DNA from: Paraphysomonas bandaiensis
Taxonomy: Eukaryota; Protista; Chrysophyceae
NCBI GenBank assembly: GCA_965644295.1
Contig: CBFFRP010000143.1
Coordinates: 124,001 to 188,000, forward strand
DNA: 64,000 bases
Direction: 5' to 3'
Shown here piece by piece: positions 1 to 64,000 of this stretch. Positions within the stretch are counted from its first letter, which is position 1. Each line of letters opens with the position of its first letter. Both the position numbers and the translations under genes were made by a program. The notes below the pieces were generated by a model. That model was given only the letters and a program-made list of their open reading frames with translations. It made no database searches and had not been told where the DNA came from.

Positions 1-1431
1 GACGGGTGTCTCGTCTAAAGAAGACTACTCCCCCGCATTTACTCAGCACAATTTTTTCTGGAGATAAAGAAGACTCATTCTCCGTTGGTGAGTCCACGGG
101 TGCGTGTGCTGTGGAAGTATCTAAAGCGCCAGTATTTGAAAATAACCCTGATGGCGAAGAAGCTGAAATAGGTCAGCTCAGGGAGTCGATGGCTGCGCAG
201 GAAGGGCGGCCGATATTCCCCATCCCTAAGGGGATGTACCCTGCCTATGATGGCTTCCCTCCCCATCTCGTGGACTGGCAGAGCAAAGAGAGGGCTATGG
301 CATTGGCTATGAGAAAGGAGATTAAGGCTAAGGAGAGTGCACTGGCTGCTCTAGAGGACCAGATACATCAGGTACATATATGCTTTGATATATTTCGTTG
401 CAGCTGACCGGTAGCCATTTATTTAGCTTGAGGCTAATCACGCAGAGTGGGTGAGTAAGAATAGTAGTTCAGCGTCCAGAGAAAACCTGAGGCTTCGTGT
501 GTCTATGATGGAGCGAGAGAAACAACATCTGCGAGACTTGGCCATCATTGAGGAACGTATTGCTCAACAGCGCATCGAAAATCTGCAAAAAATGGAGGAA
601 GTTGCGAGGGAAGAACGGGAGGTACTAGCACGAATCGACGAAGAGACCCGTAAAATATTGTCTGAGAGTGACGACCACCTTAGGGAAAAACAGGAGGCCG
701 CTGCAATGTTTCAACGACATAGAGAAGTTGGGAATGCGGCGGAGGTTGCAATGCAGAAGAGCATTCAGAAGCTTCACACTGAACGGATGCATCGAGGCAG
801 TGAAGATACCGCGCTACAGACGCTGCATAAACATCAAGATGCAGTGGACGAAATATGTATGGGCAAGATCTCTGACGTGGTAGAGGCTGCAGCGCAGGCA
901 GCAAGATGTCAACCCCATCGTTCTAATGTGGGTATAACACAACCTACCACTGCAACCTCATCGAAGCTAATTTCTTCTAAATCCACTATGTCAATTGGAA
1001 AGTATCCCACTACCGGTGGAGCAAGTTCTGGAGGTGAGAGCAGTGATAGCAGTGTGCTAATGCAGGCAATGGCGTATCTGCAGAAACACGACGCAGAAAA
1101 GCAGAATTTATCTGGAAGCAGTGATCAAAATAACACCACAAACGTTTTGTCGACGGATTCAGTGGTTGCTGCTGACATTTCGGGTGTGAATAGGGTGACG
1201 ACTCTGCTAGATCAGTCTGACAAATTCGTCAGTGACCAATTGAAAGTCCTACTGTCTTCCTCTTCTTCTTCCTCCGCTCATGATGATATTGATGATAAAC
1301 ACAATAAAGCTGCATCTTTTCTTGAACAAAGAAATGATATTGTATTACCCAGTGCGCACGTGGCACGCACTGACACGGAGGATCTTGAGCGAATTGTCGA
1401 GGCCACGTACAGGTGCGAACACTTTCAGTAG
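1..1431 (+). CDS. Uncharacterised coiled-coil protein, 5'-truncated by the window; exons <1..371 and 427..1431
   Basis: ORFs 6..407 and 451..1431 join in frame via a 55-bp GT-AG intron (372 GTACAT...ATTTAG 426), giving ...DQIHQ|LEANHAEW...; E/K/R/Q-rich helical central part and Ser-rich tail. No recognisable family. Confidence 0.6.
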
Positions 1432-2112
1432 CCCGTGTTTTGTGAGTCGTATTACTCTGTAGGGTTGTGCGAAGTGCTGAACAAGAATTCAGATCGAGTT
1501 ATAACAATGATACTAGGGCGGATATCGAGTGGAATACCTCAACAGAAAGTGCCAGAAGTAGTAGCCACTCCTCAGGGTCGTGGTCCGTGTCAAGTTGTGA
1601 CACAATTGGATAATTTGCTAAGTTAACTGAACGTGCGTTCAATAATTATTCTTGTTAAAATTATAATCAATATCTCTTCCCATTCATCAATTTCATGTCA
1701 TCTCTAAGACCAATCATTAAACCGGTATACCCCTTTAGGGTATACCAACACAAACTTCCTACTTTTAAACGGCTAACTACTGTGCTTTCAGTTTTTACCT
1801 ACTTTTGAGTCTACAACTACTTTTCAGTCTACTACCCCACACTCGCACACTCACACTCCAGGCACACCCGTGTCAAATTTGCCAAAAAGAATCCGCAATT
1901 TGATTTCCACTGACTACCCGAGTTCCATTTTTTAGTCATTCTGAAAAAATAATCTGCTTTCCGGACTATTACAAATCGCTTCGGGGAGAAAAACAGAAGT
2001 TCAGTGGAAGTCGGAAGAATTGAAATTTTCTTTTATTATTAACATTTTCTGCAGCAGTAGTTGATTAAGCAAGTGCTGCTACTAAGTGTTTCGTATTACT
2101 ATTAGTGCTGCT

Positions 2113-2406
2113 TATTAGAATATGGATCTTATTCTAGTATATTCAGTATGTCACTTCAAGACAATGTACGAGAATACAGTGAAATATAGTGATGTACAAA
2201 TGCTGTGATGATATTGAGAAACTGAAATAGTTTGATCGTACAAGATATGTTCAGTAACGAGAGGTTCGCATATGTAGGATATTATGCAGGGATTATAATG
2301 AGTTAGTGTTGGTTATCACAACTTCGTGTAAACGATATTAATAAATCTATCTAGTCTTACGACAAATTCTCTCTGTGATCTAGTGTAAAATGAGCGTTTC
2401 TCAATA
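2113..2406 (+). repeat. 5' LTR (TA...TA termini)
   Basis: TATTAGAATATGG...GTTTCTCAATA; no difference seen versus 7336-7629; identity breaks at the base on each side. Confidence 0.97.
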
Positions 2407-5400
2407 TGGTAGCGAGCGAGGAGGAGAGAAGGAGGATAGAGGAGTAGTGCCACAGTTTAATGAGAGCAATGTTGAACAATGGATTGAAGACTTCGAAACG
2501 TTCCTCATGAGGAAAGAGCAAAGTGAAGTAGCGGTGGAGCCACCACCGAAGGAAAGCGACTTTGGGGAACAGCCACTCACGTTAATGGAGGAGAAGTCTT
2601 ACAGACAGGCTGTGAAGAAGTACTGGAAGGCGAATGCCATAGCGTATTCGTACTGCAGAGAGGCAGTGCAAACATCTTCGAAGGCGCTTCAGAAATTCCA
2701 TCTTCTACATAAAGGGTTCAAGGCTGATGGAAAAGGAAGCAACAGGTTTAAGGCGCATAATATTATGATTGATGAGTTGAAGAAGTGCTTTGCTGGAGGG
2801 AAGCAAAACAAGATCAGTGAGCTGTTGACTCAGTATGGATCTTTCCGTATGCGTCCGGAGGAGACTGCGAAGGACTATATAATACGGTTTGAAATACTGC
2901 TGAAAGAGCTACAGGAGCAGCAGCAGGACATATCGGAGCTCTCAAAAATAACACGGTTACGAGAAGGTCTGTTGAATGAAGAATATGCTCCTCTGAATGT
3001 TGCTTTGTACTTGATGCCTGATGATGTTGATTATGCAACATTATCAAGGAAGATAGAACGGTATGATGATACCATTCCTGGAAGGATTGCGTTAGAGCGG
3101 AAACGCAAGAAGGTGGAGGAGCTGAATTTCATTGAAAAGAGCAAACGGTCTCGAACAGAACGGGATAAGCGTAAGAAGGGCAACTGTAGATATTGCAGGA
3201 AAGAAGGAATTCCTCATAGCCATTCAACTGAACAGTGCAGGAGGAAGCAGAGGAAGAAGGATGGAGAGATATCAGGGCAGCGTCCTGGAAGTGCTGCGTA
3301 TACGGGATGCAGAAATTGCAAGTCTCTGGAACATCTTGCTGCTGATTGTCCAACGACGAAGAAAAAGCATTCTAGAAGAGGAGAGAAAGGGAAGAATCAT
3401 GGTAGGAAGCCGGACAAAAGGCTGCTGACAGTAGAGAATATACGGCGTGGAGAACCAGCAGAATTCTCTGATGAAGATGAAGCAAATATGATCGAGGATG
3501 TTATGAAATTGTCATGCAATATACATGAAACGAATATATGTAGTGTGAATGATGACATGCATTATACATATATTGACACCTGCTGTTCATCATCAATGTT
3601 CTTGATGAATGATGTGACCATGCTTGACACTCATATGAATACATCAAAGGTGATAAACGGCTCTAAGAAGGGATCAGAGATTCATATCACAAGTGTGGGT
3701 TCCCGTGGAGCATGGAGAGACATAGAAATTTCAGATCAGATCAATCGATGCCTGTGCTCCGGACGTAAGCTGAACGAAATGGGCTATCGATTCACGGTGT
3801 GGTATGGGATCCAAATTTATGACTGTAATACTGGTGAACTGGTACTGGAGGGACCCATGAAGAATGGAATGACTGCAGTTCCAACTCAGCAGCTGTTGGA
3901 GCTTCCAGATGTGTCTACACCGAGTAATTGTGAAGTAAATCTTAGCGATAGGACTGGTGAGGACGAGCTGGAGTTGCTGCATCGGAGAGCGGGTCACTTC
4001 AACAAACATGCTTTAGTGGAGGCACATAAGAGGATGCTCATCATGGGTACAGGGTTGAAACGGAAACACCTCACAGCCAAGGTACACAAAAATCAGTGTT
4101 TGTGTGATGTGTGTGCCAGGTCTAAGATAACCCGAGTCAGCTTCCGAACGAAGGACGAGAATTCCGTTAGACCGAATTTTTCAGCAGATATCGCTGTGTA
4201 CTTAAATTGTCCTGCTAGAGGAGGTGAGAGGTATGTGTTAAAGATAACGCATCATGCCAGCAAAATGTTCTGGGCGACGGGGTTAGTCCACAGAACTGGG
4301 GAAGCGGTCTTAGAAGTCTTCAAAGAGCTATTTTTAGAGGAGATGTTAAAAGGTACAAGCTCAAGATGGAGCACTATCATGCAGATGGTGCAGGAGAATT
4401 AATCAGTGAAGAGCTGCGTCAGTATCTTAGGACACAGGAGTGCTATCAACATACATGGAGCTCAACAGACTCTCCAGAAATGAATGCCATAGAGGAGAGG
4501 AAGTTCAGAACTGCTGGAGAGATGACTCTTGCAATGCTAATCCAATCTGGACTGCCACCGCAATTTTGGCTGGATGCATACATGGCAGCCAGATATATTT
4601 TGATTCGATTGCCAACGAAAACAGATAAAGGGTATATGTCTCCTATAGAGTTTCTAACGGGCGAGCCTCCAAATTTGAGATATCTTAGGGTATGGGGGTG
4701 TCGAACTTATGTTCTTTCACCGAAGGCGGATCGACGAAAGGATTGGGAGGATAAGGCTCTAGTTGGATATTTAATGGGTTACTCTGATGAGAAGGTAGGA
4801 TACCATGTATATCTTCCTGAATCAAACAAGGTGGTGACTACAGTCCATTCATATATTGACTGATGAGTCAACGCCATCACGATCAGAAAAGTATTTCGCA
4901 GAGATTGATGCTCTTCGAGTGCGGGAGGCCGCTAGACCCAAGCTTGCATCCGACTATGTCAGCTTAGAAGGAACGTATCATATTGATGATGAGGACGGAC
5001 TTCTGTATAAGACAACAAGAGTTGTAGAACGTAAGGGTGTGATTGTAGCATACCGTTCACTTGTTACTGCAGGTCGTGAGCATATAGAGCACCGGGTGCC
5101 TATACACGTCGCAGACGTGGTGCGTATGACTGCAGAAACCCCCGGGAATACCGGGTACATAGGAAAGGGGGACGCCCTGAGTACTACGCCAGCCAGGGAG
5201 CTGGACCAGGGAAGACCTGGAGGGTTCCAGGAGAGTCCTGACCCAACCTGTCAACAGACAGTCGTGAGGTTGCAGACCTTGACAGACCGTGGGTCTGGGG
5301 ATGCGAGCGGGGCTCCTCCCACACCGCAAGATTTGCGGGCTCAGGATGAGCAAGGTATGGGTTCGTATATATCTACTAGACGACCTATTGAACTAGATGG

Positions 5401-7156
5401 TGATGGTCGTGTACGGCGGAAACGGCTACAGCGTAGGTTGGCGAACGCATCGGTGTTAGGAGAAATAAATATGGTTGAGGTGCCAGATGCATGCACTGTT
5501 AACTTTAAACATGCAGAGTTTCAACATGATGACTTTAAGATACCAGACTCCTATGCTGAAGCGGAGAGATCTCCACAGTACATGAAGTGGCGAGAAGCTC
5601 GGAAGGTGGAGAAGACCTCACTACTGAAGAGACGTGTCTTAAAGATTGTGCGGACTCCACGGGGAGTGAAGTTGGTGCGAGCTAAGTATGTTCACACGGT
5701 GAAGAGAGACCTTCTGGGGAATGTAGTCAAGTATAAGGCGCGGCTGGTTGCATTAGGGAATCTACAAGAAAAAACGGAGGAGGAGCAGTCCACGTTTGCT
5801 CCAGTGGTCAAAGGAATAACCATTCGACTGGTCCTCGCGATTGCGTTTATGTTCCATATGCATGTACATCAGTTGGATGTATCATCAGCGTTTTGTTATG
5901 CCGATCTTGAAGAGGATGTTTATATGGCACCTCCACCTGATGAAGAGTTGCCAGCGGGGTGGTGTTTTCAATTGATCAAGGCCTTATATGGTTTGCGGTC
6001 ATCACCGAGGCAGTGGAACAAGCATATTGACAAGTTTATCAAATCGTTACATTTTACTGCTTGCATTTTAGATACATGCTTGTATATGCGATGGAGTAAT
6101 GGTCAATTGCACTTATTGCTGATATATGTTGATGATATTATCATTGCATCTGCTGATCTCACCTACTTAGAAAGTGTTAAACGTAGGTTCTGCGAAACGT
6201 TTGAAATGCACGATCTGGGTGTGTGCAAACGGTTTCTGAATATCAGAATCACGAGAGGAGAGGACTGGTACATGTTAGATCAATCGGAATATGCCAAGAA
6301 TATTGTAAAGAAATTCGATTCGTTTATGGGGAAGAGCAGTAAGAATAAGGAGACTCCACTACCTACCAATGTTCAGGATTTGTTGGCAGAGCAACGTGAG
6401 CTGACGGAGGAGCAGAAGCAGTGGGTCGAATCATTTCCGTATAGAGGAATTATTGGAGCGGTGTTGCATTTGGCGATTCACACTAGACCTGATCTGGCTT
6501 ACGCTGTGGGGTTATTGGCTCGATTTAGTACTTCTCCAACATATGCGACTTGCAGATTAGCTATTCATTTGTTGAAATATTTACGTGGTACAGTTGATAA
6601 GGGAATCAGATTCAGTGGGAGTGAGTTTGATTTACATGTATTCAGTGATTCAGACTGGGCTGGTGATAGGATGACTAGGCGGTCCACAACGGGATACATC
6701 GTGCTTTTATGTGCGGGCGCTTTGGCCTGGCAGTCCAAGCTTCAGACCACAGTTGCGACTTCGAGCATGGAATCTGAGTATATGGCGGAGTATGCGGCTT
6801 TGCAAGAACTGGTGTGGCTTCGGGGGGTGTTCAAGGAGCTCGGACTCTTGGTAGCGAAGCCGACTCCATTCTTTATGGATAGTAAGAGTGCAAAGGATCT
6901 TTCAGAGAATCCAGTGTATCATAAGAGGTCGAAGCATATTGACATCAAGTATCACTGGATAAGAGAACATGTTAATGGCAAATTTCCTACAGCAAAGTTG
7001 ATTCATGTATCTACGGATGATATGGCGGCCGATATTTTTACAAAGGCGTTGTCCACGAAGATCTTCAGCCGTCATGAGAAAACGATTACCGGGGTTAAGA
7101 GGAGTGTGTCTAACAGTGTGGAGGAGCAGCAGAAGAAACGACCCCGAAGAGGTTAA
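2390..7156 (+). pseudogene. copia gag-pol polyprotein broken into three ORFs (2390-4402, 4366-4863, 4856-7156)
   Basis: Zinc knuckles CRYC..HSHSTEQC and CRNCKSLEHLAADC; protease IDTCCSS; integrase HRRAGH..CDVC and D/D/E (SADI, HADGAGE, NAIEER); RT KARLVA, LYGLRSS, YVDD; RNase H SDSDWAG. Frameshifts near 4348-4351 and 4846-4862. Confidence 0.93.
2407..2417 (+). promoter_or_regulatory. Primer-binding site, probably initiator tRNA-Met
   Basis: TGGTAGCGAGC immediately after the 5' LTR, complementary to a tRNA 3' end ...GCUCGCU-A-CCA (A1-U72 pair typical of iMet). Confidence 0.75.
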
Positions 7157-7326
7157 AGGTGTGTTTTAGTGGGTGAAAATCCCACATAACTGTATATCTA
7201 GTTGACTGCTAGATATATATGTATCTTTAAAAGATTTCACATCTGTTTTTACCTATGGGACTAGATAGTCATAGCATTATCAGATTATTGTGATCACTGT
7301 TGTTTTATCTCACTGCATTCTACATT

Positions 7327-7335
7327 GAGTGGGAG
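7327..7335 (+). promoter_or_regulatory. Polypurine tract
   Basis: GAGTGGGAG directly 5' of the 3' LTR. Confidence 0.75.
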
Positions 7336-7629
7336 TATTAGAATATGGATCTTATTCTAGTATATTCAGTATGTCACTTCAAGACAATGTACGAGAATAC
7401 AGTGAAATATAGTGATGTACAAATGCTGTGATGATATTGAGAAACTGAAATAGTTTGATCGTACAAGATATGTTCAGTAACGAGAGGTTCGCATATGTAG
7501 GATATTATGCAGGGATTATAATGAGTTAGTGTTGGTTATCACAACTTCGTGTAAACGATATTAATAAATCTATCTAGTCTTACGACAAATTCTCTCTGTG
7601 ATCTAGTGTAAAATGAGCGTTTCTCAATA
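7336..7629 (+). repeat. 3' LTR
   Basis: Direct copy of 2113-2406, followed by TSD CTGCT. Confidence 0.97.
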
Positions 7630-7839
7630 CTGCTGCAAGTTAGGCCATTTTTAATAGACTTTTTTTTACTGTTTTAAGGTTTTCCATGTTTTGCTATTCC
7701 TGTTTGACACTTGACGTTAAATCCGAAAATACCAAAAGAGCTATTCTTAATAAAATTTTACTGTTTTACTGTTTTACGGTTTTAAACTTAAGTTTTGCTT
7801 TGCAATTTTATTTATTTAATAAATAATAATATTCACAAA

Positions 7840-8090
7840 ATGGAAAGCATTGACCCTCGAGGAAGCTCCCGTAGATGCATTCTGCGAGTTGCTCTCGCAT
7901 AATGAAGCTATTTAACAAGAAACGAAAGCGGCGGCCAACGGAGAGCATTGGCTACGACAAATATACGGCATGGGGAAGGACGCTTAGCGACGAAAGGGTC
8001 AAAGGTCCCAATTCCTGGGTTGGAAAAAGGTTTAGGAGGAGGTGTAGAATCCCTTATTCTGTATTTTTCCTCGTAAGCTTCCTACCATAA
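7840..8090 (+). pseudogene. Truncated PIF/Harbinger-type transposase N-terminal fragment
   Basis: TAWGRTLSDERVKGPNSWVGKRFRRRCRIPYSVF resembles the W..L.D..V..P.S..GK.FRRRFR.P...F segment before the DDE core in this superfamily; frameshifted start, no DDE core follows. Confidence 0.55.
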
Positions 8091-8227
8091 ACTAATAATA
8101 ATACCCTTGGCTCTGGTACTGTGAGGTCCACAACGTCAGCTCTGACTGAATCAAGTTTTTCGCCATCATCTTCTGATCCCAACGCAACTGAACCACCTGT
8201 TAACGATGTCGTTGAGCTATATCTGAA

Positions 8228-8780
8228 GTGTCTGATGCGGAGGACGACGGCAGCGAAGACGATGGTGCTTTTTCAGAACGTGATGATGATGACGACGATA
8301 ATGAAAGTGATGATGCTAACAATGGAATGAACACTGAAGACGATGAACCTACTGCTGGCGAGTGGTACACTTCGAGAAAGAATTTTAACGTTCCACGGTA
8401 TGCAGCCGATGCTAGAGTCAAAATCAGCGAGACTTTCACGTTGAAGGAACGGTTCCGCAAATTTGGCAAGACTAATTATTACGAAACTTGCTCAGTTGGA
8501 AAAATTCACAGTGTTGTGAGAAAAAAAGGTGATTCTTCGTTGTTCTACAAGTTTTAATAAATAATATAATCATGTTGCTCACCGGCGCCCTCCATCGAAG
8601 CTTGAAGACTACGGATTTGACACATGCGAGAACTTCCTCTCCTCGGACAAAAAAAAGTGTCGAATTCATAAGAGACCAAGAGACTCTTCCACAACAGGTA
8701 ACAATTCTAGCAAACGGCAATACTAGGCTTATGAAGCGGCCAAGAAAGCTCTCTATGATAGTAGTGATGGTGATAGCTAG
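8228..8780 (+). pseudogene. Decayed ORF with acidic N-terminus, probably a transposon accessory gene
   Basis: Coding-like reading ...LFYKF [AT-rich insertion with stops ~8555-8566] YNHVAHRRPPSKLEDY... continues past the stops; adjacent to the transposase relic. Confidence 0.35.
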
Positions 8781-9385
8781 CTGTTAAATGAGGTGGCTGC
8801 ATAATGGAGATGATGTCAGATGTGTGATGTGGCTGTGACTGTGTATGCACGCTATGATATTGAGTGGGTGGATAGGTGGATATAGGATATTATGTAATAC
8901 GTGGATATGCACTGACATATGAGCATGCATAATATATGCGAGGTGATCTTGAAATAATGATGACATACATTGCTTAGACTATGCATCATCATCAGCTGTG
9001 GTTTCTATTGATGAGGCAGTATAATAGAGTTAGCTTAGGAATTTGGAAGTAAGAGAAGAGACGAATTTAAAGCAGCCAAGCTGCGTGCGTCGGCCAATTA
9101 TTAACGAATAGTACGTAGTAGACATCATATAAATTAGTGTGCGTCTTAAATTGATAAAGTAGAACGGTGAATATATAAAGAAAGGCTAGGATAACTTCTT
9201 TTTTATTAATGAATCTTCCTGCTTTCATAGATGTGTCCTCTTTAAAATCATTATTAATAATCGTTGCTACATTGCTCAATCAAAATACACAGACCAACAT
9301 ACATAAGGGATCGATCGTTGCAATTCTGTCATTATACAGCGATGCTATCTGTTTATTATTTACTACTACTTCAGATAATTAGACA

Positions 9386-10065
9386 AAACCATAGTCTGTA
9401 ACCATAGTCTGTACCCAATGATATAAAATGGAATTATTACAACACTGAGCAAACTAATCACGGTACCCCTCCATTCTATAGTTTCCTTTTAGATAGAGTA
9501 TCAGCATGTGTGTACAATTCACTAGCTAATGAGTTATAGAACTATAATAATCGATACTATTTGTATCTATCAAACTAATACTACATTACGCATGGAGTGT
9601 ATCGGCAGGGTGAATATCCTCTACTATTTTCGTCACAAGGGATACTACTGTAACAAAACGCAAGAGTATCTTGAGGAAGCTGACAGTGTGCAAATTAAAC
9701 GTAGGGTATTGATCTACACCAACCGTATGAGGCAGATGGAATGACACATTGGCCAAATCAATTGGTGTTCAACGCCCCAGTGATCTCTATTTCCTGAGCA
9801 TGCTCTGAGTTTCATGTCGCGTCATCTTCATCGTTGCAAAGAGAACCTGATTTGCGCTTTTGAAATGCCATGTTAAACTATGAGTGAATGGAGAATACAA
9901 TGAACGTACCAGCACATTAATTTGACTTGCGATTCGCTGACTCAACAATGTGATATGAAGTGTGGTTCACACTGTCTGATTTTGACTGATTTTATGACAG
10001 TTATTTTATGTATGAAAATCGACGTTATTTTCAGTTTTTTTCAGTGTGGTTACAGACTATGGTTT
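9386..10065. mobile_element. MITE-like element with 19-bp perfect terminal inverted repeats
   Basis: AAACCATAGTCTGTAACCA (9386-9404) is the reverse complement of TGGTTACAGACTATGGTTT (10047-10065); no coding capacity; no clean TSD. Confidence 0.6.
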
Positions 10066-10366
10066 AATCTAAATTCTGTAATTTATTATTATGAATGATG
10101 CTTATATTGTTCAATTTATATTATACTTTATTTAGTACTGAAGTACTAATACTACCACAACACTCACTGATGGTCATGCTCTATTATTCTCCCTACTACA
10201 CACATGCACACATGTATATTCAACACATTTATTATATATATTGTCCAAGATTAACCCATTATATAAATATAAAGTATGGGCAAGAAAGCTAAATAAACTG
10301 TAATAATACCCCAAAAGGATACATGCTCAGAGGGACCTGTTACTTCAACCAGCGACGATCAACTTG

Positions 10367-12958
10367 CTAGGGAAAATCAACACCGGTGCGAACGCAATAT
10401 TTCGCCGAATCTTCAATTGAGCAAGGAATCCACGTCGCAACATCTCTCACCAGAGCCATCATGGTACCTCTACCTTTTGTGACAAACAATTTTCGAATAT
10501 CCTCAGTCATCCACCGCTCAGAATTCATTGAAAGAAAAACGACAGGACTTTCTTTGTAGGCTTGCAATGCAGAGAGATAAGCAGTTCGAATTCTGAAAAG
10601 TCTTTGTATTTTAAATTCGGACTTCATATGTTCGTATATTCCAGTCTGTGCGAAAGTGTATACTTCAGGTGCAATGTTCCTGGCCACAACTGCCAGCCTG
10701 AACCACTTTCGCGTCATCCATGGATAAACCTCCGCAAATTTCATATAGTCCACCCAGTCTAAATAACCAGCGCCATAATTTGATGCCTTGAAGTTTAATC
10801 TTTCTTTGTCCGTAATTCTCTTCCCCGATAGCACAGCTTCTCGCTGAGTGTTTGACAGGTATTGAGTACCTGGACTTAGCGTGACCATCACATTACTGAG
10901 AGTGATGCTTGTATCATTCTTATGCTGTGCAACAACGACTCGCTTGTCTGCACGATCCGAATGACTCGACACAATGAACGCAGTGTCAGCACCCATGCGC
11001 TTGGGCAGATTAGTTAGAATGACAGTATCATCCACGGTCCCGTCATCTCTAACAAACCGTCGAAAAGCACATTCTCTTTTGATATCAGAGCAGTCCACAA
11101 CTCGACATGCAAAGCAAGAAAATTGATCTACCAGTTCTGGAAGTAGATGACGATCCGCTGTGAACATTGGTATGACAAGGTCAGCGAAGTCTATCCCATT
11201 CCCATTGTGCATGACCTGGTGCTGGTAAGTAAGCAATGCGATGTTATAAGCGAAAGCAATTTCAGCCACATCGCCTTTTCCAACACACAGTTTCGTCTCA
11301 ATCAGGAGCTTCAGCACATCATGGATTCCAGTTTGTAACTCTTGTAAAATAACTGATTTAAGCACGTGACCGACCAAGGGCTCTGCATAAATATCAATTT
11401 CTTGTTCATTGTGGATGTTCCTGTTCTGATGATCTGCACATGCTGGCACCAAACTCGTTGCAATCGCCTCTCCGATTCCAAGCTGGTCGCTTAACACCAT
11501 TTTGCCGTTATCAAAGAGCAGTGCCTTGACGAGATAGGGTAGAAAGTATCGAGATGTCTTGCTCTGATCAAGAGGGAATGCTTTTCCGCCTTCCAGAACA
11601 TTGCTCATGCGGACGCTGAACTCACTGCACAAGTCACTGACTCCTCTGTTCATAACACTGAGAAGGCAAGACTCAGAAATCGAACCAGAGAAATTATACG
11701 ATTCACATTCATGGTAAAGAGGGACAAATACCCCATTCACAAATAGGAGGGGCCTCCCTTCACAAAATTTCAGAGCCTTCCGCACTTCTTCATTTTCCAG
11801 CACACTGTCTGCGATGTTCCAGTAGTGCTTGAGGGTGGACACCATTTGTTGAAGTGAAAACAGTGCTCGTGGCGCCACTATCTTAACATTCCCTCTGACA
11901 GGGGAGTAATCGTGGGCTGTTTTGCGAAACTTTGTCATCGAGAAGGATGTTCCAGTCATGTACATGTACCACTCACACTCTTTTGCCAGTTCACACATAG
12001 CACAACACAGCACATAAAAGATCCCACGTGAATGTTGGTGGCGCTCCTTGGTTGAAATTGGAGGCAACTCAAAAACATCCTGAGACCTCTGTCCAGTAGT
12101 GCAAACCGGATCGTCAAGGTCACTCTTCATTTCATCATTTTTTTGACTGAGGTACTGTTGTTGTGACAAGAAAAGCTCAGAATATTTATCAAACAAAGTT
12201 TGAATTTCATCGAAACAAAGTAAACATGGAATATCTATAGTAGAGCTTAATTTGACTTCCGCATAAAAATTATCCATTGCATCCGAGTTAATTACAATCA
12301 ATCTAGTTTCCTCATCCGTAATTTGCATCTCAGCAATGCGTGCATTGAAGTAGTTCGATGTCAGCGCTTCACCCCGGACATTGCGGTGAAAACGTAAAGC
12401 CAGTTCACATTTTTTGCATATGTTCACATCATCTGTCGTATCTCCAATAGCAATATGTGTCACATGCACATAACATAGGATTAGCAATTTGATGTATCTG
12501 TATGCATGATTGGCAATTTTGGACTTGTCACAATTTGCAGCAGTTTTACGATACTTTTCAAAACGATCCAATTGTTCAAACAAAGCAATCCATGGTGTAG
12601 AAAATGCAGCCTTCCCATTTTCTTCTCTTTGTTGGGCGATTCGAATTATAATTGATATACATGACCCTGTCAGTCCCGCTGCATATGCAAGATGGGTTTT
12701 ACCGACACCTGATGCAGCAGAAGCGCAGAATAAGGACATTGCTTCTTGGGACTCGATTTTCCTAAAATAATTAGTAAAAATGTTGCAATCGTGGCCAACA
12801 GTTTTCATTAATTGAGGAATCAATATTTTTCTATTTGAGGAACTCCTATCCACAGGCAGTGGGTTATTCATCCAGTCCGGCAACACCTCCGCTGAATTAA
12901 AATCTTTTTGAACAATATCACGAGAATATTGTGTGATGGCAGAAATGATATTTTCCAT
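10367..12958 (-). CDS. Crinkler/RHS-type P-loop NTPase + C-terminal restriction-endonuclease-like domain, 863 aa, intronless
   Basis: Walker A SAASGVGKT, Walker B LLCFDEIQ, downstream TGTS and GRP motifs; C-terminal GDVAE...LPKRMGADTAF...VVVAQHK fits E..PD..QxK nuclease spacing. Confidence 0.75.
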   Translation of the reverse strand: MENIISAITQYSRDIVQKDFNSAEVLPDWMNNPLPVDRSSSNRKILIPQLMKTVGHDCNIFTNYFRKIESQEAMSLFCASAASGVGKTHLAYAAGLTGSCISIIIRIAQQREENGKAAFSTPWIALFEQLDRFEKYRKTAANCDKSKIANHAYRYIKLLILCYVHVTHIAIGDTTDDVNICKKCELALRFHRNVRGEALTSNYFNARIAEMQITDEETRLIVINSDAMDNFYAEVKLSSTIDIPCLLCFDEIQTLFDKYSELFLSQQQYLSQKNDEMKSDLDDPVCTTGQRSQDVFELPPISTKERHQHSRGIFYVLCCAMCELAKECEWYMYMTGTSFSMTKFRKTAHDYSPVRGNVKIVAPRALFSLQQMVSTLKHYWNIADSVLENEEVRKALKFCEGRPLLFVNGVFVPLYHECESYNFSGSISESCLLSVMNRGVSDLCSEFSVRMSNVLEGGKAFPLDQSKTSRYFLPYLVKALLFDNGKMVLSDQLGIGEAIATSLVPACADHQNRNIHNEQEIDIYAEPLVGHVLKSVILQELQTGIHDVLKLLIETKLCVGKGDVAEIAFAYNIALLTYQHQVMHNGNGIDFADLVIPMFTADRHLLPELVDQFSCFACRVVDCSDIKRECAFRRFVRDDGTVDDTVILTNLPKRMGADTAFIVSSHSDRADKRVVVAQHKNDTSITLSNVMVTLSPGTQYLSNTQREAVLSGKRITDKERLNFKASNYGAGYLDWVDYMKFAEVYPWMTRKWFRLAVVARNIAPEVYTFAQTGIYEHMKSEFKIQRLFRIRTAYLSALQAYKESPVVFLSMNSERWMTEDIRKLFVTKGRGTMMALVRDVATWIPCSIEDSAKYCVRTGVDFP

Positions 12959-13937
12959 GGTTAAATATTATTTACAAACTATTTGAAATTTGTTATTAGT
13001 AGAAGCGGCCATTTCCCGTGTAGTTAGATCGAATTCGCAGTGAAAGTGTATATATTTGTATTTCATTTGATAAAACAAGTATATAAGCCCGCCGTGGACA
13101 CATACAGTCGTCTTTGACTTACATCAGTGAATATAAGTTCCGATTCGGAGTCACAATCAGACCACTGAGACGTCTCACACAACAGGAACTCCAGCTGCCG
13201 CTTTGTCTTGAAAAGACGCCTTATAGTTACTATCTCTTTGGTACAGAGGCCGTAACACCTTTTCCCATGGCTCATATACTTAATCTTCTGTCTTTGCTTG
13301 AGAGAAGTTGGGTTGCCGAGTGCACCCATCGTGGGCGCATTTTTTGCCATGATAAAAATATACGGTTCTGTACACACAATCATTTTTAGCTGGTTGTGTG
13401 GGTATACTTTACCGCCAAGAAAACGTTTTTCGACACAGCGTATTTTTTTCGTATGTGGTACTGTATTGGGGAATCATGATGCTCCACAGCTTCGTAGTTG
13501 TATGCTGGTATGAGATAGCTATATGCTGTAGTCCTGTAACTAATACAATGTGAGTCCAATCATCAGCACCTTGTATTGGCCTTTTTTCCCAGAGATTGAG
13601 ACTTTTCATTTTGAAAAATATCTAATTTCTGGCACAGATATATTGATTATTCGTTTTGTATATGAAAATATCTCTGATTTATATATTTTTAACAAACCCG
13701 ACATGAAAGCACAGAATATCGAATTGAATTGCTATAATTGGCTATGACGTGAAGTGAGATAATAACTACAGAGCAGTGAAGTGTAATCGCAGTATGCGGG
13801 TATGTATATATGTACATGCATGTACATGTGTATATGTAAGAGCGTGAGAGCCGGGGTTTATATTTAACTGTGCTGTTCATTACTGTTAGTGGAGCTGTAC
13901 GAATTGACACTCGAGGCAATGTATTGCACTCATTCGA

Positions 13938-16900
13938 ATGGATAAAGAACGGCCACCGTTACTCCTCAAGAGCGAGATGAGTGTGGATTATATATTCGGA
14001 TACGGCAGCATCATTAACGATGAGTCCAGGTCAAGCACTATGGGATGTGATGCTGCTTTATTGAATTCTCGTAGTGGGTCCTCTGTGCAGCATGGAGAAG
14101 GGGGGAATTTGCATGGGGATCTGTCGGTGGCGGCCTGTGTGAGTAAAGAATTCGCATATCGTAGCTGGAATTTTCGTAGTCCCACTGGGTTCACGGCACT
14201 GGGCTTGGTTCTGAGTGATAATCAAGGCCCTGAGCCACCAACAACTAACATTCAACAGACTACCGAAGAGTTCTGCGGAGTCAACGGAGTTTTATTCCCT
14301 GTTCCTTCTGAGCATTTGAGAGCATTTGATGTCCGCGAAGTTGGCTACTATCGGGTGTCTGTGCCACTGAGCATGATTATCATCCTCAGCAAGTGCGGGT
14401 GTCCGGCAGCTCGTGAAAGAGCACTGGCCCTTGAGGAAACGCTTAGGTTTCATTGTCTCAGTCCTGAGTCTGCTCGGAGGGATGACAGCCAGCCCCATCA
14501 TTTAAGGGTGTGGGCTTACATACCCGACAGTACTCATACTGCGGCCCCAAGCGAGGACTTCCCCATCCTGCAGACCTACTTGGATGTTTGCATTCGTGGG
14601 TGCCTTCAATGGGGCGGAGAACCTTTGGCCAAGCACTTTCTGCTGTCAACAACAGGTTGGAGCGACTGTTTTTTAAACGACGCACCTCTTAGTCGACGCC
14701 CGTGGCTACATCGGACAGACTACCGCGAGGTAGATGCTTGTTTGCTAGGGTGCGCGGAACATGTCAAGTTTTCATGTCGTTGCCACCCAGAAGAGTTTGC
14801 CTCTCTCCATAGCTCGTCCTTAAAGGCGGGTCAGTGGGGACTGCCCACGCGTAATCCACTCTTTACTGGCAGGGAGGATTTTCTACGTACTCTTCATTCC
14901 CGGTTAGCTGAAAATCGCGGGCCTGATTTCTCCGGGGGGGTGCGACAAGTTGAGGTGGTGGGTCTAGGAGGCGTCGGCAAGAGCCAGATCAGCGTGGAGT
15001 ATGCACATCGACAGTACTCTGCCGGCTATTATGGGTTTGTGGCATATGTGAGGGCGGAATCCAGTGCATCGGTAGCCACGGATCTAAGGCGATTAGCTTT
15101 TGATCTTGGTATTTTGCGTTCTGGGGGAAAAAACTCTGATGGCCTCAAGGAGGGAGAGTTCGACGTCAGCTGTGACGATGAAACAATTGCGGAAGAAGTA
15201 AAGAGGCGCCTATATCGATGCAGATATAAATGGCTACTTATATTTGATAATGTTGACGACCCTAAAGTAGTTTCAAGCTGCCTTCCGAGGGGTGTTGAAG
15301 GGGCGAGACATGGAGGTGGACATGTTTTGATTACTAGTCGAGTTCTCCATCGAGAGTGGCTCGCGAGGGGTTCCGCTCTCAGTCTGCAATGCTTCCAGGA
15401 GGAAGAAAGTGTTGCCTTCTTAAGGGCTGCATTTAATGTGTCTCAAGCAGGAAGCAATGTGGATGGTGAATCGGCGAGCAATGTGCGGGATTTGGATTCA
15501 CTGCGGGATCTAGCAAGACGGGTGGGACACCTTCCACTTGCTCTTTGGACTGCAGGTGTGTACATGACGAGGTGTGATGTCTCGGCCGTAGAGTATATGT
15601 TTCGGTTGGACACCTTAGTTAACAGAGCCCAGGTTGACGAGAGTAGCAGTGAGATTGCGGGTACAATATCATCTTGCTTTAGCATGACTCTGGACAGAAT
15701 CTGTGTCGAGAGCAGCACTGCGCAGGCAGTGCTTCCGTGCATCGGTTTTCTTGCTCCTGACATTTCAAAGAGAATGATCCGACTCCTGATTAGTAATTCG
15801 AGAGCAAATGTGCTGAAGCCTCTGGCAACACAATCAAATGATATTCATGCATTGGTTGATCATCGCACTGAGTCGATGAAAGTTTCCTATGACAAAGAGC
15901 CGCTCAGGATTGCGATGAAAGACTTGTACGACTCGTTTGTGCTATTTTCTTTTCTGACGATAGTAATTTGCTGTATTTTGGGCCAGTTTATTTGTGATCA
16001 GCTGAATCAGAGAGATATTGCCCTTGTGTTACTGGCAGTATTTGTCGGATCATATGTCACAGTACTCAGTTTGGTTATCACCTTGCAATTGCGAATCGGG
16101 TTCTTGACCTACTCCAGGGAACAGTATCTACATGTCGAGTCAGTGTTGACCACGTATAATCTACCTGAACATGTGTCTTTCAATGGTATGGGAGGGAATC
16201 ATGACCTTCCGTTGGTAAAAGAGAGGGAATTTAGTGATTCTCTCTTGCAGGTTGAGAGTGACAAATTGTGGGAAGTGATGCGAGACTTTTCGCTTTTGTC
16301 TGAAGTGCGTGGACCAGTAAGTGAGAGTCGTGTAGGCACAGTGCACAGACTTCAACTAGCTGTATTGCGTCAACGAGCTCGTCATAGCAATTGTGTCGGC
16401 CCTTGCATAGAAATTTGTATAAGCATGCTGGCCTCCCTCTGGGAATTTAACCCTTCCGACTTCTCAAGTTGGGATACAGCTGGGGATTTGGTCGAACACA
16501 TCGAGGCCTTGTCTAAACATGTTAGTGGAGAGTTTTCGTTTTCTCAACCCAGCTCTGATGAGCATCGTAGAGAGAGTCTCTTAACACTTTCTCGCTTGCT
16601 GACGGGCGCAGGAGAGTTCTCTGCGGTTGTACTGTCCCGCTTCGACAGTGCACAGCAGATGCTGGAGTCCGCTTATGCGTTGCAAAAGCAGCTGATCGAA
16701 CTGGAAAATCGTGAGGATGAATACCGAAATGATGTTCTGCTACAACGTGTTGCTGATACGCTGCATATTCTCGGCAAGACATTACGATATAATGGCCGAC
16801 TTCATGACTCGGAACACAGTTTGAAGAGCGCCTTAGACTTACGGCGAAAATATGCGTCCAACTTCGTTGAAGACCTTGGGGAATCGGGATTAAAAGTCGC

Positions 16901-18455
16901 AGACACACTTCATGAGTTAGGAGTACTTCATCTTCGCATGCATAGTCTCACGACGGCGAAGTCTTTCTTGAGTTTGTCGTTGGATATGAAGTGCGAGTTG
17001 CGATATGAAATGAACTGTACTCTTAGTGATGACCAGAAGTGTGATAACGCGCGACAGAGTGGTACGCATGCGGAGCGATATACTAGTTTCAGAAGCGGTG
17101 AAGCTGCTACACTGCACCAGCTCGGTGTTATTGCCACGCTTGAAAGAAGATACGACGACGCAGAGTCTTACTTAATGGAAGCACTTAAAATGATGGACGG
17201 TCATGATATTGCTGATGGAAGAAGCAGCAGAAGTATCAGTCGTGCAGCTACGTTGCATCAACTTGGCAAAGTTGAACTCAGAAGGGGAAACTTGTTCCAG
17301 GCCCAGGAACAGCTTCTACAGGCACTAGACTTATATCAGAAGGCGTATGGAGAGCGACGGGCCGCATCACATGTTAACGTGGCGGCAGTGCATCATCAAC
17401 TGGGTGCCACTGCTCTCGCTGCGCGCGATTTCGACACTGCATGTCACCATTTCTCCGTTGCATTAGCTGCACGTGAATTAATACTATCTGAGAGCTCAGG
17501 AGGCAGAACTGGATTGTGTCTCGCACTACAAGCACTTGGGCAAGCAGAAATTCAGAACAAAAACCTGGATAGAGCTGAAACATTATTTCTGCGTGCACGA
17601 TCAGAAATCGAAATTGAGCTACAAGCTGTAGAGAGTGTGGAGCCTACTGATACAACAGTGGAATATTCGCTAAACAAGCTCATTCCATGTGGGGATAAGG
17701 AAGACACTGGGGACTTTTCGTTGATGGGGGGGGAATCGGTGTTGTTCTCCTCTCAAAAGAATAATTTGATAAAAAGCTTAGTCTTTTGCATTCATTACCT
17801 CAAGATGATTGCTAAGCAAACTGGTGATCACGCTTGTGCAGAGTTGTACAGTAAGGAAATCCGAGAATTGAAAAATAGAGACACGAAAGGGAGAAAAGCA
17901 GGAAGAAACTTCGTGAGCAGGGTATCAGATGATTCGGATAAAAAAGAAAGTCACATTCATAAAGACCTCTCGTCTGGCGAAGTAACGGTGATGACAGGAG
18001 CCGGACTAAATCTTGACAAGGATTGCATAGTGCTCCTGAGACACACTCTTGCTATTCGGAATAGCGTGAGAAAGTCGTGCTCTGAGTTTAGAAAAAGCAT
18101 AAAAGTGAAAAATGTTAATACGGGAAATGTGTGTTCTGCCGATAACAATCTGACTAAAGAATCATGTGGCGTATGTGCGGAATTTAGTAAATTGGTATGT
18201 GCAGTTCGTCATGAAATCACGGTTAGCCAAATTCATCTTGGCAACGCAAGCATTAGTATGGAACGCTCCAGAATACCCACCTCCTACTTAGATAAAGTTA
18301 TTGATGTATACGAGCACTTTATATGTGACCTCGAACATGCAACAGATGTTGGTGGTTGCCAGCTGTCAATGAAGTGCTGTTCTGCACTTTTTAATGCATG
18401 TGATGTTGTCAGGGCTCGCCTCGGAGAATTTGGAATAAGTATAGAGGATTCCTAG
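13938..18455 (+). CDS. NLR-like STAND protein: GGCT (ChaC/AIG2-like) domain + NB-ARC + 2 TM helices + ~7 TPRs, 1505 aa, intronless
   Basis: GGCT: YIFGYGSIIN, RSW, VNGVLF, FDVREVGY. NB-ARC: PTRNPLFTGRE, GLGGVGKS, WLLIFDNVDD, VLITSR, GHLPLAL, VHRL. TPRs: repeated A(D/A)TLH(Q/E)LG...A......AL. Confidence 0.9.
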   Translation: MDKERPPLLLKSEMSVDYIFGYGSIINDESRSSTMGCDAALLNSRSGSSVQHGEGGNLHGDLSVAACVSKEFAYRSWNFRSPTGFTALGLVLSDNQGPEPPTTNIQQTTEEFCGVNGVLFPVPSEHLRAFDVREVGYYRVSVPLSMIIILSKCGCPAARERALALEETLRFHCLSPESARRDDSQPHHLRVWAYIPDSTHTAAPSEDFPILQTYLDVCIRGCLQWGGEPLAKHFLLSTTGWSDCFLNDAPLSRRPWLHRTDYREVDACLLGCAEHVKFSCRCHPEEFASLHSSSLKAGQWGLPTRNPLFTGREDFLRTLHSRLAENRGPDFSGGVRQVEVVGLGGVGKSQISVEYAHRQYSAGYYGFVAYVRAESSASVATDLRRLAFDLGILRSGGKNSDGLKEGEFDVSCDDETIAEEVKRRLYRCRYKWLLIFDNVDDPKVVSSCLPRGVEGARHGGGHVLITSRVLHREWLARGSALSLQCFQEEESVAFLRAAFNVSQAGSNVDGESASNVRDLDSLRDLARRVGHLPLALWTAGVYMTRCDVSAVEYMFRLDTLVNRAQVDESSSEIAGTISSCFSMTLDRICVESSTAQAVLPCIGFLAPDISKRMIRLLISNSRANVLKPLATQSNDIHALVDHRTESMKVSYDKEPLRIAMKDLYDSFVLFSFLTIVICCILGQFICDQLNQRDIALVLLAVFVGSYVTVLSLVITLQLRIGFLTYSREQYLHVESVLTTYNLPEHVSFNGMGGNHDLPLVKEREFSDSLLQVESDKLWEVMRDFSLLSEVRGPVSESRVGTVHRLQLAVLRQRARHSNCVGPCIEICISMLASLWEFNPSDFSSWDTAGDLVEHIEALSKHVSGEFSFSQPSSDEHRRESLLTLSRLLTGAGEFSAVVLSRFDSAQQMLESAYALQKQLIELENREDEYRNDVLLQRVADTLHILGKTLRYNGRLHDSEHSLKSALDLRRKYASNFVEDLGESGLKVADTLHELGVLHLRMHSLTTAKSFLSLSLDMKCELRYEMNCTLSDDQKCDNARQSGTHAERYTSFRSGEAATLHQLGVIATLERRYDDAESYLMEALKMMDGHDIADGRSSRSISRAATLHQLGKVELRRGNLFQAQEQLLQALDLYQKAYGERRAASHVNVAAVHHQLGATALAARDFDTACHHFSVALAARELILSESSGGRTGLCLALQALGQAEIQNKNLDRAETLFLRARSEIEIELQAVESVEPTDTTVEYSLNKLIPCGDKEDTGDFSLMGGESVLFSSQKNNLIKSLVFCIHYLKMIAKQTGDHACAELYSKEIRELKNRDTKGRKAGRNFVSRVSDDSDKKESHIHKDLSSGEVTVMTGAGLNLDKDCIVLLRHTLAIRNSVRKSCSEFRKSIKVKNVNTGNVCSADNNLTKESCGVCAEFSKLVCAVRHEITVSQIHLGNASISMERSRIPTSYLDKVIDVYEHFICDLEHATDVGGCQLSMKCCSALFNACDVVRARLGEFGISIEDS

Positions 18456-18989
18456 GGGAATAGGTGTGTTTAGTTTAAAATATATCAGCTCATTACGAAC
18501 GCTTCAGTATAAGATTATGAGTATTATGTACACATAAAATAAGTATATATTTTGTAAATTTGTTTTTATGAAATATTTTCTGACAAAGGAATATTATTTA
18601 GGTGTTACTTCTTATATATGTGAATGTGTGTGCTATTTTAATGTATGCACTACATTTGCTAAATATATGTACAGCCACTTAATATAGAGTGGTAATAACA
18701 AATAACGGTGTCATTTTTATACTACTAAATTTTCCAATTGTTCCTAACAAACTAAAATATATCATTTGTTCTACTAAAGGTTGCAGATGTTTCTACTAAC
18801 CTAAAACCTAAATACCAGTTGAGCCATATAGAAATTTAAGAGAAGACTCTAGGTAGTCGCTTGTGTGGTACATGTCGCTTGTGTATACGTCTTTGGGCTT
18901 TGACAAATAATCAGGCACCCGGAAATGGGCCCACCTCAAGGGTATCCGGGGTATTGGGCTGCCTGCTGAAGGTAAACATCCGGGATGTT

Positions 18990-20950
18990 CACCTTAAGAA
19001 CTCAAAAAAACTGAAGTCAGCAGATGTCAGGTATATCAACATTCTGCTTGCTCACTGCGTTTGCTTTGAGTGATTGATGCTGAGTATGAGTTCACATTAT
19101 TCGGTATCTGTGTGGCCAAAATGATGAGGTAATGCGTCAAACTTTCCTCGGATGCATGGCAATGGCAATGTGATTAGACCTGTCATGTCTTCTCACACGT
19201 CTACTGCCGAGTCTTGGCTTCTCCTGACCCAGGTCATTGAGATTATATCAACGCTCTGGCACTGTTCTCCAAGCAGTGTCAGGTACATTTGTGTGTGTTA
19301 TTATGTTATTTTTTACTCTTAGTAGGTTTTCATCCAGCCGGAGAAGGTGCACGGTTTCCTACTAGCGTAAGTCACTCAGAAGAAGAGTGCAAGGTGGATG
19401 CATGTGCTGGACGAGTGCACATAATGAAAGGAAGACTTTGTTGTTGAGTCAGCTTGAATTTGTAACAGATTTTGGTAGACATCTGTTTCATGCGTCACCA
19501 GTGAGACCGCTTCGTGACCGTGGGAGGCCCGGCGCTAGAGCTACTCTATTCTCCCCTCCAGACTACCTGCTGCTGTGAACACCACCTTGAAGGGCCCTAA
19601 CGATCTGCCGCATATACAAGAGACATATGCCGAAGACACCGACCGCAAGTTGTTTGTGTCAGGACAACAAGTAGATTGGGCAGGAGCGTATGATCCGGCT
19701 TAAACAAGCAACTCGTCGTATGCCCATGTAGCTAACTAAGTCGTGTTGTATAGCTGAGCACTGAACAGCAATAGTAACTAGATGAGAGTCCTGTTATGCT
19801 TAGTGTCGCGCGAGTTGTTAGTTTGGTCGCAGCAACACACAAGCTTGATTTTCAGTGCGTATATAGTCATGATGCCGGAGAAGGCGCAAAGGATAAGAGT
19901 CTGTCAGCCTTAAGTTGTGGGCCTGTTCTACAGAGGTTGTGAATTGAGTGATATCGTCATATAGGCACATCAATACGTGCCCAAATGTATGTGCTTCCAC
20001 CGCTGTCGAGATCACTCAGTCAGGGCCCCATAGTCGTGCCCACACGATAGTTTGATAAGGTTGTTGGGTGAGATGGAGTCGAAGGCCGTTTGGAAGGTTT
20101 AGAGCTTTGTGTTGTGTTCAGTGAGTATTATAAGAGACTCGCAGGATGGCGACGCCAGTGCCGAGTCGCCAACGGTATCCGTGCTGGGCAGGATGGGGAG
20201 CGTCGTCTTCCCAGATTTGTAGAAGCCTATATTATAGGTATAATAAAATGTGGTTTTTGAGGGATATGTTTCCTGTCTCGTCAAGAGTGGGGTCATGCAC
20301 CTGTCTCTCCACTAGTACGGGACGGGCCAGTGTGTCCAGAAATTTTGGAGGGACCCGAAGACTTCGATCTTGATCTCTGGGGGACACTTCTTCATCATGT
20401 TGGTTGTAACCATGGAGGGCCTTGTCTTTGGCTCTTGCGTCACAAGAGTACACTAGAATTTGTTGACTGTGTTGTTTTGGTGTGCGTCGCGGATTCTCTG
20501 TGTTGTTACTACGGGTGCCACCTTTGCTTTGCGTAGGTTACGAAGTCCCAGTTCAATGTAATAGGGTATGTCCGATTGGGAGTATAGGAGAGCTGGGTCG
20601 TCTGTGTGCTAGGTCTCGCCACCAGGTAGGATCGTGACGGTGGCGATGGACAACCTGATCAAGCCCAACTGAAAGAGAGTAGTGCGCCGTGGATGTCACT
20701 TGGGAGAGTCAGGGTGGTGCCATATTGTCAAGTGTAAGTCTGGTGACTGGGGGCGTTTGCTTGCGCTTCTGTCATGTATGATTTGAAGAACTTGTTCGAT
20801 GTGGATGAGATTCAGTCTGGTCTGAATATGGTCTGCTTCCGCTAGGTCATTCGTTTACGCATTTCTGAGAGTGTGTAGACGTGGTCCACGCTAGCATTTA
20901 TCGGGGATTAGCCGCTGGTTGGGCGATGGGGTTGGAAAAGTAATCCGTGT
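18990..20950 (-). mobile_element. Heavily decayed non-LTR (LINE) retrotransposon
   Basis: Minus-strand RT remnants in the correct order: HDPTLDETGNISLKN (~20300-20255), AQHGYRWRLGTGVAILRVL (~20190-20135), FQTAFDSIS (~20095-20070); many stops and frameshifts; boundaries approximate. Confidence 0.65.
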
Positions 20951-22122
20951 CGTCTGAGGGGCATATCATAGTATTGACGGTGGTTTTGAATGACGGCGCA
21001 ATAGAAGAGCGCAATAAAAGATTAGCCTCTGCACTTTATTATGTTTCGCAATCTAAATCTGTTTAACAAAAGAATTTACTTATGAATCTCCTGAAACTCT
21101 CAAACCCTTCTACGGGAGAGTTGCAAGTTTTGTTTTTAGTCGGTGCTGTATTTTTGTAGCAATTGTTCAACTCAATGTGCTCATTGGATCATGCTACACT
21201 CCCAAATGTCACCGCCCCAAAGCCGCGTCACGCAGTAGCTCAAATGCATCCTCCTTGAAGCCACAGGCAACAGTGCCCTCTTCCTAGTTGCAACCTTCCT
21301 GCACCAACATGTACACACTAACTGCTCATTGTACCGCCGAATGTGACTCTCCTCCCAGCTATAGCCTCTCAAACACTTGCCACCCTAAAATCCACATACG
21401 CCGCCTCTCAACTTACTGAGTAAACTCCCCCACGCCTCATCCTGAACGACCACTACTTGCATGCCAACACCCTCAACGAATAACTCTTTGACAGCAACCC
21501 AAGCCCTTTATAAGACTATGCTCATCATGTGACCCAATCCACTTAAACTGTCACCAACGAGAGCACACGTAGTTAATCCTACAGCCAGTTCCCGACACAC
21601 ACATTCCGCTATTCGTGACCTGCTTTGCTTTCTAGATAAATCACTTGCATTGACACTATCCTGGCTTTTTCTTAATCAAACGAAGAAGCAAATATTTGTT
21701 GGAGTGTTTAATAATCTGCTTATGAAAGTTGATTTATCATTGCGCACTCCTCAGTATTATTATGCAATATCATGATAAAGTTACGTAATAGTACTGTTAT
21801 ATCATAATCAATAAAATAAATTTTCTTTTTCAAGCCGATTGAATGTCTATATTAGACTGGACCTGTTGAGCTCAATACAGTTGTCAAAGACAAAAAGAGA
21901 AATATAATATACTAATGTCGTGAGCACTTCTATTGTAAAGCAGAAATTTGATTTTCTTCAAAAATGTATATGTAACAAATCTCAAATCAACAAAACAAGC
22001 ACACTATACTGTAAAACAACATAAAGAACATTATATTATTATACGGCATACAACATATTTTTACTGGAACTTACACAACATACTTCAAAACTGCATCAGC
22101 TAACAACTTATTAGTGTTTCGA

Positions 22123-25100
22123 TCAAAGACCCGCGTCGTCAAGCAATGAAGCAGCATCGGTCATACTTTTCTTGGCTTTTGCTTTTCTGGCGACAGTAGA
22201 TTTCGGCATCGTTTGTCCAATAGTATCACTCTTGCGCTGTTTCTTTAACTTTGAAATTTCAGATTGCATTTGTCCAATCATATTTTCAGCAGACTCCAGT
22301 TGAGTCTGGAGTCGAACTACTTCTACTGAGGAATCAGACCCGGTGTTTTTTTGTTGCCTTTCAAACGAAACATCGGCGAATTCAATGTCAGTATCAATTT
22401 CTTCCTTTATCTCCTTTGGTTTGATGCAAAATAATGGAACTGTTGGAAAGAATGCCACCCAAAGTTCAGTGAAAAGCACCCAGAAGAAATATCCCAGAGA
22501 CACTGCTACAATAAAAATAACCAAATATGCCAACGAATCCCGCTGAGTGCCTGTGAGCTCATCGCTCTCAAACATAATAGCAGCTGAATAGAAAAGAGTA
22601 AAAGGTTATTCAAACAATTTGGAACAAGTACTTACATATAGCAACCATTATAGCCGAAAAAAGCAAGTAAGACTCCACCGTGTTGTAATTATTGAAAAAA
22701 TCTAATTCCGGGGCTTTTAGCTCAAACATAGGACCGATATTTCCTAAACGGTTGACATTAATTTTGGTACCTCGCTTTTGTGAAGTGCTCTCTCTTGTAT
22801 GCATCGAAATGACATCAGCATATTTCTCCGCAATATCGGCATATTCAGATGTCGACATATACGGTTTATAATTAACTTGCGCGGTGTATGACGTAAACAG
22901 AACAAGGAGATACAAGGCAAGCAAAAACACAGTGTTCTCTCGAAACACCACTGCAGCTACCGATAAGCAGAACTTCCTGATCAGGATACAAAAGATCCAG
23001 TAATAATATTCAGGTTTAAATTGATAAAAGAGGCGATTGTAAATTGCCTTAAATCGTGTGAGTTTTTGTTTTTCAAAATCTCCACCTTCAACTTTCCCAG
23101 CAGCTTTCATAACTTGAGCGTACACGCACTTGTCACTATTCGTATGCAAGACGAATGCTACGAATGCGGGAAAGCCGATTGTGTAAACTATGAAGGCAAT
23201 TATAGCCCATGGTTCTAACTCTTGCTGTATGGTACCCTCCCTATAACACCTTCCACCGTCAGGACCGATTTCAGCCATGTACTTATACCCATCAGGAGGA
23301 TCTGTTGGTTGGCAGTTAAAAATAGCCAGCGTGTTGTTAGAAAGCATCAAGTATCCATAGTAAAATAGCATTAAATACACAGCAATACATTTGTAAAGCA
23401 TTTCTGTCTGGTTTCCTTTCGCAGATCTGAATATTCTCATGTATGCATAATAGCACAAGAATACAATAGCAATAATTAAAAGTGCGATGAGCGGAGAGAC
23501 TGTGATACCAATCCACTTCTTTTTAAATGACACAGAAACTGCATTCCAACAGTCAGGCGCCGCGACGTCAATGTTGAGATTAAATATAGAAAATGAGTTG
23601 TACATATTTACCAGGCTTGGAGGCCAGCTGACGTCAGCCGTACCAAACACAGCTAACACCTGGAAATAATCTATACCGATAGATAAAATACCAAGATTAA
23701 CATTCTTGGCCTGAAGCTTGTAAGCAATATACCCTCCGCATATCAGCACCAAAATACCCGCCAACACTATGGCCCATGGCGCTGTGGGACACTCTTGGCA
23801 CTTTCCATTGATGCGATAGTAACCTTCGTTACACTCGGCACACCTGTCACCAGTGTACTCCTCAGAGCACGTATTATTTCCTTCACACGCGCTGGAAGGC
23901 ATGCACGGTAAAACTGCAGGACACGTCTCTCTTGAAGAGGTGGCTTCAGGGCACTGTCCACTCGGGGATTGCAGAAAGCTTAGATACCATCCATGGTGGG
24001 CTGTCGGGGAGTACATATTGTCTTGATCACATACATATCCAGTGACCTCACTCTCTCCACAATCAGTACAGTATTCTCCAGGTCCACCAAAAGCGCCTTT
24101 CTTACAGGTCACAGTGTATCGATCATTTGGTAACGACGCTTGATATGCCACATGTACCGTCACATTTAGGGTCCCGACAATGGTGCTTGGTGTTGTACAC
24201 TTCAAGTACGGATCATAATTGTAGACAGCATCATCAGCAAGCCAGACGCTATCTAGGCACGGAACACCGCCAATGGAGATATTGAGAGGAGTTCTAAAAG
24301 CACCAAAGTTTTCACCGTACAATTTCAAGGTTTCATCACCAATAGCATCTCCTCCATTAGACTGGTAGAAGAAGTTTATTACAGGGTTACTGTAAGAAAA
24401 GTTCGAATATGTTACTTGCCCATCAACGGAAAAAGAAATCACAAGGTCTTTACCAGCACCTTTCGGAACTGTACACTTGGCTACAGTGTGGGTCTGTGAC
24501 ACAACAGGACATAGCGTTGGTCCCATTCGCTCAAAGTTATTTGCCATCACACTGTCCACGCCAAATGATGAGACAGACGAGTCGTACAATGGATCTTGAA
24601 TATACACTGTAAGCCCACTTGTACCAAACGACATTCCATTGAATGTCATTGTGTAACCGCCTTTAGTATTGATATCATCTGGGAACTCCATGCTCAAAAT
24701 TTTTGGTGGATTATAGCTGAAAAGATATGGCCCTCCAGTATGAATTTGTCCACCAACTGTCAGTGCCACGGTTAGGTTTTGTCCTTGTCCAGCAGGAGGA
24801 TAGAACTGAATTTCTGTGCCGTTAAAAAATACAATATCCTCCATGGGAACGGAATACTCTCCAATCTTAAGCTCCCAATCCAAGTCCACATAGCCAAAAT
24901 TTCGACCACGCAGTACGACAATGACATTAGAATCACGCCCGCCTGACGTATCACAGTTTAATGGCCACACATTGGAAATAGAAGGAGGAATATAAGCGAA
25001 CATATCCGGAGATTCGCCGATTTGATTGCTCACATTAACAGTCAACATCAAGTCCTTGCCTTGACCAGGTGGAATGTAAAAAGTGAGGCGATTGTGTGTA

Positions 25101-28100
25101 AATGATTTCACGTCGATTTTAACATCGCCTAGCATAACAGTAGGGCCTTGAATCCCGAAATTATCACCAGTCACATTGATTGGGCTAGCGGACCCCGCAG
25201 TACCTACCTCCAAGGTAGAAATGTATTCATCGATAGATGGTGCAAGATACGAGAAATACTTCTCGGTGCTCCCTGAATTATCCTGGTTTCCTACCTGAAC
25301 AACTGCGAGCTTTTGACTCCCTTCATTTGCAACAGACAACAGCTCAACGTATGTGTGATTAGATGCGTTTACATTGACGGGCCACGGCACTCCACCAATG
25401 GTAACAGTCCTACTCAACCCGAAGTTTGACCCCAGAAGAGCAACTTTATACCCACCATTTGTAATACCAGTGGACGGAACAATGGAAGAAATTGTCGGAG
25501 GGAGGTAACTAAGGCATGAAGCAGTGGTACAAAGTTCACAGCCACAGCCCAGCGAATATGAGAGACCTTTCACAACTCTCAAAGAATTGTACGACCCTTG
25601 ACCCGCTGGGAGCTTGCAGTAAACTTCCTGAAAATCAACATCAGGATCGTATCCTGTGCCAGCCAATGTCGCTGCCATCGCTGACCACTCAGAAGGCGAC
25701 TCGGTTTTACTCACACCGTTGTAAACTGTGACGTCGCACTCAGCTTCAGTTTCAGAGTCACTGTTCTCCACATTGACAATAAATTCCCCTTCGCTGCCGA
25801 AGTTTTGTCCAACAATGTATATTTGGACTGGGTTCGACAAGGTGTATCCACTGGTCATAGCAGTTCCATATTTGAATGACGACTTTAGCACAAGCGGCTC
25901 GCCGAATTCATAGTACATCATATTTGACGTGGCTACGTTAGTACTTACTGTCACATTTCCACCACGAACACTAATATCACATATAATCTGTGCGTGAGAC
26001 TTATAGTAGCAGTACGGAACAACTGGTGTAGGAGAATCAACAGGATATATTGTAACAACTGGTTTTAGAGAAAACGAGCTTCCCCCAATACTTAATATGA
26101 CGGAATTATTGCCAGAATCGACTGTATTGAGTGTATTCACTTTGGGAGGCATGTAAGAAAAATAGACAACATTGCTAAGTTGTCCGCCAACGTCGACATA
26201 TATTCCGTACCTTTCCTGTGAAACGGTTGTCGCCACAGGGGAAAAAAATACCAGTTCATCTTCCCCATTCGCAAATACATTAACTCGTTTAGTGGCAAAG
26301 TAAACTTTTGGTGTCGTGTCAACTGCAAAATTTTCCCCGAATACAGATATTGTTTGGGTACCATCTGTGGAAGCGGTGTTCGGATCAATTGACGTAATTT
26401 TCGGGCGCGCATAACTGCTGGTCTGGTCAGACAGACCAGACGACTGACCAGCAACAGTAACTTGCCAATATAAACTGCCACCAACACCAGCAACAGTGTA
26501 GCATTGTATTTCAGAGTTGGACAAAACTTCACACTCAGCTGCAGTGTATTCGGTTCCCGACGGACCGTATGTAACTTGCTCCAAGAATTCTTTTCCATAC
26601 AGCGCGACAGCATTTGGTGGACCAAAATTTTGTCCAGTCAAAATAACTAAGTCACCACCATCTACAGAAGCATTGACCACACCGGACCCAGCAAGAGACA
26701 TAATTTTCGGTGCACCGTAGGACGTTGTAGGTGACACTGAAAGTTGCCCGTCCACCACAACACTCCATACAAGACGACTACCAGCACCTGGTAGGGTTCT
26801 GCAATACAAAGTTTTGTGCGGTGTATACATGGAACAATTTTCAGTGGCCACAAAAACAGTACCATTGAACTCAGTATAAAAGACCATATCCACATTGTCA
26901 AACGTTGGCCCAAAGTTGCTGCCATACACCAACACCGTCTGGTTACCACTCGTTAATGCATCGACTGAGCCACTGCCAGAGAAGCTCGCCACAGTAGGTG
27001 GATCATATGAGGAATTTGTCGACAGCAGAGGAGACGACTGCCCTCCAATGCTCGCAATGAACTTGAGGTTGGTTCCCGTTCCAGGAGCTGTCAAGCATTT
27101 TAACTTTGTACTCGCCGTTATTACCTCGCACTCCACCGCAGTAAATTCCACCCCTGTTTTACCATAAGTGACAACGATATCATCCTCATCCACAGAAACA
27201 GGGCCAAACTCGCTTCCAGATAAATAGAAGATATCCCCGCCTTCAGTCGAAGCAGAGGACGCACCAGCGCCAGATATGCCATCTAACTGGGGGGGCTTAT
27301 ACTTGACGAATGAGGAAAAAGTCATGCTCGATTGGTCAGCAACCGTAACTATAAATTTGAGATCTCTACCAATACCTGGGGCAGAAAAACATGACAGTTC
27401 TGCATGAGCTCTTTCTAGGGTGCACGACGCAGTGTACTCCAGTCCTGTTTCAGCTCCATATGTCACTTTCAACACAGTGATCTCATCTCCAAAGTTTGTA
27501 CCAGTTATATTAATGCTGTCGCCACCCATGGTATCCATATCCTCAGCAATCACTGACATAATATGGGGCCGAGCGTAAGAACTTTCTCCAGAGAGAATAT
27601 TCGAATCCTGCCCACCGACAATCAGCTTCCAATCAAGTGAGCTACCATAACCATCTGAACTTATGCATTCCACAGAGACGTGAGCAGCTACAACGGTACA
27701 GCTGACATCTTCAGAGATATACGAATTACTCTGTTCGCCCTCGACAATATTATAAGTATCACCAGCATTACCGAAATTAGATCCCTCTATAGCAACAACA
27801 GCACCGCCGCTGGTAGATAAATTATGAGCATTAGTTAAATTAGATAACTGGGGAGGAGCATATGCAAGAGTAGCAGTTGAAAAGGGAGTAGTACACGACT
27901 TAATTCCAGCCGCCCCGCCATAATCAGTGGTAATAGTCAGCACCACCCCGAGGTTTGTACTAATTCCTGCAGGCAAGGTGCAGTTCACTTGGGTATTTTC
28001 ATGAACATCGGTACGATGAACATCACATGCCATAGCAAACATATAGGTAGCTAGACTTGACGATGCACTGGACTGTAAACTCCCTGTAACAGTGGTATCG

Positions 28101-31100
28101 GACACTGTCATCCCACTCGATTGCATCCTGGCTGTTGTGGGGCCAAAGTTGCGACCTGTGATAAACAGCTGCATCCCACCGGACGTCGGTGCTGAGTTAA
28201 CAACAGCTCCACTGATATCAGCAATCGAGGTTACAGTGCAGTCTGGGATATCAGAAATATATATCGTTACAATACAGGTACTAGTCAGCCCAGTTGAATC
28301 CTTTACTTTAACATTAAGAGTGTGAGATGCGGCATTCTCAAAATCTATTCCGGTAGACGATATTCTTATGGCGCCTGTGTTGGCATCAACAGAAAGAGAA
28401 CCAGACGTCGTACTGTCAACAGTGTATCGCAGTCCACAAAAATCCTGACATACTTCGCCATTGTCAAAATTTACAACATCTTCAAAATCAGGGTCGGTGA
28501 CTTGAATATATCCTATTTCCGAACTTACAACATTCTCAGCAACAGTTATACTGGACGGTGATGCCACAGGGGCCTCATTTTTATTAGCAATGTTGATGGT
28601 GACAGTGGCTGACTTAAAAACTGACCTGCTTGACCACGAGACATCGTAAATGTACTGGGATTGAACTTCAAAGTTCAAAGAAAAACCTGATTTGAGACTC
28701 AAAATACCTGTGGTAGAATTAATTGCAATTGGATCACTGCCACAAACGACACATATCAGTGAGAACAGCCCATTCTGATCAGCCGGATCTTCATCAATTA
28801 CAACAACTGGATTTACGTACACATTGTTCGAAATCAGTCTACCACTGACAATATTCTCATCAGCTGTAAACGTTTGGTTATTTAATATCGTCGGCTCATT
28901 GACGTCTGTAACTGTGATCTGAACTGGACACGTAACCGATTGGGGTGCCACAGAGTCTTCCTTTGCCTGCACTGAGAGAGAATAGGATATAACACTCTCG
29001 TAGTTAAGTGCACTCGCCGTAGTGGTTAGCACACAGCCGGGGGCAATAGCAAACTTTCCTGCACTATTACCTGAAGTTATCGTACAGATCAAGCCTGTAC
29101 CGGAATCATCCGTAATGGTAGTTGCCTGATCTGATCCAGAAAGAGTAGCAATTTCTTCCCCCTCCACTGTGTTTTCGAGAACTGCGAAACTGAAAGGTGT
29201 TGTGGGACATTTGGGAGGAAAATTGACATCAGTAATTGTCAGAGAGACATTTGCAATGTCATATAATCCTCCTCCATCCACAACTCTAACAAGTATAGAG
29301 TGAATAACATCACCAGGTAACCAAGAAGTGTTGGCGTTAGATGTTAGATAAAGTGTACCTATATCATTGACATATGATACAGCAAGCCCACTTACAGGTT
29401 CGACAAGTGAGTAGTTCAGATTGCCCCAAACACCATATGTATCAACATCCGAAGCTATAATAGAACATATTTCAGTTCCGGACGCAGCATTTTCAGCAAC
29501 GTAGCAGTCAATCGAAGAATCAACCACTGGAGCATCATTTTCATCAGCAACGTCTATAGTAACATACGTAGTTCGATTGAAGACGCCGTCAGTAACTTGA
29601 AGAAGCACTGAATATGAGTTCTTAATTTCATAGTCAAACTGCTCCTCTGTATACAACGACATACTCGTTCTACTCTCCGGTACAACTTGGAACATTGAAG
29701 CACTCGACACATCGCCATCCACGGAAATAACAGTGAAATTAAGTGCATCATCGTCATCGTCAGTTGCACTATACTCCAGCGCCTGCCCAGCGTTGACCAC
29801 GTAAGCCCCAGCTACAAGATTTTCAGATACTTCGCCAGTAAGATACGTGTCAAATACTGGGGCCTCAGGGACATCATTGACAGAAATCAACACAGTCGAT
29901 GACGCGAAAAGGCCTCCATTATCAGTTACCTTGACAGTGTAAGTGAAGGATGGTGTTGCCTCAAAGTTCAAGTAAGTCTGTGCTAGATAGAGCTGACCGC
30001 TTGTAGAGTTGATTCCAAAAGTTTTCGCACCATCAGAACCATAATTGCTAATTGAAAAAATGGCGGTACTTCCTTCATCCGGATCAGAGTACTCAGCACG
30101 TAGCATCGTTCCTAGATTAGTGTTCTGTGGTGAGTTCTCATCCATTGAAAAACTCATCGAAGCAGTGATAACTGGGGGCTCATTAACATCAGTTACTTTT
30201 ACAACGAAAAGCCCACTATCTGTTAGGGGAGGCGACCCGTTATCTGTAGCCGTAACTTCCAAATTGTACTGCGCCAGGCGTTCATAATTTATGCTCGCAT
30301 TGAGAACAGTGAAGTAGTACGATGTCAAGCCAGTGGACGCACTATACTCCGACTCTAATGTAAAAACATTGTCAGTATTCCCTCCTGTTATGTCTAACGA
30401 CACGCTTTGTCCAATATCAACATCTGTTGCATAAATTCCAATCCCAGTACGCGATCCATTTACAGAATTTTCATCTATAGAGGAAAACGTGCCAGATGAC
30501 TCTACTAATGACGGGTTTTCATTTACATCGTTCAAGTTAATAACGTACGCTGCAGAAGACATCAAACCCCCTTTGTCAGTAACAGATATAATCAAAGTAT
30601 AAGAGTTCACAGACTCAAAATTAAGACCAGAATTCGCAACGATGATAGTTCCAGCCGAAGGATCAGAGAGAGAAAACATTCCAGCAGAATTACCCGATTC
30701 TATTTGATATACCTTTTCACAACAAAAGGTGAAAGAAGAAGACGGATCAGCTTCATCTGGATCAGTGGTGTACATCGTAAGATTTTCAATAACTACCAAC
30801 CCTTGATTAGAATTTTCATCAACAGAAAATGTTCGCGATTCCATTGAAGGGTATTCGTTCACATTAACCAGATATATAACGACCTGTGAATATGACAGTC
30901 CACCATTGGACTGAACCTGTACAGTGAAATTGTATAAAGAGAAAGACTCATAATCCAAAGTACCATTGACAAGAATAACACCCGAACAGGACTGAATATC
31001 AAAGGCCCCGTTATAATTACCGTTGCTTCCTTGGTCCGATATTATAGCATATGCAAGCTCTGAATTGTCTGCAGTGGAGGCCGGGACTTGACAAAAAGCA

Positions 31101-33867
31101 GGGGAAGTCATGGTCGATGAAGACGCAATATCTCCCACACCCCGATCCTCATCACAGAAACACTCGACAGCTCCGGATGATGGGGGTTCGGCAACATTGG
31201 TTATGACAATGGTGAAAGAGCGGGTAAACGTCAACCCCCCAGAATCCGTAGTGCGAACTCTGAATACGACACTATCGCCGGTCTCCTCATAATTAATTTC
31301 GTTTTGAATAGAAATCACACCACCGGTTGATACTGCAAAGAGTTCAGATGAGGGGTTTTCATCCACCGAGGTGTAAGTGTGACTGTCACCAGCGTCCACA
31401 TCTGTAGTCGTCAGGGTGGCAACAGTAGACCCGACCGCAGTATTTTCGACCACAACACAAGGATTACAGTCGGTGGTCATCGCAGTCGGTGCTTCATTGA
31501 CATCTTCTATAGTTACCGTGATCACTGAATCCAAATTCATATTTGGTGATCCAGAATCAGTAGATCGAACAAACAGAGATACAGATTGGACAGCTTCGTA
31601 ATCAATGGATCCGGTTACCTTCAGCGCTCCAGTGGATGTGAGGGAGAAAAGCGATGTGGATGATATCAGGGAGTAGGTGTGTGTATCGCTCGGGTCAGGG
31701 TCAGAAGTACTGAGAGTAGCAAGTGTAGTACCTGTGACCACATTTTCAGGTGTAGATATGACAGCAGGACTCACTGCTGTAGGGCTCTCGTTGACATCAG
31801 TGACAGTTATCGTGAAATCCTTCTCAAAGCAGCAGTCTTTGCTTTCACCATCATTGGTGCGCAGCCTGATGCTGAGTGTTTGGGTGGACTCATAATCTAT
31901 ACTGGCACCGACAATCAAAGCCGTTCCAGCAATATCGAACCTGCCGCCGGCAGAGTCGACGAGTGTATAAGTGTGGGACTGATCGCTGTCTACGTCCGTT
32001 GACGACAGGGTCGCCACCACTTTTCCATTCGCACTATTTTCGCTTACCGTAGTTGCTGACAGAGTAATATCTGTTGGCGCAGAATTATCAAACGCTACGA
32101 TTCCTGAGAACACGGTCGAGGTTTCGTAAGCTCCCGACCCTGATGAAACAGACGCCTTTACTGCAACCACGGTGCCCACCGCCAGATCCGAGACAGAAAC
32201 GCTTACAGACCATGGAGCTGATGTGTCAGTCTCCAATAGTGTCGAGACCACAGCCCCACCAGAATAGATCTCTCGGTAGAAGGAAACGGAGTCTGGGGCG
32301 CCCAGAGAAGGATCACTCTCTGTCATGTTTAGAACAGTCGGTACTGAACTACTGAAAGGGTAGGTTCCGCCATCGTCGGATATAGTATACACCATAATCA
32401 CACCGGCATTGGCGACCTCTGATGCCTTGTATGCAGTATAAATGGCGCCATCAGCAATAGTAGCTGAAGCAAGAATCTGTACATTCCCATCCAAAAATTC
32501 TGTGCTATCGAAGAGGATAGAGTACGTGGTGAGAGACCCAGTCACTGTTCCAACGGAGTACCAAGTGGCAGTAGAGGAGACAGAAGGCTTCACACCGTAC
32601 ACAGAAAAGCTGACTTCAGTAGCTGTTACATTAGACACCTGAGCGGCAATAGTAACGGCAGTTCCAGACATTTCAGATGTTGGCTGGGTGATGACAAGCG
32701 CGGCAATACCAGCCATTGCTGCCTCCAGGTCTGATGATTTGAGAACATACGCGTAAGTGAACTGCGCCGTTTCCCCAGGTGCAAGTGTAGGGTATTTGAA
32801 AACCAAGTGGATTGCCTCATCCGCTTGACGCATGCGTGACCTATATGCAGACTCAGGCTGCATATCGTTGCCACCATAGTAAGTCCAAGTTTGTGTACCA
32901 CTGGCGTCGCCATACGCGTACGATGGGCTATTTTCGTAAAATCCATAATGTGATACACGGGCGCTAGGATTAATCGTACCGAGCCCACAGAAGAATTGGT
33001 TGTTTGTATAGCCCATAGCTGCAACCAATGCAGAATTCGGATTCGTTGGGCTGACATAACTTCGAGAGAGGCAGCAATCGCTGCCATCTTCGGCTAAGGG
33101 TTGATACTTGACATAGTTCATTGTGGTATAGTATCCGTAATAGGGCTGTTCCTGGTCAGGATCAACGGTGCGCATGTCTACATTTTTCGTGAGATAGTGT
33201 TACACAATGCACATATACTTACAATAAAGATCTGTAACTGTCGATGACCCGATGTTCTTCAGGGTAACCGATGTCGTGAAATATACATCTGTATTCTTGA
33301 ATTGTGTCACTTTTGATATTTCGATCTCTCCTCTGCGACCGACCCATTGCGCGGACTGCACGTGGTCAGTTGAAGTGACCTCAAAAGAGGTTGGGTAAAT
33401 ATCTTTATTGCCCATTAGCCCCTCCATCATGTATTTATTGACGCCACCAGATGAGCTCGTCCACTGCAACAGCCATCCTACAATCTTAAATGTTACAACG
33501 TGCAAAATTCACACATTGAAAAACCTTCAACTGGAGCCCCAGGAACAAAATAGTCACCAGCATAGCCTGGACTTGAGGAATAGAAGCCATTTTTATCGTA
33601 ATCAGCAATGAACCCCAGCCTTTTCCCAGAATAAACAGATCCAGATGGAGCAGTTGATTCTGTCCCAAACGATCCAACGTTATGTATTCCAACTTCGATG
33701 TATTGGCCTTTCAAAAACACCTCACCCGTAGTACAGTCACCAGGACCAGAAGATACCACACCACTCTTCTTACACTTACTATCAGTCGCTAAACTGCTAC
33801 AAGAAACAAAACATCCAAAGACAACGACAACAAACAATGACGACATGTCCCTACCACCAAAATACAT
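22123..33867 (-). CDS. Giant nine-pass cadherin (nonagonal-cadherin type), ~3866 aa; exons 33867-33525, 33477-33223, 33177-22636, 22583-22123
   Basis: Three in-frame GT-AG introns (47, 45, 52 bp); signal peptide; 12 cadherin repeats (D.NE.P, DYE, D.D motifs); ~14 IPT/TIG repeats (T.GG...I.G.NFG); laminin-EGF-like CSEEYTGDRCAECNEGYY; nine hydrophobic helices; coiled-coil tail. Confidence 0.9.
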
Positions 33868-34355
33868 TTGATTTAAACCTAATAGGATCTTCCGACTCCT
33901 TCTAGGACATATATGTCGCTATACTATCTTATAAGTAACACAATGTGCGATATGATATTCGTGTACCTCGAACACACAGCAGACAGATGTCGGGGGGCAA
34001 AGTCTAACTTCTTATTCTCACAAGAATCTTTTTGATATACAATCGCCATATGTGCCTTAGGTATACTTGCTATACGGATCTGTAGGCAACATGTCAACTC
34101 CGAGTGTGGGCCATATCTTGAATAGACACCTCTCGGAATACTGAAAATATTCAACTCTAATCAATCGGAGAACCGTTTGAGTAACTGTGACACATGTCTA
34201 GATGTCTACTTCTGGATTCAGAATACACGTTCAATACACACCCTCACTGCTCTGTTGGGGCTGCTGAGCATAGCGCCTATTTCATTGGTATTCACTCATT
34301 GGGTTGTTTTGAAGCAGTGCTTACATAGATTTCTAGACCCAAGAAGTTACTTGAT

Positions 34356-35242
34356 ATGGACCAGACCACTCAGTCCGCTCACTGGGGTAACAGTGCAAGC
34401 TCAAGGCTTGAGAGAGCTAAGTATCAATATGAAAACCTACTATTGAGCCTGGGAAACACGTCCATAACAGAAGATACAAGCGATAGTCGGTATGAAGACG
34501 ACGGCAATGTTGTAGTAGACACATCTTCCCACATGATGCGCAGCACCTTAATGGCAGGTGTAAATACCATAACATGCTCAGTATAGTTTTAAAACTACCT
34601 TACTGTAGAAGATACTTGGACAGAAGTGGAACAGCCGAATTGTGGCGAGTGTTCGTGGGATTACAAGGCGGACTTTGACAAAGACAATACAATTATTTCT
34701 CAGCAGGCTGAGATCGAGCGGCTTCGCAATGAACTCAGTGTAGTCACTATGAAGTCTGAGGCAGCAGTTGCAGAGGCAACTTCAAAACAGGTAAACATTG
34801 TTTTCTCTTCGTGCTATATTCATTTCAATGAGATTGGTTGCAATGATTTCGTATTGTAATACCTGTGTTTTTGTTATCATGCTTAGGAGATGTCAGAAAA
34901 AACAAACACAGAGAGATGCCGCAATTGCGAATCAAAACTTGCTGCGTTAAAGCTGGAGAATGAAGAGGTAGGTGGGTATATTCAGGTGGTTTTCTGTATA
35001 ATGATGGACGGTTTATAGTTAAGAGCCGCCTACGAAAGTACTAGATCTGAATTGGAGTCAGAGAGACGCCGCTTACACGAAGCTGTGAGTGGCTGTATTG
35101 TGTAATGCATGTTCGTTGTTTGTGTACTGATTTATGGTACGATGAATGTATTTCACGTGTATTACTGTAGATAAACAAAATTACCAGACTTGGCCATCGC
35201 AAAGGGGTCGGGTCGAAAAAGAAGACGATTGTATATATGTAG
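34356..35242 (+). CDS. Small coiled-coil protein of unknown function, 5 exons
   Basis: Spliced reading stays open through short GT-AG introns (e.g. 34558-34608, 34791-34886, 34968-35018) to TAG at 35240-35242; QQAEIERLRNEL heptads. Confidence 0.65.
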
Positions 35243-35789
35243 TCTTTCATTGGCTGGAAGATTTTACTTATTTATGGGTGTAACAGTTCGTGTGCGATAA
35301 ATTGGTTGTAGTTACAGTAATGTATAAATACTGCGGCAACATGGTAAGTAACCATGACTAACCAGTAGATTGTATCGAAATATTTTTCTCACTAGGTTAA
35401 ATATGTACTTTATTCAGACGAATGTAACATGATTTATACTAAGGTTAATAATGTAAAATAAAGTAGACATTGTTGTAGCTATTACGCCACTACTTGCGAC
35501 GAATAATTATGAATTATGACTGCTACTAATAATAGTCACTTATTTCTTATTTCTATCTGTTTTATGTATGTCTTGAGTTGTGCACGCACGCACCCTCAAC
35601 AGAGTATTATCCATGCTGATAGGCATGGCCAAATTTTCCAATAATTATTAATATTATTGTAACTAAAATATTTTACTTCATCAAAGAATTATTGTACTTG
35701 GTACTTGGAGTACAAGACGGTGAAATCATCGCGTCTATATATAGTATATAGTGTATTGGTCGTCAGAAGGAGTGTCTCCGGAAATTCCT

Positions 35790-36530
35790 AATTGATCCAA
35801 CCCTCCCACCTTGGGGTTCCGCCATTCTCAAGAAACTTTCTCGCAGAGACTGGAGTACCTCGCTTTCACAGGTTGAACGATTCTGGACAGGAACTATCAC
35901 TGAGGCTCAAATGGAAAGCGCTTTTTACTGAACACAGTACAATTGCTCCCTCAATTCGCGAGGACTACGTGCCATTGATAAAAAGCAGTTGTTATCCTCC
36001 TTCAACCGCTTTACGCTGCAGCCAAACAAATGCTCCAAGATCAAAGTAGGTGTTATGCTGTCAACCCGAAGGGGCCACAACGACTCCCCCCTAGACCGCG
36101 TCAGCGACGTGGACACACACGAAGCAACATACGATGCAGAGCATGGCGGAGTCGGCAGCTTTCCTCCAGCTCGCGCCCAAAATTTAAATCGAGCAACACC
36201 CAGCGGAAGCCACGGAATCTACGTTTACTACGTGTAAAGCGGAGACCTAACGCGCCCCTCCGGTCGTCTTCCTCTTCCACCACCTCAGCTTCAGCAGAGA
36301 AGCCACGATGCCAACTCCGTCAGCGACTCCTCTTCCCTAGGCCCAACTCGCAGCTCGAGCCATTAAAAACACGACGGCGCCCCAATCCACCCCCTCGCCC
36401 ATGTATCGCAGGCTAGGTAGACTCGACACACTAATTCAGTATCCTCCTCCACAAGGTCCTGAGGAGCCTTACCCTAAGGGGCGTCCGTCAGACTAATCCT
36501 TCTGCATTTCAAAGACTAACGTCCTACTGA
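35790..36530 (+). mobile_element. Possible Penelope-like retroelement relic
   Basis: LSLRLKWKALF...PLIKSSCYPP resembles the R.LR.K.FF...KS.W.PP segment N-terminal to PLE reverse transcriptases; C-rich patch, frames broken, no RT core. Confidence 0.3.
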
Positions 36531-37368
36531 TGTGTGACTATGCAAGATATAGAACTGACTGATGAACATATGATAAACAGATGTTGCTGAGAACAGATAG
36601 TTCAACATATGTTACACGAATATGTAGTGAAGTGTTCAGAATAACTATTATAATTTGTTACTTGAAAGTGCATTGTGTTCAACATTATAGCAAGGTTAAG
36701 GTTTACGTGTAGAGCAAAGTTAACTTCAGTGAAATGTCCAATTCTAACAGTCAGGGCTAGAAAATTGTACATTGTAATACTATTGATCTACTGATAAATA
36801 CATAAATAGCGTCCCATCAATAGTATAGTATAGTAAGCCGTTCAACAATAATATTGCATTATATTTATATATTAGTATAGCAATTGCCGGGAACCATGCA
36901 CCAGGCCCAGTTTTACCTATCAACTATAATGAAGTCCTCTATACATTGATTGTGAGGCATTATAGTAAATAGTTTATGTGATTAGGCTGGTATACTGATA
37001 TTGAATATGATGTAAAAGGTAGCAACTATAAATTATTTATAGCAGGCAATTTTTTAATTTAAACATTTGCTTGCAGCTTCGCGAACAGGTCCTTATAATT
37101 GTTAATTGCTAATATTGTGGAGGAGAAATCTAGTGTTCGTGAATAAAGAATAAGGGCTATGAGCTGGACAAGGCATCCTTGTATCGCATGCAATTTAATG
37201 AAGATATCATGCTTACGACAGCTTTCAATTCAGCAACGAAGGCGAGATGGCGCAAAAATATACAAAGTAATCCCGATTACTTAATATTTTAAACGTTCTG
37301 TCAAGTTGACATAAAACATCACATATCAACGCCGGCAAATTTCGCGTTCAGACAGACGTATACGAAAA

Positions 37369-38737
<1,369 letters not shown>

Positions 38738-39238
38738 ATCAACTATAAGACAATTGCAGGACGAGCTGTTTCAACTTTAACAATAGCGAAGCAACGCAAA
38801 TGAGACGACTGTAAAGGAGCATGCGCATATATGTACAGTGTATATATATACTGTACATACAGCAGTAGGCTACCACCTACATATACACACACACCATCAG
38901 AGCACACAACTGGAACTGTATCCCCTATATGGGATATCAGCTTCCTACGTCACTGATAGGCCGGAGAAGATAATTCAGTTTAGACCTGCGACCGCTGAAG
39001 ATATAATTCGCCGCAAGAAAGAGGCAATACATCATACAGCAGTGTATACCACCATATCATACGCACCACACCAGGCCTGGTGCTGTGTACAAGAGACCAG
39101 CTCTCTGTATGACGGTGAGGTATCTCCGCATGTGTTGTGCGTGTACTTGTATGACATAACAACTCTGCAGTTACTTAATTAAACCAATACTGGGGCTCAT
39201 CACACTAACTTCTCGGTTTATTTTGTCATAACAAATTA

Positions 39239-41381
<2,143 letters not shown>

Positions 41382-41760
41382 AAAATATGTCTTCGCAGCA
41401 ACACGATTAGAGTATAAGCCCTCTAATGTCCTTGATTGGTACAATTAAGAGACTGTTAACTGGACTAAAAGTATGATTAGCTAGTGTAGAGTGCTATTGT
41501 CTGCAAATATATCAGGTTATGCGTCTTTATTGTAATACGCGGATCATTATTTAAAAAAATTTTGGATTTGCTATTACACACTGCATGTATTTTCAGCGGA
41601 AGTGGAAATACGAATTAGCAGCAATGAGCAAGACATATGTGCTGTCAGTAGCGCAGCCTCGCCGTTTTTTAGATAACTAGTGCAGTGCTAGTGGTTACGT
41701 GGCTACAATAAAATTTTCTTTTAGTCAAAAGTATATTGTTCCCTAGCCCTATGCATATAG

Positions 41761-42943
41761 CAGGGCTGCGTATCACTTAATTGACGGAGATTGTAGTCAA
41801 TTATAATTGCAATTATTACTTGCTGTCTCAATTTCAATTATCTGCAATTATTTAGTACTACAATACACCAGCTGCCATTATAGCTACCTCAACTGTCATT
41901 TCATTCCAGAGGCGACGATTCATGCGTTAAAATATAATTAGCTCTTAAATGTTGAGGAGTCACGCTCTTGCGCAAGCCCGTCATAACAATCGTAGCTCTA
42001 CTGAACAACCTTTCAACCTTATTTTGGTTGTAGCATGCAAGTGTTTCATGCTGCGGTAACGAGTTTGATGGTTACGTCTTGCTTGCTTCCGCTGCCTGCT
42101 ACCATCAATCAAACGTTGCGCTGCGTCGTCATTCGGAAATAAACTTGCACCGTCAAAATCATCATCGAGCAAAAATATTTTAGTTTGATCCTTTGCCCTC
42201 CGAGTTACGGCTTCGTTGCCACATTGAATCTTCACGATTTTCGAAAGCAGCGTTATGAATAATAGCAGCACTACCGCCCAGATGACGCTCAATAATCGGG
42301 TGTCTTATGAAGAGTTCGTCAAACAATGTACAAACGTCGTGGAGGTCAAGATGGTGTTAACCTTACTTCTGTAATAGCAAGGACAGTAGTTGAAACAATT
42401 CCTATTCCTCCCGTATTGCACGAGCTTGGCGTGCACCTTTACAGTTGGCATTAGACTTAACACGTCGGAACTAAATTAGAATGATCGCATATGATTACAT
42501 AGAAGCAAGTAGCGGTCAATCACGGAAAATGTGGAGCCCCTTTTTTCCTACAGGACAAATCTTTATATTGCAGCCTCTTCGTTGCTATTATCATTTTCGT
42601 TCTCAAATAATAACACTCGTACAATGACTTCTGGTGCCAGTTTGTTGCTCATATCGCTAATTAATTAAATGAAATACTATGTGAGATATCCTATGAATAT
42701 TACAGTCTTTCACCAATCTTCTATTTTTATTCTAAAAATTGGATTTTTTAATAAAAATGCCGTTTTTTAGCAACTTTATAGCATAAAATGGTGGATTTTA
42801 ATATCAATTAATTGAAGCGAGCTGGAGTCCATTATAATTGCTATTGTGATTTGTTGTCCCAATTTCAATTATAGCAAATTTCAATAGTTGACAATATATT
42901 GCTATTAATTGAAAATCAATTAATTGATACACGCAGCGCCCCG
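41761..42943. mobile_element. Non-autonomous hAT-type DNA transposon
   Basis: Left end CAGGGCTGCGTATCACTTAATTGA; right end reverse complement CGGGGCGCTGCGTGTATCAATTAATTGA; 8-bp TSD GCATATAG / CCATATAG (7/8); CAATT-rich subterminal repeats. Confidence 0.75.
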
Positions 42944-43712
42944 CCATATAGTACGAAATTGAATACATGATACGAAAAGTTTCCTTAAAATGTAACATAG
43001 TTCCCCGACAACCCCTATGTTTTTACTCTTTTGTAAGATAGACGATGTACATCTACGCTGTTTACAAACATATAATAGCTTCGTCTGCGTAGTCCTCGGC
43101 ACTAGATTTAAAAATAACTTTTAGTCTACATCACAAATTGTGCTACAATACGAAGTAATATGTAGTATATAGTGTGTGTAGTGTATTATCTGCTAAACAG
43201 CCATGAAGCTAAAAGCTAAAGTATTCTGAAAGGTAGTAGACGAACGATATTGAAGAATGAATGATGGGCTCATGAGAACTAGCTACTGTTGGACGATTAA
43301 ACGCTGTATTTCAAGGTTTCTGAATTATAATTTTTTGCTTGAATAATATTCAGTATTCAGGGCTCGTAACAATTAATCGTTAATTTACTAGCGTTGTAAT
43401 ATATAATTAAAATATAGGGCCAGAAATTCGAACTGATCATTTAAAACTTTCTTCAATTAATTGTCAATTATTGCAATTTTAACTGGAATATTTTTAATGC
43501 AATCATTTTGAATGCGTATACTTTAGTTACTGCAAATAATCATAATTTCAAGTGAAATAGTGGAGCATGAAGTACGGGGAAAGATTTGATATTATTTCAA
43601 CGTGTGTGTGTCAATAGAATTACTGAAGGAAAATATCACCTCGAACTCTACAAAGTTCATACATATTAACAAACTCTTTACAAGGCTCCTAATCGCGAGC
43701 ATCATCTAGGTG

Positions 43713-43819
43713 CCCTCAACAAAGTCGGACTCGCACTTTTTCATGGTGTTTTGGGGGATAAGCACAGGAAATATTTCTTCAGGAAAATAACGTGAACCGC
43801 ACATATACAGTCAGCAGAT
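43713..43819 (+). repeat. Dispersed ~110-bp repeat, copy 1
   Basis: Aligns over its length with 51320-51429 (roughly 80-85% identity by eye, one 3-bp indel). Confidence 0.85.
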
Positions 43820-44522
43820 AACGTTCTGCCCAGTCATAGCCGAATGCTTGTGTGTTGTACAAGGGACACTGAAATATAAGACATTACTACTACTCATCTA
43901 GGCAACTATGCTGCTTTTGACAAGAGTCGAAGATAGCTATATATATATACGATATATGCGTATGCAATGTATCCAGAATGTATAATGGACTACAACCTGC
44001 GTCCTCAACTAATTGTTACCACATAGACCTTAATTCAGAGTTTATTTTATTGACCAACGTTTAGTTGAAATACTCGCACATATTTTTGGCACTGGTTACT
44101 ACAATGTTAGAAACAACAGTTTTCAAAAGAATTGGAACAGGTAAGAGTGGAGATGCTATACCTGTTTTATGCTCTGACAGTGTCATAGACATAATAATAC
44201 TTATATGAAGTCAATAGTCATACATCAGTTTGATTTGATTTCATCAAATCTAACCATCAGAGCATAACTATCCCTGTACTTCAATATCCCACATAAAAAT
44301 AATATACAGTACAATCCGAGTGTCCTTAGAAGCCACTATTAAACATGACCCAAAGACGCAAAACCAAGAATACATACAGCAGATAATATGTAAAGATATT
44401 TATATTTAAAGGTGATATCGCTACTATCATGAAAACTTCACAACAGTAACAACACTTTAATATTAGTCACAATACAAAAAGAGTCATGGCTACGATTATG
44501 TCGAATCGCATATTACCGTATA

Positions 44523-46054
44523 TTAAGCGTTGTCCGCAGCTTCACTTTCACCAGCGAGACAAGAAGTTGTTATATCATTGACAGTGCTACTTTCCATACT
44601 TGAGTCTCCCTCTGTAAGTACGATTACGCACGTACTGATACGCAATACATTGACATGAAATGTACTTGTATGTACTCAGTAAACACTTATACGATCAAGC
44701 ACGCATATGGCTTCAATGTGTCAAAAAGTTTCATCACGCACATCACTCACCAGTATCGCCGACATCTCCCTTCAACTCGTTGCCATTCTCATTCATGGGT
44801 GCCTGCCCTTCAGTTACACTTGGGCACCCCAGCTTTTCCCGCTCGGATGCCGTGAGAGGAAGACTTGTTGGACGAGCTGCAATGTAGATAAGCGTACGCT
44901 ACACACAGTGCGCAAAACTCACGTATATCAATTTTTTCTACCAGCCCGGAGACGTCGTTGTCTTCGCTCAATATTGCACCCTTGCTAGTTTTGCTAAAAG
45001 TAGCGCTGCGGCGTTTTCCTGCAGAACTCTCACAGCGGGGGCGCGTCAACGTAGTCTATACACTGATCACAAACTACAACAGCATAGTCACAGGCAGACT
45101 TACATGCACCAGTTCGCCATCAGCAGACTGATTCGGAACTGTCACTGACCGACTCCTCGATGCAGTGCTCTCCGACGAGGGGGGCACAGTAAATGACGGT
45201 CGTGGACCGCCTGGTACTAGTGCACCAACATTAATTTTCCCAAACAAACTTGGATCAAGCTTCGAGGTCCGTCTGCTTGTCTTCATACCAGCAGTACCAG
45301 AATTATCCGGCACAACTAACGACGCAGCTCTCTCTTTCACCGACATACCCACTCCAGATGGCTTAGATACATCCTCTTTATCAGCATCCGTTGATGACTG
45401 TGATGTTGATACTGACTGAGATTGGGGTGTTCCTGAGCCAACTGAAGAGCCTGCCTTCATCAGTGCGGCTCTCTCTTTCACCGACATACCCACTCCGGAC
45501 GGCTTAGATACATCCTCTTTATCAGCATCCGTTGATGACTGTGATGTTGATACTGACTGAGATTGGGGTGTTCCTGAGCCAACTGAAGAGCCTGCCTTCA
45601 TCAGTGCGGCTCTCTCTTTCACCGACATACCCACTCCAGATGGCTTAGATACATCCTCTTTATCAGCATTCGTTGATGACTGTGATGTTGATACTGACTG
45701 AGATTGGGGTGTTCCTGAGCCAACTGAAGAGCCTGCCTTCATCAGTGCGGCTCTCTCTTTCACCGACATACCCACTCCAGACGGCTTCGGTGTAGTCTCA
45801 CTCCCAGATGACTCACTGGACTTGTTCGTCGACAATACAGCGGAGGTAGAGGTTATAGAAGCCGCTCTCTCTTTCACAGACATCCCACTACTGTGAGATG
45901 AAGAGACATTCCCACTGCTTCCTTCATTTGTATTACTCGAAGATATGTTTATGTTGGCTACAGTGGCTCTGTGTTTGCGAGGGCTCGGCACTGGCTGATC
46001 CTCAGTGCTCGTTGATTTCTTATTAAACGCAGCTATTCTATCTCTCACTGACAT
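44523..46054 (-). CDS. CapZIP/FAM21-like disordered protein with a capping-protein-interaction (CPI) motif and internal 47-aa repeats
   Basis: Intron 45056-45103 joins LVH|TTLTRPR (CPI consensus LxHxTxxRPK); upstream KINVGALVPG; further introns 44877-44922 and probably 44612-44750 (alternative stop at 44743). Confidence 0.7.
45326..45788 (-). repeat. Coding tandem repeat, 141-bp unit x ~3.3
   Basis: Unit KPSGVGMSVKERAALMKAGSSVGSGTPQSQSVSTSQSST(N/D)ADKEDVS, nearly identical at DNA level. Confidence 0.95.
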
Positions 46055-46236
46055 TTTATTAAGATGATTGGAATAACTGAAAAGTTGAAACCTCTACTCA
46101 TACGACAGTAAGGGAGCCGCGATGGTATGTGTATCTACCCATCTAGATTCGATACCAATTCGAAGCAACCATCATACACACATCTCCATATATACTTAGC
46201 TGTATATATGGGCATACAATACATGGATATTGCTGG

Positions 46237-46644
46237 TATGTATGTATGTATGTATGTATGTATGTATGTATGTATGTATGTATGTATGTATGTATGTATG
46301 TATGTATGTATGTATGTATGTATGTATGTATGTATGTATGTATGTATGTATGTATGTATGTATGTATGTATGTATGTATGTATGTATGTATGTATGTATG
46401 TATGTATGTATGTATGTATGTATGTATGTATGTATGTATGTATGTATGTATGTATGTATGTATGTATGTATGTATGTATGTATGTATGTATGTATGTATG
46501 TATGTATGTATGTATGTATGTATGTATGTATGTATGTATGTATGTATGTATGTATGTATGTATGTATGTATGTATGTATGTATGTATGTATGTATGTATG
46601 TATGTATGTATGTATGTATGTATGTATGTATGTATGTATGTATG
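46237..46644. repeat. Perfect (TATG)102 microsatellite
   Basis: 408 bp of uninterrupted TATG. Confidence 0.99.
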
Positions 46645-46860
46645 GTACACATAGAGGACCAGCAGCAGATTCAGAATGTGAAACGGCAATTGCAGTGGTA
46701 TGTGTATGTGTATGTGTATCTGGATGCTGGTGTCATATTTACCGCATTTCTTTCATGCAGCTGTAAGAAGCGTAGACTCTTCTAGTTGTCAGAGTTATCG
46801 CTTAGATAGATTTCCCATTTCCGCAGTCCAGTTATAGTAAGCAACTCAACAGGTATAGTT

Positions 46861-47445
46861 ATGGGCGCCGACAGTAGTAAAATGGGCATCTCTGCGATTG
46901 CCATAGTCTCTGGAATCGAGAAAGAACACATACTCAAACTTCGTACCAGCTTTCAAAACTTCTGTGATAACTCTGGAGAAGTCAGTGTTGTATCTAGAGC
47001 TGACTTTGACAGCGCTCTCAAATCATTAGAAGGCCTAGAGCCCTCGGACGTTGAGTTGCTGGACAGACTTTTCATTTTACTCGATGAGTCCGGTGATTGC
47101 AAGATTGATTATAAGGACTTCCTTGTGGGTACGGCGGCTTTAATCACAGGAACTGTGTCTGAAAAAATTCTTTTCGCGTTTAACGTTTACGATGAAAGCG
47201 ATTCAGGGGAAGTGATGTCCGGTGATATGAAAAAAATATTTACTGCTCTCAATGCAGTTGCGAGCTTCTTTGGAGATCCTGTTATGACTCCAACCCAAAT
47301 AAAAGAATTGGTTATTGATGTATTTAAACAGGGTTCCAGCCCCTCTGCACCTCTTCGTTATGAAGATCATTTAGAAGTCATATCTTCGCACCCTGTAGTT
47401 TCCCAGTTTGTGAATGGCAAGGGCAGTGTACGCTTTGGGCGATGA
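46861..47445 (+). CDS. Calcineurin-B-like / NCS-type EF-hand calcium sensor, 194 aa, intronless
   Basis: Myristoylation motif MGADSSK; EF-hands DESGDCKIDYKD and DESDSGEVMSGD; EKILFAFNVYD; C-terminal HPVV. Confidence 0.88.
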   Translation: MGADSSKMGISAIAIVSGIEKEHILKLRTSFQNFCDNSGEVSVVSRADFDSALKSLEGLEPSDVELLDRLFILLDESGDCKIDYKDFLVGTAALITGTVSEKILFAFNVYDESDSGEVMSGDMKKIFTALNAVASFFGDPVMTPTQIKELVIDVFKQGSSPSAPLRYEDHLEVISSHPVVSQFVNGKGSVRFGR

Positions 47446-48357
47446 TGAACAGTAACACCCGATGCATCGTTATTGATGTAACGAATAAGCTGACCAGTTT
47501 TATATGTTTTGTTTCGCCCGAGCTGATGCGAGCAAATTGCCAATTATGTTAATAATAAGTCTTGTTTCTAACATCGTACTTCGGTTACCCGAATACTACA
47601 AGAGTGAAATTCATTAAGACTATTTTAAATCGTTTCAATGTTATTGTAGCTGGATCTTTGCTACTTCATTGAGTCGAAGTTGTATCCCTGTTGAGTAAGT
47701 GTAGGGCGGCGCATTCTTGACATTTCTGGTGGTTGGTGGGACGAAAAGGACTTCTACTTTCGTATTTCGTAGTGGTGAGTGCATCACTTGAGAAGCACTG
47801 CACTACTTTGATATTGGTTATATATATATGTAATAGCTCACAGGTCTACATTTTCACTGAAACGTGACTAGTTTAAGTCACTTATTTTTTGACGAGGCCA
47901 ATTGAACATTTTGACTAGGGTCAACAATAGACATTAATCAATAGACAATAGAGTGCTGGAATACGAATGTTTAGTGCTTGCGGCGACGCACAAGCAGCTT
48001 CTGTAGCGTTAAATAGTAGGATAATGGAATTTGTACGGATTAGTTATGGGTAGAGGTCTAACTAGCTAACTAGTATGTCTAGCATTCAACTAGCCACTAT
48101 ATTGGTACAGGTTTCTAACGCCTATTGCTAAATAAAAAGACTTTCAATATACGAATGTTTCTCTAAAATGACACTGTGAATACGTTAAATACAATGTAAA
48201 AACAGTAATACGTAGTCAAAGATACTATGTTATAGCTATAACTGTGAAACTGAAGTATTGTATCATGAATCATGACGATTCAAGATACGGAAGTTGAGCA
48301 GTGGTTGACAAGAACGAAATATACTATCATGTTGTTGACATGTACCAATGTTTTACA

Positions 48358-48460
48358 TACTAAGTGTGAATAGAAGTAAGTGTTACTAAATGTAAATAGA
48401 AGTAAGTGTTACTAAGTGTGAATAGAAGTAAGTGTTACTAAGTTTCGAATGTAAGTGTTA
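48358..48460. repeat. 26-bp minisatellite, about 3.5-4 units
   Basis: TACTAAGTGTGAATAGAAGTAAGTGT repeated with few changes; last unit degenerate. Confidence 0.85.
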
Positions 48461-48944
48461 CTACGAGTGATGACAATTCGCTGTAGAGAACAAAGATATC
48501 ACCATATTGCCGAGTGATCTTGGAGGGACCTCTTTCACATAATAATATTTTCTCGACACCTAGGAGCCCCTGAGAGTAACGGAGGGTTAGGGTTAGCCGA
48601 GAGCGTGCTCTACGATGTTATGTTATTTGGGGTCGTATGGCTTCAAACTGAATATATTCTGCAGGTGTGAAGATATTCTTCAAACGAGTTCACTTCCTCC
48701 TCCAAAAACAACATTTTTGATTTTTGAGTGCCCATATCTCACGACACAGACAGAGTCACTATAAAGTTCAATATAACGAAATGTTCAGCATTTTATGGAC
48801 TATTTATTTCGTGTTAAAATCACAGTATTTTTATTGCTAAAATGAAAAAGTTATGGAATTAAACATAAAAGACACTTTTTCATATGATTTTTTTCATGAT
48901 TTTTGGCCTTTCTCTTCTCTACAGCGAATTGTCATCACTCGTAG
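48461..48944. mobile_element. Tc1/mariner-type MITE, 484 bp
   Basis: Perfect 30-bp TIRs CTACGAGTGATGACAATTCGCTGTAGAGAA (48461-48490 / 48915-48944) flanked by TA on both sides. Confidence 0.9.
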
Positions 48945-48953
48945 TATCGAATG

Positions 48954-49570
48954 TTAGTTAATGTAAAAATTGGAACAAACTAAAAAATTGCTAAGGAACA
49001 GATGGTAAAAAATATTCAATCCATCTTTAAATAACTCGTCTGCATGACAGTTCAAATCATCTTTGTCGTGTGACATGTAATAAACTTTGCCGTTCTCTCT
49101 ATAGAAGTATCTTAAATATCTATTTTCGCCTGTTTCTTTGTTATATACTCTCTCTTCACCATTCTTACTGATAAACTTTCTTTTATTAAAACTCATTACT
49201 ATATATTATATATATATAATAATTCTTTATATTATTTTAAATTGTTTTATATTAATTTATTTTTTCACATAGAAATCAGCATATACAAAATCAAGAAACT
49301 TTTTATCGTCTTTAACTTTGTTCTTCAAATATTCTACATCATCCCAATCTTTAATTTCGTTGTCTTTAAAACTCTTTATTGTTAAGTATCTATTGTCAAT
49401 GGTTTTTATAGATATGCTTATTTTATGTCTGTCTATTCCTTTATCATCTAACAATGCTTTATAAAGTTTTCTTATATCATTTATTTGAAGCTTATTCCCT
49501 GTTTTAGAGGTCTTATTCTCTTTGCTCCTAACTTGTATTTGCCTTTTGATACAATATCAACATCTTTAAC
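48954..49570 (-). other. AT-rich relic of two tandem small K/N/D/I-rich ORFs, resembling an endogenous DNA virus (Polinton-like/virophage) fragment
   Basis: Abrupt AT enrichment, A/T-ending codons, no introns, 60-bp spacer ...AATATAAAGAATTATTATATATATATAATATATAGTA-ATG; upstream ORF carries one frameshift (~49511). Confidence 0.45.
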
Positions 49571-51319
49571 CGTAAAAAGTAGAAACAAACGATGGAGAAA
49601 GAAGTGTTAAATTAGCCGACGGAAATGTATTGGTTTCAGTGAGGTGGTCATGATTCCGTGAATTCTCCAGTTCGGCTGTTCGAGCTGCCACATGCTGCTG
49701 CTCGTTGAAATATTGATTCTGTTGCGCGAATATTAGTAACGATTTGAATCATTTCATCCAGTGTATCTGGACAAATAAGAGCATGCAATGTCTGATATAA
49801 GGGATCAGGACTGCGGTCTTCTTTTGTGATCGAATACTCTGCAGGATCGTCAGGCAAGGGAGTAAAATCTTCCTCCAGCTCCAGAGCGCAAGTAAAAATC
49901 CAGGATCGTCAGGCAAGGGAGTTTTACTTGCGCTCTGGAGTATATTCTGGATGCATACGAGTGTATGTATGGGAGTTATATGAGCTCTACTGAGGATACC
50001 CTTCGTGCTAACGAGAACAAAAGCGTCTTGTCCAAAAAAGCATACCGCAGAAGCCAATCAGAAATGCATGGAGCTTGTCAATAAAAAAAGTGTCACTCCA
50101 ACAGTCACTGTGAGGACAAGAATCTTTGTAGTGATGATAACTCTGATTTGATTGCAGTGAAATTGTGATTGTATAGTAATAGCAAATGCTATGCGGCTGA
50201 CTAAAGTGTGACGTCGAACAGAACATTGAAGTATTGACAGGCACTGGTATAGGGCAGCGTTTTGGAACTCCAAGAAGCAGATTAGGGATGGCTTGAGGGA
50301 ACAAGTCATCGTTATCCAGCTGAAATCTTGATGTCATGTTGCTCATAATAAAAGAAACCGCAACTTCAATTTTGAAGTAGCGAATACCACGTACTTAGTT
50401 TTGTAATTTGGAATTTCAATAATAAAGCAATTTGAGAGAGAGAATACACTGTGAATTGTGCTATTATTAACTGTGAGTTTGTATAGCAAGCTTCAATACT
50501 AACTGTATATGCGGGAGAGCTGTTGTAAAGGTTTAGGCCTCATTATCGACACGATGAGCGTGACAAGTGGGTTCCCATGACATGTAGAAATGCGGAGAGT
50601 GTAGATGGAAGTGCACCAATTTGTGCTGTGTGTCTCGAGGTTGTTGAAGATGACGCAAGCACTATGCCTGTTAGTATTAGAGGGGAGTAAATAATTTGAA
50701 GTGCGCAGTGAAGTTCAGTCCGAGTACGTTGTTGATTTATGTGCTGATTTACAGTATGAAACCGTGTTTGAAATGGAAAAAGAAGACCATGCAGATGAGG
50801 CAGTGGATAAGCTCGACTTACTGCGCAATGCTCTCAGTCGTGGTAAAAAGAGAAATGCATCAGAAATGGCTTTCAACTCCAGAGACTGCCGGCTAGTGTC
50901 AGTTAATAAGTAGTGGTGTGTGGCTCACACTCTACTACTCTAGTTACATGCGCAAGCAATAATGAGAACTAGATGGTACTGTAATGAACTATGAGATTAG
51001 GTGAAATTTATATATGCTCAAGATTTGTCGTTAATTTTACGTGACAACACACACAATTGTATATGCAATGTAATAAAAGAGTCTATCTAGTTTGATTACA
51101 ATAAACTTCTCTTAACGATTTTAATTGTGAAAATGGCCAATAGGCATTATATATAGAATATAGAGGCATGCTAGATATCACTTTTACTGCTTTGATTATA
51201 TAAAATGATGAGGCCGAAAGAGCACAGCTGTCTAGTTATTCTAAGATATAATATCTTGTGTATTATACGGGTCACTTCTGCTTGATTGATATAAAACAAT
51301 TACGGATTACGGTAGTTTA

Positions 51320-51429
51320 CCCTCAACAAAGTCCTCGGACTCACGCCTTTTCGTGATGTTCTGGGGGATAAGTACCGGAAACATTTCTTCGGGAAACTAA
51401 CGTGAGCAGCACATATATAGCCAGCAGAT
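51320..51429 (+). repeat. Dispersed ~110-bp repeat, copy 2
   Basis: See 43713-43819. Confidence 0.85.
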
Positions 51430-51789
51430 GTCTTGTCTTCTCCTATTCAACAATTAGTACAACTGTCACTCTGCAAGCATATTTTATATGCACTTATCAT
51501 ATGTACAAATGTCTTCCTTAATGTGGCGCATCTGAATCCTTTTCATACTCCTTGCCATAAATTAATAATCAAGCAAAATAGCTGTGTTTCCTAATTAATG
51601 TGTATGTGATTATAATTCACCAACTTTAAAATTGAACAAACAACTCATCAATAACCCACATTTTACATATTAAAATACGACTGGTTGATGTCTTTCGTTA
51701 TTATAAATTACATCACATGCCTACATATAATATAGTTTAACACTGGCTATCGACAATGCACAGACTCTAACGACGTCACTTCAAATCTG

Positions 51790-54700
51790 CTACATAGGAG
51801 TAAAGCCGCAGTTATTTTCATTTTCCGTCTCAAGTATGTCATCACTGCAATTGCTACTTGTGAGGGATAACTTTCCCTAATCACACACAGCATAAATCGT
51901 ATGTAAATTCTGTGTTAATCAAATACCTTAGAGCCACTCGTAGAAGTTCCAGAAAACTGGTAATCCGCAGGCATAGGTGCCCAAGCAATGCTGCACTGGC
52001 GCCTCGCCCACTCCTTGTCTTCAATACTATCACCCGCCTGAAAATATATGATGCCAACGGAAAGATTAGTGACACATATACTACCTTATCCTCACTGGCC
52101 ACAGGAAGGGGAATAGCGTCACCAGCGTGAAGTGACAGCACATCTATCGTATGGTCCGCGTTTCCACAATCCAATCCAGTAATAAAGGGGTGCTGAGTTG
52201 CCTCGCGAACACTGTACCTGCGTGACGGTTCTAGAAAAAATATATATATTACGCTCTGAACGACATACGGAATGAATTACATACCTAGCTGCAGCAACAT
52301 ATCTATCAAGTTCTTAGGACTTTCAGGGATTGAACTATCATCCATGTCGGGACAGCCAACGGTGGCGTCAAATTTAACTTCTTTCGACTTCGACCCCGAA
52401 GAGTCCAGAGACTCAGATAATTCGGGATAATCTACACATACTTGGACCAGCACCTGTCATATTAAATTTTATTAAAAACATGTAGTCAAAAATATGCAAT
52501 ACTGAAGCTGGACCTGATGAAACGTAGTTCCGTAATACTTCGGCTTCCCGACAAGACAAAAATAGAGTACGCATCCCAAGGCCCATGAGTCGCCTGCCAA
52601 ACCAGGAATAGACCCAGAAATTAAAACTTCGGGTGGAAGATAGCCTGGGGTTCCTTCGGCATCAACACTACTACTGTCGTTTGAAGAATTTGAGTTCGCA
52701 ATATCGTCAATAGTCAAATCATTCCTATTAGAACACATTAGTATATTGCATTGCAGCAGTCAACAAAAAGTCGTGTGCGTTACGCGCACTATCATGATAT
52801 CAGGAGCAAAATTTGTGAACGGACCTAATTTCTGAGTTATCCCTCCAATCTCCGTCCCGAATATTCTTTATTAACTCGTTGCCTTTCAGTAGCAGAGCAT
52901 GTCCATCACTTGTGACAGCTCGACAAGCACCAAAGTCTGTCAGCTATAAACAAAATTAGCAGACACGTTAGATTATTCACAAAAACAGCTACCTTCACAT
53001 GACCCAAAGACGTTATGAGTATATTCTCTGGCTTAAGGTCATTGAAAGACAAACCCAAGTCATGAATGGAGAGCAGCGCGGCACATATCTCTCCAATGAT
53101 AAATCTTTGCAACAATAATTAAAACTAAAATCATGGATCCGCTCCATATCAAGGTACCTCGAACAAAGTTCATCCAAGGGGCCATTTTTTAAAATCTGCA
53201 GCCAATAGTCAAGGTATACAGTAAACGGGACCACTTACATGTGTATGGAGGTCTCCATTCGCGGCATACTCAAGTACTAAATAGTATCCATCGGTATATC
53301 TGAAAGCAATATTGTTGACACGCAGCTACAGCATCTGTACAATAACCTGAATGCCGAGATTAATCTAGCGATTCCAGGGTGGGAGAGTTCCTGAGTCAAC
53401 AGCCTTGTCAATGGTTGACAAAAAACTTGTGATCACTTACATGGAGAGCAGCAATTTCTCGGCATGCAATATCTATACAACTTCGCCCGATCTGAACCAT
53501 TCTCTTAACAGAGAGAATCTGACTAGCTGATGAACCAAAGATTAGAAATTACAAACAGTATACCACCTTAACAGCATATTCCGGCCATTGAGACCTACTA
53601 GCGTTTGGACCCTATAGAGAAAAGCGTTAGCATCATAGGAAAAGCAAAAGTCATTTACCTTCAGTATACGTCGGCAATACTTTACAGTTCCAAACGAACC
53701 TTCACCCAGTTGTCTATGCAAGTATCACATGCATAAAAGTCAATTATAGAAGTAGGTATTATCTTACTGTCCAAATACAAGATCATGAAACTTCAAGTCA
53801 GGCAGAAGACTTGGCTTTGATGCTGCCTGTTCCCTGACCCAGAATGGCCCGTGCCCATCTTCTTCGTCACCCCCACCGCCATTTAGACGGCATCGCTCAA
53901 TGTACTCCATCACAACATTGGCTGCTGTGAATACATAGGTATCATAGGTGTAGACGAATGGTATAACTCTTACCCGAAATGACTTCGTTTTTAGCTGATT
54001 CCATTGACTTTACATCACCTATACTTGATGTACCAGTGGGTTCCTTTTGGTGCTTGAATGCCCAGGGCGCAACTCCAGTTATAGTAACAGGAGGATTTTC
54101 GCCTGGCTTAATTGGACCTGCAGATTTCATCATACACCACACGTTTTGCCATCACATTTTTATATCACCTGGGTGAGCTTGCTTAATGGTATTGGGATTA
54201 AGCTTCGAACGTGGGAAAGTTGACATCGGCGAAAATTTTCCAGGGGGACGCTCTGAACAACTGGACGAGGACTCCGTTTTCTGCCCTGAGATTGTGTCTA
54301 CATAAAAAGGCGGCAAATTCCATGAATTTAAAGACACGTAAATAGCTAATGTTCTCACCACGTTCTGGGGTCACTTCCGACGGAGGTCGCTTATGAGCCC
54401 GCACAGAACGAATGGATGAAGGGGGTAGACTTGGGTTACTCTTTTTTTCCGAGGGAGCCGTCACACTGGGCGTCTTTCCAATCAGATGCTCCGCAGCAGC
54501 ACAAAAAGCATCATCGTCCATTTCCTGCGAAATTTTACATAATCTGCACCACATCACAATGGGTAAAGAGACCTTCAACTTTTTAAGAACAATTGCTGTC
54601 ATTTTATTCACAGTTTGGTTCCAGAAGAGCTTACCACCGCGATATAGAGGCGGGAGAAAGCCAGATATAGCTTCAAATGCATGTCTAGATATGTGGTCAA

Positions 54701-56032
54701 TAAATATTTTATTTCTATAAGTAAAGCATATAAGTAAGGCTGAGATTCACATAGACAACTCTTACCTGAACATTTGGAGTGTACGTTGGAGGGGAATCAT
54801 ATTATCATGACTAAGAAGACTCTTTAATCTGCTCTATTAAAATATTTATACAAAAGTAAACACAAACTGCCGAGGTATACCATGACGTATGGAAATACAG
54901 CGTCAAACTCCACGTCCGAAGACATGCCCAGTAGCTTTTCCAACTTCAAGTCTATCATTAAAAAGGCATGGAAATCATGATGAACATACCTCATGTACGA
55001 AAAGTACTTCTTTGGGCGTATTGGAATTGAATCCCTCAGGCCAGAGTGATGTCACGAGAACGCGAATAGTGTGAGCTAGCATTGTGTTCGGTTCTTGCAT
55101 GTGCTTTACACCACCATGCATTCTCTCCCATTCAGCCAGCCGGACAAGACAGAGCACCAAGGCTTCGTGATAGGGCTGTGGGATGTCAAGCCTGTCAGTC
55201 TACATGAACAGCGCTTACCTGCACTACAGGAAGCTGGTCCCGCCATTCAATCATTCCGTTGGGAGTGTGTAAAGGCAATAGAACTTTCACAAGCAAATCC
55301 CACTGCACGCGATGACAATCAGGTCGGTATTGTGTAGTTCTCGCATTTGCAATCGATTGATCTGTCATTCCTGCTACAATCTTGGCGACAAGCTGGGACA
55401 GTCAGATTATAACATAAATACTGACATTAAATAATAGTAAACCTTAAGATGTGGTCGAATATCAACACTCTTCAACAAATCTGGAGAAGCGGAATATCGG
55501 ACAAGCTTCGAACCAACCATCAGTCTAATGCTCCCACGTAGATCGATACGATGCCTGTAAACCCACATTAACACATTCCCAGTAGTAACACTAGCCTCTT
55601 TCTGTCCACGATCAAAGCTTTTTAGCACTGAAATTCGAAATAATAGATGAAAAATGAACTCAATTTGAACATAGATTCTTACACTTTAAACAGAATTCCT
55701 TCGATATGCTGTTGACTATGGTGGATATCGCAGAGCTCGTGTTGGTCTCAGGAAACTTCTGTAATATTTCCCAACTATTGAGCGCGAGCTCCTCTATCTG
55801 TGAATGCCTCTGGTTCCAGCAGACCTCCAGTGAAGCCATCACTGATATCACCACTTGTTCGATATCCTGATAGTCTCTTATCTGTATGGGGTATGAGATG
55901 TATCTATCATCATATCATCTGACTGCAGTGTACCTCCATAGATTTAATCATATCGTACAAGACAGTCATGTCCTCTTCACTGGGCATGCGCTCAATGCGA
56001 CTCAACAGAGATATCAACTCCTCTCTGTTCAT
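51790..56032 (-). CDS. Multi-exon Ser/Thr protein kinase, AGC/PDK1-like, with long uncharacterised N-terminal region
   Basis: LGEGSFGTVKY, YAVK, HPGIARL, YLVLEYAANGDL, FNDLKPEN, TDFG, EGTPGYLPPE, DSWALG, HPF, C-terminal WARRQCSIAWAPMP. Start codon uncertain (could lie further upstream). Confidence 0.85.
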
Positions 56033-57700
56033 TGATATGAATAGCTCTTCTCGACTGATGCAGTTGTTATCTCCCGTCAACTCCGACGAGCAGATCTATA
56101 AGTGAATCTACAGAGAGCTCAGCCGGCTGCTGATCGCTCCACACACACCAGAATAGTGGGAGGAATTCCTCCACAGTACTCCACTGTATCTACAGCAGTA
56201 CAATTGGAGTACTCCGGTACAGTACTGTATATGTGTGTATTTGAATAGAACACGAATTTTTCTCATCTACACCATATACAGCGCTATATACGGTGATACG
56301 GTGGTGTCCATGTTCAGATAAGGACCCTGCACCTACTCTGTATATCCACACAGCAACACACACTACGATCTGATAGAGGCAGACACAGATGATCTCACTG
56401 TACAATGGCCTGCAGCAAGGACAAGATCCCATTGCTCGACTGTGATTGGCATCGCAGGACATGCTGTAATCACCTCGTCACCGTTAGTTTCTGCTACAAG
56501 GCACAAGGGTTCAATACCTTTGAACTGATGACAGCGTGGTGATTGTTGCTGTGAGGGTATGTGGTGATCGTAACCATACACAGCCGCATTGTGTCCAATT
56601 GATTTTTCTTTCATGTTCCGTTTGATTGCGCGCATACGAAGCGCTGTCAAGTCTATAGACAAGTGGGAACTATAAGATGCATGTCCGTACATATTTTGAC
56701 TTTTACCACTTTATAACACTGTTTACCAAGGTGTTTGAATGGTGTTTGTTTGAATGGTGTTTGAATGGTGTTATTTATATTTTATACAGCAACACACTGT
56801 GTTCTCTTGTTATTGATGCTTTCTCAATTACTGGACGGAGATAACCCGCCAGTTCCTCTCGATTAGCCCTTTTTGTGTTTCCTATTTGCCATAGGCGACT
56901 GAACATGTCGACCACTGTTAACTTGAGAGAGGGATGATAGAGGGGGAATGGATAAGAATTCTGATGTAAAGATCATAGCAGCGAGTTCAGCAAGGAATAG
57001 ACAAAAGGAGATAATTCAGTTGCAAGAATACAATTATCACGTAGAGCAAGTGCTTTGAGATTTGTCAATCGCAGAGACTAAAAGAAGAAATGCGTCATAT
57101 TTTATAAGTGTTGGTAAAATCTGAGCAGCGAGTAATGCATAGGCAAGATGCCTTGGTATCTCAAAATACTCGTTTTTAGTGTGCTCTATATTTTACATAC
57201 GAATGGCTTATATTCGCACATGTTGTACAACTATATATAGATGGAATTGCTGTCATAGTGTAGGATATTTACTATTAGGAAACAGAATGGAAATATAGCA
57301 AATATAGGACTCTCCTGTCGAATGCGATAAATTATAAATATATATTGGACTGGTTGAAAGTATCATTTTGTATTATTTAGGCTTTACGATGATAGGAATA
57401 CATGATATAAGCGTAAATAGGTGGTACTTGTTTCCAGTACAGGAGTGTGTCGTTGTTGGCCTCGGGGCATATTAACATAATCGTCGCTGTAAAATAAGTC
57501 TTGTAATGAAACGAGACTTCTCGAGATAACTGAGATACCCATACAATGAACCCAGGCGTCACTCGTCCTATGGTGTAGAGGGTGTACAGTGTACAAAAAC
57601 CTTTCATGGTTTAATAACTATTTAGCTAGGTATTCTAATCATTATTTTATAGAAACAAGTATTTTGGTGACGCCAACTATTACCGTTATTTATAACTTAA

Positions 57701-60700
57701 CTATTCAACGACTCGTTGTGCTTTGCATGTGGGACCGTCATCGTTAATATCTGCACGGTCGCCCCGCTTTTGCCCACACGTCGTAGTATCTGAAACGCCT
57801 ACCTGTAATATATTGCTATTCTCGGCAATAGTGCCTTCTCCTAATTCGCAAAGTGAGGTGTCTCCCTGCACTGTAGCCCCATTTACGACAGACTCGATAG
57901 CACATTCCGCAATCGAGGGTTGATCTAACTGTTGTGTTGTCAGTGCACCACCACAAGTCGCCCAACTTCCGTGTTGTTCAAGATCGCTAGGAACGCAACG
58001 TGACGCTTCCTCTGGTTCTACGACATTAGGTAATTTGTCACATTCAACGCTATTGTAACATGTACGTAGCGCGTTGCTTTCTTTTCTACTTTCAACAGGA
58101 TGAGTTCCCACAGAAGGGCCCCGAGTTATATCGTCTTTCAGACAACGGTCTTTTGCGCCAAGTGACGCCGCATCACTGCGACTCTCAGGTTTGTCAGAAT
58201 CATCATATTTGGATTCGATCTCACCATCATCGCTTGCAATTCCCAAGACATTCGCTCTGTACTCCTCCAAAAGAGCATCGGTGTACGCCTGTGCTCTGTG
58301 ATAACTCCTTGTCACTCGCCTCTCTACACCTCGACGCCAAGACAGCCCCCCCTCGCTGTGCGTCACGACATCTAAAACAATGTCCGGCCAAACAAACGGC
58401 ACCTTATCTTTATTGTCCTGAGACTCATCACCATGATGCTGCACCCATTCGTATAATGCAAGCAATCCGTGACAGAAATCGCACGACCGTTCATCATCGT
58501 ACTCATTGAGAACTTTCATAGTTAGCGGCTCCATATCACATCGCCTTTCTTCAATTTGAACACGACGCTCCGACAGGCTAATTGGAAATACGAAAAATGA
58601 CTCATTGCGTTCTTCTCCCTCATATCCATAGAATATAGCTGGCATGCATCGTTTGGTGAGCCAAAAAAGATTAGTAGGATTCACTGACATATGCGCAGTA
58701 CTGCTGGGAACCGACACAATGGAGACTGAATCGCTAACAGTAACTGGATTATGAATGGAGCCCGATTGCTCATTCTTCACATATATTTGTTCTGAGTCTG
58801 CATTCTTTGGTGCCATTGCTGAAGTACAGGAAGCCTCGTCCTCAGAACTATCATCGTCAAACATGCTGAGCTCTTCCAGGTACTGCTCTTTCAACTTGTT
58901 GACATATGCAATCACACGGACGTTTGCTTTGCCCGTCTTGGCCATACTTCTCTCCACACTACGCGACCACGGCCTCCATGAGCTGTTATGCGCGACCAGG
59001 TCCAAAATAAAATCCGGCCATGCATACGGTTCATCCTCATCACCTGACACATTAGGATCTAGAGAAGGGAGCATGGAGGGCTCACTTTTGTCCTCTGTTG
59101 GTAACATAGACGGACAAGATGGTACAATATCTGATGCAGTGTCACAATCGGTTTGTTGAATCAAATCGGCAGTCTTGCATCTGTTAATATCCCATTCGTA
59201 AAATTGCAGTAAAGCTTCCGCAAAATCTCTGGTGCGTTGGTCGTAGCAGCCTTTTAAGTTGGATAGCGTTAGTGGCTCAACCTCTCTGAACGAAATATCC
59301 ACAAAATACGTATGACACATAGCATTTATTGGTTGTACTTTGAATGTATTCTTCTTATCGTTGCCTGGTGTATCGTAGAACATAACGGGAAGTCCCATTT
59401 TGTTTGACCAGAAAAGATTAGATTTATTACACCACCTGGTGGGTAACGGCTTCGGTGGGGGCTGATATATTACGTGAGCAATAAGAGAAATTCCGATTTC
59501 AACAATACCTGCAATGCTGGTTTTATATCACTTTCGGAGATCTTCTTTCGGCGACCAGGCCCTTTTTTCACCAACTTGGCTGAATCTGATACTAACGATT
59601 TCTTTTGCTTCTCAGCATCTGGAGGCGAAGTGGCAGAAACCAGTGAATCAACTGTTTTACTCGGCCGCTTGCTCTCTTTTTCCTCCGCTCCTCGACTGAC
59701 TTTCCTCTTCTTTATCACGGGGACGGGGACAGAAGATATAGGTGGTTTCTCCTCCGGAGAAGGAGGTGGCACTGGTACCATGATTCCATCATCCCATGGA
59801 TACTCAGCATCCATACAACGACTATCAGAATCCACTCGCTCTTTGTACTCCTCATACAAAGCGTTGAAATATTTACTACGCCGGGATTCTTGGTGCCTTG
59901 GCGTACCAGATCCTGTCCGGCCTTTTTCAGCTCGCCTTCTCCAAGACAGCCACTTCGTACCAGAATAAATCAGCTCCATAATGAACTCTGGATATATATA
60001 CCACTTGCATTTCGGGTACATGGTAAGTTCCATTTCTGCTATATCCATCATGGCTAAGGCGAAATCAGCTGTGCGACTATCATGCATCTTCGCAGCGATT
60101 CCTTCAGTCATGGGGGTCAATGATGAAGCCGAGACTATCTCACTCTTGTAAGGAATATCACATCGAAACGGCAACACGTGCAACGCCGCCCCCCCCGTCA
60201 ACTTCGTCGTTTCTTTCGGATTTATCTCTAGGGAGGTACATATACAAGGACACCCTTTATTTTTGACCCAGTATATATTGTGTGGTGTAAATTTAAGACC
60301 ACTGGGCCATCTATTCGGCACGCCTTCGAGGACTTGTGTGTATGATATACGGGAATCACTTGACGGAGCTATAGCCCTTTGCGATCGGCGTTTCACTGGT
60401 GTAGCTGTAGCTACGAGATCACACTGCTCACGGTCCGGGTAGAGGCAGTAGTACATATTGATTACATCCTTCATTTTAACTTGGTGCTGTAAATTCTCGC
60501 TGCTATCAAAAGCAGACTCTAAATCTCCTGAATTAGAAAATATCTTGCGCAATGAGCAGTAGACGTCACGAATGCTGTCCGTGGGGTGGCTGCGAACACG
60601 TAGTGAATATACTGTGAAACGAGAATACAATTACAAGGTACCTTGACACTTCAAAAAACGATTGCAACAGCTGCACTGGCCACGCAGTACCAAAACTGCT

Positions 60701-62842
60701 ACTCACAGAATTTGCGACAGTATCACGAACATATTTCAATGCCTGCTGACAATCATAGTTACAATAGTGCAGAACTTCCAGAGCCCTGTCCTCATGGTAG
60801 AACCTTGCTCTGCATTCACTTGTTGGTACTGCGAATGCTTCTCTACCATTTCGGACAGAAGCAACTAGCCTTCTTGTTGTGACCGGAGATGACGCCCGGT
60901 CTGATGCCGAATGCAGGACAGTCTCATCACCGCCACTCGGGATGCTCTCACTTGAACTGAAACTTTGGTTCAGTGCAGCGCTTCCAATGGTCTCATCAGG
61001 CGCAGATACCGTCGACTTCCCGTCTTCGCGCACATCCATTACAACATATAGTCGGCGTCTATTAGCGCTCGCCGCGAGTTGTGTGGACTTTTGCCGCTCT
61101 TGCTGTGGAACGTTTTCCTTCCACGCATGCGACGTTTGCCCAGAAGGAGTGGAGCTGCCAGTCACAGAAGATATGGACGGCTTAACTGTATCGACCAGCA
61201 ATCCCGGTCGAATTGGGAGACACGCATATGCCTCAGATAAGTACGCATTCTCTACACTATCCAAAACTACATCAGGGCGATATACAAGCCCAGAGGTAAC
61301 GGACTTGTCCTCGTCTTCTGTTTCGCTAGGTGCGACAAATGGTGAGACCTCAACTTGGAACGATGACCCCACACGGCTTGAGTGTCTTTTAAAATCTTTA
61401 TCCTCGACACCCTGAGCAGTCGAACGCACCCCAGCTATCAGGGTCATGAGACAAGATTGTATGGGATCAACACTAATGGCATCTATCATAGTAGTGTGGG
61501 TACTCATAGCATTGTTGGGTTGGGGTAGAGCATCTTCCAGACCATCCAGCAGACTTAATACTTCGGATTCCCACCCTAACAAAGAAACACATAGCGCAAA
61601 CATGTATCGTCCTCTCCTTTCCATAAGAAGTCTCTGCAGAACCGGGTGACATTCCTCGGCCTCCTTTCTCCATTTCTTCCATTGCTCTGGATGTTGGATT
61701 AGGTCCAAAACGACTGGTCTCCACTCATAGGAGTTACTGCCAGGGTCATCCCACTCAGATAAAAATGCCATGGCCAAAGCAAAATCAGACGACTCAGGGT
61801 CGTCCATAAGCTCCGCATAACTCTCTTCGAACATAATAATATTACCTCGCCGATCTGTCACTTCTTTATACTCTAATGCCCGGCAGTCCACAGGAACCAA
61901 ATTGACTACGTCGTTCAAAGATGGTCCAACAGTCGGCTCTTCAGGCCGTTTCAATATGTAACACATTCTTCGCTGTGGACTCCAATATAACTCATTACTG
62001 CGAACAATTAATATTAAATATATACTACTAATGTGAGTGGAACAATGCCGCACCGTGGTTCCTCGGCAACTTCGTATTTGCTTGTGCGACCCGAATCATC
62101 AGATACTGCATCGGACAGTTCAGATAAATTTTCATCATCCATGTAGCGCTTGAGGATCGCCTTACATACATCCGTCCCGAGGTTCTCTTTCGTAAACAAC
62201 TATAACCACAATCATTACTGTAATCATTGACAGGAAAGGTGCAGAATTACATATTTCTCATTAAGGTCCATTCGTTTCCACACAGATGATCTAATGCGTT
62301 TGAGTGCCTTTTCCAGGCGCTTCGGATAGCGATGCGATATATAATCTCTCAACGCCTACATGGTACATATGAATTTAAAGAGCTACCACACAATATAATA
62401 TTACAAGACCTGAGTAAACGCATGGAAGTGTCGAGTAATCTTTCCCGTGCCACGACGATCACAAGTTTTTTCTCCACTCAGTTCATGCAACGCATCATCC
62501 AATTGTGCCTCACAGTCTGGTTGATAAGAATCTATCGACGAAGAGGACATTAATAGTTTGGAGCGTGTTGGTGTTGGAATATCCGTATGACGATCCCCAT
62601 CTATAGACCCTCGATCCGAGTTATCTATATCAGAGTAATTGCTACCTGAAAACAAATATAAACGCCCGCAGATAACACCCGATCCCCTCACCGTCCCCCT
62701 CCCGTATATCCTCAGTGTCATCAGATGATAGAATGGACTCCATCTCTTCTGAGTCGATTCCGTCCTCACAGCGCCTCTCTATCCTACCTACAGGTACACA
62801 GACACTCATAACACCGCCCTGCTCAACAGGTTTCTCATCCAT
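57701..62842 (-). CDS. Large multi-exon chromatin-type protein: ELM2 + SANT-like region and four copies of an unassigned ~130-aa domain
   Basis: ELM2 SSRVGSSFQVEV...LVYRP and EDRALEVLHYCNYDCQQAL followed by W..F helix; basic NLS-like KKRK; ORFs 62053-60566, 60630-59470 and 59398-57701 linked by short GT-AG introns. Confidence 0.75.
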
Positions 62843-63129
62843 CTAGACTGGGTAGGTCCAGTATGTTAATTTCAATTTCAAATGAATTGGAGGAAATCGA
62901 TGTGGAGAATGGCACGTACATGTATTTGGTATGTGGGGCGGGTTGTAGTATTGTACTACGTACGAGAACATCTGCCTACTCAAATTTGTCTTTTTTGAAA
63001 ATCGAAATCTTCAAAATGCGTATTTTTTCCCTTAAATTTTGTGAAAATATGGAGCTCACTCTCGACGGTATTGATATTAGGACCTAATGAAGTTACAGAT
63101 ACTTGGATAATAATGGAAATACAACTTTC

Positions 63130-63390
63130 CTCGTGCTGTTCATTTTGACAACCCATGCTTCATAGATAGGTATATATCTCATTAATATTGTCCTTTTGTC
63201 TTTTGTTTGTCTTTTGTTCAATATTGCAAAAATCTTCAAAAAATGAATGCAAGGATTGTGTCTCCTCAAGATACTTCGCATTCATGCCTCATGTCAATAA
63301 CAATTCAATTGCACAAACTTGCTTTTCGAAATAATTGCTCTAAACTAATAGCTAGCGGGAAGCACAATTATCCACTCCAATATTCTCATT
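63130..63390 (-). pseudogene. Possible relic of a D5/SF3 primase-helicase C-terminus
   Basis: Across frameshifts reads RILEWII...LEQLF...AKYLEETQSLHSFFEDFC...NEIY..YEAW, matching the ILxW..GL..Y.EE.D....F..D.C...LY..Y..W pattern. Confidence 0.4.
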
Positions 63391-63434
63391 GAGATTCTCT
63401 CGGGAGAGGTCTCTAACTGCATATTATGACACGC

Positions 63435-63744
63435 AACAAGGAACAGGGGAACGGGCCGCTTGTGTCGCTGAGGCGTCCGTCTTGCGCCGGGAAGGCACTT
63501 TGTCTCACAATAAAAAATTTTATATTTTATTTTTTTAAAGTTTAATTCTTTAATATTGTTATATAAGAGTATTTAAAAGTTATTTATAATATATATAAGA
63601 TAATTTATTATTTAAAGTATGGTATTTTTAATATCATTACATAAGAACTTCGAGTGTTAAGGAAAGAGTAATAAAACAAAGCGCCTTCCCGGCGCAAGAG
63701 GGATGCCTCAGCTGCACAAGTGGCCCGTTCCCCTGTTCTTTGTT
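63435..63744. repeat. 69-bp GC-rich inverted repeat around a 172-bp AT-rich spacer
   Basis: 63435-63503 vs reverse complement of 63676-63744: 62/69 matches. Confidence 0.92.
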
Positions 63745-64000
63745 TTGTTTTTATGACTTTTTAAATAGGGTATATTGCGTTATATAATCAGTATTAGATA
63801 TCATGGTATATAACAGGTATATAGCAAGAACTATCCTGGCTCAGCAACATTAAATGCCATTTTATTACATCTAGCAGCACCATCAAGATGTACTTGTTCA
63901 CGGAAAGAGTTTAATTGTATATCGAACTTTTGCCAACGTGTGCGGGAGAGCGAATCTTGCAATATACTACATGCACTGTTGTGTGCTTTGGAGGAGTTTT

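Follow-up and report, generated by a model that had tools for sequence, protein, structure and literature searches.

In the marine flagellate Paraphysomonas bandaiensis, a chrysophyte, we found a gene that joins an enzyme domain of the gamma-glutamyl cyclotransferase (GGCT) fold, a type of enzyme that destroys glutathione, an NB-ARC switch and a TPR region in one uninterrupted 1505-codon ORF (13938-18455, + strand, stop included; all coordinates refer to the window, i.e., the whole 64,000-nucleotide stretch of DNA that was analysed). The gene is intronless, and its product is ordered as GGCT-like domain, NB-ARC (carrying an inserted hairpin), TPRs and tail. Our best explanation, to which we give a probability of roughly 0.45, is a membrane-tethered STAND switch that gates the enzyme, with glutathione depletion leading to a redox stress response or death. 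The fusion is apparently unstudied: we came across no STAND protein with a GGCT effector in the papers searched, in line with a preliminary description of this DNA that did not know the fusion as a characterised system, and two large STAND surveys (PMC13581612, PMC7159879) make no mention of GGCT, ChaC or glutathione.

Contigs from two sequencing runs, X1 (13839-18558) and X2 (13773-18500), each span the ORF with 0 differences and 0 gaps and end just beyond it, and pieces of polyA marine metatranscriptomes also fall within it. These contigs are transcript-like and transcript-bounded, covering the gene end to end from enzyme through tail, and the gene gives rise to a single expressed protein. 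The uninterrupted ORF of the preliminary description, along with the single transcript it proposed to look for, was thereby borne out, with 1505 residues free of internal stops and each motif found where it had been placed. An origin of the ORF by chimeric assembly, or by read-through of two neighbouring genes, a reading for which we found no supporting point, is hardly credible: the gap-free contigs come from independent runs and stop just outside the ORF, and the identical architecture recurs in 68 homologues from many samples, contradicting a chimera. At the 5' end, an 8-codon uORF in another frame (13919-13945, +) overlaps the first ATG, and M14 (13977) offers an alternative start in agreement with the N-termini of homologues, which begin M-x-Y-I-F-G-Y-G-S; on these two grounds, the first 13 codons may be untranslated.

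By fold and profile evidence, residues 15-300 (13980-14837, +) form a GGCT-fold enzyme domain, with a beta-barrel core (15-200) that carries three variable long loop insertions, followed by a conserved helical extension of about 110 residues (~200-300). The best 18 Foldseek matches of its AF2 model (pLDDT 87.8) are all GGCT-fold proteins, and VIA Z-scores reach 11.5 for human GGCT (2rbh), 10.7 for YkqA, 10.3 for yeast ChaC (5hwk) and 10.2 for ChaC2; in the ESM Atlas, its neighbours are clusters of bacterial gamma-glutamylcyclotransferases (TM 0.63-0.73). Using hhalign, the catalytic motifs also align with those of the canonical ChaC that is encoded separately, elsewhere in the same genome (95.5% probability, E 1.6e-8). 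Specifically, YIFGYGS (13989-14009, +), the YGS(L) motif that binds the substrate carboxylate in GGCT-fold enzymes (PMC7022552), pairs with YIFGYGS of the canonical ChaC, and FDVREVGY (14325-14348, +) pairs with its LDFREKGGY. The latter stretch contains E134 (14337-14339) and Y137, whose equivalents are Glu83/Tyr87 of ChaC2, Glu98 of GGCT and Glu116 of yeast ChaC (PMC7022552), making E134 the predicted catalytic acid/base Glu. E134, Y137, Y214 and D216 do not vary among the sequences compared (199/199), while G23 and S24 of the YGS motif are invariant in alignment A1 and near-invariant in the 199. With its catalytic residues retained, the domain is apparently an active enzyme. Foldseek, VIA Z, ESM Atlas, hhalign and the profile NF049903 thus agree on the GGCT fold that had been guessed from motifs, and the catalytic Glu said to be kept is indeed unchanged among the relatives.

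The further label of ChaC-like did not gain support, as there is no Pfam ChaC (PF04752) match in the domain. It is instead a GGCT-fold family of its own, whose nearest named model is that of Francisella ChaC (NF049903, FTN_0599_fam_GGCT; E 6e-10, but 39 bits vs. a 480-bit cut-off). The likeness includes part of the C-terminal extension, in that positions 170-206 of the FTN_0599 model match a family-specific block, recognised by homologue comparison (PILQTYLDVCIRGCL ... SRRPWLHR; 14562-14714, +), in which Y214, D216, R254 and W256 are invariant. FTN_0599, the closest characterised and sole genetically characterised relative of the enzyme domain, is a membrane-associated GGCT-fold protein that is implicated in glutathione catabolism and that a ggt mutant needs in order to grow on GSH (PMC7340319). 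It differs, however, in standing alone as a periplasmic enzyme held by an N-terminal anchor; the GGCT domain here is joined to a cytosolic-type ATP switch. With canonical ChaC, ChaC1 and ChaC2 (PF04752), human GGCT and RipAY, the domain has in common the fold, the YGS motif and the catalytic Glu, but it differs in its three loop insertions and helical extension.

We draw the link to glutathione from this nearest named model, from the role of FTN_0599 in GSH use, and from the precedents of ChaC1 and the Ralstonia effector RipAY, which indicate that glutathione destruction can drive cell death or suppress immunity (PMC7340319). Against glutathione depletion we count the failure to match Pfam ChaC and the low score relative to the FTN_0599 cut-off, and against our best explanation as a whole the canonical ChaC already present in the genome. 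The sequence of a GGCT-fold enzyme does not, to our knowledge, reveal its substrate specificity. The switch might operate as described on an enzyme whose substrate is not glutathione—candidates being gamma-glutamyl amines, epsilon-(gamma-glutamyl)lysine cross-links, other gamma-glutamyl peptides or a protein N-terminus—or whose product (5-oxoproline or a dipeptide) is the signal. GGCT, GGACT, ChaC and AIG2-like proteins vary widely in substrate (PMC7022552, PMC7340319), some relatives of the domain match GGACT weakly, and the conserved extension with its four invariant residues has no characterised counterpart, all of which, like the absent Pfam match, speak for such a substrate. We nonetheless regard it as distinctly improbable, given that FTN_0599 is tied to GSH use and that the GSH-specific yeast ChaC is, with human ChaC2, among the nearest structural matches (Z ~10).

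The enzyme domain is also the most conserved part of the protein (identity 0.55-0.65, vs. 0.3-0.5 for the NOD and TPRs). Plant NLRs are known to carry integrated decoys, and on that general precedent the GGCT domain could be a decoy or non-catalytic sensor that baits pathogen factors aimed at glutathione-degrading enzymes, leaving another part of the protein to signal. This idea, raised in the preliminary description, we consider very unlikely, because the putative decoy is the best-conserved domain and retains E134, Y137, Y214 and D216 throughout, with all catalytic-site residues tested being invariant in 70 fused-clade sequences. It moreover occupies the N-terminal effector position in 68/68 long homologues, and Pfam and other profile searches found no second candidate effector domain in the protein.

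The NB-ARC module comprises residues 302-630 plus 781-812, split by a hairpin inserted in the winged helix. Its first part (14841-15827, +), delimited by profile and fold matches, includes the NBD, helical domain 1 and the first half of the winged helix, and carries, as sequence motifs on the + strand, Walker A GLGGVGKS (14961-14984), Walker B WLLIFDNVDD (15231-15260), sensor-1 HVLITSR (15321-15341) and a GLPL-type GHLPLAL (15525-15545). The second half of the winged helix (16278-16373, +), assigned from conservation and from a model in which a beta-hairpin and helices are placed at high pLDDT, contains the MHD-equivalent VHRLQ (16341-16355). The NB-ARC motif residues are invariant in alignment A2, with H803 and R804 (H506 and R507 of that alignment) invariant in 31 sequences. 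Residues 302-615 match NF040586 (FxSxx_TPR) with E 1e-50 (173 bits, below the 300-bit equivalog cut-off), and Pfam NB-ARC scores 23.1 bits against the protein, just below its cut-off of 23.5. Foldseek with the NB-ARC AF2 model (pLDDT 80) returned the NRC1 NB-ARC (E 2.6e-10, TMt 0.73), NRC2, Apaf-1 and CED-4. The complete NB-ARC motif set claimed earlier is therefore present in all its motifs, but interrupted by the hairpin (667-716) ahead of the MHD-like motif.

This hairpin (15936-16085, +), predicted from hydrophobicity and the model, consists of two strongly hydrophobic helices, at residues 667-686 and 694-716, and a short polar loop between them, with Kyte-Doolittle means of up to 2.6 over 19 residues and disordered linkers on either side; in the model, the helical hairpin occupies residues 654-686 and 691-737. 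It is conserved by position and not in its own sequence: at least one hydrophobic segment occurs in 47/54 non-redundant long family members, and at least two in 31/54, located 230-520 residues past Walker A. Judging from this hydrophobicity, the protein is probably membrane-anchored through the hairpin. The hairpin is absent from the preliminary description.

C-terminal to the switch, residues ~885-1230 (16590-17627, +) form the putative TPR sensor region, where Pfam matches (residues ~918-1178; four TPR_12 stretches with E 2.4e-16, TPR_2, TPR_10 and TPR_1, as well as a weak TPR_NPHP3) and repeat-like conservation fit roughly 7-8 repeats of TPR_12/TPR_10 type, consistent with the ~7 noted previously at ~16590-17600. 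Mean identity to 30 homologues in this region is 0.25-0.49, and the TPRs are conserved about as well as the NOD. The remaining 275 residues (17628-18452, +) form a tail without recognisable domain, poorly conserved except for its last 35 residues.

Taken as a membrane-tethered switch gating the enzyme, the protein would be anchored by its hairpin with both halves cytosolic. At rest, the TPRs would keep the ADP-bound NOD closed and the enzyme inactive or sequestered. Binding of a conserved ligand to the TPRs, be it a danger or stress signal from the cell itself or a conserved molecule of microbes or viruses, would allow nucleotides to be exchanged and the protein to oligomerise in the manner of Apaf-1, plant NLRs and Avs (assumed from these other STAND proteins), clustering or unmasking the N-terminal enzyme domains. 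These would then act on glutathione, or on a related gamma-glutamyl compound, and cut its gamma-glutamyl bond to give 5-oxoproline and Cys-Gly, such that the local or cellular thiol buffer falls and a redox stress response or cell death follows. Such gated glutathione loss would parallel NAD+ depletion by TIR or SIR2 effectors, as well as glutathione destruction by mammalian ChaC1 and RipAY.

The combination of GGCT, NB-ARC and TPR is a recurrent architecture, with the same layout in 68/68 long relatives examined and YGS ~300 residues ahead of Walker A. The fused GGCT domains form one clade (support 0.93), apart from stand-alone bacterial enzymes, which have ordinary metabolic neighbourhoods. 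Members of this fusion clade come from the chrysophytes Paraphysomonas and Mallomonas and also include metagenomic relatives, some of which, at least, are eukaryotic; eukaryotic genes surround the fusion in 2/2 relatives whose neighbourhoods were read. In P. bandaiensis the gene is single-copy, without close paralogue, and PADLOC returned no matches.

Several of these observations would also fit a housekeeping or metabolic regulator, in which the STAND-TPR part tunes a gamma-glutamyl cyclotransferase at the membrane on a metabolite or redox cue (e.g., for sulfur/cysteine recycling or organelle glutathione homeostasis), much like metabolite-responsive STANDs of the MalT or AfsR type. Single copy, orthologue-like conservation extending to the TPRs, metabolic neighbourhoods of the bacterial relatives and the PADLOC result all favour such a regulator, as do the matches of the NOD to AfsR, its best sequence hit in the PDB, and, by fold, to MalT among others. 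We judge it unlikely, though to be taken seriously: a canonical cytosolic ChaC is already available for turnover, an N-terminal enzymatic effector on NB-ARC is by structural matches the layout of death and immune STANDs, and ATP-gated oligomerisation, if all-or-none as we infer, would be ill-suited to fine homeostatic tuning. AfsR and the NB-ARC-TPR proteins of FxSxx-COOH systems (NF040586) are the nearest sequence relatives of the NOD, but these lack the hairpin, and AfsR has a DNA-binding SARP domain in place of an enzyme.

Of the earlier proposal of a glutathione-depleting immune or death receptor, the layout in one expressed protein and the retained catalytic residues stood, while the immune role did not gain support. 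The order of effector, STAND and TPR is that of fungal NB-ARC-TPR NLRs, brown-algal NB-ARC-TPR candidates (PMC3341825) and bacterial Avs, whose enzymatic N-terminal effectors, placed as in the fusion, work after oligomerisation. Those families, however, are expanded, variable or located in defence islands, in contrast to the single-copy gene with conserved TPRs and no PADLOC match described here; nor was a STAND fusion gene found beside relatives of the head-to-head neighbour gene at the two loci checked. As none of these features resembles a diversifying immune receptor, it is only by analogy that a death or immune outcome is proposed. With Apaf-1, CED-4 and plant NLRs, the protein has in common the NBD, helical domain, winged helix, Walker A, Walker B, sensor-1 Arg, GLPL and MHD-like His, along with an N-terminal effector and C-terminal repeats, but it carries a GGCT-fold enzyme rather than CARD, CC or TIR, TPRs rather than WD40 or LRR, and a winged helix split by a hydrophobic hairpin. 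A single copy and conservation are further features that it shares with Apaf-1, and this single copy, together with the conserved TPRs, argues for an Apaf-1-like conserved switch over a diversifying immune receptor.

The GGCT-STAND gene occupies one unbroken 1505-codon frame at 13938-18455 (+) of the window, on contig C143 of an assembly of 62.6 Mb and 669 contigs. Direct reading of the frame bore out the single uninterrupted ORF reported in a preliminary description of this DNA, and the motif positions listed there all proved correct (YIFGYGS at 13989-14009, FDVREVGY at 14325-14348 and the Walker A motif GLGGVGKS at 14961-14984). A check for a single transcript also came out in its favor, as lone contigs from each of two runs that share a coded organism label with the best-matching runs span 13839-18558 and 13773-18500 and cover all domains of the ORF with 0 differences and 0 gaps to the window. 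Both contigs, from which strand and exact transcript ends are not provable, stop just beyond the ORF and leave the upstream intergenic DNA without coverage. This is what one unspliced mRNA across all domains would look like, and gap-free, gene-bounded coverage of this kind argues against a chimera. Pieces from polyA marine metatranscriptomes (≥99% identical) are likewise confined to the inside of the gene. M14 (13977), the second in-frame methionine, lines up with the N-termini of homologues, and the real start of the protein may therefore be M14. We also noted an 8-codon uORF at 13919-13945, in another frame, that overlaps the annotated ATG (13938).

The N-terminal domain was recognized solely via NCBIfam, profile-profile comparison and fold comparison. 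Pfam gave no match for residues 1-300 even at E ≤ 10, and PDB searches by phmmer and by profile gave none for the N-terminal domain. As PF04752 (ChaC) was also absent from residues 1-300 in the Pfam search, the ChaC affinity suggested in the preliminary description does not extend to membership of the Pfam ChaC family. The NCBIfam model of the FTN_0599-type GGCT (NF049903, the Francisella ChaC type) matched residues 191-227 only, at 39 bits and E 6e-10 against a curated cut-off of 480 bits, and we accordingly read the domain, from sequence comparison, as a relative of the FTN_0599-type ChaC family and not a member of it. Stand-alone relatives of the domain scored up to 68 bits (E 6e-19) against the same model and matched Pfam GGACT weakly; their NCBI and JGI names are "gamma-glutamylcyclotransferase family protein" or "ChaC", and the enzyme-domain family as a whole is large, with at least 1000 cluster representatives at E ≤ 1e-3. 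The true ChaC of the genome lies elsewhere (PF04752, 119 bits), at 39415-39990 of assembly contig C90. It sits inside a 607-aa open frame, far longer than a typical ChaC, which may hold additional domains or represent unspliced sequence.

Comparison of predicted structures placed the N-terminal domain within the GGCT fold, as the preliminary description had proposed. An AlphaFold (AF2) model built from 41 family members reached a pLDDT of 87.8 and a pTM of 0.86, and in a Foldseek search of the PDB its best 18 matches were all GGCT-fold proteins with a probability of 1.00. VIA-align superposed the model on human GGCT with a Z of 11.5 and an rmsd of 3.4 Å over 152 of the 169 residues of the human protein, with further matches to YkqA (Z 10.7), yeast ChaC (10.3) and human ChaC2 (10.2) (best chains ~8-11), while the nearest ESM Atlas models were bacterial gamma-glutamylcyclotransferase clusters whose match takes in the C-terminal extension as well (TM 0.63-0.73). 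Profile-profile alignment with the genome's canonical ChaC gave a probability of 95.5% (E 1.6e-8) over a partial stretch of 95 columns, pairing FGYGS (F20-S24, within YIFGYGS) with FGYGS of ChaC and REVGY with its REKGGY. Beyond the shared fold, variable loops occur at three places in the domain, which also carries a conserved helical extension of 110 residues (PILQTYLDVC..GCL, SRRPWLHR).

The catalytic site of this fold is defined by the YGS motif and a glutamate (Glu83 in ChaC2, Glu98 in GGCT, Glu116 in yeast ChaC; PMC7022552). The YGS(L) motif of the superfamily is present, with G23 and S24 invariant in the alignment of enzyme-domain relatives, and the catalytic acid/base glutamate is found as E134 within REVGY. 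E134, Y137, Y214 and D216 are identical in 199/199 full-length domain sequences (70 fusions, 75 bacterial and 54 other). Together, fold, profile and residue evidence thus identify the N-terminal domain as an enzyme of the GGCT fold whose catalytic site is intact and which is predicted to be active. The same observations bear on the integrated decoy that had been put forward as an alternative, in which the GGCT domain would serve as bait: with the enzyme in the effector position and its catalytic site invariant, a decoy fits poorly and we regard it as highly improbable.

Downstream of the enzyme, the NB-ARC/STAND motifs GLGGVGKS, WLLIFDNVDD, HVLITSR, GHLPLAL and VHRLQ (MHD-like, 16341-16355) occur in order, which agrees with the complete motif set described earlier, and their core residues are invariant in an alignment of 31 sequences of this switch module (NOD). 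Although the Pfam NB-ARC score is marginal (23.1 bits vs. a cut-off of 23.5), both a family model and the predicted fold support the assignment: the NB-ARC part of NCBIfam NF040586 (FxSxx-system TPR protein) matched at 1e-50, and a model of residues 298-830 (pLDDT 80) retrieved with Foldseek the NB-ARC of tomato NRC1 (E 2.6e-10, TM 0.73 by target), NRC2, Apaf-1 and CED-4. In a PDB sequence search with the NOD, the best match was the Streptomyces regulator AfsR. Pfam TPR_12, TPR_10, TPR_2 and TPR_1 repeats follow at residues ~918-1178, and no domain was recognizable in the last 275 residues of the protein.

The winged helix of the switch is split, with its first half running to about residue 630, followed by a disordered linker, hydrophobic helices at residues 667-686 and 694-716 (Kyte-Doolittle means up to 2.6), a second linker, and the remaining half, which holds an invariant His-Arg pair (H803-R804) in the NOD alignment. 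The sequence of this hairpin is not conserved, but its presence and position are: at least one hydrophobic segment lies 230-520 residues past Walker A in 47 of 54 non-redundant long relatives, and two in 31 of the 54. From its sequence, the hairpin is predicted to be a membrane anchor that would leave both halves of the protein on one side.

The same architecture recurs among relatives, whose public annotation is "TPR repeat protein", with a YGS motif about 300 residues ahead of Walker A in all 68 of the 68 long relatives retrieved. One named fused member comes from Mallomonas annulata, another alga of the chrysophyte lineage, and two metagenomic members sit among eukaryotic genes (eIF-1A, light-harvesting protein, TMEM18, protein kinases). 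Maximum-likelihood analysis of 199 domains put the fused forms in one clade of 91 (support 0.93), a count that includes ~21 short or partial gene calls with no detectable NOD. This clade is apart from other short forms and from a stand-alone proteobacterial clade (Acetobacteraceae, Paraburkholderia, Caballeronia, Methylobacterium, Inquilinus; support 0.99). The topology agrees with a fusion that arose once, in a tree that is midpoint-rooted, a rooting that does not establish the direction of events.

We found no bacterial STAND fusion of a GGCT-like domain among the loci inspected, nor among four long bacterial ORFs with such a domain that were checked for it, one of which may be joined to an alpha/beta hydrolase. 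An alphaproteobacterial MAG carries a GGCT-like domain and a C-terminal alpha/beta-hydrolase domain in one 927-aa frame (L058:4782-7565, +), which could represent another kind of fusion or an artefact of read-through in high-GC DNA. In a "Candidatus Berkiella" MAG (an amoeba-associated bacterium), a stand-alone GGCT-like gene adjoins a 454-aa U-box protein (L062:4334-6633); the U-box, a eukaryote-like E3 ligase domain, is typical of effectors that are secreted. The bacterial neighborhoods of stand-alone relatives had no common theme (PTS, permease and dehydrogenase genes; an S1/P1 nuclease; U-box and ABC genes), and no substrate was inferred from context. That the enzyme acts on a substrate other than glutathione seems to us quite unlikely.

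An immune-receptor role, as suggested in the preliminary description, agreed less well with the data. The enzyme domain is single-copy in the 62.6-Mb genome, which has only ~9 NB-ARC-like matches in all and no close NOD paralogue, the next NOD being 31% identical in the P-loop region only. Across 30 homologues, identity is 0.55-0.65 in the core blocks of the enzyme, the best conserved part, and 0.25-0.49 in the TPRs, similar to the NOD; the lineage-specific expansion and fast-diverging sensor of an immune receptor are thus not seen. Neither defence-island context nor a conserved partner or shared neighbor was found in the two loci checked, and PADLOC returned 0 families at E ≤ 0.01 for the whole protein, its N-terminus and the neighboring gene, hence no match to models of the bacterial Avs antiviral STAND proteins or other defence systems. 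Single copy number, conserved TPRs, and the lack of a PADLOC match or partner therefore speak against a diversifying NLR repertoire. The protein looks more like Apaf-1, also conserved and single-copy, that is, a STAND protein that would sense a conserved signal.

Our main reading, to which we assign a probability of roughly 45%, is by analogy a ligand-gated, membrane-tethered switch whose enzyme would break down glutathione, or a gamma-glutamyl compound related to it, and thereby trigger a stress response or death. The resting protein would be membrane-tethered, ADP-bound and held shut by its TPRs; a conserved ligand would open it, allowing nucleotide exchange and oligomerization; the N-terminal enzymes would then be clustered or unmasked and cleave their substrate; and the redox stress so caused would end in a stress response or in the death of the cell. 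Precedents are the mammalian ChaC1, a pro-apoptotic, glutathione-specific enzyme, the Ralstonia effector RipAY, which breaks down host glutathione, and the closest characterized relative, the Francisella ChaC, which supports growth on glutathione without GGT (PMC7340319). A non-lethal regulatory or metabolic role is a less likely alternative; since the genome has a separate canonical ChaC, the GGCT-STAND enzyme is suggested to be dispensable for ordinary glutathione turnover. A bolder reading, a eukaryotic membrane-anchored NLR/Apaf-1-like death switch whose effector would destroy glutathione and in this way kill or arrest the cell, is in our estimate rather unlikely.

In animals, plants, fungi and bacteria alike, innate immunity and apoptosis are built on the common chassis of STAND/NLR proteins, in which the N-terminal effector sets what each protein does, and depletion of NAD+, ATP or dNTPs is among their metabolite-depletion strategies in immunity and cell death. 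If the death-switch reading were true, "thiol-buffer depletion" would join this list, acting in heterotrophic as well as photosynthetic marine protists, in which regulated cell death is ecologically important and its mechanism obscure. More generally, a glutathione-type cyclotransferase that is conserved and apparently active would, in the effector position, amount to a new class of effector, made still more unusual by a predicted membrane hairpin within the winged helix. It would offer a molecular handle on stress and death signaling in chrysophytes and other marine protists, about which, to our knowledge, almost nothing is known except metacaspases. Even as a metabolic regulator, the protein would be one of few eukaryotic STAND ATPases that gate an enzyme of small-molecule metabolism. 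Literature searches that paired GGCT, ChaC or AIG2 with STAND, NLR, NB-ARC or antiphage terms turned up no account of such a fusion (with most subscription journals outside the search), and neither cyclotransferases nor glutathione is mentioned in two broad surveys that deal with STAND conflict systems (PMC13581612, PMC7159879). An immune-receptor role has been suggested for NB-ARC-TPR genes of brown algae, but no GGCT-type effector is described for them (PMC3341825).

Several further genes were noted in the course of this analysis. Head-to-head with the GGCT-STAND gene lies an 863-aa intronless ORF (window 10367-12958, -) that contains LLCFDE and P-loop-like (GVGKT) motifs, had no match in Pfam or PADLOC and shares 99% identity with an MMETSP1103 transcript (taxon 36769) from Paraphysomonas, a colorless phagotrophic chrysophyte. 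Its metagenomic relatives (838-1017 aa, 26-33% identity) were considered as a conserved partner and set aside, as those in the two loci checked (L088 and L089) are not beside a GGCT-STAND gene. On the contig of one GGCT-STAND homologue (P0033), a 955-aa protein without a Pfam match lies head-to-head upstream, an arrangement resembling that of the window, and 3 kb downstream, on the opposite strand, there is a further TPR_12 protein of 1514 aa. Elsewhere in the Paraphysomonas assembly, contig C71 encodes a 1280-aa NB-ARC-TPR protein (L094:1006-4848, -) with strong TPR_12 and MalT-TPR matches, a weak PX match (residues 534-607) and no detectable sequence similarity to the GGCT-STAND enzyme domain. 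Finally, the window also holds an unbroken 3521-aa ORF at 22610-33175 (-).
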